A DNA stretch of 64,000 bases from Mobula hypostoma (Eukaryota): NCBI RefSeq assembly GCF_963921235.1, contig NC_086097.1, forward strand, positions 68,388,001 to 68,452,000, written 5' to 3'. Shown piece after piece: positions 1-64,000 of the stretch. Under the pieces are notes generated by a model that saw only the letters and a list, made by a program, of their open reading frames with translations, had not been told where the DNA came from and did not search any database. Every line of letters starts with the position of its first letter. Within the stretch, counting starts at the first letter, position 1. The translations under genes were made by a program, and so were the position numbers.

Positions 1-190
1 TGCATCATTGGTCTTGAATGCCACAGATCTAGCCCTCAGCAGTCTATGTATTCCCTGATTCATCCACTTCTTCCGATTTGGGTATGTATGTCCTATATGT
101 TCTCGAAGGCACACACTCATCCACACAGGTTCTGCTGAAGTCGGCGACAACTGTGGTGTGTTCATTCAGTAGAAGATGAATCCCTGACTG
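1..190 (-). mobile_element. Rex1/Babar LINE ORF fragment (runs off the window edge)
   Basis: Reverse strand reads, with frameshifts, LNEHTTVVADFSRTCVDECVPSRTYRTY..PNRKKWMNQGIHRLLRARSVAFKT, like the Rex1 endonuclease-RT linker. Confidence 0.65.
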
Positions 191-1024
191 TTGCACACCA
201 TGGAAATATTATCCATGTCAAAAGCAGGTGATTGCATATTTCCATTACAGAATGAGCAGAGGATAATTAATATCTTGCTTCTGCCTTGGCAAGTCAGAAT
301 GGTGCCATCCAAATGCAGCTGTAAAAGGAAGAAGTCGTCACTATTCTGTTAGTGAAGCCTTTAAAGTTGTGAAAGTCTCCAGAAATTTATCCTCCAAAAG
401 AATAGAAGAGCTTCTGATTCCCCAGTCTGGCAGAATGTCAGTGGGCCTGTGAGATTCAGGATGACAGCATTTTCACTTCCACTAGTTGCCCATCAGCAAC
501 CCAGACTATTACTGTTCATGAAGAGAAGATGAATCCTAATTCAGGGCCTTTAAATCTAGAGCAGAATGTACTGTTTTTCATAGTCACCTGCTGCATCGGC
601 CACTTCAAGGAAATAACCATTTACCAGCTTGTTTACAGCCATATCTGTGTAGAAATATCGTGAGGCTATGAAAAAAAAATTAAAATGAAGCAAAAAGAAT
701 GCACAAGAATGATTAGTTGTTGACTAAACTGCCACGGTAAGGATGCTTTGTTTGAAACACTGGGTTGATGAGTTGTTTAGTTCAAGCTCTTATGATTTAT
801 GCAGGAAATACATGAGATAGCAACCTATCAGAGAAGGTAATAAGAGTCCTGAGTCAATGTCTAGATCATCATTTAACTTTATTCATTAATGACACAGAGT
901 TTTAACCTTATAAAGTGATTTACCTTTTATCATTATGCCTTCATTTTTCACTATCATCTCTGAAATTCCATTCATGAAGCAGCATTCCATCTCGCTATGA
1001 TGCAGAATTTTTTTTACAAGATAT

Positions 1025-2255
1025 AGAGACACAAGACTACAGATGTTGGAGCCCCCCTCTAACCAGTCCCCCTCCTACAATCACTTTCCTTCTGTCAGCA
1101 AACTCTTCCACCTGGAAGAACATGTGCTTACTCTTAACAACTTCCCTTTTGACTCCTTTCACTTTCTCCTTATCAACTGTGAAGCCATTTGCATGTGCAT
1201 GGGTCCAGATATACCAGCTACCTGAAGCAATTTCTATCCCAAGTCTGCTCGGGCACCACTCCCCAAATCATTCTCCAGTACATTGATGACTGCATCGGTG
1301 GTGTCTTCTGCACCAGAGGGAAACTTACAAATTTCACTAATTTTGTTACCAACTTCTACCTTACCCTCTAATTCACTTGGTCCATTTCTGACATCTCTCT
1401 TCCCTTTTTTCATCGCACTGTCTCCATCTCAGGAAACACATTATCCACTGACTCCCACAGATACCTAAACTAAACCTCCTTTCACTCTGTCATTCATTGG
1501 ATGTCAATCCTTTTCTCAGTTCCTCTACAGTATTTCTGTCACATCTGTTCTCCGAATGTGGCCCTCCATTCCAGGATATCTGAGATGTTCCCCTTTTACA
1601 AAAAATATATTCCTCCTGCTATTACTGATGTACCACTCACTGGCATCTCCATTTCCTTCACTTCTGTTCTTACCCCATATCCACTCCCTTCTCCACCCCA
1701 GATAGAACAGGGATAAAGCTCCCTAAGTTCTCACCCATCATCTCGCCATCTTACACATCCAAAACACGTCATTCTCAGCAGCTTCTGCCAACCACATCAT
1801 CCCCTCCTTACTTCTCTCTGCGTTTCAAAGGGACCACTCTCTCTGTGATTCCCCGGTGTGCACATACCTCCCCACCCATCCTTCTCTTCCCCTCCCTGGG
1901 CACTTTCCCTTGTGACCGTAGCAGGTATAACTGATGTCCATACACCTCCTTCTTCACCATCATCTAGAGCCCTAGAAAAGCCCCTCCAATGGGGTAGACA
2001 TTTACATGCACATCCATCAGTCTTGTTTATTGCTTTCAGTGCTCAAAACTCAACCTCCTCTAAATCAGTGGCAAGTGGCCACTTTGTTGCGCACTTGGGC
2101 TCTGCCCATCGTGGCTTCTATTTGTTAGCTATTCTAATTCTCCTCTCCATTCCCACACTAATAACCCCATCCTCAGCCTCCTCCACTGCAAGCATGCACA
2201 AGCCTGCACTAAATGCAGACTACAAGAACAACACCTCATAGTCTGCCTAAGTAGC
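1025..2255 (+). mobile_element. Decayed Penelope-like retroelement (RT to GIY-YIG region)
   Basis: ORF 1189-1371 has QYIDDCIG (RT YxDD) then NFVTNFY; downstream resembles the better copy at 33939-35128; short inverted terminal piece (aagactacagatgttgga) at the 5' end. Confidence 0.8.
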
Positions 2256-2264
2256 CTACGGGTA

Positions 2265-2490
2265 ATAGAAACATAAAAACATAGAAAACCTACAGCACAA
2301 TACAGGCCCTTTGGCCCACGAAGCTGTGTCGAATATGTCCTTACCTGAGAAATTATCTAGGGTTACCCATGGCCAACCATTTTTCTGAGCTCCATATACC
2401 TGTCCAGGAGTCTCTTCAAAGACCCTATCATATCCGCCTCCACCACCGTCGCCGGCAGCCCATTCCAAGCACTCACCACTCTCTGCACCT
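2265..2490 (-). mobile_element. CR1-type LINE 3' end
   Basis: Reverse complement of the tail at 22680-22783, including the (tttctatg)-like terminal microsatellite. Confidence 0.8.
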
Positions 2491-4829
2491 CTGCACCCTT
2501 TCTATAGTTTCCATATCCTTCCTATAGTGAGGCAACCACTATAATGAAGTAATGAAGTTCCTATGTGTGATTTGTTTGGTAATCTCATTCCTTTGTGAAT
2601 TTGTTTGACAGGTAAATGGTGAAAATGGTAATATATTATCTAGATTATACCTCCATTGTCAAATTGTATTATAGATAACCTCTTACAACCTCTGTTACTT
2701 TCTCCTTAGAATTGGTCACGAGCAGATAGAAAGCAAAACCATGCACCTTTCTACCATACTGTTGTATATCTAATACTATCTTTCAGATACAAATTCAGAA
2801 GAACACCAGACTTGTGGTCTTAACTTCTGTGATGAAACTTGTCAGAATAGTTCAAACTCCCATAATTCAAGAAAAGTTTAAACTACATGTTGTTTCAGTA
2901 GCTGGTCTGATTTGGCATTTTCAATAAGTATTTCTTGTGTTGAGAAGCATCATTAAGACCGTTGGATACTGGTTATTTACCAGATACGGTGATTTTTTTT
3001 AGTTTTTACTTGGACAATGTTCTGTAAGGACTAACAACTGATTTATGAAAATTTTGATTGCAGTTTGTATGTTTGCAGTTTAAACTTTTTGTATTTTAGC
3101 AGTTCAGATTGGTTAATATTGATGACTGCTTGTGATAATTGTTCAGAACAATTGATGGCAAGCTGGCACAGAATAATGAGTTCTTCCTTTTTAGGATACT
3201 TGTGCGATAAGATGCAAAAGACATTATAATTTCTTTCTTTAGGCACCTTGACTTCTCAGGCAAGGAAATATTTAACTCTGGCTAGATTCAAGAGGTTGTA
3301 GCAGTGCAGCAATTTTAATTATGCTTGACATTGCACCACGGATTCTGTGTGTCAGGTAGTTTGTCATTGTTGTGAGATGTTGCTGCGATTGTGTTGCCCT
3401 CTCTGATGGATCACTGGTTACCCAGACCTTTTTGAAGTTGCAGGACTTCAGTAATGGTTTTTCTTTCTTTTTACAAGCATGGTATGAGAGGTGATAAATT
3501 ATTTTGGGAGGTGGGTGTTAGAAATGAATATTGCCAAATGAATAATGATATAATATTTGGAAATTACATGCTCTGTTAATCACTGAAAGTTCAAGTGGTG
3601 CTGCATTCTGCTTCTGACTTGAGATTTCGGACAACAATTTGCTGCTGCCATTGGTTAATCCAGTTACAATACTGAATAAATTTTCCCAGATTTGAGAAAA
3701 TTTAATTTCACTCTTCACCATAGGATAAAAAGTTATAACCCCCCCAGCCTAAGAGTTTTTTATTTACTAATTCAAATCAAATCCTAGTACTCAATCAAAG
3801 GAACGTTATGAAATAAAACATATACTCTAAATTAGATATGCAATCTCTGTTACTCAGTGAAATGCAGATTTCTGTTTAGCATTATTATTTCAGTGAAAGG
3901 TATTACTTGTCTATTTGCAAATTAACTTTGAGAACATGTACAAACCTCTTTAAATAATCAGTTTCTTGAATGATATACTAACTCAATTTTCCATGTGAAG
4001 GAAGCTATGCCACAGAATTAAATGTTAAACACAGAATGATGGAAAATAAATAAGTTTTCTTTTACAGTAAACTAGTGTAATGGATGTAAGGCGTCATATA
4101 AATTGTTTCAAGACTGGGTATATACTCCCCAAAGCTTTAAGAATGTGAGAAAGAAAACTACAGAGCATGAAGCATTTTACAGTAGATCATATACCGGCAA
4201 ACACCACATGCAAACTTCATCACCATTTAGTTACATATGCAAATGGATCATTAGAGAAAATGTTAAATTGATTAAGTTAAAATATTGTTTCACCAATAGG
4301 GGGAAGTAAATGTAGCAAAGATAGGAAAGCAAGCCCAAATGGATTTTACATCAACCTGATTTGACTCACAGATCTGTAGTTTAACACCCCAATGATGATA
4401 GTCTAGAAATCATTCTAAATGTAGATGAAATGTTGCACAATTATGTACAAGATAGCTGCACTAATTTTGTTTGAAGGCATGTGGGATATTATAATGTACT
4501 TCACCTGCAGTGTGTCATGTGCATTAGATTGTGAACTCTGAAATTGCACAGAAAGTGCTGTAATCTCAAAGTTGCACATGAAGAGCTAACCCATCCTGTT
4601 CAATCTCCCAAAATAAATGCGCTCTCAAAGTGATCTTCAAGTAATGGAATCACTTTGCAACAGATTTGATTTTGAATTGTAGCTAAGTGAAGGAGATCGG
4701 CGCCATAAACCTCCTAGGGATGTTAGAACATCATGCCATTAAGATGTATGACTGATGCATGGGCTACCTTTGTTAAGACAATCAGAAAAGTTTGCAAATG
4801 CTACCTTCCCCCGGACTCCAAAGCAGCTT

Positions 4830-5055
4830 CTAAACTGCAGTCTGTGTTGGAATATGCTGCCAGGGGAGGTAGCAGAAGCAGATGCAAAAGCAACATTTAA
4901 GACACATTTAGGTTTAAACGTAAATAGGAAGGGAATTGAAGTATATACCATGTACAGGCAGATGGGGTTAGTTTACATTGGCATCATGGTCAGCGATCAG
5001 TGCAGATATCGTGAGCCAAAGGGGCTGTCCCTGTACTTGATGTTCTATGTTCTCT
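4830..5055 (+). mobile_element. CR1-type LINE 3' fragment
   Basis: WNMLPGEVAEADAKATFKTHLG (CR1 ORF2 C-terminus) followed by a tgttctatgttct tail. Confidence 0.7.
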
Positions 5056-5169
5056 CTGGTAACTATCATTACTGGAGTCCAGCAGCAGGGTCTTCAGATT
5101 TTCAGATTTGTATTTTGATCATTCCTTTACAAATAATAAGCTGAAACTCATGATCATAAAATGGCAAAC

Positions 5170-5265
5170 CTTGAAGAGTCTCATCCTGAAAGGTTGCCTG
5201 TTTATTCCTCTCCACAGATGCTGTCTCACCTGCAGAGTTCCTCCAGCATTTTGTGTGTGTTCTTC
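5170..5265 (+). mobile_element. Penelope terminal fragment with decayed hammerhead motif
   Basis: tgaagagtctcatcctgaaagg...cagatgctg...ctccagcattttgtgtgtgtt parallels 48470-48567. Confidence 0.6.
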
Positions 5266-5947
5266 TAGTTGCTTCCTTTTTTGAATAATCTTCAACTATT
5301 ACAAAGCACACTAGCATAATCTTTCAGGTATAGTTTTGGACATGTTGTGTCAGATCTGCTCAATAGAAAGGGTAGTCACGGACAATAAAAATTAGTTCTA
5401 AGACATCGCTGAAATTGCCTGCGAATTTCTACTTCTGTTTATATGATAGAGCTATGCAGTTGGTTTTTCATAATCAAAATTCCCTGGACAACAAAATTTA
5501 GCTCTGCAGTACTGCCTTAGCCCTGTGCGCAGATTTGAGTAAAGGGGCAGAGATAATTCATGAAGAACAACATAATTTGCTGTTTAATGTGTTGTTCTGC
5601 TCAAAAGAATGGAGAACAGAATGGAAGAAAAGTAGGTCAATCTGGAATTCGCTGAGGAATCTAGCATTAAGCTGCACCTTTGCTACTACTGAAGATCAAA
5701 AAGTCCTGGATCGTAGGATTGTAGGTGAAGTCTCATTTTGTTGTCCAGTTGCAATCAACAATTCCCTGTGGTTTGTAAAGTCAGTCCTCCCTTATTACTG
5801 ATGAGAGAAATTAATACTGCATGGTATTAATAATAATTCCTTTGACACAGTTGGTGACAGCAAACATAATAGATACGTACTATATCAGAGAAAATGCTGG
5901 GGACCAATATCATTTAAGTAACAGGTAAAACATCTAAATAGAATTGA

Positions 5948-6878
5948 CCATAAGAGCATTAGTCATAGGAGCAGAAATAAGCCATTCGACCCATTGAATC
6001 TGCCCCACCATCTCATCATGGCTGAACCATTTCCCTCTCAACCTTATTCTCCCATCTTTTCCCCATAAACTTTCATTCCCCGACCAACCAAAAACTTGAC
6101 AACCTCTGCGTTAAATGCACCCAGTGATTGGGCCTCCACAGCAGCCTGTGGCAAAGAATTCCACAGATTTACCACCCTCTGGCTAAAGAAATTCCTCCTC
6201 ATCTCTGTTCTAAATGGACCTTCTGCTATTTTAAGGCTGTGCCCTCTAGTCCTAGACTCTGCCATCAAAGGAAACATCCTATTCACATCCACAATATCGA
6301 GGCCAAACAACATTTGATGGGTTTCAATGAGATATCACCCTCATTCTTCTAAATTTCAGCAAGTACACACCCAGAACTTCAATCTTTTCTCATATGATAA
6401 CCCTTTCATTCCCAGAATCATCCTCTTGAAGCTCCTCTGAACCCTCTCCAACGTCAACACATCCTTTCTTAAATAACGGGCTCAAAACTGCTCACAATAC
6501 TCTGAGTGGGGCCTCACCAGTGCCTTATACAGCCTCAGCATCACATCCTTGCTTTTATACTCTCATCCTCTTGAAACGCATTCATCTTCCACACCACTGA
6601 CTCAGCACGCCAATTAACCGTTAGGGAAACCTGCACAAGGACTCCCAAATCCCTTTGCACCTCGTATTTTTGAATTTTCGCCCTGTTTAGAAAATATTCT
6701 ATGCCTTTATTCCTTCTACTAATGTTCATGACCATACATTGTATTCCAATTGCTATCTCTTTGCTTATCTCCTAAGTCCTTCTGCAGCCTCTCTGCTTCC
6801 TCAGTACTACCTGCCCCTCCACCTATCTTCGAATTGACTGCAAACTTGGCCACAAAGCCATTAATTTTATCGTCCAAA
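5948..6878 (-). mobile_element. 5'-truncated CR1-type LINE
   Basis: ORF 6044-6313 TRGHSLKI...FRTEMRRNFFSQRVVNLWNSLP; RDLGVLV motif in ORF 6541-6735. Confidence 0.9.
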
Positions 6879-7600
6879 AGGGAGCTGGATATGGGGTAAG
6901 AACAGAAGTGAAGGAAATGGAGATGCCAGTGAGGGGTACATCAGTAATAGCAGGAGGATTATATTTTTTGTAAAAGGAGGACATCTCAGATATCCTGGAA
7001 TGAAGGGCCACATTCCGAGAACACACATGGAAGAGATACTGTAGAGGAACTGAAGAAAAGGAATGACATCCAATGAATGACAGTGTGAAAGGAGGTTTAG
7101 TTTAGGTAGCTGTGGGAGTCAGTGGATAATGTGTCTCCTGAGATGAAAAAAGGGAAGGGAGATGTCAGAAATGGACCAAATGAATTGGAGGATAAGGTAG
7201 AAATTGGTAACAAAATTGATGAAATTTGTAAGTTCCCCACTGGTGCAGAAGACACCACCGATGCAGTCATCAATGTACTGGAGAAGGATTTGGGAGTGGT
7301 GTCTGAGCAGACTTGGGATAGAAACTGCTTCAGGTAGCTGGTATATCTGGACCCATGCACATGCAAATGGCTTCACAGTTGATAAGGAGAAAGTGAGAGG
7401 AGTCAAAAGGGGGGTTGTTAGGTAAGCACACATTCTTCCAGGAAGAAGAGGGTACTGGCAGAGAGAAAGTAGTTATCGGGGGACTACTTATAGAGTGCCT
7501 CCAGCATCTATAGTCTTTTGTCTCTATTCCTCCATAAAGAATTAATTTCTTGTTAAAATTCTGCATCATAGTGATATGGAATACTGCTTATTAAATTTCA
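6878..7600 (-). repeat. Inverted duplicate of 961-1690 (Penelope fragment plus flanking DNA)
   Basis: Colinear reverse-complement match; identical decayed translations (MHVHGSRYTSYLKQFLSQVCS; FLLINCEAICMCMGPDIPAT) in both copies. Confidence 0.9.
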
Positions 7601-8139
7601 AAGGATTTATTTAAACAAGACTCTCAGGAGAAGCTCAGACTTTCTGGTTAAATTCTCAAATAAACATATAGTTTTACTGACACACTGAAGAAATCTGATT
7701 TCTTTAGATTATGAATCTGAGCAATATATCAATCAGCATTTTACGATCTTGTCATAGAAAAGTGTTTCAGGCTACCTTAATTTTGGAAGAATCATTCTGG
7801 ATTGATTTTAAAAAAGAAATAAATTATTTTTCTGTAGACGAGAGATGTAACTCTACATCTGTAATAGAGTTCTGGAAGTTCAATAGTTCAATTGTCCTAT
7901 TTAATATCAGAGAATGTATACAATATACAATCTGAAATTCTCACTCTCTGCAGAGACCCCCAAAACAGAAAAAAAACACCCAAAGATTGAATGACAGAAA
8001 AAAAAATCATAAGAACGCCAAAGTGATACAAAGCAAGATATTGCTAAATGCAAGTCCAAAAGAATCTTGGGTTTTCAGAAAATTCACTACATCAGAGCTG
8101 AACAAAATGGTAATAGAACAATTATGCTGCTGAGAGTAT

Positions 8140-8460
8140 CATACAGTACCATTACTGGGGGAGAACTGAATTGTCAAAGTTGTCAGCTTTTGAATGTGAC
8201 ACTAAATCAAAATCTTGCCTGTTCTCTCAAGTGAACTTGGAAGATTACTAACACTATTTTGACGATGAGCAAAAGATTAATGTCAGTGTACTGGCCAATA
8301 TCTATTCCTCAATCAAGATAACTAAAAGAAATAATGTTGTTATGGAAACTTATTATACACATATTGGCTGTCATATTACCTGCATCAGACAAATTACACC
8401 TCAGAAGTATTGACTGTAAGATGTGCTGGGATTTACTTTGGTTTCATACTAAAATAAACC
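8140..8460 (+). mobile_element. Old DeuSINE (SacSINE1/AmnSINE1-like) remnant
   Basis: Motifs ctggccaatatctattcctcaatc, attggctg, cagaagtattgactgtaag in the order of the recalled Deu-domain consensus. Confidence 0.6.
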
Positions 8461-9080
8461 TTTCTTTTTCATTCATATGGATTTGTGATTCTTGAGGACA
8501 TTAATTCATCTGAAAAGGTTACATAACTGACTATAATTTATGAAAACTACATGGATAGAAGTAGATATTAGATAACTGTGAGGAGGACTCTGAACATAGG
8601 TTAAGCTGTGTAAATTGAAAAGGTACTGATGTTAGACAGACGGAGAAAAATGCAGATTAGCATCCATTGTTGAAATATTACTCATCAATAAGATCCTAGT
8701 TCAATCTTGGTATGAAGCAACATAGCAGTAAGATCGGATTGTCATACTCTGAAACTGCTGGCATTTACTCAAATAAGTATCAGCAAGTTTGAGACTACTG
8801 CTCAAACATACGAACCCAAACTCTATGGAACTGCTCCAGCAATTTCCTGTCTATGCTCCATTACTCATCTGCATGTGAAATCCAATGGTAAAGAAAGAGA
8901 GATCGCTGATCTGTTTAGAGCTGGCGCTGGATCTGATAGCACATTCATTTCAATGTGATTGTTGGGCTATGAGAAAAGGCACTGTGGGGAAGAATAATGT
9001 TACTGTTTTAAATTAATTTGTATTTGCTTTAATGTTTTTAATTATTTAGAAGCATCTTAATTTTCTAAATGCCTTTTATT

Positions 9081-9850
9081 CAGGAACACTGAAAAACCCA
9101 GGCGGTTTTGACAGTGGAGGAAGTGGACAACTGGACTGAGCGGCCTTCAAAGGTTCCTGGAAGAGATTTAAGAGTGGAGCTTATTCTGGCCCTCTCACAT
9201 TGCTCGAGGCAATGCCGACGCTCAAGGCCAGACAGCTTGCCCCAAACATCACACAGGCCTGCAAGATCAATCTTATTATACTGGAGCAGGTAACTTAGGG
9301 GGGGCAACTGGTCATTGCTTCCTATATCAATGTTACATTTTTCTTTTTATTACACTGCATCATAGCCAATTATACTGCGGCCTTTTAAAAAGGTTTTCAA
9401 AGATTCAAGATATTTTAATGTCATTTCCAGTGCACAAGTGTATAAAATAATCGTAAAGAAGAGCAAAATAGAGTAGTGATAGCTAAGAGACAATGTTCAT
9501 TCTACTCTGGAATAGAAGTTCTCAAATACTGCTCATGAAGGACCACAACAGAAAGAAAGAAGCAAATCTTTAAGATAGATTAAAGTGAAGATCTAATAAC
9601 TTTAACTTAGCCAAGATCAATCATCCCTATGACCCCAAAAGTTACCTGCTCCAAATTCATAAGATTGATCATGCGGGCCGATGTGGTGCTTGAGGCTAAT
9701 CATCAGGCAATGAGTGTCAGCACAGCCTCAAGCACTGTGAGTGGGCAGGAATAAGCTCGGCCTTAAATCTTTCCCTTTGATGGCTGCTAAACTCCTTTTC
9801 TCAACCTTCCCCATTGTCAATATTGTCTTGAGTTTTTTTCAGGGTATCCG
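9081..9850. repeat. Old inverted repeat: arms 9081-9305 and 9631-9850, spacer ~325 bp
   Basis: gatcaatcttattatactggagcaggtaactt pairs with aagttacctgctccaaattcataagattgatc; agatttaagagtggagcttattc pairs with gaataagctcggccttaaatct; weaker similarity reaches the outer ends. Confidence 0.8.
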
Positions 9851-11300
9851 AAAAACTCATCTGTTGTTACATTTGTGACCTTGCTACTCAGAAGCTGTTG
9901 CTGAGAGTATCAATGTGATGAAAATGGACTCTGTTCAACTTAGACATCTTGGAATTGTTGAAGAAAAATTATTTTGATATGCAGGATGACAAAGCTATGG
10001 ATCCACATGGAGAATAAATAATAATAAAGTTTCATCTCATGGTAACATGTACTTCGACAAAGCACAGGTATCCTAGGCTTTCCTGACATTATCTCAACAT
10101 TATCGTTTTGAAAACATAACAATAAGAAATTAAGTCTAAGGAACTTAATTCATGTGTATTTATAAAACCCTAAGATAGCATGGTCTAAATGTAAACCATA
10201 TTTTCCATAACCTCACTCTGCCAATTAAATTTGATTGGTTAGCTACTTTATTGAACCAGCCTTTTTCATGTCATTTTAATTTATTGTCAGCAAGCCTGCA
10301 TATTGGAAACTAAATTATTTACTACAGCCTATAAGCCAATAATGTTTCATTTGTCTCATATAGAGAAAGACTAGCCTAACAAGATTATTAAGGACATTAC
10401 TTGTGATAGTGAATGTCCTTCACATTATTTGAGCTTCATGCTGCGCTTTCACAAAAGACTTCAAACAAGATGTTTTGCACTCAGCCATCTGAACAGTGAT
10501 CTGAGTGATTTCTTACTTGCCTTTGTACTGGTCGTGATTATGCAGGCAGTGAACTGAAAAGGTTGGCAGACAAAAGCATGTCTAGAGACCCAAGTCATTC
10601 TGTTGGATCCTGAAAAAAGAGCTCATCACCGCAGTACGTTATTGAGCTGTACATAATTTCACAGCCTCAATATCCATATTTTACTGAAATAGCATTCAAA
10701 GCAAGACATCCAGATGTTGTCCTGAAAAATACTATATCACACAGATAATATACATAACTTAGAAAATATACCAATACTCCATAAGAAGTTGGATAGAAAA
10801 AGTAGTGGGAAATCTCTAATTAAAATACAGGCTAACAAAACATTATTAACTTAATATATTCCAATTTAAGATTTACCTCTGGGCAGATTGTTTGGTGTTC
10901 ACATTTAATGTTAGTTCCGAGAAATGCAGTTTCCATTTTGAATGTAATCCAGTGATATTATTGCAATAATCTCAGTTATATCATAAAAATCTGAGGAGCA
11001 ATGGTCCTTGTGACCAATTTGGCTCCAAGCAGCTACATAACCAATGACCCTGTAATTATCGAATTGTTGAAAGAAACACTTTGGTGGGCCCAAAACTTAC
11101 TGGTCTTCCAATGCAAGGAGATGCCCATAAGGGAATGCTGCTGACTGCCACATTCCAAGTTGCAGGCGTACATGTCTTCCACAATTCAGGTGTAGACTTA
11201 AGTAAGAGGCATCTTAGAACTAATTCTTAGTATTCATAACTATTCATCCCAATAAGTAGATCTGTCACAACATATCCTAAAATCTCTTCTCCAAGGGTTG

Positions 11301-11760
11301 TCACCTTGTGGTGGGGACACATGTGAGCTGAGATCCTGCGAGTGATGCTGCCTCGAGCTTAGCTATCTGATGCTTAGTTTTCTGTAAGGTCAACCGTGGC
11401 AGTAAGGTCAAGGAGGAGGATCCAGACAAAGAGCGATCTAACCAAGATTTCAACAACAGAGCTGGCAGAAAATGATGGTATGTCACAATGGCAGTGAAGG
11501 TGGAAGAAGCCTGCAGCAGGGAAGGGTGTCTGTGCATCAGCCTCCCCATATTAAACAGTCATGAACAGGCATTCTCCTTTAAAGGAATCCAACCTAACGT
11601 CCCAGATTAAGTACCGTAGTGATGAGCAAGTGGTGAAGTGAGCAGGACTGTAAGATTTGCAAGCCTACACTGCACTAGAATATGTGGATGCTGGATCGGT
11701 CTCTATAGCCACCTGAAGCCCACCAATAGACAAAGCCTTAGGAGAACATCACACTCAATT
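11301..11760 (+). mobile_element. RTE-clade (Expander/Rex3-like) 5' UTR remnant
   Basis: caccttgtggtggg...gatcctgcgag...gtggcagtaaggtcaaggaggaggatccagacaaagagcg resembles recalled 5' ends of fish RTE elements; right boundary uncertain. Confidence 0.5.
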
Positions 11761-14094
11761 TGAATGATTGGAAAACTACTACTATCCCAAAATGTACCAG
11801 GAAAATTATGGTTATACATGGCATTATTCAAAATGGAAGCAACTGGAAGAATCATCAAACGTATGATGTCCCAATATCCAAAGAGATGGATGGTGCCCAT
11901 CTCCTCTGTTGCAAAATGATCTGATTCCTTGAAGCTCTCTTTCAGAGTTCATACATTTTTGCTCTTTGCACAGGAAGTTCAACTTTGACATTACAACACT
12001 TTCCATGAAATTGCATGATTCATAATCTAATATTAGAATATCCCACATGGACTAAAATGAAAATGGTGCAACTATTTTGCACAGAAATGTACAACACACC
12101 TTTTACATACAGTGTGATTTATAGCCCATCAATATATCAAGATGTTGTTAAACTACTGATATCTATGTCAGCTCAGATTGATTGAAAATCCACTTCCGCT
12201 TGTTTCCCAAACACTAGACACTTTGCCACCTTTCCTTCCCCCCAGTTGGTGAAACAATTTTTTAACTTTATCAATTTAACATTTTCTCTAATAATCCACA
12301 TGCTTAAATTACTAAATAGTGAAGACATTTACATGTGTTTTTGCCATAATATACTGTAAAATGCTTCATGCTCTGGGTCATTTTCTCTCTACTTTTCTTT
12401 CTTACATCCTTAAACCTTTGGCAGAATATACATCTCTTTAGTCATGGAACAGATTATAGGAAGTATTCCATCTTCCCTATATATTACACTACTTTACTAT
12501 AAAACAAGAGCTGATAAATGTCTGCACAACTGTGTGTTTTCTTTTTGGATATTTTCCACCAATCCATGTTGAACACTTAATTCTGCAACACAGCCTCCTT
12601 AAGATGGAAAATGGTGTTTATGTTTTGTTCAAGAAACCAGTTACTCTGAGGTTTGTATACAGTGTATACGTTCAAGTGTTAATTACAATGAACTTAGGAA
12701 CCATGTCAAGAAAACCCAAATTAAGCTGTTCTCAGAATTACCTTACAATCAGAAAAATAAATGTTTCACTAAATGTTAAAGCTAAAGAGAATTGTGCATT
12801 TTTCTGAGCATCAAGGGCTACACTTCCAACCTGCATGATTTGTTTCCTTAACATTCTTTTCACTGCTTTTAGGATTTTTCTTTCATCAGTACATGGAAAA
12901 TAGAAGCTCAGAAAGACTGCTGCCTAATATCCTGTTGCCACTGCTAGGTCCTATGGAACAGCCTCTCATCCACTTCATGGGTGTATTATTGAAAAAGGAA
13001 ATTGAATAACATAATTGCATTACAAGAGGAAGTATTGATTTAGTGGAACAGTAAACGTAAAGAAAAATGTGTAGTGATTGTATTTCCAGTATTACGAATA
13101 AAGTACTTCTTTGAAAAAGAATTGTGCAGCAAGGTTTAAATTGGCCTGTTTGGACTGACGCTGTTGAGAATATACCCACAGTATTTCAATCCATTTTGAA
13201 AAAGCAGAGGTAATGGATAAGTTAGGGGTATTAACATCAATAAATATCCTAAAAGAGACAGTAGGGTGTAAATTGTACAGTATCAAAAGAGGCATGTTAA
13301 AGTAATACTGTGCTGGAACCCAAGGAAGGTCTGTGCAAGACGTGTCCAAAAACAACATTCTGTTGTAAAATAAGGCTGAAAACAGTGCGTGTGAAAGAGG
13401 GGCTTCCAGCTGAAATAAGAAACAAAGACCTCTGCACCTCATCTCAAGTTGCTTTGGATAGAGGCTCTCATGAAGAAAATCGTTTGAGGAATTGATTAGA
13501 GATTTAGGACAAAGCTGGGTGAGAAATGGGGGCAGGAAAAATCATGTAAAGTGGAGAAATAACTGCAAGAAAGAAGCAGAATGGTGGAGGGGTAAATAAA
13601 TGGGGAGAGAATAGCAGACTAGTGTAGTGGGGTTGACAGCTGGCAGTGTCTTTGACTCTCCAGCAACAACCCAAGTCATACTTCCTGTAAATAACGACAG
13701 ATAGTTCTCAACCCTGTTGTCTGAAAGGCCCACAGTGTACTTCTGTGCCATTTGTGCAAAAATATGCATTGTGTGCTTTCTTAAAGTCTCTGTGCATCCC
13801 CAGTAGCTCTGGATGGTACACATTTTGATACTGCAGTCTCAGAGCTAAGTGTCCTTACCTGAAGCAGGCTCATTATTACTTAAAATAATAGCCTAAAGGA
13901 AATAGTTATCAAGAGAAACATTATTCAATCATTCACAATATTACAGGACAAACTGAAATCAGGTGCATTTCTAAGAACTATATCTTCGAAACATTTTGAC
14001 AAATGTCCCTGCCAGGAGCTTTGAATTCAGGATTATAGAATATGAAACAAAACATAAAAATAAGTCAGAAAATATTTAGACAAAGGCCCTGGTT

Positions 14095-16030
14095 AGAAAA
14101 AAAGGTGTGCTTAGCAGGTATAGGCAATAGGAACAAATGAAGTACTGTACTTATGGAGTATAAGAAATGAAATCAGGAGGGCTAAAAGAAGGCATGAGGT
14201 TGCTCTAGCAGACAAGGTGAAGGAGAAACCTAAGGGATTCTACCGATATGTTAAGAGCAAAAGGACTACAAGGGACAAAATTGGTCCACTAGAAGATCGG
14301 AATGGTAATCCATATGTGGAACTAAAAGAGATGGGGAAAAGATCTTAAATGTAATTGTTATATGGTTATATGGTATTTTTTGCATCTGTACTTACTCAGA
14401 AGACGGGCACAGTCTATAGAACTGAGGCAAAGCGGCATCAACTTCATGGATCCTATACAGATTACAGAGGAGGAGGTACTTGCTGTCTTGAAGCAAATTA
14501 GGGTGGATAAATCCCCAGGGCCTGTAAAGGTGTTCCCTCAGACCCTGTGGAAGGCAAGTGCAGAAATTGCAGGGACCCTAGCAGAGATATTTAAATCATC
14601 CTTAGCAACAGGTGAAGAACTGGAGGATTGAAGGATTGCTAATGTTGTTCTGCTGTTTAAGGAAGGCTCTAAAAATAAACCAGGAAATTATAGGCCACAT
14701 CTGTACTGGGAAAATTATTAAAAGGTGTTCTAGGGGACCAGATACATTATATTACTATTTGGATAGACATGGACTGATTAGGGACGGGCAGCATGGCTTC
14801 GTGTATGGCAGGTATGTAGCAGGGAAACTGATGAAGGCAGGGCAGTGTGTGTTGTCCACATGGACTTTGGCAAGACACTTGACAGGGTTCGCGATGGGGG
14901 GTTGGTCCAGGAGTTAAAATCGATTGGCATTCAAGATGAGGTAGTAAATTTGGATTAGACATTGGCTTTGTAGGAGAAGCCAGAGAGTAGTAGTAGATGG
15001 TTGCCTCTCTGACTGGAAGCCTGTGACTAGTGATGTGCCACAAGGATCAGTGCTGGGTCTGTTGTTGTTTGTCATCTATGTCAATGATCTGGATGATAAT
15101 GTGGTTAACTGAATCAGCAAATTTGTGAACGACACCAAGATTGGGGGTGCAGTGGACAGCGAGGAAGACGATCAAAGCTTGCAGCAGAATCCAGGCCAGC
15201 TGGAAAAATGAGCTAAAAAATGGCAGATGAAATTTGTTGCAGAAAAATGCAAGATGTTGCACTTCAGTAGGACCAATCAAGGTACGTCTTACACTGTGAG
15301 GCACTGAGGAGTGTGATAGATCAAAGGGATCTGGGAATACAGCTGCATAGTTCATTGAAAGTGGTGTCACAGATAGATAGAGTCGTAAATAAAGCTGTTG
15401 GCACATTGGCCTTCATAAATCAAAGTATAGAGTACAGGAGATGGAATGTTATGTTGAAGTTGTATAAGAAATTGGTGAGGCCTAATTTGGAGAATTGTGT
15501 ATAGTTATGGTCACCTATGTACAGGAAAGATGTAAATAAGGTTGAAAGAGTACAGAGAAAATTTACAAGGATGTTGCCGGGACTGGAGGACCTAAGTTTT
15601 AAGGAATGATTGAATAGGTTAGGACTTTATTGCTTGAATCGTAAAAGATTGAGGGGAGATTTGATAGAAGTATACAAAATTATGGTGGGTATAGAGAGGG
15701 TAAATGCAAGCAGGCCTTTTTCCACTGAGGTTGGGTGGGACTACAACCGGAGGTCATAGGTTAAAGATGAAAGGTGAAAATTTTAAGGGGAACATGAGGG
15801 GGAACTTCACTCAGAGGGTCATGAGTGTGTGGAGTTAACTGCCAGCACAAGTGGTGCATGAGAGATCGATTTCAATGTTTAAGAGAAGTTTGGATAGGTA
15901 GATGGATGGTTAGGGGTCTGGAGGGCTATGGTCTTATGGCAGGTCAATGGGAGTAGGCATTAAATGGTTCAGCATGGACTAGATGGGCTAAATAGCCTTT
16001 GTATGTGCTGAATTTTCTAAGACCCTAAGA
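14095..16030 (+). mobile_element. CR1-type LINE, ~1.9-kb decayed RT region to 3' end
   Basis: DKSPGP, QHGFV, gtgccacaaggatcagtgctggg (VPQGSVLG), RDLGIQ, LYKKLVRPNLE motifs with stops and frameshifts. Confidence 0.92.
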
Positions 16031-19000
16031 TGGGAAACAGGCGATTATTAAAAGGACTGTGTGAATCTTGTGTAATGGGGAGGATCAGTGGTTGATGTGT
16101 AAGTGAAGAAGGAAATAAAAATCTATTAGAGCATAGTTCTGTGCTTGAGCACTTATTACTGCTTAATTACAGACATGACTTGGGTGGTAAAGTAAAATGA
16201 GATTGGGACTATTATACTAAAGCACAAACATAAAGAAAAGAAGAAAACCTATTTCTACTGCATATAACCCACCAGATTCACATCTAATTAAATAAATTAA
16301 GTATTATGCAAAATTATAGCCCTATATATAGGATGGAGGGGAGCTTGATTAGGCCTAATTTCGATATCTACTGAAAATAAGCATGCGATTACAATGAGCG
16401 TCTGCTCCATATTCATTCAATGTAACTCAGGTAGCACAACATTAGTAGTATGTTTAGTGGATATACCGTTATGAAAGGAGATGATAAATGTTTGTTTAAT
16501 ACTACAACAAACTTTTTCATCTCTCACTATAATTTGTTCTGATTTTAACTTAAGGCAATCTAAGATAATGTTCCTGTTGACTGCGAAAGCTTACATTTTC
16601 TCATTGTCTTCGCTCATCGAAATACATCAGAAACTCCATAAAAGAGTAAAGGCAAGCATGCATGTCTATCTTCACATGAACGAGATCATGCTGGTTAATG
16701 GCAGTGCAATTGCTGAGGTCATGACCAACTATATGGTAAAAGGTTTATTTTGCATTCAGCTTCCTTCTCACCAACAATCTCTTCTCTTTTAATTTAGAAG
16801 CAATAGAGTCACTGAGTCATAGTGTAAGCAAGTATTTCTTAATTTCCTCCCTTCACCCATCAATATCTTTATCCTTGTACCTTTTACCTTTCCAACTTCT
16901 AAGTGCAACCTGCCAAATCAGTGGAGGACCATCAAGGGAAGAATGCTTGTGGAATCACACAGGGGTTCTGCTGAAGAGGATAGAAATGAGGTTCCAACTG
17001 CATTAGGCTACAGAAGAAAAGTCTGCTATAAATCCAAACTTACTGGCAATGACAATGTAAAGTGTTTAGCAGAAGCATGGCCTGAGACTTGTAGAGAACG
17101 TGTAACCCTAATTTCCAAACAATGCTAACAATCATGTTCACTGCAGGAGAGGAAGCGGGACCGAATGCAAACCACCTATAAGGTAAAGGTCTTTCATCAA
17201 AGTGCCTTTACTGCACAACATTTATACCTTTCTATTCAAGTTCTTTGCCAAGACCTTGGTCATCATGGATCATATCCCTTACCTCATGAGCCACCTCTTA
17301 GTGAGAGCACACATTGGTGATGAAACTACCACTGTCACTTGTGTGCCAGCACTGCCTTTGACCATTTTTGAAAAAGTGTATTCAGAGATCAAGTTTTTAA
17401 ATCCACAACCAAGCTCATGGTCTACTGAGTTCAATGTTTTTGATAAACAGCAGTCACTGCTTGGATGCCCAAGCCTGCCTGATACAATTTTCAGACAGTA
17501 TTATGAATGAACCCTCAGCTCTTCTGTTTAAAAGAGGCTCCTGGTTTTAAAAAAACTTGCTTGTCCAAATCAGAAGGTCCATACAAGATGTAGGAATCCA
17601 CATATAATTTTGAATTGCATTGGCTTTGATTGTGCCTCTCCCTCTACTTTCAATATCAATTTCTGACTTAGTTTGCTCAAGGAACTGCTAACTATTTGCC
17701 CCTCGATCATTGAACTTCCCATCAATGCTTATTCAAGGCTAAACAGCCTACTGACTTTAAGATTAGAAAAGCCCTTGGTAAATAACTAAATGCTGGCTTG
17801 GCAATATACCTAAAATCATTAGTAGAATAAATAACAGGAATTTCCGTATAAAAAAAGTAAGGAACTTAGAAGATAAGTAATTACAAGTCTTTCCTACATA
17901 TAGGCTGAGACTATTTGAAGAGGAAAAAGTGAAAGAGAATTGAGAAGTGGTCATTCACTCATACTCAACTAACTAAATGAAACAGCATGTGTTTGAGAAT
18001 GAAAGGAAGAAAGAAAATTAAACACCGACTTGCTCTTTGTGCAAAAAATCTCAGGAGGCTTTTCTTAGTCAAACACTTATGATTCTTTGCTCAGTTGCAG
18101 ACAGAAGGTTCCTTTGGTTGTTTAATTAGTCATCTTCAAGCATCATCATTATTTCTATTAATCAATAATATTACATGTGTTGTACACATATTGTGCACAG
18201 ATTAGTCACAGTCGAATAAATGGTCAGGCAGAGCACAAGAGGCAACACTTTCTATATTCATTTGGTATGTCACACAATGATTTATTTCTTCATTATTGGT
18301 CTACTTATATTGGCTCAGGGACGAATTATAAGACAGCAAACTTGCAATGTACAGTAATTTCTAAGGTGTATTTCAAATACCACAGAAAATTCTTTTCACA
18401 ACTGACAAAGTAGTTTACTTCAAAATAACATTTAGGATGTCATCCTAAAGATATTGTGTTCAGATTATTTGAGCATGATTAGTACATACTCAGAACAATA
18501 ACAAGAATACAAGACGAGAAATGGCTTTACACAACTCAAATAAGACCCCATTGTACAGCATGGAAGATTTATCTACAGTGTGATTTTCAGCTTTGCTGGT
18601 CTGAAAAGTTAATGGCTTTACTAACTTCCTTTTCCAGAAAACTGTGCTATTCAAAGCATAAATTGCATTCTTTGCTTTTGCTGAGATCCATAACCTCAAA
18701 TACAGCTTCTGTATGTGCCTGGAATACTTTACCCAGCTTCTAAGTCTCAGGATCGCTGCAGGCTTAGTCATATCTCTTTGTTTGCTGCTCACTGCTGCAT
18801 TAGGAAAATCATCCAACTTCTATACTCATATAGTGAAATCTTTTAATGTGTTTCCTTCATTGAGTAGGAGCAAAGCACAGGGGACACTTGGTTGTATTAC
18901 AACATCATAGACTGAACCCACTTCCTTAGAGATCTTTGTGACAAACTCCTGCAAAAAGTGTTTGGCTGTTCTCCAAGGCTTCAATGAATGAGATGCATAT

Positions 19001-19060
19001 CTCCAGTAGGCACCATTCGTTACTGCCCAAGTTCTTTAGACATCCCATGTACTCATTACA

Positions 19061-20453
19061 TGAGACCATAAGACCATAAAATATAGGAGCAGAATTGGGA
19101 CATTTGGCCTATAGGTTCTGTTCCGCCATTTCATCACGGCTGATCCAATTTTCCTTCCAGCCCCAATCTCCTGCCTTCTCCCCCTATCCCTTCATGCCCT
19201 GACTAATCAAGAATCTATCAACTTCTGCCTTAAATAAACATAAAGACTTGGCCTGTATAGCTGCATGTGGCAAAGAATTCCACAGATTGACCATTCTCTG
19301 ACTAAAAGAATTCCTCCTAATCTCCATTCTAAAAGGATACCCCTCTATTCTGAGGCTTTGTTCTCTGGTTTTAGGTTTTCTCACCATAGGAAACATCCTT
19401 TCCACATCCACTCTATTAAGGCCTGTCACCATTCAAAGGTTTCAATAAGGTCACCCCTCATTGTTTGGAATTACAGTGAATACAGGCCCAGAGCCATCAA
19501 ACACTCTTCAAATGACAAGCCATTCAATCGTGGAATCATTTTCGTAAACCTCCTTTCAACCCTCTCCTGTTTCAGCACATCCTTTCTTAGATAATGGGTG
19601 GCTTCATCAAAGGTTTATAAAATTTCAACATTACGTCCTTGCTTTTATATTGTAGTCCTCTTGAAATGAATACTGACATTGTATTTGCCTTCCTCACTAA
19701 AGACTCAACCTGCAATTTAACCTTTAGGGAATCCTGCACAAGGACTCCCAAGGCCCTTTGTGCTTCAGTTTTTTGTTCTTTCTCTCTGTTTATAAAATTG
19801 TCTTTCTTCTACCGGTGAAAGAACATACAGTTCCTGTCGCTGTATTCCATCTGCCACTTCTTTGCCCATTCTTTTAATCTGTCTAGGTCTTTCAGTAGCC
19901 TCTATACTTCCTCAAACTACCTGTCCCTCCACCTATCTTCATATTGTCTGCAAACTTTGCAACAAAGCCATCACTTCCATCATCCTAATTATTGGTATAT
20001 AATGTAAAAAGAATCGGTCCCAACACTGACCACAGTGGAACACCACTAGTCACTGTCAGCGAGACAGAAATGCTCCCTTTATTCCCAATCTTTGCCTCCT
20101 GCCAACCATCCACTGCTTTATCCATGCTAGAATCTTTCCTGTAATACCATGGGTTCTTAGCTTGTTAAGCAGCCTCATGTGTGGCACCTTGTCAAAGGTC
20201 TTCTGAAAATCCAAGTACACGAGATCCAACAACTCTCCTTTTTCTATTTCTTCAAATAATTGCAACAGATTTGTCAGGGCAGGATTTTCCCTTGAGGAAA
20301 TTATGCTGACTATGGCCTATTTTATCATGTGCCTCCAAGTGCCCTGCGACCTCACCCTTAATGATTGACTCCAACATCTTCCCAACCACTGAGATCAGAC
20401 TAACTGGCCTATAGTTTCCTTTCTTCTGCCACTCTCCCTTCCTAAAGAGTGGA
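19061..20453 (-). mobile_element. CR1-type LINE, decayed
   Basis: NYRPVSLISVVGKMLE, VYLDFQKTFDKVPH, SFSQRMVNLWNSLP; (accataag)n tail at 19061-19085. Confidence 0.92.
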
Positions 20454-20719
20454 ATGGATTCCATTTGCTCCCCATCCATACAGCATTTGCACTGGGTAAC
20501 ACTTTTCAAAAACATTTTTCTGTTCATTTCTCAGGATCAGCATTTCATAGCTAACAGTAAAAACCCACCTGGTTCATTAACAATCATCAGGAAAGGAAAT
20601 CTACCACGGCCTCTGAAATATCCTAGCAACGCCATGCATTATACCGTTAAAGTGACTTAGAATAAAACTGGACAAATCTCTTGACATTCACCCAAGTATC
20701 AAACCCATGGTCACTCCCA

Positions 20720-21660
20720 GTCCTGTCAAGCTTGGTAAATTGCGTTCACAGACATCATGTAATCTGAGACCTTCTCCACAGACTAGTCAAATAACATACG
20801 ATGCTACCTGCCAGACAGTCTGCCAAATCTTGCTTCATAGTCTCAGGCCCACCAGAGGCATACATGAGGTTAGCCATTGGAGTGCTCAACATTTATTCCA
20901 GACCCAATGAAGTCTCATGGCTTCATGTAAAATATGAAGATGAAAATCTCTGGAATACTATTTACCAACCTCCTTCTACTGATGAAAACTGAAGCTCCAC
21001 TTAAATAGCTCTTGGAAAAAGAAATGATGTAGTCAGGGCACAGAATGCACTGTGGATTGGGTGCTTACACCGGCAGCATCAAGAGTGATCTGGCAGCATC
21101 AGCACTGACCAAGCTAGCCTAAAGAACACAGCCGCCAGTGAGGGATAAGTTAACCTGACCTCTCTATTACCAACCTCTTTTGGATAAATGGATTTGCCAA
21201 TTATAGCATTATTTGAGGAGATTCCCCATAAAGTCATGAGGTGATAATCTCTTGTGCAAGGGCACCCTCCATCAAGTTGCATACGGCAGAAACGTAAACC
21301 ATCACAATCTGTAACTCTGTTGGTTAGTATAACCATCAGGAGTCAGAAAAGCATGCCAGCAGCATTACTAAACATGTCTAAAAATGATGGTTTGGCAGCC
21401 TAACAAAGCTGGAATACATGCTGCCTACATATTATGAGTTGAATAAGAATACAATAGATGGAGCTGAACAATCTCGCAGCTAATGGGTCAGATGGTAGGT
21501 CTGCAGTCCTGCTTCACCCAGATAGATATGGTGACAGACATAGAGTATGCCAAAAAGATGGAAGAGGTTCCAAGAATGGCCCCATCCTGATTGATAGTGT
21601 CATCTAGTGTATGAATGTTAAAAATGCAAAGCATTCATATCTATAGTCAACAATAAGTGC
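20720..21660 (+). mobile_element. Highly decayed L2/CR1-group LINE fragment
   Basis: Endonuclease-like remnants (EVSWLHVK..TIYQPPSTDE); similar decayed pieces at about 23150-23650, 26880-27300 and 31270-31740. Confidence 0.35.
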
Positions 21661-21960
21661 TGAATGGGAGCCAGTCTTCAGTCATTTCTACACATTCCAT
21701 GTGATATGAACAAATGAATTAGGAGCTGAAGGAGGCTGCTCCTCAGTTCTGCTCCATCAGCTAATAATAGTCACCCCTCATTCTTCTAGATCCATCTGGA
21801 TATAAGCCTAGACTGTCCAATCTTTCCTTATAAGACAATCTGCTCAGTCCAGCTAAGAGTCTAGAAATCCACCCAAGAACTGTGGTTTCTATCATGCCCT
21901 ATGTAACTTAAGCACAACCTCTCTACATTTGAGTCCAATTCCCTGGAAATAAACAATAAC

Positions 21961-22783
21961 TGAGAAGTGGCAGATGGAGTTCAACCCAGATAAGTGTGAG
22001 TTGGTTCGTTTTGGTAGGTCAAGTATGATGGCAGAATAAAGCATTAATGGTAAGACTCTTGGCAGTGTGGAGGATCAGAGGGATCTTGGGGTCTGAGTCC
22101 ATGGAACACTAAAAGCTGCTGCGCAGTTTGACTCTGTGGTTAAGAAGGCATACGATGCATTGGCCTTCATCAATTGTGGGATTGAATTTAAGAGCCACGA
22201 GGTAATGTTGCAGCTATATAGGACCCTGGTCAGACCCCACTTGGAGTACAGTGCTCAGTTCTGGTCGCCTCACTACAGGAAGGACGTGAAAACCATAGAA
22301 AGGGTGCAGAGGAGATTTACAAGGATGTTGCCTGGATTGGGGAGCATGCCTTATGAGAATAGGTTGAGTGAACTCGGCCTTTTCTCCTTGGAGTGACAGA
22401 GGATGAGAGGTGACTTGATACAGATGTACAAGATAATGAGAGGCATTGATCGTGTGGATAGTCAGAGGCTTTTCCCCAGGGCTGAAATGGCTAGCACAAA
22501 ATAGTTTTAAGGTGCTTGGAAGTGGGTACAGAGGAGATGTCAGGGGTAAGTTTTTTTACTCAGAGAGTGGTGAGTGTGTGGAATGGGCTGCTGGTGACAG
22601 TAGTGGTGGAGGCAGAAACAATAGGGTCTTTTAAGAGACTCCTGGATGGCTACATGGAGCTTAAAAAAATAAGGGCTATGGGTAAAGCCTAGGTAGTACT
22701 ACAGTCAGGACATGTTCGGCACAGCTTTGTGGGCTGAAGGGCCTGTATTGTGCTGTAGGTTTTCTATGTTTCCATGTTTCTAA
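21961..22783 (+). mobile_element. 5'-truncated CR1-type LINE, relatively young
   Basis: ORF 22136-22396 LYRTLVRPHLEYSAQFWSPHYRKD..ERVQRRFTRMLPGL; tail tttctatgtttccatgtttcta. Confidence 0.93.
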
Positions 22784-23744
22784 TTGGAGTCAGAATTGTA
22801 CAGCATAGAAACAGGATCTTCTGCCCACCACATTCATGCTGACCTTTTTGCCAGCTAAACTAATCCTACTTGCCCACACTAGGTCTACATTCTTCTATGC
22901 ATTGCCTGTCTATTCCTCCAGTAATGCATGTCAGCCTTTCCTGAATTAGCACTGAGACGTTTCACTCGTTTAACTTATCTATATCCCTTCATCCTTATGT
23001 TCAATTAAGAAATAGTTTGAGCACTGGATACAGCAAGACGTACAGACAACAGCCCAGCCACAGAACTAAAGATTCCTACTTCAGAACCAGTTACACACCT
23101 AGCCCATGTAAAGAAAAAAAATATTGTTGATGATGGAAATCTGGCATATGGAAAATACCTGTACAGTTACAACAGTGCAATGTGGAAAATTGTTCAGATA
23201 CGTCCTTTCATATAAACAGGTCATCAGCAAAGTGCTGGAACTACCATCAAGCAACACTTCTAAATAATGTGGTCATTAATGTTCACCATGACTGACTGGC
23301 TTCAGACACGGATTACAGAATTACATTCTGTGTGAGGGAAACTACCTTTGCCACCACAGCAGCATCAAGGATATCTGATAAAACTAAGATCAATGATCAT
23401 TCAAAGGATAAGCAATCCAACAGGGAAAGTCAGGCCTCACATAAAGGAAGATTATTGTAGTTGCTGAAAGTCAGATATTCCAACCCTAAAATTCTATTCC
23501 AAATTGTATACCATCGCACTTGGAAATATTCCTCCATCATTGTCGGGCCTGAACGCTGAGCTATGATGCCAGCTGCACTGGAGGAGTTCATTCACAAATG
23601 ACACCATAGTTCAAAGAGGTAGCTCAGCAAAAGTAGAATGTAATTTAAGCTTCTTACTGGTGTGGTGGTATTGCAAATATAACTTCACCTACTTTCCACT
23701 ACTGCCACCCGTAAGCTGCACCAGCCCACGTGGTAACCTGTCTC

Positions 23745-25175
23745 AATGACTTATATCCACAGTGATGAAGTGCTTAGAGAGGTTGGTGATGAAACATATC
23801 AACTCTTGTCTGAGAAGCAACTTGGATCTGCTCCAATTTGCCTAGCAGCACAACAGGTTTACAGCAGATACCATTTCATTGGCTCTTCACTCAAACCTGG
23901 AACATCTGGACTGCAAAGATGCATACATCAGGATGTTCTTGATTGACTACATTCAATACTATCATCCCCTCAAAACTAATCAATAAGCTTCAAGATATTG
24001 GCCTCAATACCCCCTTGTGCAATTGGATCCTCAATTTCCTCACTTGTAGACCCCAGTCAGTTCAGATTGGCAACAACATCTCCTCCACAATCTCCATCAG
24101 CACAGGTTCACCGTAAAGCTGTGCTTAGCTCTCTCTTATGAATACACTTATAAATGAGTGGCTAAACACAGCCCCAATGCCATATTTAAGTTGCTGACTC
24201 CACTGTCATTGGCCAAATGAAAGGTGGTGATGGATTAGCATACAAAAGGGGGATTGAAAATCTGGCCGAGTGGTGCCACAACAACAAACTCTGACTCCAT
24301 GTCAGCAAAACCAAGCACCTGATTATTGGCTTCAGGAGGAAGAAACCAGAGGTCCATGAGCCAGTCCTCGCTGGGGGTCAGCCATGTTAAATTCCTCAGT
24401 GTTATCATTTCAGATGACCTGTCCTGGGCCCAGCATGCAAGTGCAATTAAGAAGATAGCACGGCAGCACCTCTAATCACTTAGAAGTTTGTGAAGATTCG
24501 ATATGACATTTAATACTTTGACAAATGTCTATTGATATGTGGTGGAGAATATACTGACTGGCTGCATCACAGCCTGGTATGGAAACACCAATGCCCTGGA
24601 ATGGAAAATCCTACAAAAAGTAGTGAATACAACCCAGTCCATCATGGGTGAAGCCCTTCCCACCATTGAACACATCTATACGAATGTTTGTCACTGGAAA
24701 TCAGCATCCATCATCAAGGACCCCCACCACCCAGGTCATGCTCTCTTCTCATTTCTACCATCAGGAACAAGGTACAAGAGCCTGAATACTCACACCACCC
24801 AGTTCAGGAACAGTTATTATCCCTCAACCATTAGGCTCCTGAACGAGAGGGAATCACTTCACTCACCCTTATTTGCCCCATCACTGAACTGTTCCCACAA
24901 CGCTTGGACTCACTTTCAAGGACTCATCATCTCATGTCCTCAATATGTATTGCTTATTTATTATTGTTATTTCTTTTTTTTCTTTTTCTGAATTTGCACA
25001 GTTTGTTGTCTTTTGCACTCTGGTTATCCACCCTGTTAGGTGCAGTCTTTCATTGATTCTGTTATGGTTATTGGATTTATTGAGTATGTCAACAAGAAAA
25101 TGATTCCCAGGGTTGTATTTGGTGATACATATGCCCTTCGATAATAAACTTACTTTGAACTTTTAACTTTGAAAT
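23745..25175 (+). mobile_element. Rex1/Babar LINE, RT region to 3' end
   Basis: ORF 24539-24991 ENILTGCITAWYGN...IIKDPHHPGHALFS.LPSG.RY..L...T..FRNSYYP; tail aataaacttactttgaacttt. Confidence 0.9.
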
Positions 25176-28100
25176 TTACTTCCTTGTTCTCTTTCTTCAA
25201 AGAACATGGAAAGTAAGTCATTTGATATACAATCAACCATCATAGATTATGAGCAGTTGGCATTGTTGATACTTTAGTCAGTATATGCTGGATAACAACT
25301 TACTTACATTAGGAAGATTACAATTTAGCCAAAGGACACCTGGGTGGGTCAAAACTATATGAATTAAGTCATAAGAATTCCATCTCAACTTATTCCAGAG
25401 TTAATATTACATTCCATTACACTTACTCTCTTGACTAGATATATTACAGCTTTCTGGACTCAATAATGAATTGATCAATTTCAGATAATCAACTTTTTAG
25501 TCAGGTCATAAGTAGCCTGGTCTAATGAAAGATCATCAACATGTGATCCTAATTCATTTTCCTTTCTCCACAATAGCTTCCAGAATTCTCTCTTTTCTCA
25601 GCAACTGCCAACTTTGATTCTCACAGTTCTAGCACGAGTCCTCTTTTCATTCTGTCTTCATTCAGTTTGACATGGTCTTCACCCTTTCAAGACTATCCCT
25701 TCGTTCTCCCATTCTCTGCAACTTAAAATATGTTCAATATCTAAATTTTTCCATTTCTGATAAAAGATCATGAACTTGAAACAAGAATTTGTTTCTCCTT
25801 TTCTGGATGTATGGCTAAGCTGTAGGCATTTCCATCATGTTTGATATGAATTTCAGATTTCCAGCATCTGCAGCTCTTGTGACTAATTTTAAATCACTTT
25901 TATGAGGATTAAGTGGTAAGTCCTGTAAAACTTAGATTTGACAATGATACCCGAAGAAATTATTGATGTATTGCTTTGGAAGTAAGCACACAGCTATATT
26001 TATTATTTTATCTCTTCATTAAGGGCTGCAAATGATGGGGGGATTCTGAGGATTTATTGTTGATCAAGGTGGGTTTCCTCAAGGTCACTTCCTTCAAACT
26101 GCCCTGATTTATTTGATTACGGTGTTAAATTCAAAAGTTATGCAATTTAAGTTAATGTTGAAAAATCTCGTTGATCTTTCAATGATGAAGTGTAAATGTT
26201 TATTATTTACTGGCTGTTAATCTATATAGCAAGGAAAAATATAATTCTTGAAAGGATATGAACTATTTGCCTGAAGATGTTTTGATTCTTTTTTTTCATG
26301 GTGATAGTTTCCTTTCCAACTTACTCTTCTAAAATGTTAGCACAATACCAGTAATTTTTCTGTATAATAAATTATCTACCAACAAAAGCAATCATGCAGT
26401 AGATTAAAGGTATTGTAACAAAGATATGACATGCAATTGGTTCTGAAAGAAACAGATGTGAGTGAGAAACAAAATGTAATAATCGAAAATATAATTATAT
26501 TATTATACAAATATTAATTCATGATTTTCAGTACAGAATTTAATTGATGAATAACTTAATAACTTGTTAACCAATCTTGTGCCGAGCACGCAAATCAACA
26601 TTTAAATCTACAGGGGAAACTTTTTCATGATTATTAATTTTAGAATAAATTCCAATGTGCCAGGAAACCTTGTGCAATTTCATATTATAAACCTTTTTTT
26701 GTGATATTTTATGTGAGACTACTCATAATACTACATAATTCTTGTGTACTGTCTTTGAAGAATTTGGAAGATCAATATCAGATGCTTAAACAGAACACAA
26801 CAGGAGTCAACGAGACTGGCACCACTGAAAGAAAAACAAAGAAACTGATCTTCCTAACCTTTGTCCAGAGTCTGCTCATTCTCCAGCCAAAATGATTAAT
26901 GGACTTCCATAGGATTTGCAACAACTACACATCAAATGCAGGGAAAGCGACATTCCTAACCTTGATCTACTACTCATCATTGAAGTTGAGACACCTATTT
27001 ACCGGTTCCTGGCAAAGCCTCACAATGATTACCTGACTAGTATAGAACATATAACTGACCCAGACTTTATAGGACCCAAACACATGTGTTGGGATTGGAT
27101 CAGGCTGAGTTTATATTATAAGAAAACATCTGGATTCAGTTCATGTTTGGCAATTCCCTGCCAGACCAGCCACTCAACTATGTGAAGATGACCCACCTGG
27201 CATCACTACACCTGAACAGCACATTTGAGTCTGCCATGCAACGATAGTCAAGTCAGGTGAGATCAAGCATTAAATTCCTAAAAGGTACATAAACATGGGC
27301 TCTGATTGGAACTAGTTTTACACAAACTGATTTCAATTCACAGCAAACAGAATATTAAGTTTGTGTGGGGTTTAGTAACTTGTCATTTTCGAAGCTCTTA
27401 AAGCTTTGGAGTCTTCTTCAGTGGGATCACCATCAGAAGCCAGAAAACTCAAAGGTGAGCTATCACGAAAGTAGCAGTTTGCGAGAGCCAGATTAAGGAA
27501 AATGAAAAGCACAGAAAGATAGGAAGGCACTTCAGAAAGTGCTCGGGGAAAGAAATTGTGCAATCACTGACCTGTGAAGAATTAATTTAAAATATATTTG
27601 AATAAAATTTGATTGGTCCCCCACAGCCTCTTTTTGGATTTTTGCTGCTCCACTACAGTTCAAAAGAATTTAGTATTGGCCAGCATGCTCTGCAAATTTG
27701 TGCCACAAAATTGTAACAGGGATTTTATGTAACTTGGCAAACCACAATTTACATGCTACCTGTCCTTATACCTACAGTCATTATTTTTAATTAAAGTGTG
27801 TCACTGGAAAGTCAGTGTAAATGAACTACTAGGTGAGGCAACACCAATTTCAGCCTACTCTTTCTCCTGTTACATACTATGCAAGCATTACATATTGTTG
27901 GCCCCGATATTCTGCAATTACTTTCTTAACTATTTGCCACCTTTATCAAAAGAAGTTAGATCATTTCTTTTGCGATTGCAAGACCCTGTCAGACATTGAT
28001 AACATAAGATGCCGCAGGTCTGCTTCCTTTGTTTGGTGCATGACTAACAGTGGGACAGTGGTGTGGCCTCGAGCGTAGCAAGGGCTAGGCCTCAAGCTAA

Positions 28101-29189
28101 TGGCTTGCCTACTGCTGCAGTCCAGGTGAGAAGACGCCAGAGGTGGTGTAGCGTGGCGTTGGTGCTGGGTTGAAGGCTGGCCTCCCCTATTGGTGCTGCC
28201 CTCCAGTGTTTGATCAGTGAAATGTCAAGCTGGATTGCTGGGAAGTGTACAATCAATTTGTAGGACATGTTGCTCAGATCTTGGACTATATATGTGCTTT
28301 TTTGCATGACAATGTTTTTTTCTCACTATTTTGAATGTGCTGCATATGTTTTGCACCTTGTCCCCAGTGGAACGCTGTCTCATTCGGTTGTATCCATGTA
28401 TGGTTGAATGATAATTAAACTTGCTTTGATTTGAATTTGGGAATCATGCTGGCAGAAAGGCATTCAGAAACAACATATTGGAAAAACAGTCAAGGATTTC
28501 AAGGATAGAGAAAATACTTGACAGATATTCTTAAATCCCCTTGATAAAACGTGTTATTCTCTCCAATGCATAGAAACCCCTGACCTAAAACCACTCCACG
28601 TGGCAAAGAGCACATTCTGATTCTCTGACAGCAAAGGAGGGTTACAGAACACCCCAAAACAAACTCATCTGCCTAAGCAATCAAACACCACCTTCTCAGC
28701 TATGGTAGTGTTAGTGGATCCCCCATAGGTCTTATGGGAAACTTGAGAACTAGAGTAGATGCAAGTCAATTTCAATTACTAAAGACACCTAAGAAGATTT
28801 AAATGAAAAACAGTGAACACATCAGCAGTTTCTGAAAGTCCAATGTAATAAAGTGACAGTTAAACACTAAGATACTGTCTAATCTTAAATGGAAATATCA
28901 TCTGTTCCCTTCATAAATGCAGGTTGCAGCAAATAGGGTAAAATATATGAAACAAAACTACAATGAAGATACAGCCTTTTGATATTTCCTCACTTTCCCC
29001 TCACTTACTTGGGATGGCAAAAAAACAGCAGGTCAAACATTCTGGTTGGCAACCAAAGATCAGCAGCAAGTCCCAATGTACCAGAAATTTATGGAAGCCC
29101 TTCTTACAAATCATTCATAATTATAAATCTTTTTAACAAACAGTAATACTTCTGAAACAAGATGTGTACTTGGGGAAATACTTAGCAAC

Positions 29190-29985
29190 TAGAAATCCGA
29201 AGACAGAATCAGAACCAGGTTTATCATTAACTTACAACATGATGTGAAATTTGTTGTTTTGCAGCAGCAGTACAACAGTAAGACATGAAAATTACAGTAA
29301 ATTACAAAATAAGCAAATAGTGCAATAAAAAGGAATGATAAGGTTGTATTCGTGGGTTCATTGACCACTCCAAAATTTGACAGCAATGTGGAAAGAAATT
29401 GTTCCTGAAATGTTAAGTGTGGGTCTTCAGACTCCTGTACCACCTCCCCAGTGGTAGTAATGAGAAAGGGCATGCCTCAGACAATGAGGAACCTTAGTGA
29501 TGGATGTTTTTTATGCATGTTTTTTAAAATCTATTCAATACAGTATATGTAATTGATTTACTTGTTTATTTATTATTATTATTTATTTCATTTTTTTTTT
29601 CTCTCTGCTATATTATGTATTGCATTGAACTGCTGCTGCTAAGTTAGCAAATTTCACGTCACGTGCCAGTGATAATAAACCTGATTCTGATTCTTATTCT
29701 GCTTTCTTGAGGCATTGCTCTTGAAGATGTCCTCAATGGTGGGAAGGTTTGTGTCGCGATGGGGCTGGCAGAGCCGACAGCCTTCTGCAGCCTTCATACC
29801 AGCTGCAATGCAACCAGTCAGAATACTCCCTTTTGAAATATGCAAGAGTCTTTGGTGACATACCAAATCTTCTCAAACTCCTAATGAAGTATAGCCACTG
29901 GTGTGCCTTCTTGGTGATAGCATCAATGTGCAGGGCCCAGGAAAGATCCTCTGAGATGTTGATGTCCAGAATCAAGCTCACTGCC
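29190..29985 (-). mobile_element. Rex1/Babar LINE fragment containing a nested opposite-strand Rex1 3' end (~29510-29700)
   Basis: ISEDLSWALHIDAITKKAHQWLYFIRSLRRFGMSPKTL; nested piece ends ataataaacctgattctgattc and matches 47090-47250. Confidence 0.85.
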
Positions 29986-31744
29986 AATTACCAGTGTTTA
30001 TTGGTAGCAGTAAGGTTACCAATCATATTTTGGAAAAGAAAAACCTAAAAAAAAACTTCAGATGTTGGAAATCTAAAATAAAAACATGAAAATATGGAGA
30101 GTTTTACAGTTCTAATGAAGAGTCTTTGATCTGAAGCATTAACTCTATCTCTCTTTCCACAGATGCCATCTGGATTGGTGATTGTTTTCAATGTTTTCCA
30201 TTTTTATTTCCCACAATGTTGCTTGGCGAAGATAATCAAAACAGATTTCTCTTCATTGATTTATCAGGCTGCTCTTTGTTACTGATAGAATTGCGGAAAT
30301 GGATGACAATCTGAAGATGGATGGAGGCATTATAAGTAAAGGTACAGACATATAGTTTGAAACTTAACCTGGAGTTTAGCCTGACAACAAGCTTAGATAT
30401 GGCGTCTAGTTCAATCTTAGGCAGTTTTTAGAAGAGGAATGGAATTAGTAGCTGGGTAATAAAACTTGTGGCAAGCTGGAAGATAATCGCATAGTTTTAT
30501 CTGACATTTTATTGAAAGAAAGTGCTATATTAAATTTGCAAAAGTAATTTGTAGAAGGTAGAAGGATTATGGGAGGAGACAGTGAGGTACTACTGTGTGT
30601 CACTCATACACATACAATAACCAGTACCTGTGTCTCAGATAATGATGATGATGCAGAGACAATACACAGCTGAGAAACAGACCAGATTACGTACAATAAT
30701 TATTCTATAATTTACATTTATAAACTAATATAAATGAAATTACTTGTGTAAAATTCTAAAAAAATTATGTCATTTTTCCATAGTTCTGGGACCACATGAA
30801 TCACTATGAATTACAAACCAAACCTACATAAATGTAATTACATTTGATGAAAATTGTCTTATTTGGAGAGAAAAATTGGTTCTATAAGGAAATCAGTAAT
30901 TCGGATGATACTAAAAGCAACCTCCTTGTTGTGGAAAACCTCTAGGGACAGAATCAGCCTTCAGTAATTAGTTTTATAATTACTGCTGTTAGAATTACTA
31001 TCATTCAACTTTTGTTGCAATATGGATTGGGAATGAGTTTCCCTTATCCACTGATGCCTAAGTAGCAATTTATTTACATATAGTAATTTGAGAATTTCTT
31101 GTCACATTTTTGCCTAGGTCAAACTGCACCATTAACACTCAAGATATGCCTTTAACTGTAACCACGCTTACAATCATTATTTAACAACCTCAGCAAACTT
31201 ATGGAACACCTGTAAAGAAAAATATTTTATATAATGGTTCATCAATCAATATTAAACATATTAAGGTGAGCCGACAATCACCACTTTTTACATCAAAACA
31301 ACGTGGGTCTAAGGCTACCAGCACAAAATTCTGGGAATATTAAAGTGAATAGGAATCAGGAGGAACATTATGCACTGGAGTCATTCCAAGCACAAAGGAA
31401 CCTGGCTCAATCGTTCTGCAGCTGTTTCTCAGGGTAGTATCATGTAACCAGTATCTTCAGCATGCTTCCTCAATTGCTTACTCCCTACTGTGTGGTTAGA
31501 AGAGGGGAAGCTGACTCATTCGATTTTAGATGCAATTCCTCTGAATAAAATAGCAATCCTTGCACTTGTAAACCATGGACTGGGAACCATTCACATTTGG
31601 GCTAATAGGTAGCCAATAATGTTTGTGGCATCCAGGTCTCTGGAAATGACTATCTCCAACATCTCAACTGGCACACTTAATATTCAACAGCTCATTGTTG
31701 TTGAATTTACTATCAACAAGATCCTGGGTATTATAATTGACATC

Positions 31745-32915
31745 AGACCCTAGCAAGACATCAGGCCTGATGGTGAATCTGGCAGGGTACTGAAAGGTTG
31801 TGCAAACCAACTGTCTACAATGTTGAAGGACATCTTCAATCTCTCACTGCTGCAGTCAGAGGCTCCCACCTGCTTCAAAAGAGCATCAATCATATCAGTT
31901 CCCAAGAAGTATAGGGCGAGCTGCCTCAATACTATTATCCGGTACCACTCATATCTATTGTGAATAAGTTCTTTGAGAGGTTGATTATGGCTAGAATTAA
32001 TACCTATCTGAGCAAGGACCTAGGCCCACTGCAATTTGCCTATCACCATAACTGGCCTACAGCAGATGCAATATCATTGACTCTCCAGTCAGCCTTGGTC
32101 TACCTGGACAACAGCAATATCTACGTCAGGCTTCTGATTTTTGATTACAGCTCGGCATTCAACACCATCATCCCATTAGCAATAATCAAAAATGCTTCAG
32201 AATGTGGGCTTCTATATCCACTGATCAGGAGATCAGTCAATGATCAGTAATAACATCTCCACCTCACTGACAATAAACACAGGCACACCTCAAGGATATG
32301 TGCTTATCCCACTGCCCTACTCTCTCTATAGCCATGACTGTGTGGCTCGGCACAGCAATCACATAGTAGGCACCCCGGCAGCTCTACTTCATTAGGAGAT
32401 TAAGGAGATTTGGTTTGCCACCAAAGACTCTTGCAAATTTCTACAGATGTGCTGTGCAGAGTAATCTGACTAATTGCATCACCATGTGGTTCAGAGGTTC
32501 CAACACATGGGATCATGAGAGATTTGTAGATTCAGTCAGCTCCAACATGGGCATAAGCCTTCCCTCACTGGAGACGTTTTCAAAAGGTAGTGCCCCAAAA
32601 AGGTGACATCCATCATTAAGGACCATCATTATCTGGAATATGTCATCTTCTCATTATTACCATGGGGGGTGGGGTGAGGGAGGTTCAGGAGTCTAAAACT
32701 GCACACTAAACATTTTACTAACAGCTTTTTCCCCTCTGCCATCAGATTTCTAATGATCCATGAAACCAAAAACACAACCACAGTATTCCTCTTTTACACT
32801 GCTTACTTATTGGTTATAGTAATCATAACATTTAATGCCTTGCACTGTACTGCTGCCACAAAGCAACAAATTTCAGGACATACATCAGAGATAATAACCT
32901 TGATTCTGATTCAGA
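31745..32915 (+). mobile_element. Rex1/Babar LINE, internally deleted
   Basis: PLQFAY...TADAIS...YVRLLIFDYSSAFNTIIP; tail gattctgattc. Confidence 0.9.
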
Positions 32916-32919
32916 TATA

Positions 32920-33270
32920 AGAAATTGACAGAAGAATAGACCATTTGTATCTGCTTTGACTTTCAGTAAGTTCACAGCTAGTCTTTTAGCTCAGCCCCAT
33001 CTTACAAATAAATCGTTTATTCCTCGATTCCTGCAAGCAACATCAAAAATCCCTTAGTGTTGGTCTTGAATATATTCGGCAGTTGAATCTTCATAGACCT
33101 CTTGTATCAATAATTCCACATATTCACGACCCTCTGGGTAAAGATATTTCTTTTCATTTAAGTTCTGAAGAGCCAAAGCCTTATGTTAAGATTGTGGCCA
33201 CTGGTGCTCAACACTTCAGGCAGGGTAAACATTTACATCTATCCTGTCAAACCCCATAAAAATTTTATAT
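32920..33270 (-). mobile_element. Old CR1-type 3' fragment
   Basis: aattccacatattcacgaccctctgggtaaagatattt = reverse strand of the F..RVVN.WN motif. Confidence 0.55.
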
Positions 33271-33938
33271 ATATCAGTGATATTGCCTCAATCTTCAAAA
33301 TTGAATCTGCCAAGTACACAGTTTGTTGCTATGCCATGGTGGAAGCTGTTCTTGTCCCAACAGTTTGGACATTATATGACAGGAACACAAGGTTTTGTTT
33401 TTTTTTTCTTTACGGTAATGTAATCAGATTCTCTCCATCCTACCTTCAGATGGAGTTTAAAGCAATCATTGCACATAGCGTGCAGGTTGCATTTACAGAT
33501 GGGGTTTATTCTCAAAAAATTAGGTCTCCACCAGTTCAAAAATGAAACTTTTTGTTTCTTTTCTGAAATAATTTCATTTTTTTCCTCTTGGCCCTGGCAT
33601 GATTTCCACTGGTATTGTAGGAATCAATTGTGGAATTAGCTGTGTCAATCTATTTTATATCTACTTATTAATATAGGGGATGTAAACAATACAACTTGAC
33701 TATTTATCAAAAAGTAACTGTTGACAGTTACTAGAAAACTGCTTTAGACTATTTTAACTATCTCCCATAAAAGTGACAGCATTATGAAATGCTACTATTT
33801 TACAAAGCATGAAAACAATTTATGTTATAGGATGGAGGGTCAACTACACATTTCTGTACATTGCAGTGTGTAAGTTATGTGTGTGCCATGGCAAAGGTGG
33901 AAATTTTCAAATTTACAGATAAAACTATAAGACATCGA

Positions 33939-35128
33939 AGCAAACACGAGGAAATCTGCAGATGCTGGAATTTCAAGCAACACACACAAAAAATGCTGGT
34001 GAACGCAGCAGGCCAGGCAGCATCTATAGGAAGAGGTACAGTCCATGTTTCAGGCCGAGACCCTTCGTCAGGAGTAACTGAAAGAAGAGACAGTAAGAGG
34101 TTTGAAAATTGGAGGGGAAGGGGGAGATCTGAAATGATAGGAGAAGACAGGAGGGGGAGGAAATGAGCTAAGAGCTCGAAAGGTGATTGGCAAAAGGGAT
34201 ATGAGGCTGGGGAAGAGAGAGGATCATGGGACGGGAGGCCTAGGGAGAAAGAAAGGGGGAGGGGGGAGGCCCAGAGGATGGGCAAGGAGTATAGTGAGAG
34301 GGACAGAGGGAGAAAAAGGAGAGAGGGAAAAATAAATAAATAACGGATGGGGTACGAAGGGGAGGTGGGGCATTAACGGAAGTTAGAGAAGTCAATATTC
34401 GTGCCATCAGATTGGAGGCTACCCAGATGGAATATATGGTGTTGTTCTTTCAACCTGAGTGTGGCTTCATCTTGACAGTAGAGGAGGCCGTGGATAGACA
34501 TATCAGAATGGGAATGGGACGTGGAATTAAAATGTGTGGCCACTGGGAGATCCTGCTTTCTCTGGTGGACAGAGTGTAGGTGTTCAGTGAAACATCTCCC
34601 AGTCTGCATCGGGTCTCGCCAATATACAGAAGGCCACATCGGGAGCACCGGACGCAGTATATCACCCCAGCCGACTCACAGGTGAAGTGTCACCTCACCT
34701 AGAAGGACTGTCTGGGGCCCTGAATGGTGGTGAGGGAGGAAGTGTAAGGGCATGTGGAGCACTTGTTCCGCTTGCAAGATTAAGTGCCAGGAGGGAGATC
34801 GGTGGGGAGGGATGGGGGGACGAATGGACAAGGGAGTCGCGTAGGGAGCAATCCCTGTGGAAAGCCGGGGGGGGGGGGAGGGAAAGATGTGCTTAGTGGT
34901 GGGATCCTGTTGGAGGTGGTGGAAGTTACGGAGAATTATATGTTTAACCCAGAGGCTGGTGGGGTGGTGGTGAGGACAAGGGGAACCCTATTCCTAGTGG
35001 GGTGGCAGGAGGATGGAGTGAGTGCAGATGTGCGTGAGATGCGTTTGAGTGCAGAGTTGATGGTGGAGGAAGGGAAGCCCCTTTCTTCAAAAAAGGACAT
35101 CTCCTTCATCCTGGAGTGAAAAGCCTTT
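33939..35128 (-). mobile_element. 5'-truncated Penelope-like element (RT C-terminus, GIY-YIG endonuclease, 3' terminal region with mutated hammerhead)
   Basis: IYCVRCSRCGLLYIGET (GIY-YIG with CxxC); AFHSRMKEMSFFEERGFPSSTI; DLPVATHFNSTSHSHSDM; hammerhead core at 34040-34075. Confidence 0.92.
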
Positions 35129-35239
35129 TCATTTTCATTCGTCCCCATAACCCTTAACACTCTTACTCTATCAATCTCCATTTAAAATATACCCAATGAC
35201 TTGGTCTCCACAGCCATCTGTGGTAGAGTAGAGCTACTA

Positions 35240-36262
35240 GGACTTGATGTTTCAATCCCGATGGTAAGTCGGCACTCTCGATGTTGGCAGTGGGCTTGGA
35301 GTGGTGACAAGGAAGGAGGGTAGATACGTCATTGGGGTCATCAGGTGGGCACTCTCCTTCTTTGACGTTTCATTGATAAGCCTACAACGTCTTCAGAGGG
35401 CTCAACAGTGCTATCTGGTGTCCCAGATACACCCCCCTCAGTTCCATACCCTCCTGTCTTCATCTTGCAGCCCAGTTGTTGTCTTTCCTTTTAATCCAAA
35501 TCCAATTGCTGCTTTCTTCTGCTGCATTTGAGAAGGACTTGATTGCTTGTTGGAGGGAGTGACCCCTCACCCCCATCTTCTTCAATAAACTGGTTGTAGA
35601 TGTAGCAACGAATCCCCTGCATCCCACTTCTAGAGGGAAAATCTTAGTCTTGCAGCCATTCTGAGCAGCTTCAGTTGCCAGTTCAGAGTACTTGGTCTTT
35701 TTCCTCTCGTAAGCTTCTTCGACACCATCTTCCCATGGTACTGTCAATTCCACAATATATGCCAGCTTGGCTGTTGTTGACCACAGGACCATGTCTGGCC
35801 GGAGTGTTGTAACCACAATGTCTGGGGGACACACAAGCCTTTTTTCCAAGTCCACATCCATTTTCCAATCCCGAGCAACCTGCAGAATGCTTACATCTTT
35901 TGATGTTATATGGTGCTCTAGAGGTTGGCCTGCTGGTACAAATCATGTGATGTGGACATTTCCTGCCGATGTTTGTGGGAGAGCATTTGTGGTGATTCGC
36001 CTCTGTTCCAAGATTGATGCCAGCTGTCTGAGAACTTGGTTATGCCGCCAAATGTACCGCCCCTGGGTGAGGCTCGTGGCGCATCCTGTTAAGATGTGCC
36101 TTAACATCTGATCCAGTGATCCAGGTGCTTGACAAAGAAAGCAAGCGGGGTCTTCCCCCCACCACTGGTTCAGGTTCTGGGGTGTGGGTAGGAGGTCGTA
36201 AGTGGCTCTGATGACAAAACTTAGCCGAGATCCCTCCATCTCCCAGATGTCACGCCAGCTAA
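35240..36262 (-). mobile_element. R2-superfamily non-LTR element 3' part with restriction-like endonuclease (Hero-like), inserted into a CR1 fragment
   Basis: CCHC knuckle CFLC..LRHILTGC, WRHNQVL, RPDMVLWS..IVELTVPWE..AYERKKTKY..PLEVGCRGF; flanked by the halves of a CR1 tail (gccatctgtggt at ~35220, gaattccacagatt at ~36268). Confidence 0.85.
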
Positions 36263-37229
36263 GTAACGAATTCCACAGATTTACCACCCTCTGGCTAAAG
36301 AAATTTCTCCCCATCTCTACTCTGATTCTCAAGATGAGGAACTTGACTATCTATCTTAAAGGAGCTACCATTGAAGGTTCACTGGGAAAATGCTGTTTTG
36401 TTTTATGGGAAAATGGTATGATTCTGCATTATTAAAGTAGCAGATGATAGGGCATTGCCAAAGACGTTGGCAATTTTTAAAATATCTCACTTGGGGCAAA
36501 AGAATCCCAAACAGGTTCAATATCATTGACATAGATCATGAAATTTGTTGTTTTCGCAACAAGAGTGCAATACATGAAAAATTGCGATAGGTAACATTGA
36601 GAATTATTGTAGTTCTACTGAGACTAATGGGACTTGAGCTCCAATCTTCTTTTCCAGTATGGATGGAAATGGACTTTGCATGACCTGTGACCTCATTAGG
36701 TGTACACATGTACAAGTGAGATGAGTTACCTGTCAGGTGAGATAAAGTGGAGTACACTTGAGAAAGCCTGGTCCAATTTTGTAATTGACACAATTATACC
36801 CAGAAGTGATTGCTACTGTGAACAATCCAGAATAAAATCAACACTGGATGGCAGAGAGTTGAGAAAGCAGAGGCTATACAATTTAAATTCTCGGCTTATT
36901 GCTCTTCTCTTCTGCTTGTCTTTCATGAACATTGTCTGTTTCTTTCTCACCACTCCTTTGTTTAACTCTATTATTTTCCTTTTTTGTCTGTAAGAGGTGG
37001 TATAACATGTGATGGTGAGATGAGCAAGATCTTAAAATTCAAGCACTTGATCTGGATATTAGAAATTGCAGTTATGTAATGAAAGAAAAATAACATAAAG
37101 AAAACTTTAATTCACTTTTGCATAATTTGTGCTATAAAGATAATATAGTGCCACTTACTGACCTGAAACTGTAATTACATTGTGAGTACTAGCAGTTTAG
37201 ATGGTATTCTCTCGCTAGAAATACATTGA

Positions 37230-37963
37230 CATGGAAGTGTACCAGTTCACAGAAATGGAGGGAGTTCGGATGGAAAAACTTGATAAGATATTTTATTACA
37301 CTTTCTCAGAAATCCCGTCATGATGGTAACCTCCCTGATTGCTGGAAAAATTGTGGAAATCAGAATGCAAACCATTATCATATTTTCTGGGACTGTCCCG
37401 TTATCAAAAACTATTGGAGTGGGATACACAATGCCCTACAACACATCTTTAATATGAAATACCCTTAGAAAGTAAGACCATATATTTTGGGTATATACCT
37501 CAAGAATGGTTGAAAAGAGATAAATATTAAATGAATATACTGCTGGTCGCTGGTAAAAAGACTCTTACCAGGAAATGGTTATCACAGGAGAGCCCAACTT
37601 TAAATGCATGGATTGAAATTACAATGGACATTTACAAAATGGAGAAGATAACAGCATCCGTTAATCATAAGTTGGAACAATTTGATTCATACCGGGAAAA
37701 ATGGTTTAACTACATACCACCTCATAGGCCTGATTTTATTCTCACAAATCAATGAATATGTTGTAAAAAAAAGATCACTCCCTACTTGTACATAGTTTTC
37801 TCCTTTTGCTTGTTCTTTCTTTCCTCTCTTTTCTGTAAGTGTATACCTCAGATAAATATTATGTAGAGATTTGTGGCATATATATGTGCAATATCTGAAA
37901 TACATCTTATGGAAATGTTTGTTTGATGATGAGCTTCAATAAAAAATAAATTACAAAAAAAAA
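37230..37963 (+). mobile_element. 5'-truncated L1-clade LINE with poly(A) tail and 13-bp TSD
   Basis: CWKNCG...HIFWDCP zinc knuckle; AATAAA plus A-tail; agaaatacattga duplicated at 37217-37229 and 37964-37976. Confidence 0.9.
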
Positions 37964-38144
37964 AGAAATACATTGAGAGCAGCTAAAAATCCAAATATTA
38001 CACTAAAAGGTAAGATGTTGAAGGGAGTTAGTGCACAAAAGCATAATATCCTTCTTAAGCTACAGATATTCACATAAACAGATTTTTTAAGGCCTCTCAA
38101 GCAAAGAACATTTAATTTTTGGGGCATTTCAGACATGTAAAAGT

Positions 38145-38572
38145 CATGAACATAAGAACATAAGAAATAGAAGCAGGAGTAGGTCATCTGGCCTGTCGAG
38201 CTTGCTCTACCATTCAATAAGATCATGGCTGATCTGGCCATGGACTCATCACCACCCGCCTGCTTTTTCCCCATAACACATCATTCCCTTTCTATGCAAA
38301 AATCTATCTAATGTTGTCTTAAGTATATTTACTGAGGTAGCCTCCACTGCTTCATTGGGCAGAGAATTCCAAGGGTTCACCACTCTCTGGGAATAGCAGA
38401 TCCTCATCATCTCCATCCTAAATCTACCCCCTTGAATCTTGAGGCTATGTCCCCTAGTCTAGTCTCACCTACCAGCGGAAACAACTTTCCTGCCTCTATC
38501 TGATCTATCCCCTTCATAATTTTATATGTTTCTATGAGATCTCCTTTTATTCTTCTGAATTCCAGCGAGTAC
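38145..38572 (-). mobile_element. CR1-type LINE 3' end
   Basis: YSLEFRRIKGDLIETYKIMKGID; (aacataag)n tail. Confidence 0.9.
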
Positions 38573-38669
38573 TGCAACTGCTGCGTGCACTCAAGTGTGC
38601 GAGTTTGTGTGTGTGTATGAGAGAATGAGGGAGAATAGATAGAAAGATTCAATCAGACATTGGAAAAAC

Positions 38670-39425
38670 AAGAGATTGCAGATGCTGGAATCTGGACTCT
38701 AGAGCAAAACATAAAATGCAGGAAAACTCAGCAAGTCAAGCAGAATCTGTGAGGCAAAAGGACATGTTACATTGTGGGTCTAGAACTTGCATCAGGACTG
38801 GGTGGGGAAGTTAGCCAAAGTAAAGAAGTGCAGTTGAGAGGTGGTAAAGAATCTTGTAGGTGGTAGTCAGACAGCAGAACTGTCCCAGGTGGGTCAGCAA
38901 TTCATGGACCAAATGAAGACCAGGAGACCATTCTACAGACTCTTGTGCTCTGTCTGTAATAGCCAACTTTAGATTTTGATTGCATGTCATTTCAACTTTC
39001 CATCCCATTCGCACATCAACTCCCTGCCCATGGCCTTCTCCATTGTCACAATGAAGCCAAATGCAAACTAGAAAACACCTCATATTCTGTATAGGTAACT
39101 TATAACCCAATGGTATGTACAGTGTATTTTCCAATTTCAGGTAACCATCAGCTCCTATGTTTCTTTCTTCCCACACCCATTAGTCATTACAGTTTCTCTC
39201 TTCCTTTTCTCATCTTTCCTTTTCTCCCACTTGACTTCATCTATCCATTATTTCCTCAACACACTCCCTTCCACCATCTAGTTCCACCTATCTCCTACCC
39301 CAGCTCCTGTCCCTTCCTTCATCTAATTCTATAGCCTGGCCACCTTTCCTCTTCCTCTACTCTGGATTGAAGTTCTCAATCTGCAACATTAACACATCTG
39401 GAGGAGTTCTTCCAGCAGTTTACCT
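38670..39425. mobile_element. Old Penelope-like remnant with inverted terminal piece
   Basis: Minus-strand terminus (gattgcagatgctggaatct) then plus-strand decayed GIY-YIG C-terminal region and pyrimidine-rich UTR like 33939-34650. Confidence 0.6.
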
Positions 39426-40243
39426 GAAGATTCAATCAGGCATTTGCTCATTTCAAGCATAGAAGATAACAAAGATTCGAGGAAGTAACCAAGAACAGAG
39501 ATATGACTAAAATACTATGATTTCAATTGAAAAACATACTCTTTTATTCTTAATTTGAAATGGTATTTTGATTTTATGATTGTATACTTCTTGAAATTAA
39601 CTAACAAGATAGATATTTCACATATGACTTTACTTTCATAAATCCATGCTGACTTCGACCAATTTCACTATCATAATCCAAGTGCCTGATTACAATTTTA
39701 TTAATAATAGACTTTAGCATTTTCCTTACTTATTAGTATTAAGGTTAATGATCAGTTTTTTATTCTCCCTAATTTTTTAAGCTATGGGTTTTAATTTGCT
39801 GCTTTCTAATCTGATAACTTTACAAAAATCTGTGGAATTTTATATAACCAATGCATTAAACATCTGCGTGGTTTAGTCTTGGTCATTTTAGTCCATCTTG
39901 GTCATCAAGGACTTTAAAGTCTTTGTCACGCTTATTGTTAAAACATAGCTAAATGAAGTGTAGTGGTTTGTAGGGGCAAAAAGTGTAGGCACAAAAAAGA
40001 TCTTCCTATAGCTGCAAACAGTGTGACTGAGGTACTAAATTAGTGCAAGCATCAGTTTTAAGTTGACAAGAGGATTCTGTTAACACAGCAGTGAAGGAGA
40101 AGACATGATAATATTAAGGCAGCAGGTAGAGATATTGCCTCACAGTTTCAGCAATCTAGATGCTATCTTTATGGAGTTTGCATGTTCTCTCTGTGTACAA
40201 GCAGATTTACTCCTGGTGGTCCTGTTTTCTGCTATATCGCAAA

Positions 40244-41043
40244 TGTCACGTAGCCCATGACGGGTTAAAGAACCAGCAGAAATGGAAAACACTTTGGAGT
40301 CCAGTATTGCTATTAACTAATGGTATTTATTAGTAACTACACAATACAGTAATATAAATACAGATATATCAAATAGGTTAGCAATGATTATATATATAAA
40401 TGTGGAAATATATGAAAACCAAGCTTCTTCAAGTTTAGGGGTAAATAGATAGTCTTATAATGATGAGTAAAGTTCAGTTCAGTTCATGGTATTGAGTTAA
40501 GTAGGGATGGAAGAGAGAGAGATTTGAGTCTTCAGGTGAGTTGACACCGTCGATCTTCCCGTTGTCCTCCAAAGTCCTTTAGAAGTCACCGACTGTGACC
40601 ATAACAAAGGGGACCGTTCTTCTGTGGTGGAATTATCAACCCAGGCGAGGGTTGGTAACACGAATAACGCCCCACCGGTCACACCCTTTTCACACTGCGT
40701 GAGCCACTGATCGATCCACCTGATCGATCCTCCCAAAACCCACCTTTTCTGTGGGTACAACAAAGCTCATTCAGTGTCCAAAACCATGTGTTCCTAGGTC
40801 TATCATCTGACCTTCTATTTGTCTCACCATGCTGAATACCAACAGTCGCTCAAGTAGATCCTCCCTTCTCTCTCTGTAAGAGCTTACAAGCAAGCAGCGT
40901 CCTTGTAGAAAGTATAAGCAAACTGTGAGCAGTCTTCGCTTCTCCCTCTCTTTTTAACAAGGTGTCTGTGTTCCACAACTCTCTCTCTCTCTCTCTCTCT
41001 TTTAAAAGCACAGTTTATAGGGGTAATTCAGGACCCCGTCACA
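40244..41043 (-). mobile_element. Solo LTR (800 bp) with 5-bp TSD, inserted in an old SINE
   Basis: TG...CA termini (tgtcacg / cgtcaca); gcaaa at 40239-40243 and 41044-41048; AATAAA on the minus strand near 40326; internal (CT)n at ~40979-41000; upstream ggagtttgcatgttctc V-SINE core. Confidence 0.88.
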
Positions 41044-41629
41044 GCAAATAAGTCCCAGTGATTTAAGTTGACATTGTAACCTGCAATAAGTTAGAGTATA
41101 TGGAAGATAGAAGTATGAAGAAGAATTGATGGGAATAGGAGAGAGAATAGACTCTGGGCAATGATTCTGCTGCAGAAACACAGTATCTTGTATGTATACA
41201 GTATGTGCACAAGTTTTTGAAAGTACAAGACAAGTTGAGAAGTTTGCTGGAAAAGAATATGGAATCTTTGGTTTAATTTGTAAAGAAACAGAATAACAAA
41301 ATATAAATGTAATGGTCATTATTCATAAAATAAAGAAGGCTTCAGATAGAATATTGTTTCAGTTCAAAGCTTTACTTGAAATAAATGTCTAGCTTTGGAG
41401 AGAATGCAAAAGTGATTTGTGGGAATGGTACCAGAGAAAATGCCCTTTAGTTCTGTGAAGTGATTGGAGAAGTTAGGGTTGTTCTCCGCAGATTATATTG
41501 AGATTTGGTAAATTTATTCAAAATCATAAATTATGTTGATTGTATAAATAGATCTGGAAACAATTTCTTTTAAAGTGATTAGCAAGAAGAGATGCACAGA
41601 AAAAACTTTTAGAACACCAGAGGCTGCTG

Positions 41630-42605
41630 GGTAACCTGTCCTCATTGGGACTCAACACCTGTCTCTGTAAATGGTTCTTGGATGTCTTAATAGAAAGACA
41701 CAATCAGTTCAAGTTGGCAACAACATCTCAAGTTCCATCAAACTGAGCAATGGGGTTGTGTGCTTAGTCCACTGTTGTTCACAATGCTGACTCCCGACTG
41801 TACTACCAGAGCCAGCTTAAACCACATCAAGTTCACTGATGATACAACCATGGTTGGCCTCATCAGCAACAATGAGTCAATATACAGAGAGGAGGTAGAG
41901 AGGCATGTCAAATGGTATGAGAACATCAACCTGAGCCTCAATGTGGACAACACAAAAGAGATGACTGCGGACATTGGGAAAGCATATATTGATCACTCCA
42001 TCGCACACCAATGGCTCTGCCATGAGGAGAATAAATTGCACAAAATTCCTTGGTGTGCACATAATGGACAATCTAAACTGGGCCTACAACACGTTCTCAT
42101 TAGTCAAGAAGGCACAACAGTGTCCACACTTTCTGAGGAGATCAAGGCAAACAAGCTCCCCGGCCCCATACTAACAACTTTCTACAGGAGCACCACTGAG
42201 TGACCTGTCAGGTTGCATCATTGCGTGTTACGGAAGCTGCAAGACATTGAACAGCAAGACTCTACAGAAGATAGTAAAAACTGCCTAAAGGATCAGCGTG
42301 ATCCTCTCCCCACCTCCCATTTGTGACATTTATCAGGAGCGTTGTATATGAAGGGCCTGAAGTATTGTTGAGGATCCCTACCACCCAACACACAATCTCC
42401 TTGACCCACTACCATCAGGAAGGAGGTATGGCATTATCAGGACTAGGACTGCCATTCAGGGTAACAGTATCTAATGAATACCCTGCCACCACCAAAGTCT
42501 CATCACTAAGACAGTGTGCTGTTTACTGTTTACCCGTGCTGTGTACTATGTGTACTTTGAATTATATTTTATTAACTAATTTGTTGGTAATACTTTGTTT
42601 TATAT
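41630..42605 (+). mobile_element. Rex1/Babar LINE fragment
   Basis: LSPLLFTMLTPDC...IKFTDDTTMVGLISNNESIYREEV...LSLNVDNTKEM. Confidence 0.88.
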
Positions 42606-43740
42606 CAGCGGTCCCCAACCACCGGGCCGCGGACCCGTACTGGGCCACAAAGCATGTGTCACCGGGCCGCAAAGAAACGATATGATTTGGCAATAGGAGT
42701 CAGCTGCACCTTTCCTCATTCCCTGTCACGCCCCTGTTGAACTTGAACGCATGCAAGGTCATTACCCGCGCGCCATCCATGTCAGCATGGGAAGGAGATC
42801 AACTCCTCCAGCTTGCAAATGACGGCGGGCTGAAAAGTATGTTTGACATAACATCTCTGCCGGCATTCTGGATCAAAGTCAAGGCTGAATATCCTGAGAT
42901 AGCCACGAAAGCACTGAAAACGTTGCTTCCATTTCCAACATATCTCTGCAATGAATGCAACGAAAACTAAATTGCGGAATAGACTGGACATAAAGAACCC
43001 CGTTCGAGTATCGCTGTCTCCCATAACCCCTCGATAGGACCGTCTTGAGCCCAGGGCTCCCACTGATACAGCGATATTGGTGTGTTGCAATGATTTTATA
43101 TGTTCATACGGGGAAAATATGTGCTGTGTGTTTAATATCCAAACGTTACTTAAAATATTAAGATGCTATTGACATATTAACATATAACAATTACAGCATT
43201 GAAACAGGCCATCTCGGCCCTTCTAGTCCATGCCGAACGCTACTCTCACCTAGTCCCACTGACCTGCACTCAGCCCACAACCCTCCATTCCTTTCCTGTC
43301 CATATAGCTATCCAATTTTTCTTTAAGTGATAATATCCAACCTGCATCTACCACTTCTACTGGAAGTTCGTTCAATACTTACTTCAAGCTCCCCTGTCCT
43401 CCCCTGATAATTGACTTATCGTTATATTCATGCGAGGAAAATATGCGCTGTGTGTTTAATATTAACTTCATTAGATAAGCCCTTTTAGAAATGAAATTGA
43501 GTGTATTAGCCACTTATCACCTATATTCCAGTCGTGATTAACACTCCCCCCGCCCCCGAACAGAATCGCCAAAAATCGACATGTACACGCATGTGCACTG
43601 GTGCCCGCACAAGGCTTCATGGTCATTATAGTCTTTTCAGGGTAAACACAACGTATTTTACTGCTACTCTTGTCCGTTGGCAACCATCCTCCCCCCCCCG
43701 CCCCCGGTCGGCCGGTCCGCAAGAATATTGTCAATAATAA
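42606..43740 (+). mobile_element. Non-autonomous hAT-Charlie element (Charlie3/MER1-like), right TIR missing, with internal CR1 tail (~43180-43370)
   Basis: Left terminus CAGCGGTCCCCAACC-accgggccgcggacc; hAT dimerisation-domain remnant LANDGGLKSMFDITSLPAFWIKVKAEYPEIATKALKTLLPFPT. Confidence 0.85.
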
Positions 43741-43899
43741 GTCAATGATAGAATAGAATGCAGGAGACATTAAATAACGGAAGACAGTGATAGTGCAAGA
43801 TGAAAGAATTTGGTAATACAAACCATAAAAGATGAAAATGTTTGATTGAAGGAGGTATAATACAGAATTTGCCAAAAAAGGGGAAGTCAATATGGAAAT

Positions 43900-44170
43900 T
43901 TTGAAATCTGCAAATGTTAATTATCATAATGTTGAGTTTGGAAAGCTACAATGTGCCCAACCAAAGTTTGAGGCTCTGTTTTTTGAAGGTTTGTTGATTT
44001 TTGTCAGAATGGTGTGATAGATCAAGTAAGTTAAGATAATGAGGAAAGTACGAGCAATTAAACATTTAGAATCATGCCTACACACTGAAAGAACATTTCT
44101 CTCAATGTGGTCACCTAATCTATCCTTGGTTTCCATGTTGCAGAAAAGATCACATAGAAATAAAATGGTA
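43900..44170 (-). mobile_element. Very decayed Penelope GIY-YIG fragment
   Basis: ETKDRLGDH..VLSVCRHDS parallels GETRCRLGD..EHLHSVHQ of the 34373-34665 copy. Confidence 0.45.
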
Positions 44171-46924
44171 AACAACTACCACAAATATCAATAATTTTCA
44201 CCTTTATCTGCACCTCTACTTAAGCATTTTGCCATCAGAGGAATACACATGTCTGATTTGTCTATAATTTATGATACATTGAGAATTTAATATTCCAGTT
44301 GTGAATTAATTATTTTTGGCTGAAAAGCTTGCAACCTTTTTATGAACTGTAAATGGAACATTGACACAGGTGTTAATGAATTGTTTTATACAACTTTTGT
44401 GTTACAAGTTTCCAGCCATAATTTCCTTTGAAAAGGTGGTGGTGATCTGTCTTCTTAAATTGTGACAACCTTTCCCATTGAGGCATTCTCATAATGCTGT
44501 TGAGGTAAATATTCCAAGGACCTGAAACTTACAATAACAAACAAATGGCATCTATATCCAAGTCAATATAATGTGTGACCAGAATGAGAACCCACAGATG
44601 ATGGCGATTCCATGTGCTTGAAATCTTTGTCCGTTTTTGGCGTGAGAAGCTGCATACTTGGTAGGTGCAGTCAAGATATTTTAGTTGAGTAACTGTGGCG
44701 TACTTTATAAATGATACATACTGTAGCTACTGCATTCATGGCCATGGCACAGTGAATATACAGAACCATTCAACTGGATTGCTATGTCCTGGTTGGTACT
44801 GAGCTTTTGAAATGATATTGGAGCTACACTCATTGAAGTGAGCATTCCGAAAACACACCTGATTTGTCAATTGTAGAAAATTGATCAGATGAAACATTAA
44901 CTTCAAGATACCCAGCCTCTAACCTGCTCTTGCTGAATTTGTGGTCAATGAAATCTCCTTACACCTTGATGGTGGAGGACTCAACAATGACATTCCAAGG
45001 TTCGCTGCTATATAAATCTGCCACTAAAATTTTACTTGAAGCATTTCACTGTATGATCAAAGAATTCTGCATTTCTAATTTTTTGATGGTTTAGGAATAT
45101 TGAAATTAAGTATATTTATTCACACTAGTCAGGAGTCGATGATATTCATTTTCAGAGTATCCTATTCTAAAGCTTAAAAAAAGTGTATAATTTTTGAACA
45201 GAAATCGAGTTAACTATTCTGATGAACCGCATAATCATGAAGTCCTGACTAAATGAACAGTTGGTTAGCAGCTGCTGTCATTTTACATTGCATTAATTCA
45301 AATAATAATGTTAACAGCTTTTTTAAATAGAGGCAATTAGCCAAGATGTTTCTTCAGATGTTGGATCAAGTTGGTTCAATTAGCTGGCAATTAGAAAGAC
45401 CCACTGTAGAATAATTTTCTGAGGACATGCTTTGCAAATATTCACTGTCTTGTTTTCCCATTCATGAAAGTAAAACTAAAATCCTGCAAATAATCTGTTA
45501 GAGGTTAAACGGATACTCTCTTAATTATTAACTCTATCACTTTCTGGAGTTGTCAACTTAACAGTGATATTGGCCATTTTGTTGACACAAAATTCTTACA
45601 AATCTCTGCACCCATCTAAATGCTTTAGCTGAGTGGTCAAATGACACTTTACGTGTTTCAGCAGATACACCTGGACAGAATGTCACAAGTGCTGCTTGAT
45701 TTTAAAATGCTACAACGGAACCACAAAGTATTAACAGAAGACTTTCTTGCAGAGTCTTACTACGTCTTGAATACCTATCCTTTAATCACGCGTCACTGCT
45801 CACGATCCTTGCACTCATTTAGTCTGAAAGCACACCACCAGTACCAGGAGATAGATAATGAGGCAAAGCAATATGCCTCTGGCAGAGAGTCCTAAGGCTT
45901 GGCCTGATAGAAGGTGAGCTGTTATTTAGAAACACTTAAATATATCTGATATTCAAAAGCATTTAGAAAAAGATACCGTGGATATAAATAATAAAAAAAC
46001 TCCTCAAAAATAATTACAACACCAAAATCAATATAAGACATTAAAATAAAATATCAAAGAAATATCTAAACTTACTTTTTCTTTGAAATCTCCAAGCCAG
46101 GAATCAATTCAGATGAATGGGCCATCTTAAGTCATGCCTGGTCTCAATAGCATAAAATTAAAGTGTAGAATTCCTCACTGAAGTTCACTCATTGAAGTTC
46201 AGAGTTTTGCAGTCAGTTGCACTAGTGTAAAATTTAAATGACTGAAAATTAATGGTTCTGATCAGACTTGCTAATTCCAGTCAGCAAAGTTCACCTATTG
46301 TGTTCTCTCTCTCTTCTGAATTCATTGTTCTCCTCTCCTCCCTGAATGTGTCCTTCATGTTCTTGACCACCTACTTAACCTTTAGGAAACACTGAGGATG
46401 ACCACGAGAACTCCAGCATAGGGGGAATTGTGTGAGCAGAGCAATGGTTCTTGAGATCTAGGACTCACAAGCAAAATCTGAAGAAGAGGATCACGAAATC
46501 AAGGAAAATGAAGAAGAATTCAGGCAATTTGAGATGGAGAGAGGTTGTTGCCAATATGGTATCTGAAATCACTGGAGGGACGCAGAGTTGTGGCAGCATT
46601 TTATAAACCTTCCTTCCTTGAATTTACGATTTAGGAACAGGCTACTTGGCACAATAAATTCATACCATTGTTTATGCTGATTAAAACCATCTGTCACCCT
46701 CACCTAACTTAGAAAACTGTAATCCCTTCTGCCTCATAATTTTTTTCAGCTTCCCCTTAAATGCATCGATACTATTTATGTTAATTACTCCTGGTGGTGG
46801 GAAATTCCACTATCTTCTAGGTAAAGTGGCTTTGCATTTGTTTTTGTTCAAATTTTGATTTTTTGATAAGATAAACATTTCAAAAACCTCTGGTTTATCT
46901 CCTCTCCAGAAGAAGAAGCATTCT

Positions 46925-47250
46925 GTGCTATCCTTTTCTCACTATTACCATCAGGCAGGAGGTACAGAAGCCTGAAGACACACACTCAGCGATTCAGGAA
47001 CGGCTTCTTCCTCGCTGCCATCCGATTCCTAAATGGACATTGAACCTGTGAACATTACCTCACTTTTTTAATATATATTATTTCTGTTTTTGTACGATTT
47101 TTAAATCTATTCAATATACGTATACTGTAATTTATTTATTATTAAAAAAACATTTTCTTCTTCTTCTATATTATGTATTGTATTGAACTGCTGCTGCTAA
47201 ATTAACAGATTTCACGGCACATGCCGGTGATAATAAACTTGAGTCTGATT
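46925..47250 (+). mobile_element. Rex1/Babar 3' end
   Basis: ccatcaggcaggaggtacagaagcctgaagacacacactcagcgattcaggaac (LPSGRRYRSLKTHTQRFRN); tail ggtgataataaactt. Confidence 0.85.
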
Positions 47251-47471
47251 CCACTGTGCTGTTTATAACATCTAATAATTTATGTACTTGTTTCTCCTAG
47301 ATCACTCTATAGCTCCATGCCATAAAGATTGTTATATTCTAAGTAAGAAGTGTTCTCCAGAACTTTTTTTTCACCACTGTTATACATCACAATTAACACT
47401 GAAATTCACTTTCTAATTATAGATCTATTTCATCAATATATAAAACTTTGTGGACAAGCTAGCGTACGTTA

Positions 47472-48320
47472 TGAAGATAGGTGAAGGGGTAGGTAGTGTT
47501 GAGGAAACAGGGAGTCTGCAGAAGGTCTTAGATTGGGAGAATGAGCAAAGAAATAGCAGATGGAATATAGTGTAGGGAAGTATATGGTCATACATTTTAG
47601 TAGAAGAAATAAAGATGTCGTCTACTGTCTAAATGGGGAGGAAATTCAAAAGTTAGGGATGCAAAGGGACTTGGGAGACCTCTTTCAGGATTTCCTCAAA
47701 ATTAACTTGGAGTATGAGTCAGTGGTAAGGAAGGCAAATGCAATGTCAACATTCATTTCAAGAGGACTAAAATATAAGAGCAAGGATGTTATGCTGATGC
47801 ATTGCTCAGACCACACTTGGAGTATTGTGAGCAGTTTCGGGCCTTTTATCTAAAAAAAAATGTGCTGGCATTGGAGAGGGATCAGAGGAGGTTCACAAGA
47901 AGGATTCCGGGAACGAAAGGGTTAATTTGATGGCTCTGGGCCCGTTGTCACTGAACTTTAGATGAATCTCACTGAAATCTATCAAATATTGAAAGGCCAA
48001 GACAGAGTGGATGTGGAGTGGACATTTCCTATAGTGGGAGAGGCTAGGACTAGAGACTACAGCCTCAGAATAGAGGGATATCCATTTAGAACAGAGACGA
48101 GGAGGTTTCTTTAACCAGAAGGAATAGAATCTGTGGAATTCATTGCCACAGATGGCTGTGGAGGCCAAGTCATTGGGTTTATCTAGTCTGAGCATCAAAG
48201 ATTATAGGGAGAAAGCAGGAGAATGGGTCATGAATCATAATAAATCAGCCATGATGAAATGGCAATGTAGATTTGATGGGCCGAATAGCCTAATTTTACT
48301 CCTATGTCTTATGGCCTTAT
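47472..48320 (+). mobile_element. 5'-truncated CR1-type LINE
   Basis: QRDLG..VVRKANAM..FISRGLKYKSKDV; tail cctatgtcttatggccttat. Confidence 0.9.
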
Positions 48321-48469
48321 AAATTATCAATAACTTGTAATTTGTTGCAGTTCTCAACATTAATTATATTGTTTATAGTTAACTGTTGTTACTGGCAAAT
48401 CTATGAATTATATATTTTAATCCCGTATTTCATTCTGCTCCTCTGTTGAGCCACCTCCCTACAGTAATG

Positions 48470-48567
48470 TTAGTCCTGACGAAGGGTCTCGGCCTGAAAC
48501 GTCGACTGCGCCTCTTCCTATAGATGCTGCCTGGCCTGCTGCGTTCACCAGCAACTTTGATGTGTGT
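48470..48567 (+). mobile_element. 98-bp Penelope-derived mini-insertion with perfect 14-bp TSD
   Basis: tccctacagtaatg at 48456-48469 and 48568-48581; insert near-identical to the reverse complement of ~33980-34077. Confidence 0.92.
48471..48508 (+). ncRNA. Minimal type I hammerhead ribozyme motif, intact core
   Basis: agtc-CTGACGA-agg(gtctcgg)cct-GAAA-c-GTC-gact: stem I agtc/gact, CUGANGA box, stem II agg/cct, GAAA box, palindromic ACGT stem III, GUC cleavage triplet at 48501-48503. Expression not shown. Confidence 0.8.
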
Positions 48568-49214
48568 TCCCTACAGTAATGCTCACTTTCTGTCTAAGAG
48601 AAAGGAAGCAAGAAGGAAGATGGTAAATCTCATTATTATCCTGTCTATCAGTTCATTTTGTACTCTCAGATAATGCCCTCTTTTCTCATCATTGTAGTTG
48701 CTTTTTCTTAATGTAAAGCATATTAACATAAAATTTTTCCACTTCTGGCAATACATCAGAAGTTCACCCAAAACAGATGTATAGTAAAAGTTGGAGTTCA
48801 ACAATGTGCAACAACTATGTGGGAATGAATAAATGGAAAATATACTATATATGAAAATACATATTGTTAAATGCCATATCATTATGACATACAGCAACAT
48901 CCATGTTTTAATACAAATATTCCAAAAATAATTAATCTAATTTAATTTTCTCAATGCTTGCACAATTTCCAAATCTTGGCAAGTCTATAACAGATATTTT
49001 TGATTATATATTTTGCAAAAGTATAGAAGCAAGTAAATAAAAACATTAAGTTATTTTCTAGATTTCATTTCTAAACATCCGTAAATAAACCACAAACACA
49101 AACGCAGTTGGAGTTTTGAGCCATTGATAACAGAAAATAAATGATTAAAACTGCTTGCACAATCCTGTAAGCTCTATTTTCTTTTAAATACCTATGGGGG
49201 CGGGGAACAACACA

Positions 49215-49630
49215 TTCATCCCTCTAACTCAGTATTTTGTGGGGTCAAGGTTCACCCCAAAGCCTGTGCACAAAAATAGTCTATGATTTCACAGCAGTAT
49301 CATATGATTGCCGCATTGTCTAGGATGTAATTTTTCAAACAAGACATCAAACCATCATACTCCCCTTCAGTGGAAATAAAAGAGGGTAATTACATTATTT
49401 TGAAGAGCAGGAGTTTAAACTCTGGAATTCAGATCAATATTGACCTTCCATTAATTTTCCAATGGAAATTATCTTATAATTATCACACGATTGTTTTTGA
49501 GTTTGTTGTGTGCAAAATGGCTGCTGCCATGTTACAGTACAAGCACTACACTTCAAAAGCACTCATGGCTTGTAATGATATTTAAGATTACCCGAGGTCA
49601 TGAAAGACACAATTTACATGCAAGTAATCT
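49215..49630 (+). mobile_element. Old DeuSINE (SacSINE1/AmnSINE1-like)
   Basis: gtgtgcaaaatggctgc, actacacttcaaaag, gaggtcatgaaag, atgcaagt and tgaagagcaggagtt in consensus order. Confidence 0.7.
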
Positions 49631-50262
49631 TTCCTTAAAAATCGTTAATTGCTTGAGGAAACACATCACTATGAATTCATACTAATATGCAGAATGGATG
49701 CTGAGTAATATGCTAAATAATCAAATTCAGACAATTTAGATGCAATTGGGAATTTTGCCCAACTATTCAGAAGCAACAGTTAAAACCAGGGGAGATTATC
49801 CACACTGAGACTTTGAAGTAGAAACTTCATAAAAACAGTAATAAATGCAACTATTATAAATTATGGTGTTTCTCATTTAAAATCTGACATGATTTCAAAT
49901 CATATTCTATAAGAACAAATCATGTTCTTACTACTAAAATATTGATGATTCCTTTTTCAAAATCACTCACAATGATTCAATTAGTTCTTCAATTAATTAT
50001 GACAGGTAAGTGTACATTGAATGAAATGCCTTTGTAAAATTGTAAGGCAGTTTCAGTGCAATTTCTTGATGCAAAATCATTTCCAAGCAATGACCACTGG
50101 TTAAAAGATATCCACATGGCATTAACAAAAGATTCCATTAATTTTATATATCATGTTTTTGTTAATAGGATAACTGTCAAATATGTCAAAATCAAACAAT
50201 AGGTCTGTAGTACAGCAAAGTACGTATCAGTATAGCTGTTCTAATCTGAACTCAAGTCATAC

Positions 50263-50507
50263 CTTTCACAGATGTATTAGGAGGGGGACCCTCCATCCTT
50301 AAATTCCAGGGAGGGTCACCTAGGTTCGCAAAGTCCCTCATTTTCAGATAACTAATGGTAAGACGAATTATTGATGCCTTATCTAACTGGCTTGTGATGG
50401 CTGCTGGGAGTGGCAGTAGTTTTGCCAATTCGTAGAACTCAAAGTTTTCTTTTCCTCGGCGAGATCGGGCTGCATCTCGAGATTTCTCCTTCCGCAGGGC
50501 TTGTAAA
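50263..50507 (-). CDS. NPAS3: Internal coding exon (bHLH domain) of neuronal PAS domain protein 3; rest of window is intronic
   Basis: Minus strand: pyrimidine tract plus AG acceptor (ctttctctctcag|, AG at 50509-50508) and donor AAG|gtatga (GT at 50262-50261). 245 nt = 1 nt + 81 codons + 1 nt, no stops: [81 protein letters not shown]. Matches the recalled NPAS3 bHLH; the [19 protein letters not shown] tail separates it from SIM1/2, HIF and NPAS1. Confidence 0.95.
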
Positions 50508-53401
50508 CTGAGAGAGAAAGATAAACCAAATTCAATGCAATATTAAAAGAGCAAATTTTTTAAAAATTAACAGCATTAAAATTGTTTGTTTATTATTTAA
50601 ACCAGAAATACAGTTTGATTATTTTAGTATGTCATAAGACATTATCAAATCATTTTTATTGAGAACTATTCTCTAAATACACAAGATTTTCTAGAGGAAA
50701 CACATTTTTTCAAAAGAGGGAAAATGTGTCATTGATCTACAAAATATAATGCAAATTTAATAGGACACGTAGATTTGAAGCTACAATTTCAGATGCTGCA
50801 TTTTATAATCTTAGCAAAGGGACAACCTTGATTGGAACTTGTTCCTTTACCACAAATAGGTAGAAAACTTGAATAAACTTCTCATCGATATTTTCAGTTA
50901 TTTCCTAAAATATTTCAAAATCCTGTTCATTCTGTGGAAAAGGCATGATAAAATAAATTTTAGATTGTATTTAAACATTTAAAAAGGTAAATTCTTTGAA
51001 GCATGGCTTTGAAGGAGTAGACAGGTGTGAAAAGAATACAAAAAAGATGTTCCTAATAGTCGTAGTATAATAATGCACTTATTTGTGATTCATCCAACAT
51101 ATTACTGAATCTTTCTGCTCAGCTATAAAATATTCACAATTACATGAAATAATAGTAATTGATTTAATCATTTACATGTTAATTGAAATATTAGAAACTA
51201 AAGGACAATTAGCCCTCAAAGTCATTCTTGTTTCACTTTGAATAAATGCATAAACTCAGAATATTGATTGAAACAGGAACTTTAATACATCTTATATTGC
51301 TACTCTTCCTGAAAACTAAAGGAAAGTCTTATCTGTATTTTTATATATAGCTATGTTTATGCTCCATAGTTTATCTTTTTTATCTTTTATATCTGATAAA
51401 AGAAATAAATTATGCTGAACTTCTCAATGTTATGAAAGTAATTAAATAAAATTGTCTGATCTTATCTACGTAATCCATTTAAACAAAATTTAAATAGTTG
51501 TTCGTTTTTTTACTGACATAAAAGCATGACAACTGAAGACTATAAGGTATAAGTAGGGATCTCAAAACTGCACAGAATATTATTCTTTTTAGAACCTTTG
51601 ATATTTTATTTTCCCATGTAAGAAACATTTGAAATAAAATTCTTTTGAATTCTAAATACAATTTCCAATGAGAAATATTAAGTCAAAATGTCTAATATTA
51701 TTAATTTATTTTACTCAATTTATAGTTGCGGCCAAAAAAATTATCCTAGAGTTGGTCACTCATAGTATAAGAGATTACAGAGCAGTATAGTGTATACTGA
51801 ATAAAATTACAGTCTTCAAGTTGTATGTCTTCAGTTATAACAGCTTTATTTGTCTATTATATTAATGTTCAAAGTATAACTAAAAATGAAAAGTAAGAAA
51901 GGACAACACCATACTTCGCAAAGAAAAAAAAAGGCACTGAATTCAAGATTGCAAAATCATTTTAAGACTCTTAATGTTCAGACATCATTCAAATGAGCCT
52001 TGAAACCTATTGCGACTACTTAATATTCTAACTTTCTTCCTTAAATATTCTCAGAAATAACTTATGGATTAAAAAATAATGAAACTGAGTTCAATAAATT
52101 GAAATTCCTTTGAACTGAAGTTAAGTTGTGAGTAATGTCATTTATCTTTGTATATTTATCAAAATAGGATAATAAATACACAAAGTTGACAAAATAAATA
52201 ACCCAAACAACTATAAGACACATTTGTGAAGAAATACATCATTGGTAGCTTGCGTTAGGGAGCACCTGTATTCCACTTCTGCAATTTGATCCTAATGATT
52301 CAATATTTCAGAAATGAAGTAGAACCCATATGCATTACTGTATGTATTTTATTTAGTATACATTTACCAACTGTAAATATTATTATTAATACATTTCATT
52401 CATGCAATGTTCCATAATTTAAAAGTTTCTATTTAAAATATTTTTAAATTTTTTATTACTATCATTTTCTGTTTTAGATTATTTGAGTAATGCATCAGAA
52501 AAAAAGCATCAATAATATACAAACAATAAACGTTATCCAAGTAAAATGATTGCTAGGAAGCAAAGGGTGACACAAACCAAAATGTAATTTGTTCCAGAAA
52601 CTCAGCTTGAATTGAGTTGAAAAATTAGAGTTATGAAATGATTTTTGACCTTCATTTTATCCGTGGAGTGAAACATTCTACCACAATAACCAGTTGGATT
52701 AACAGTTATTTTGATGCTAATCTCAAAGAAACCATTTGAGCGACTGTAAACTAAACTGCACGAAATATTCTTTGACACTGTCAAGGAGAAAAAAACTTTG
52801 ACATTCCAGGTTTCTATTTACTTGTTCAAGCAATGGTTGTATATTGAACTTCAGAGAATGAAAAAAAATTATCAATTAAAGTGGTTGAAATGGCTGCAAA
52901 TTATCATTTAAGAATGGAGTAATTGCTTTCATCAAAGGAAGAATAGCTCACCAGAACACATATGTCACTTTAGATTAGTGTTCTCTCTCTTGAAGCCATG
53001 GACGGCACAGCTGATATAAGACTAAATGCCAAGACCAATCAATTGCTTTTGTAGCTCTGCCCTGAGCAGCAGTAAAATAGTCCATTTTCTGGGATCTATG
53101 CTTCATTATTGTAAATGGTATCACCTTGGTAACATAATTCCATTCTTCACAAATTCTGTTTTAAGTACATTGTTGCAACAATGCATTTGAAAACAATATT
53201 GCTACCAGCTTAACACAAATATTAAATGTAATCAGCTGACAGGCGAGTTTAGATCTAGTCCAGAATTCGTACTCTCACTAATTACTTTCCCATATGCACT
53301 AGTTCTTCTAGTTCATTGAATCTTTGAAAATTGCCTCCTTAACCCATTCCCATTAAATGGCAAAGCATTCCAACTTCCCTTTCTGAGGCAGAAGCAGTGT
53401 A

Positions 53402-53734
53402 CAGTCGGCCCTCCTTATCCACGGGTTCCGCATGCGCGGATTCAACCAACTGCGGATTGGGAAAACCGGGAAGTTCTCTCTCCAGCACTCATTGTTCGAG
53501 CATTTTTTCTTATCATTATTCCCTAAACAATACAGTATAACAACTATTTACATAGCATTTACATTGTATTAGGTATTATAAGTAATCTAGAGATAATTTA
53601 AAGTATACGGGAGGATGTGCGTACCTTATATGCAAATACTACGCCATTTTATATAATGGACTTGAGCATCCACATTTTTTGATATCCGTGGGGGGTCCTG
53701 GAACCAAGCCCCGGTGGATAAGGAGGGTCGACTG
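53402..53734. mobile_element. Tc1/mariner-Tigger MITE, MER2-like, 333 bp
   Basis: 21-bp TIRs matching 20/21 (cagtcggccctccttatccac); TA on the left, CA on the right; internal cattattccctaaacaatacagtataacaactatttacatagcatttacattgtattaggtattataagtaatctagag matches recalled MER2. Confidence 0.88.
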
Positions 53735-54139
53735 CAAATGGAATTCAGTATGCATAATCCTCAAAGTACATTCGGGAAAGCTCTTTATCTCAATGTACAG
53801 CACACCTGACAAGACTGATGAGAGTACTTAGTTGTAGTGAAGAAGCCTTGGTAGGTGAAGGGATACACATAAGAAAACATTTTGATAACTGATTATTATT
53901 CAATTAGATTCAAGTTAATTATAAAACAAAACCAAAATAGGCCAAGGGTTAAAATTTACTATACAGATAAGCAAAAGAGGACTAGAAATAATAACATAGG
54001 GGTAAATCAACATCAGAGCAATGGGAAATCTTCACAGTCAAACAGCCCGGAAAATGGCATTTTAGTTCACTATATGCATACTGACCATTAAAATCATTAG
54101 GAGCATTATACTAATCCAGTTTTGAGTTGTAGAGCTATA

Positions 54140-54450
54140 CAGCAGCATAGTGGTTTTAGTGCCAGCAATCCGGGTTCACTTTCTGCTTTTGCCTGCAAGG
54201 AGTTTGTACGTTCTCGCCATGACCACATGAGTTTCCTCAGGGTGCTTTGGTTTCCTCCCACATACCAACAACATATGGTTTAGTAAGTCGTGGATATTCT
54301 ATGTTGGCTACAGAAGCATGGTGACACTTGTGGATGCCCCCAACACATCCTCCGACGTCATTGATCATTGATGCAGATGACACATTTCACTGTACGCTTC
54401 AATGTTTCGATGCACATGAGACAAACAAAGCTCATCTTTAATCTTGATCT
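54140..54450 (+). mobile_element. tRNA-derived V-SINE with Rex1-like tail
   Basis: B-box-like gggttcactt; V-domain ggagtttgtacgttctc...gggtgctttggtttcctcccaca. Confidence 0.75.
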
Positions 54451-54459
54451 CTTTAATCA

Positions 54460-56820
54460 ATCAGCTTGAAAACTACGCCCTTCGGTACAACAGATCCTTG
54501 ACAGCTAAGTTGCCGAACTGAACTCGTCCCATTTTCCTTCTTTCAGCCGACTTCCCTCTGTACCTTTCCTATTCACATACCTATTCAAATGTATTTTAAA
54601 TGTTCAATTGTACCAGCCTCTGCCACTTCCACTGGTATCCCACTCCATATAGACTACTCACTGTGTGAAAAAATGGTCCTTCAGCAGCATTTTAAATCTT
54701 TCCCCTCTCACTTTAAATCTATGCCCTATAGTTTTTGGACTCTGTTACCACATGGAAGATTCTATGGCTACTCACATTATTAATGTCTCTCATGATTTTA
54801 TAAACCTCAGTTATGTCACTACTCAGCTTCCTGCAGTCCAAAGAAGAATAAGACCATCAGACCGTAAGATATAGGAGCAGAATTAGGCCATTTGCCCATT
54901 GAGTCCGCTCCACCATCTCATCACGGCAGATCCAATTTTCCTCTCAGTACCAAACTCCCGCCTTCTCCCTGTATCCCTTCATGCCCTGACCAGTCAAGTA
55001 TCTATCAAGCTCTGCCTTAAATATACATAAAGACATGGCCTACATGGCTGTGGCAAAGAATTCCACAGATTCACCACTCTCTGGCTAAAGAAATTCCTCG
55101 TCATCTCCATTCTAAAAGAACACCGCTTTATTCTGAGGCTGTGTCCTATGGTTCATAGACCATAAGACATAGGTGCAGAATTAGGCCATTCAGCCCATCA
55201 AGTCTGCTCCATCATTCTACCATGGCTGATTCCGGATCCCACTCAACTCCATACACCAGCCTTCTCGCCATATCCTTTGATGCCCAGACCAATCAGGAAA
55301 CTATCAACTTTCCCCTTAAATATGCCCATGGACTTGTCCTGCACTGCAGTCTGTGGCAGAGCATTTCACAGATTCACTACTCTCTGGCTAAAATATTCCG
55401 CCTTACCTCTGTTCTAAAAGGTCTGCACTCAATTTTAAGGCTGTGCATCCAGTTCTGGATTCCTCTACCAAAGGAAACATCCTCTCCATATCCACCCTAT
55501 CTAGTCCTTTCAACATTCGGTAGGTTTCAATGATATCCCCACACCTTCTTCAAAATTCCAGTGAGTACAGACCCAAAGGTGTCAAACACTCCTCATATGT
55601 TAACCCCTTCATTCCCAGAATCATTTTCGTGAACCTTCTCTGGACTCTCTCCAATGACAATACCTCCTTTCTGAGATATGAGTCCCAAAACTGTTGACAA
55701 TTCCCCAAGTGCAACCTGACTAGTGTCTTATAAACCCTCAGCATTATCTCCTTGCTTTTACATTTATTCCCCTTGAAATAAATGCCAACATTGCATTTGC
55801 CTTCTTTACCACAGACACAACCCATAAATTAACCTTCTAGGATGTTTGAAGCTTCTCCCCATTTAGATAATAGTCCGCGCTATTGTTCCTTCCACCAAAA
55901 TGCATCATCATACATTTCCCAACACTGAATTCTATCTGCCACTTTTTTGCCCATTCTTCCAATTTGTCTAAGTCCAGCTGCAATTGCATTGCTTCCTCAG
56001 CACTACCTACCCTCCACCTATCTTTGTATCATCTACAAACTTTGCCACAAAGCCTTCAATTCCATTATCTAAATCAATGGCAAACAATGTGAAAAGCAGC
56101 AGTCTCAATACTGACTATTGTGGAACACCACTAGTCAGCGGTAGCCAATCAGAAAAGGCCCCTATAAATCCTGGAATCATTTTCATGAACCTTCTTTGAA
56201 CCCTCTCCAATTTCAGCACATCCTTTCTTCAATATAGGGCCCAAAACTGCTCACAATATTCCAAGTGAGGCCTCACCGTGCTTTACAAAGTCTCAACATT
56301 ACATCATTGCTTTTATATTCTAGTCCTCCTGAAATGAATGCTAACCTGACCACATTTGCCTTCCTGACCACAGACTCAACCTGCAAATTAACCTTTAGGG
56401 AATCCTTCACAAGGACTCCCAAGTCCCTCTACACCTCAGTTTTCTTTGATTTTCTTTCTATTTAGAAAACAGTCTACCCTTTCATTTCTTCTACGAAAGT
56501 GCATGACTGTAACTTCTCAACACTATATTCCATCTGCCATTTCTTTGCTCATTCTCCTAATCTGTCAAAGTCCTTCTGTGGTCTCTCTACTTCCTCAAAT
56601 CTACATGCCTCTCTCCCTATCTTTACAGAATCTGCAAACTTTGCAACAAAACTATCAATTCCATTATCCAAATCATTGGCATATAACATAAAACAAATCA
56701 GTCCCAACACAGACCTCCGTGCCAACCAGAAAAGGCTCCCTTTATTTCCACTTTCTTCCTCCTGCCAATCAGCTATTGCTTTATCCATGCTAGAATCTTT
56801 CCTGTAATACAATGGGCTTG
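54460..56820 (-). mobile_element. Cluster of three CR1-type fragments (54460-54845; 54850-55153 resuming at ~56165-56820; nested ~55155-56160)
   Basis: Two separate accataag-type tails at ~54850-54875 and ~55158-55172; LERVQRRFTKMILGMKGL; NDLDNGIDSFVAKFAD. Confidence 0.85.
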
Positions 56821-57619
56821 TCATAATGCAATAGCCTATCTAGCTTCTCCTTATATCTCAAACCTTCACCAGAGATTCACCAGAAATTAATGCGGCTACA
56901 AAACGGATATGTTCCCAATAAGGAAAAAAGATAGGATTCGCAAATATGGAACATCTTATTTTTGAGGAGCATATGGGACAGAGGAAGGGTAAAATGGAAA
57001 CTTATACCAAGAACTTAGTACAGCACTACAGAAATTTTAAAAGAATGTGGCATGTGCAGTGGTTAAATTTAAAAAGAAAACAGGGTGGCAAATATATCCT
57101 TGAAAGAAAATAATTACAGGAAGTCTAAGTATGTTCTGTAGATAAATAAACAGAAGGAGAACACTGGAAAGAGTAAATCATTTAAAGATCAAAATGGTAA
57201 CCTGAGTGCTAGGGTATTTGTTATGCACGTGATTCTAATTAATATTTTGTGACACTTTACCAAATTCAGTAATAATGGAAACATTGAAGAATTAGAACAT
57301 GAAATATTGAATAAGAAAGCAGTGTGAGAAAGGAAATGGAAAGGGATTTCATATCTTTAAAAGTAGGAAAATTGCCAGACCTGGATAACAGTATCTGATA
57401 CTGTGAAAAGAGGTAATGGAGGAAATAGCAGAAGCTGACAATCATTTTCAAATCCTCTGTGGCTGCAAGCACGTTGAAAAAGGACAGCAAGATTGCTAAT
57501 ATAGTACAGATAATTCAAAAGGATTTGGGAATTGACTGATTAAACACGAGTCAGCCTAACCTCCAAAGTGGAAAAACAGGAAGAAAACAATTAAACTATG
57601 TGAAGATACAAATAGACTA

Positions 57620-57740
57620 AGATAAAAACAGAAAATGCTGGAAATACTCAGCAGATCAAGCCGTATGCCTGGTAAGGGAAACCAAAATAACATTTCAGTT
57701 TGAAGACCCTTGGTTAGAACTGAGAAGGAGACAAAAAACA
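57620..57740 (-). mobile_element. Penelope terminal fragment, decayed hammerhead
   Basis: aaaacagaaaatgctggaaatactcagcag...tttcagtttgaagaccctt. Confidence 0.55.
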
Positions 57741-59494
57741 GTTTGTAAAACTGCAAGGAGAGTGGTTGTGTGAGGAAATGTCTCTGTTAGGGTAAAATCA
57801 GTGTGACTTTGGAGATGAAGGTTTTCTGATCAATAAGAGAACAGGAAAATTTAAAGAGTAGGAAAAATAAACAAAATTGTAGGAGTAACAATGCAGAGCA
57901 GAAGGCATACCCAGTCGGTCAGAAGGGAAAAATTTCACAAAAAGGGGAAAAGAATTAACAAACAAATACTATATCAGAGAGCAGAAAGTCAGGCAGTTTA
58001 GATATTTCACAAAGCAAGCAAGATGCTTGCCTGTTTTGGTTGAACTTAAAAACTGGAAGGTCATGATGGAATTATTTAGAACCCTATTTCAACACAATAA
58101 CTGGAGTTCCACACAGAGATTATGTGAGACTTTGCTAGAATGAACAATTTGGAACTAGATCCTTTAGACAACAGATCAAAAACAAGAGGCCACATAGTTA
58201 AGGTATTTTACCAAAGGACTGTTGTCCAATTGAGAAATAGTTTCATCCTCTTCCAAACTATAGAGAATGCAAAAGGCTGAAAACACAACCACCAGACTCA
58301 GGGTCAAATTCTATCCTTCTAGTATAAGACTATTAAACAGACCTCTTGTATGATAGAATGGACTATTTACCTCACAGCCTACCTTGTCATGGCCTGCACT
58401 TACTGTTGCATGCACTACACTTGTTCGGTAACTGTAAAACTACATCCTTCATTTTGTTGGCGTTTCTCTTCTGTACTAACTAAATAAACTGATGGGTTGA
58501 AATTATTAGTACGGATAACATGCAAAACAAAGGTTTTCACTGTACCTTGGTACATGTAACAAAATAATAATTACTATAATAATAATAATAACAACAACAA
58601 ATAGCAACTATTATTATCAAAATAAAACAAGCCATTTTCCAGGGTGACTGTTTAAGCCCACTATGGTTTTGTCTAGCTTTAGATCTTTAATTTACTGAAT
58701 CGGATGAAAATAGGGTAGGAAAGCAGAGACAACCAAACAAAACACACCTTGACACACACACCTTCCGTACATGTATGATTTGAAATCTTATGCTCATTCA
58801 TCAGTAAAGCTAAAACAATTAATTCAAACAGTACAACTATATTTGAAAGATATAAACATGAAATTTGGATTAGCTAAATGAAGAACATTAAACATAAAGA
58901 AAGGTGTAATAGAGCTAGTAGAATATATAGCAAAGCAGCAGGATACAACTGATGGTTGAAAATGAAACATATAAGTATTTGTGATATTAACAAGCAAACA
59001 AAATAGATCATAGTGTCATAAAGGGAAACTTTTGACAGAATTAAGAAAATCTGCCAAACAGAGCTCAATAGAAATATATAACGAAGGCAGAAAACACTTG
59101 CGCTATATCTATATTAACATATTATTTTGGCATAATACCTTAGTCTGAAACTAATGTGGAAAATTTACAAAAACAAATAAGAAATGAAATGACAAATTTT
59201 AGAAAGCACTACGTACGCTCAAACATAATTAGATTAACACCACCTAGGACTGAAGGAGAAAGGAATAACAGATATAAAAAAATTCACATAACAGTCAGAT
59301 AAAACTTCTAAGGATATATTTTCATCAATGAAAATAGGATTCAGCACTCCATGCGAGCATATGTAATTCTGATAAGAACTAAACTTAAATAAAACCACAA
59401 CCCAGAAAAATGATGAAATGATCACTACAGAAGAAAAAGTTAACCAATGGAACAGCATGACCCTCTGTGGAAGACAATCCCACAATCTGAAAAG

Positions 59495-59820
59495 ACTAGA
59501 TGTTGACAAGGATGTTTCCCATGCTGAGGGAGTCTAAAACCAGAGGACACAGCTTCAGAATAGAAGGGCATCCTTTTACAATGGAAATAAAGAGGAATTT
59601 CTTCGCCAAAGAGTGGTGGATCTGTGGAAGGCGGCTGCAGAGGCCAAATCATTGGGTATATTTAAGGCAGAGGTTGATACATTCTTGATTAGTCAGAGCA
59701 TTTAGGGATATGGGGAGAAGGCAGAAGATTGGGCTGAGAGGGAAAATAGATCAGCCATGATGAAATGGCAGAGCAGGCTCAAAGGGGAAAATGGCTTAAT
59801 TCTGCTCCTATATCTTATAG
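59495..59820 (+). mobile_element. CR1-type 3' end nested in the R4/Dong element
   Basis: RMFPMLRESKTRGHSFRIEGHPFTMEIKRNFF; tail ctgctcctatatcttat. Confidence 0.88.
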
Positions 59821-60647
59821 GAAGTATCCAACCTCTGACCCAGAATTACAGACCTCTTCCCAGAAACAGAGGAGTTCTTTGTGACTATACAGAACTGGGT
59901 AGATAACACACACAAAAAAATTATCAATATGCACAATAAAAGACCAACAAATTCAAAATGATAAATGTAGAAAATGCCAAGGGAAACCAGAACCAATTCA
60001 ACACATTACAGGATCCTGCAGCAGTTTAACACAATCTGATTACTTACACAAGTACAATCAAGTGGCAAATATCATTCACCAAAATCTTGCTTTCAAATAC
60101 AAGCTCATAAAAGACACCATTCTATAAATACAGGCCTGATCCAGTTTTAGAGTCAGAGTCCCACAAATTATATTACGACCAATCCATTATAACAGATAGG
60201 ACAATCCATAATAACTGTCCATATATAATTGTCATGGTCCGGATCGGGGTCCCTTTAAATTTACCTTGTTTATGTTACGATCCGGACTGTCGATTCCCTG
60301 TTTTCCCGTGTCCCTCGACTTTGGTGATGAAAGGCAATTAACACTCGGCTGAACCGGTAGTTTATAGTTTCCGGCTTTCAGCCGTTCGGTGCGGGAGCAT
60401 CTGCAAAGTCTGCAAAGTCACAGCGTGCCAATGTCATCCGGCCGGAGCAAGCCTTGTCTCCACCTGAAGCGAGTGCCGGTAATTCGCCTTTCCTCACCAG
60501 AGCAACCCTGTCCAGTTACCTCGCCAAAGCGAGCCTGCAAAGTTTCCTCTTCAAGGTGGGTCCGTCAGTTAACCCACCGGAGAGAATCAAGAGCCGCTGT
60601 CTACTGTTCCCGGGCCGAGTCGAGAGCTCGGCACTACCCAGAGGTTC

Positions 60648-60838
60648 CAAGCACCATGTCCTGGCTCCGGCGGTATCCAAGTACCATGTCCATGTCCTGT
60701 CTCTGGCGGCATCCAAGTCCTGGCCCTGGCGGTGTTCAAGTACCATGTCAAGTCCTGGTCCTGGCGGCGTTCAAGTACCATGTCAAGTCCTGGCCCCGGC
60801 GGCTTCCCAGTTCTGAGTCATGTCCTGGCCCTGGCGGT
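60648..60838 (+). repeat. Irregular ~30-35-bp tandem repeat inside the LTR
   Basis: Unit caagtaccatgtcaagtcctggYcctggcggcgtt; copies at 60737 and 60772 are 35 bp apart. Confidence 0.85.
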
Positions 60839-60975
60839 CTGTGATTTCTGTCCTACCCCCTTGTCTGAAACCCTTCTCTGCCCCCTCGCCTCTAGCCCTT
60901 GTCTGCAGCCCCCGCCTGCACTTCGGTCTAGTTCCATCACCGGAACTCGATAGGTACTGTCTGGTGTTCATTCCT

Positions 60976-61191
60976 GTTGGTCTTGTCTTGTCCTCGCCTC
61001 CATGGGGGAAGTCAGGCCATCTTGCCGTTGCTCCGCGGGGAGTCATGTCTTGTCTTGTCCTGTCCTCGCCTCCGTGGGGTAAGTCAGGCCATCTTGCCGT
61101 TGCCCCGCGGGAAGTCGTGTCTTGTCTTGTCTTGTCCTTGCCTCCGTGGGGTAAGTCAGGCCGTCTTGTCGTTGCCCCACAGGGGATCATG
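60976..61191 (+). repeat. 72-bp tandem repeat x3 inside the LTR
   Basis: Anchor aagtcaggcc at 61009, 61081 and 61153. Confidence 0.92.
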
Positions 61192-61416
61192 AGTCCCAGC
61201 CCTATGTCCTGTACCCAAGGAGGGGTCCCAGCTCTCTGTTCTGTGTGTGAGTCCTAGCCCTATGTCCTGTACCCAAGGAGGGGTCCCGGCTCTCTGTTCT
61301 GTGTGCGAGTCCCGGCCCTATGTCCTGTACCCAAGGAGGGGTCCCGGCTCTCTGTTCTGTGTGCGAGTCCCGGCCCTATGTCCTGTACCCAAGGAGGGGT
61401 CCCGACTCTGTGTTCT
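61191..61416 (+). repeat. 58-bp tandem repeat x~3.9 inside the LTR
   Basis: Units start (gagtcc) at 61191, 61249, 61307 and 61365. Confidence 0.93.
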
Positions 61417-63194
61417 AAGTATGTGTCCATGGTTCCATGTACCTGCTCTCCTGAGACCGAGGCTCTGTTTTCCATGTTCCTCCTCTCCCTAGCCCATGTC
61501 ATGTCCATGCCTGGTTCTGGGGTCCGAGCCCGAGGCAAGACCCAGGTACTGGGTCCTTGCCCAGTCTTGGGCTCGGAGTCCATACCCTAGCCTCTTCATG
61601 TCTCCTCTAGTTCTGGGAGCCGATTCCAAGTCCTAGCCCAGACCCTTGGTCCCAGCCTAGTCATAGTACTGAGTCCTTATCCTGTTCGCTATTCCTGCTT
61701 CTGTCTTGCTCTCCTGGTATTGTACAATAAACTAAACCTAAGAAACCTCACAAGATGTGTCTTGCATTTGGGTCCACCCTTGCTCCCAAGACCCCTGCCA
61801 TTGTGACAATAATATTACAGGATAAACAAGCAAGAACTACTCACTTAAGAGAGATATCCATTCTAAACACACATAACATACAGAAATCAGTAACTGAAAA
61901 ACATCAGAAATATACAGAATTAAAGGAAACTGAAAGACTATGGAGCACGAATAGAGTATACATTGTCCCTATAGTAATATCTACAACAGGTACCATTCCA
62001 AAGTCACTCCTCAATAGCATTAAACAATTAGGCATACCCAACAGTATTTATGTAAATCGCCAAAAAGCCACAATACTAAACACTGCTAGAGTAGTCTGAA
62101 AGTTCCTAGCAATTGAGAAATGACTGTGCTTAGCTCTGCCCGTACCTCAGGTTTTACAAAATTGAGCTGAGAAAAAATAAAAATATAATAGTAAACCAAA
62201 TGGGTGATGTTTATATGGAATTATTACTCATTGCCTAAAACATTGGAAGAAACAAAAACATTATATTTCAAAGAGAGTATATGTCTCTCTTTCAGCCACT
62301 ATCTTCAGGAAGTTTGAATGTGCGATTAGAGTGAATACTTTATGATGTGATAATCAAATTTAGGATAATAAACGGGTGCTGCATAAATGAGGTATTGCTG
62401 ACAATAATTTCATGTGTTATCTTGGCCTGATCTCTCGGATTTCTAAAACTGGGATCTTTTTATCTCCCTTATTCTCATGAGGTCAAATTGTTTTGAAGGT
62501 AATATTGGCTGGATGCAAGCATCATTTCAGTTTTATCAACTAAATTTTGCAAACATCACCTCTTCTTCCCTATTCTTACATACCTGTGCTGTTTGTCCTC
62601 TGGTCATTCTCCCAATTATACTTCAGGAGAATACCACCAAATGGATTTATTTGGTAGAAATAGCAAAGTCGCCTTTAGATGGGACATTAAATCCAGAGTA
62701 GATGTTCAGCTATCATTAAATCAGCATTAACCTGCCTTCTCTGCCCGTAGCTAATGATTTTCCCAGCAGGACTTCTGCCACAATTTTGCCATATCAGCTA
62801 ACAACAGAAAGTAAGTGAGGACCAGATCTACACATCAAATCTCTGACAAACTATGTTGGACCAGAATATGTAATCTCTTTCCAACTCCATCTGAGAAAAG
62901 GCAGACTTGAATTGTCCTGCATGATTTTTTCCACTGAGCTGCAATTCTCAGGTCTACTGTAAAGTTTCATTCACTCCACCTGGTGTTCTACCCCTCTACT
63001 ACCGCTAAACAGCAACCATAAAGTTGCACAAGTTCTTCCTCATTTTCAAAAGCAACATGTGTTCAGGAATCCTCTTCCTCACAAAGCACCAACTTCAGTT
63101 TTGAGATTTTAAAAAATGCCAAGTAATTTCATCCCTATGGATTGAAACAATCAATTTCAAAGACAACTTGCTCTGCCAAGTAAGTTAGTAAACA

Positions 63195-63480
63195 AGAGTT
63201 AAGATAAAGATTAGTACATTGGTACACACATTTGTCATAAATGTGTCATTTGCGTCAACAATCAACACAGCCTGAGGATGTGCTGAAGGCAGCCACAAGT
63301 GTCGCCATGCATCTAGTGCAAACACAGCATACCCACAGTTTACTAATCTGTATTGTCTTTGCAATGTGGCAGGAAAGCAGAGCGCCCGGAGGAGACCATA
63401 CAAACTGCTTACAGACACAGCATGAATTGAACCTCAAATACTTACACTGAAAAGCATTATGCTAACTGCTATACTATTGC
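63195..63480 (-). mobile_element. tRNA-derived V-SINE, same family as 54140-54450
   Basis: Reverse strand tgtaagcagtttgtatggtctcctccgggcgctctgctttcctgccacattgcaaagac; shared body catggcgacacttgtggctgcc. Confidence 0.7.
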
Positions 63481-64000
63481 ACTGCCTGTACCCCTGTATA
63501 TAACAGGTGAAGTAACTAATTTGCAAGGTTATGGGAAAATGTTGGAATGTGGAGTTAAACTGAATAAGACCATTAAAAGTCGCAGGCACTGTGACCTACA
63601 GTATGTACTGTTCTTGCTCCTAGGTTATTTGTTAATAAGGAACAAAACAGCACTCAGCAGCCAATAAAAAATAACCCATTTTAACAAACACAAATATCTT
63701 GTGAGTGCTGGGTTGACAAAGGCAGTCATTCATTACTGATATTTTGATTGGAAAGACAAAATAAACACGATAATTATAGGAATTGAAAAGTATATTAGTG
63801 CAAGATTGTACTCTGAGTCTGATGCAGCACAATCTGAAACTCAGCAGCATGTCTGAGTCATACTTCAGGCTTCCTCAGAGAATGTAAACACACTTCAATA
63901 AGCTTGAATAAGTGCAGAGAGGCCCATTCATTCGCAAGCTATTTTCTACTCTAATGTTCACATCGGCAAGAATGGTCACTCTTTCACCATTAAAGACACT

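Follow-up and report, generated by a model that had tools for sequence, protein, structure and literature searches.

A hammerhead-bearing insert near the NPAS3 bHLH exon of Mobula hypostoma appears to be a young, 5'-shortened end of a very abundant Penelope-like element

Single, dispersed minimal hammerhead ribozymes (min-HHRs) of truncated Penelope-like elements (PLEs) in metazoans have already been published (Cervera and de la Pena 2014, PMC4209133). They are of type I, with a short helix I, an extra base between positions 9 and 10.1, a G10.1-pyrimidine pair and a palindromic 15.2-16.2 without loop III, and they are mostly found singly and dispersed or as close pairs on opposite strands. The Neptune and Nematis PLEs (Craig et al. 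2021, PMC8557442) encode RT, a CX2-5CxxC linker and, at the C-terminus, GIY-YIG in one ORF, and the PLEs of that report have partial-tandem pLTRs, inverted 5'-truncated copies, a 30-40-nt tail at one end and heavy 5' truncation. From the report on Poseidon PAc of Anolis carolinensis (Frangieh et al. 2024, PMC11167929), PLE biochemistry comprises nicking and target-primed synthesis that begins at either of two internal start sites, which define the tail, and ribozyme cleavage is unnecessary; both target strands are extended, uncleaved RNA is used, and the length of the product tracks the template's 5' end. The non-LTR retrozymes of metazoans (PMC7761336; Li et al. 2026, 10.64898/2026.07.22.740005) are pLTR-derived, non-coding, carry a type I hammerhead and are mobilised by PLEs; a cartilaginous fish appears in the tables of Li et al. 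2026, where related units may be found. The insert analysed here, which lies in a stretch of 64,000 nucleotides (the window), and its family appear to resemble all of these systems in the respects just named.

The original prediction described a 98-bp insert between identical 14-bp duplications, and we found exactly such an arrangement (Table 1). The edge bases 48469 and 48568 match the element as well, so that 100 of 100 nt match and each junction carries one base of microhomology; each edge is therefore ambiguous by one base, which leaves 98-100 nt for the insert and 14-12 nt for the duplication. The insert matches both pLTRs of a full-length element (L070) without a single difference and keeps six intact CpGs, and together with the perfect duplication this indicates that it is young, in agreement with the recent insertion proposed before. 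The predicted position relative to NPAS3, about 1.7 kb from the bHLH exon, was confirmed at 1.68 kb, and since the exon is on the minus strand, the insert is antisense to the gene. Judged by these sequence matches, the insert is best read as a young, 5'-shortened end of a very abundant PLE, and no separate mobile element. Just upstream of it (window 48000-48330) lies a high-copy repeat resembling a LINE 3' end, with heavy contig coverage.

Table 1. Positions of the insert, its hammerhead and related features in the window
Feature	Position	Strand	Basis
Left target-site duplication copy; last base also element-like	48456..48469	+	Identical words, match to element
5'-truncated PLE copy, pLTR -34 to +64 relative to the hammerhead cut, short (tail-less) 3' end	48470..48567	+	Identity with both pLTRs of L070
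Minimal type I hammerhead, whole motif	48471..48508	+	Features compared with the min-HHR of PMC4209133; predicted
Right target-site duplication copy; first base also element-like	48568..48581	+	Identical words, match to element
NPAS3 bHLH exon (context)	50264..50500	-	Best PDB match NPAS3, E 9.8e-47
Older copy from this PLE family, 1.2 kb, 5'-truncated, 86% identity	33940..35126	-	Sequence comparison

The hammerhead core (48476-48482 and 48496-48499), the GUC triplet (48501-48503), stem I (48472-48475 with 48504-48507) and the predicted cut after 48503 all lie where the original prediction had put them. In the predicted fold, stem II pairs 48484-48487 with 48492-48495 and leaves A48483 unpaired. 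Sister copies carry a U-to-C change at 48495, which keeps this shifted register and breaks the one first proposed, so stem II is best placed one base further along. Position 10.1-11.1 is G-U in the window copy and G-C in sister copies. Stem III is a loopless 4-nt palindrome (48499-48502). The motif thus has the min-HHR traits, namely the conserved core, the extra base after position 9, the G10.1 pair and the palindromic, loopless helix III. Traits of a canonical type I hammerhead are absent: helix III has no loop, and the Rfam hammerhead models, proposed earlier as a check, gave no match at E <= 1 within 44000-53000. The claim of a complete type I hammerhead therefore stands for the type and falls for completeness, as the motif is a minimal one. 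The insert folded no better than shuffled sequences (z +1.17). The palindromic region is predicted to self-pair at -10.3 kcal/mol, and the best monomer fold is predicted to trap the core by pairing it with the triplet. These features suggest a PLE hammerhead of the known kind, minimal and dimer-type, in agreement with the original prediction. Because it is present as a single copy and antisense to NPAS3, the hammerhead of the insert is predicted to be likely inert.

To count copies, we used exact patterns across the 3.48-Gb genome. A 47-mer had 11,393 matches and a 24-mer 52,602, while a 31-mer of the 3' end had 61,462, hence at least that many 3'-end copies are present; reversed controls of the 47-mer and the 31-mer had zero matches. 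Compared with the ~9,000 motifs of Xenopus tropicalis (PMC4209133), the 52,602 exact 24-mers are far more numerous and homogeneous. The full-length element L070 consists of an upstream pLTR, a 37-nt tail, a 1043-codon open frame, a 3' UTR and a second pLTR. Its open frame is similar to RT and GIY-YIG, with weak Pfam scores below the cut-off, and the frame is locally lost within its RT core. The sister copy L062 contains RT motifs, a CX3CxxC linker and GIY-YIG endonuclease motifs, and has 70 RT/GIY-YIG-type relatives among longer proteins, many of them from turtles, amphibians and a sea anemone. By motifs and homologues, the parent element thus has a single ORF with RT plus a C-terminal GIY-YIG (L070, L062), and the pLTRs from partial tandems, the inverted 5' copies and the one-sided tail are those of EN+ PLEs. 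Since the CX2-5CxxC linker marks the Neptune and Nematis PLEs (PMC8557442), the parent appears to be an autonomous Neptune/Nematis-type EN+ PLE, a clade assignment based on linker and ORF features. The suspected link to Penelope was thereby supported, the insert being the pLTR end of an RT/GIY-YIG element.

The parent differs from PAc, which belongs to another clade and whose ORF starts inside the hammerhead (PMC11167929), whereas the first AUG here lies ~138 nt after the cut. The microsatellite bias of the PLEs in PMC8557442 was not apparent in flanks inspected by eye, uncounted. Contigs from four presumed-RNA runs cover the element, and such contigs carry no information on start, strand or level. 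In a look for an empty allele, four runs gave no coverage of the insert's unique flanks. The literature search found no paper on this PLE family; Repbase and Dfam lay outside that search, so the family is possibly already catalogued.

Other traces of such elements are present in the window. The older copy in Table 1 contains the end of the GIY-YIG ORF, the 3' UTR, a decayed hammerhead and the tail, and extends 1.1 kb further upstream than the insert. It is sense to the NPAS3 pre-mRNA, and its hammerhead is predicted to be non-cleaving because the GUC triplet and one base of stem I have been lost. At 5173-5260 (+) lies the end of a related older family (71% identity), and variants resembling it are common in assembled contigs (loose ends at 48508). 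Decayed pieces of distant PLE ORFs occur at 1079-2261 (+), 6892-7277 (-) and 39028-39138 (+), with 65-69% DNA and 34-50% protein identity.

We analysed the ends of copies, given relative to the hammerhead cut, in a first sample of the first 100 copies listed by the 3' 31-mer and a second sample of 68 further copies. The 3' ends of the first sample fell at +64..+73 in 44 copies, at +95..+114 in 55 and at +184 in one, and the 37-nt tail was confined to one of the two arms in 34 of 38 head-to-head pairs. The one-arm tail and the two classes of 3' ends follow the known PLE pattern (PMC8557442, PMC11167929), which is due to two internal RT start sites (PMC11167929). On the 5' side of the first sample, 42 copies had unique flanks, 50 abutted an inverted copy and 8 abutted other sequence of the element. 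Duplications were found in 28/42 non-inverted copies of the first sample (8-17 nt) and only 9/24 of the second. The arms of inverted pairs often stop alike (-37/-37, -53/-60, -526/-516 and -336/-342; L001/L002, L021/L022, L051/L052, L072, L071), which may reflect coupled synthesis or fold-back. The 5' ends extended from -1915 to +31 in the first sample and from -2870 to +19 in the second. Such a continuum over ~3 kb is ordinary truncation and counts against a separate element.

Within this continuum, 93 of the 168 copies start no more than 60 bases ahead of the cut or below it, and 11 start within the 200 bases from -300 to -101; a two-component truncation profile of this kind is not described for PLEs in the part of PMC8557442 drawn on here. 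The six-base bin -35..-30, at stem I, holds 25 of 168 copies (17/100 and 8/68), with 6 and 12 in the neighbouring bins. Inverted junctions make up about half of this pile-up (8/17 in the first sample, 5/8 in the second). Among non-inverted copies, 12 fall in the bin versus 2 and 0 in the six-base bins on either side, with a blunter peak in the second sample (3 at -35..-30, 2 at -41..-36 and 2 at -47..-42). We used a uniform null over -100..+33, which is crude; pair arms and a few duplicated loci are also non-independent. For the non-inverted copies of the first sample, p was about 1e-5 after correction, and in the second sample it was 0.0002 for all and 0.008 for the non-inverted copies. Genome-wide boundary probes, which differ in CpG content and were normalised at one position only, gave 675 matches at -33 (of the 52,602 24-mer copies), 1078 pooled over -37..-34, 126 at -42 and 125 at the cut; the 2218 matches of a probe allowing three consensus letters are no boundary count. 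These results indicate that the start of the insert at stem I, pointed out by the original prediction, is beyond chance. No pile-up of ends at helix I for min-HHRs and no genomic 5'-end pile-up for PAc is reported in the parts of PMC4209133 and PMC11167929 used here, and the literature search found no paper on a pile-up of copy ends at PLE hammerheads.

Nearly identical ends in thousands of copies could be taken as the mark of a discrete, non-autonomous, ribozyme-bearing mini-element, resembling a SINE or the monomer of a non-LTR retrozyme, which is transcribed from short copies and spreads itself. Two tandem arrays speak for it too; each has a hammerhead in every unit and is bounded by a single duplication. 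The first (L323:1971-3239, G000:C2 near 157.816 Mb) repeats its 310-nt unit ~3.8 times within a single 12-nt duplication. The second (L322:1520-2089, G000:C2 near 122.54 Mb) repeats a 262-nt unit of pLTR and ORF leader over twice within a 13-nt duplication. However, the junctions of the arrays differ: that of L323 follows CAG and precedes GT in the parent, in the manner of a GT-AG back-splice, whereas that of L322 is not splice-like. L323 is one locus among 20 with such junctions, and its resemblance to a back-splice could be chance. The window insert lies outside any array, the ORF leader is present in doubly copied templates and absent from solo copies, and the monomer is one loopless hammerhead. 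Moreover, the short copies have no sequence of their own, their 5' ends are continuous, and short copies (62) and long ones (58) carry the variants at +27 and +60 at similar frequencies. We therefore regard a self-spreading mini-element as highly unlikely; a separate element is largely refuted by the 5'-end continuum and the variants common to short and long copies. The discrete non-coding mini-retroelement family of the original prediction thus gives way to the ordinary 3' end of an autonomous PLE, with solo copies that are single rather than tandem.

The two arrays fit the tandem retrozyme definition of Li et al. 2026 (10.64898/2026.07.22.740005), with at least two tandem hammerhead units at L322 and L323. 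The window insert does not; unlike retrozymes, it is a lone unit whose hammerhead has no loop, and its sequence is not distinct from the parent PLE, as the 5' continuum and the common variants leave no consensus unit separate from truncated parents. As regards random 5' boundaries, named earlier as evidence against a discrete family, the outcome is mixed, with a continuum on the one hand and a sharp pile-up at stem I on the other. A further tandem of 327 nt (L181:1774-2771) consists of a short copy from -33 and ~100 nt of unique flank, with an inverted copy adjoining.

Self-cleavage of the template RNA by the ribozyme would be another way to set the 5' ends. Three of the 168 copies start exactly at the cut, all in the first sample (3/100) and one with a clean duplication, and the probe at the cut matched 125 times, compared with 11 for the one at +8; this last probe is the strictest of the set, and its matches mostly resemble one-base deletions. 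By contrast, no copy of the second sample (0/68) and none at pLTR-ORF junctions (0/74) starts at the cut, and of 30 loci found with the cut-site probe, a duplication was detected in only one and 15 were inverted junctions. The main substrate of Anolis Poseidon is uncleaved RNA (PMC11167929). The results showed that the cut is rarely used as a copy boundary, and it is scarcely credible that self-cleavage determines the 5' ends in general, although a minor class of cleaved templates may exist among the copies. For the window insert this origin is ruled out by its own sequence, which keeps the 34 nt upstream of the cut.

The same truncated PLE end could also be produced from a long RNA if RT drops off or folds back after stem I, or is halted at a protein-bound pyrimidine tract and 3' splice-site-like sequence ending at -35. 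A long pyrimidine tract ending in CAG directly precedes -34, and D. virilis Penelope has an intron that terminates at helix I's 5' end (PMC4209133). Stem I microhomology is used by many inverted junctions, and its self-complementarity alone could direct fold-back at such junctions, which are about half of the pile-up. On the other hand, if a stem stalled the enzyme, this would be expected at the 3' arm (about +4), and few copies start there; no upstream exon is shared among 9 non-inverted copies starting at -34..-37 (of 30 loci). Copies with long ORF sequence are also at odds with a barrier. The pLTR-to-ORF junction occurs 384 times in the genome, and we examined 74 junctions in 71 loci. None of 37 long-ORF copies starts at -35..-30, and none of the 25 that reach -29 stops in the stem I bin, versus 25/122 general copies (Fisher p 0.008), which shows that the stem I site does not stop synthesis on all templates. 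A second frequent zone of 5' ends was also observed (L274-L343), in that 9/37 long-ORF copies start in or just before the tail (+49..+97). Since none of the 37 long-ORF copies starts at stem I, they were not copied from a simple full-length mRNA starting there; a second template, longer or circular, must be assumed.

In 20 loci, a pLTR segment follows on a piece of ORF leader that ends somewhere from +135 to +1265. This segment starts at -32 in six loci, at -33 in one and at -34 in one (8/20), and the joint between the two often has 2-14 extra, untemplated bases. When the two tandem arrays and a complex locus were set aside, 17 loci were left, and in 6 of them the starts of the two segments agreed to within one base (permutation p 0.0012). 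These shared starts include +14 and -43, away from stem I, which does not favour a barrier there; in the other 11, starts are not shared. The upstream segment reaches no further than the first in 16/17 loci (p 0.012). The simplest reading is that RT copied one linear RNA, jumped from the 5' end to the 3' end of that RNA and copied it again. R2 RT is a reverse transcriptase with template jumping. The absence of stem I stops in the 25 long-ORF copies and the shared starts of the two segments favour RNA ends over a pause, and a barrier on a long RNA seems to us a doubtful explanation of the pile-up.

We consider that the truncated pLTR copy probably arose when RT, starting at an internal 3' site, ran off a short, uncleaved RNA beginning at stem I. 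Synthesis would be target-primed at the internal 3' start site of the element and would end at the 5' end of RNAs that mostly start at -32/-33. The pile-up would then mark real RNA 5' ends, which most simply would be the start site of the pLTR promoter, and such RNAs may yield about half of all copies. From the 5' end of the RNA, the enzyme could jump to the 3' end and copy again. Against this reading stand the other template that long-ORF copies call for, the large share of inverted junctions in the pile-up and the 11 of 17 two-segment loci whose starts differ. As the source of the short RNAs, a promoter start inside the pLTR is likeliest. The bases at -38..-34 are, we presume, Inr-like. An internal promoter has been shown for D. 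virilis Penelope (PMC2377424).

A more extended account is possible and is offered tentatively. About half of the copies may derive from short RNAs, uncleaved, with stem I at their 5' end and the ORF leader at their 3' end. RT would run off, add untemplated bases, and jump to the 3' end of the same RNA or roll round a back-spliced circle, giving solo inserts of ~100 or 137 nt as well as tandem hammerhead arrays, and transcription or splicing, rather than the ribozyme, would determine the RNA ends. The type of copy is itself known, and the weight lies in the family-wide evidence, which suggests short uncleaved RNAs from stem I as a major template.

Tens of thousands of copies exist, of which the insert is a single dead one, and an effect on NPAS3 is unlikely. 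The family-wide pattern of ends carries more weight, as the role of the PLE hammerhead and the origin of pLTRs and retrozymes are open questions in the literature drawn on here (PMC7761336, PMC11167929). A genome with so many young copies is a record of where templates begin, and if the extended account is true, the tandem arrays would be retrozymes caught at birth.

What the first reader, a model, noticed from the sequence alone, without database searches (positions are those of the whole stretch)
53400..53736. Tigger MITE apparently near-identical to mammalian MER2: horizontal-transfer candidate
Seen: 333-bp element with 20/21 TIRs and a TA site. From memory of the human MER2 consensus, the non-coding interior (53513-53655, cattattccctaaacaatacagtataac...gcaaatactacgccattttatat) and the ggggggtcctggaacca end match almost base for base. 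MER2 is known as a eutherian-age repeat. Such identity in neutral DNA would not survive vertical descent from the jawed-vertebrate ancestor, so the same Tigger family probably invaded both lineages horizontally.
Basis: partly seen in the sequence, partly recalled or inferred. Interest (0 to 1): 0.7.

Follow-up and report, generated by a model that had tools for sequence, protein, structure and literature searches.

The report
MER2-like miniature transposon in elasmobranch intron
A small, well-preserved, dead cut-and-paste jumping element sits in an intron of a shark-or-ray gene and seems, from memory only, to match a repeat common in placental mammals, which would point to an old jump between very distant animals of a kind already reported, but that match could not be computed here.

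Summary
The structure is real. The element is 333 bp (53402-53734), non-coding, with 22/24 terminal inverted repeats; 0 of 20 shuffled windows gave such a pair. TA lies on the left but CA on the right, so the target duplication is imperfect. It is the only copy in the window.

It lies 2.9 kb upstream of the NPAS3 bHLH exon. That peptide matches exactly only shark, ray and tailed-frog proteins (13 of 120 listed). With fish-type retrotransposons nearby, the host is most likely an elasmobranch. Intact repeats and CpG o/e 0.94 argue against a typical human MER2 copy (median 18.5% diverged), so contamination is unlikely.

The key claim, near-identity to MER2, was not tested: no MER2 sequence or other copy was obtained.

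Best reading (0.7): a Tigger/pogo miniature element of the MER2 group whose lineage reached elasmobranchs and placental mammals horizontally. Tigger transfer between these groups is already claimed for other families (PMC9219625). Ten literature searches showed no MER2-specific report. This is a new member of a known kind.

The parts
53400..53401 (.). left TA, target-site duplication copy
53402..53425 (+). left terminal inverted repeat, 24 nt, starts CAG; presumed transposase binding and cut site (inferred)
   Evidence: 22/24 complementary to the right arm
53426..53511 (.). left subterminal segment, GC-rich and holding most CpGs. By recall only, about 53462-53500 is the one block that departs from MER2, a possible deletion junction or subfamily-specific block
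   Evidence: GC 0.53 over 53402-53511, 8 of 14 CpGs there; the MER2 comparison is recalled, not computed
53512..53661 (.).
   Evidence: GC 0.29, no reading frame; MER2 match untested
53662..53710 (.). right subterminal segment, GC-rich
   Evidence: GC 0.55 over 53662-53734
53711..53734 (-). right terminal inverted repeat, 24 nt
53735..53736 (.). right flank reads CA: the expected second TA with one change (inferred)
50263..50507 (-). host gene context: NPAS3 bHLH exon; the element lies in the intron 5' of it
   Evidence: no upstream coding exon of 16 homologues found in the window

Best explanation
It is a dead miniature, non-autonomous DNA transposon of the pogo/Tigger type, in or next to the MER2 group, inserted at a TA in an intron of NPAS3 in an elasmobranch. 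How it worked: a Tigger transposase made elsewhere in the genome bound the two 24-bp arms, cut the element out and pasted it at a TA, which was duplicated. It codes for nothing and has since taken a few mutations, one of them in the right TA. Shown: arms, TA on one side, no coding capacity, intronic place, non-mammalian host, good preservation. Inferred from established Tc1/mariner-pogo biology: the cut-and-paste mechanism and dependence on a partner transposase. Recalled only: close likeness to MER2 over both ends and the AT-rich interior. Inferred from that recall: the same Tigger lineage entered elasmobranchs and early placental mammals separately, directly or through a third host, rather than being inherited for about 430 million years.
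For: Arms 22/24; 0 of 20 shuffles reach 21/24. Tigger elements have arms of about 20 bp (8-33) and TA duplications (PMC9219625), and nearly all arms in the table rows read start with CAG. Length 333 against 345 for MER2 (PMC1914374 supplement). Host: the exon peptide occurs exactly in 13 of 120 listed proteins, 9 from sharks and rays and 4 from the tailed frog. Leucine at the diagnostic site is found in 16 (those 13 plus Heterodontus twice and Callorhinchus) and glutamine in 102, which include all named mammal rows. A neighbouring retrotransposon frame has 24 of 120 listed relatives with an organism name: 22 ray-finned fish, 2 Vibrio, no mammal. MER2 is dated near the split of placental orders, with 8,377 human fragments at a median 18.5% divergence. 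Arms as good as 22/24 have probability 0.006 at that divergence and 0.04 at the 5th percentile, 13.7%, and CpG o/e is 0.94 against 0.27 for the window. Vertical descent predicts 44-83% identity on assumed rates. Precedents for such transfers.
Against: The right target duplication is imperfect. No transposase domain was found in 261 frames of the window scanned against Pfam. The five chondrichthyan Tiggers listed in PMC9219625 have arms that share only about half their positions with this one, judged by eye, so no partner was identified. Sharks have the lowest mutation rate that paper found among vertebrates (PMC10587355), which narrows the margin. The host call rests on one residue plus repeat content. 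Transfers involving mammals are rare: 24 of at least 975 events involve mammals or birds (PMC7070016).
Confidence: 0.7

Rival explanations
1. A native elasmobranch Tigger miniature element that shares only family-wide ends with MER2; memory overstated the interior match, and no transfer involving mammals is needed.
For: No computed alignment exists. Tigger arms are alike across many animals. For MER6, the match to a turtle element was confined to the ends, at 17.6-31.6% divergence (PMC6887750). By my recall one block of about 40 bases differs from MER2.
Against: Recall places the closest match in the AT-rich interior, not only in the ends (untested). Length is within 12 bases of MER2.
Confidence: 0.14
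2. Vertical inheritance: the MER2 lineage existed in the jawed-vertebrate ancestor, stayed active in both lines, and looks similar because elasmobranch DNA evolves slowly and transposase-binding sequences are constrained.
For: Shark mutation rate of 7e-10 per generation. The slowest corner of the assumed grid gives 83% identity. Tigger is found in nearly all vertebrate classes.
Against: Eight of nine grid cells give 76% or less. MER2 is dated to the placental radiation. [quoted passage not shown] An AT-rich non-coding interior has no evident constraint.
Confidence: 0.09
3. Contamination or mis-assembly: a mammalian MER2 copy was built into the elasmobranch contig.
For: There is a single copy in the window, and junction-spanning reads were not examined.
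Against: The boundaries fall exactly at the arms with TA on one side. Arms of 22/24 have probability 0.006-0.04 for human-like decay, and CpGs are retained. The flanks are an NPAS3 intron with an elasmobranch-type exon and fish-type repeats.
Confidence: 0.03
4. An old insertion kept by selection as a regulatory element of NPAS3, which would explain its good preservation without a recent insertion.
For: It is intronic in a developmental transcription-factor gene, and CpG-rich: 7 of 574 sliding 333-bp windows reach o/e 0.9, one being the element.
Against: Intact arms and CpGs are what a young insertion or a slow-clock host shows. There is no evidence of conservation at the orthologous place. This reading would not explain likeness to a dispersed mammalian repeat.
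Confidence: 0.04

Closest known systems
MER2 / MER2B (human Repbase families, Mariner/Tc1 class in PMC5753468; RepeatMasker family MER2_type in PMC1914374)
   Same: Size (333 against 345 bp), short arms, TA site, no coding capacity. By recall only, close sequence likeness over both ends and the interior.
   Different: The host is an elasmobranch. It is far better preserved than the median human copy (18.5% diverged). By recall one internal block of about 40 bases differs. Sequence identity was not computed.
Autonomous Tigger elements of Carcharodon, Scyliorhinus, Chiloscyllium, Leucoraja and Amblyraja (PMC9219625, Table S1)
   Same: Same transposon family type, same host group, arms of 18-23 bp, TA sites in four of five; the paper claims Eutheria-Chondrichthyes transfer.
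   Different: They are 2.1-4.5 kb coding elements whose arms share only about half their positions with this one (by eye). The paper's transfer test used a 70% identity floor and coding elements, and did not concern MER2.
Mariner_Tbel and Mariner1_BT (PMC3517439); nMariner1_Lbo (PMC10162687)
   Same: Tc1/mariner-group elements shared between mammals and distant animals by horizontal transfer, one of them non-autonomous.
   Different: Those rest on consensus or multi-copy comparisons (over 95% and over 83% identity) and species surveys; here there is one copy and no computed identity.
MER6 (PMC6887750)
   Same: A mammalian Tigger-type miniature element with relatives in a non-mammal (turtle Mariner-2_CPB) and in fish SINEs.
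   Different: Likeness there is limited to ends or a captured SINE part and is 18-39% diverged; the authors leaned to vertical history.

Membership tests
pogo/Tigger miniature element (MITE) | short terminal inverted repeats (40 bp or less), Tigger arms typically starting CAG | tested here: met
   24-nt arms, 22/24, start CAG; definition
pogo/Tigger miniature element (MITE) | TA target-site duplication on both sides | tested here: inconclusive
   TA left, CA right
pogo/Tigger miniature element (MITE) | short and without coding capacity | tested here: met
   333 bp; longest stop-free stretch 56 codons
pogo/Tigger miniature element (MITE) | many dispersed copies of uniform size; empty orthologous sites | not testable with these tools
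   one copy in 64 kb; no whole genome is held for this window
pogo/Tigger miniature element (MITE) | an autonomous Tigger with the same ends in the genome | tested here: inconclusive
   no transposase domain in 261 frames of the window; no matching arms among five chondrichthyan rows; rest of the genome not searched
MER2 / MER2B | at least 80% identity over at least 80% of the consensus (rule recalled) | not testable with these tools
   no MER2 sequence was returned by any search; likeness is recalled
MER2 / MER2B | consensus length about 345 bp (MER2B 336 in one row, 345 in another) | tested here: inconclusive
   333 bp; compatible but not diagnostic
horizontally transferred transposon | element distance below host neutral or synonymous distance | not testable with these tools
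   only the expectation was computed: 44-83% identity under vertical descent on assumed rates
horizontally transferred transposon | patchy species distribution or a tree at odds with the species tree | not testable with these tools
   no species survey obtained; in PMC1914374 Table S5 MER2 rows were returned for 6 of 7 placental genomes, none for the sheets that by order are dog
horizontally transferred transposon | contamination excluded | tested here: inconclusive
   indirect evidence is against contamination; junction reads not examined

The most novel reading that the evidence does not exclude
MER2, one of the first-named human repeats and by my recall without a securely assigned full-length parent, is a horizontally acquired family with a better-preserved sister in sharks and rays. 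The two may be separate deletion products of one travelling Tigger (shared ends and interior, different junction near 53462-53500, by recall). The slow elasmobranch clock may have kept that parent transposase readable in this genome. Unchecked notes of MER2-like pieces in arthropod or other invertebrate genomes would then mark the wider route.
Probability: 0.45. Interest if true: 0.6.

Novelty: new member of a known kind. Interest (0 to 1): 0.4.

Why it matters
If the MER2 match holds, it gives a non-mammalian home for a placental-age repeat with thousands of human copies. It would be a cleaner test of mammal-elasmobranch transfer than the existing Tigger claim, because the shared sequence is non-coding and so not held by selection on a protein. 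The largest vertebrate survey read here required coding sequence (PMC7070016) and would miss such miniature elements. It could also lead to the missing parent transposase and date the invasion of early placentals. It would not change the general picture: Tc1/mariner and Tigger transfers into mammals are known.

Tried and rejected
Searches for other copies or for a MER2 sequence all led nowhere: Rfam over the window and the element (five chance-level hits with E 3.5-8.3), plasmids and phages by blastn, pattern scans of viral contigs, metagenome contigs and prokaryote genomes, motif search of paper texts and of the PMC9219625 supplement, and earlier scan notes by sequence and by six words. Locus L001 was rejected as chance: 17 bases only, 62% GC. 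No whole genome is held, so copy number was not measured. Pfam found no transposase remnant in the window, only reverse-transcriptase, zf-RVT and ALKBH8_N pieces and one weak WBP-1 hit. A second 21/24 inverted pair at 29204-29695 was rejected as a miniature transposon: no TA flanks, and its halves match separate repeat copies elsewhere. The published chondrichthyan Tiggers were rejected as the partner because their arms differ; only parts 5 and 6 of the table were read, so invertebrate and most reptile rows were not compared. An RNA gene reading has no Rfam support. Species distribution, junction reads and empty sites remain open.

Full report
Observation. The window holds a 333-bp element at 53402-53734 whose ends are inverted repeats, 22 of 24 bases complementary (20 of 21 at the tips). 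A window-wide scan found 2 pairs at 21/24 or better within 1.5 kb, and 0 of 20 Markov shuffles gave any. TA precedes the element and CA follows it, so the target duplication has one change. The ends are GC-rich (0.53, 0.55) and the interior AT-rich (0.29); no frame inside exceeds 56 codons. CpG o/e is 0.94 (14 sites) against 0.27 for the window; 7 of 574 sliding windows of equal size reach 0.9, one of them the element. There is no second copy in the 64 kb.

Host and context. An exon at 50263-50507 on the minus strand encodes the bHLH part of NPAS3. Among the 120 best listed of 816 relatives, the peptide occurs exactly in 13: 9 from Pristis, Hemitrygon, Hypanus, Mobula, Narcine, Chiloscyllium and Carcharodon, and 4 from the frog Ascaphus. 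102 carry glutamine where the window has leucine, among them all named mammal rows; 3 more chondrichthyan rows have leucine with another change, and 2 rows did not fit the pattern. No upstream coding exon of 16 homologues was found in the window, so the element lies in the intron 5' of this exon, 2.9 kb away. A retrotransposon frame at 35463-35942 has 334 relatives; of the 120 listed, 24 carry an organism name: 22 ray-finned fish and 2 Vibrio, no mammal. The host is therefore a non-mammalian aquatic vertebrate, most likely an elasmobranch. Ray against shark was not resolved by a tool; the SINE and LINE tails look ray-like to me by recall only.

What could not be tested. The central claim is near-identity to human MER2. 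No call produced a MER2 sequence or another copy: Rfam, plasmids and phages, viral contigs, metagenome contigs, prokaryote genomes, paper texts, one supplement and earlier scan notes by sequence were blank or gave chance matches. Most of these sources do not hold animal repeats, so the blanks are not evidence against. No whole genome is held, and species distribution and junction reads were not obtained.

What the literature fixes. MER2 is classed in the Mariner/Tc1 group (PMC5753468, passages). In PMC1914374 (passages and supplement rows) its consensus is 345 bp, it has 8,377 human fragments at a median 18.5% divergence (5th percentile 13.7%), it was active near the split of placental orders, and rows were returned for 6 of 7 genomes (none for the sheets that by order are dog). 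Tigger elements have arms near 20 bp and TA sites (PMC9219625, text parts 2-3 of 7; PMC7386202, passages). PMC9219625 already claims Tigger transfers between Eutheria and two sharks, with a 70% identity floor. The arms of its five chondrichthyan elements share only about half their positions with this one by eye (supplement parts 5-6 of 137 and a name search), so they are other families. Precedents for mammal-to-distant-animal transfer: PMC3517439 (part 1 of 3) and PMC10162687 (passages). PMC7070016 (passages) found 24 of at least 975 vertebrate events involving mammals or birds, and needed coding sequence. PMC6887750 (passages and part 2 of 5) is a cautionary case, where a mammalian miniature element matched a turtle element only at its ends. 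PMC3525145 and PMC3268980 (passages) and a shark-and-ray genome preprint (10.1101/2025.06.08.657570, term search; its supplements were not seen) added nothing on MER2 outside mammals. Ten searches showed no report of MER2 in a non-mammal. The library lacks subscription papers, Smit and Riggs 1996 and Pace and Feschotte 2007 were not read, and Dfam and Repbase entries could not be seen, so a database note may exist.

Contamination. If both arms had decayed like a median human copy, 22/24 would have probability 0.006; at the 5th percentile, 0.04 (this assumes perfect ancestral arms and independent sites). Retained CpGs, boundaries exactly at the arms, and native flanks point the same way. Two mismatches in 24 imply about 4% divergence per arm, with a wide interval of 0.5-13.5%. 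In a slow-clock host this does not by itself mean a recent insertion.

Vertical against horizontal. With a split of 430 million years (my assumption; cites over 450 for a similar ancestor), a 100-million-year-old mammalian consensus, bony-vertebrate rates of 0.5-2.2e-9 (top value) and elasmobranch rates of 0.07-0.7e-9 per year (assumed around the 7e-10 per generation of PMC10587355, passages), neutral identity would be 44-83%, and 76% or less in 8 of 9 cells. Transfer therefore needs about 85% or more over the interior, plus a patchy distribution. Recall suggests this is met; it is not shown.

Mechanism. Shown: arms, one intact TA, no coding capacity, intronic place. Inferred from known pogo/Tigger biology: a transposase supplied in trans bound the arms, excised the element and inserted it at TA. 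No such transposase remnant was found in 261 frames of the window (268 frames of 60 codons or more were listed, the exon frame was scanned, and frames overlapping the element were not sent). Inferred from recall: the element and MER2 descend from one Tigger lineage that entered both host groups horizontally, perhaps as separate deletion products with different junctions. I put this at 0.7. Rivals are a distinct native family with overstated likeness (0.14), vertical descent (0.09), exaptation (0.04) and contamination (0.03).

Earlier scan notes. Four unchecked notes describe MER2-like pieces in arthropod or other invertebrate genomes, and one mentions a dead Tigger elsewhere in this genome. 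They are leads for the survey and for the parent search, not support; two say the likeness could not be computed.

Verdict. The miniature transposon is real and well preserved, in an elasmobranch NPAS3 intron. MER2 membership is likely but untested, and horizontal transfer is plausible and of a known kind. Interest 0.4; 0.6 if the MER2 link and a recoverable parent are confirmed.

Noticed in passing
window 50263-50507 (-): NPAS3 bHLH exon, the only host coding exon found in the 64 kb; it carries leucine where mammals and most other listed vertebrates have glutamine, shared with chondrichthyans and the tailed frog.
   Followed up: yes
window 29204-29695: A 21/24 inverted pair 492 bp apart without TA flanks; its halves match other repeat copies at 32606-32912 and 47098-47251, next to an ALKBH8_N frame. 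It looks like two LINE tails in opposite orientation (label inferred).
   Followed up: partly
window 35463-36350 (-) and 37193-37465 (+): Non-LTR retrotransposon remnants with zf-RVT pieces; one frame is 76-82% identical to unnamed proteins and 40-78% to named ray-finned-fish proteins. Two close relatives are labelled Vibrio on short contigs, probably mislabelled host DNA. Itself a possible fish-elasmobranch transfer candidate.
   Followed up: partly
window 54231-54387 and 63239-63396: Two copies of a SINE-like repeat, 75% identical; it looks like a V-domain SINE by recall only.
   Followed up: no
window 5946-6878, 19060-20153, 47446-48320, 54848-56816, 59487-59818: An abundant repeat family of about 0.9 kb, 66-83% identical between copies, stacked in tandem at 54848-56816; probably LINE 3' ends.
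   Followed up: no
window 977-1690 and 6878-7589: Two 0.7-kb copies in opposite orientation, 86% identical.
   Followed up: no
window 60361-61430: GC- and CpG-rich stretch with internal tandem units and several overlapping open frames without Pfam hits; possibly a young repeat.
   Followed up: no
window 50001-52000: Very AT-rich (GC 0.30) intron segment between the exon and the element, with no self-matching repeat in the window.
   Followed up: no
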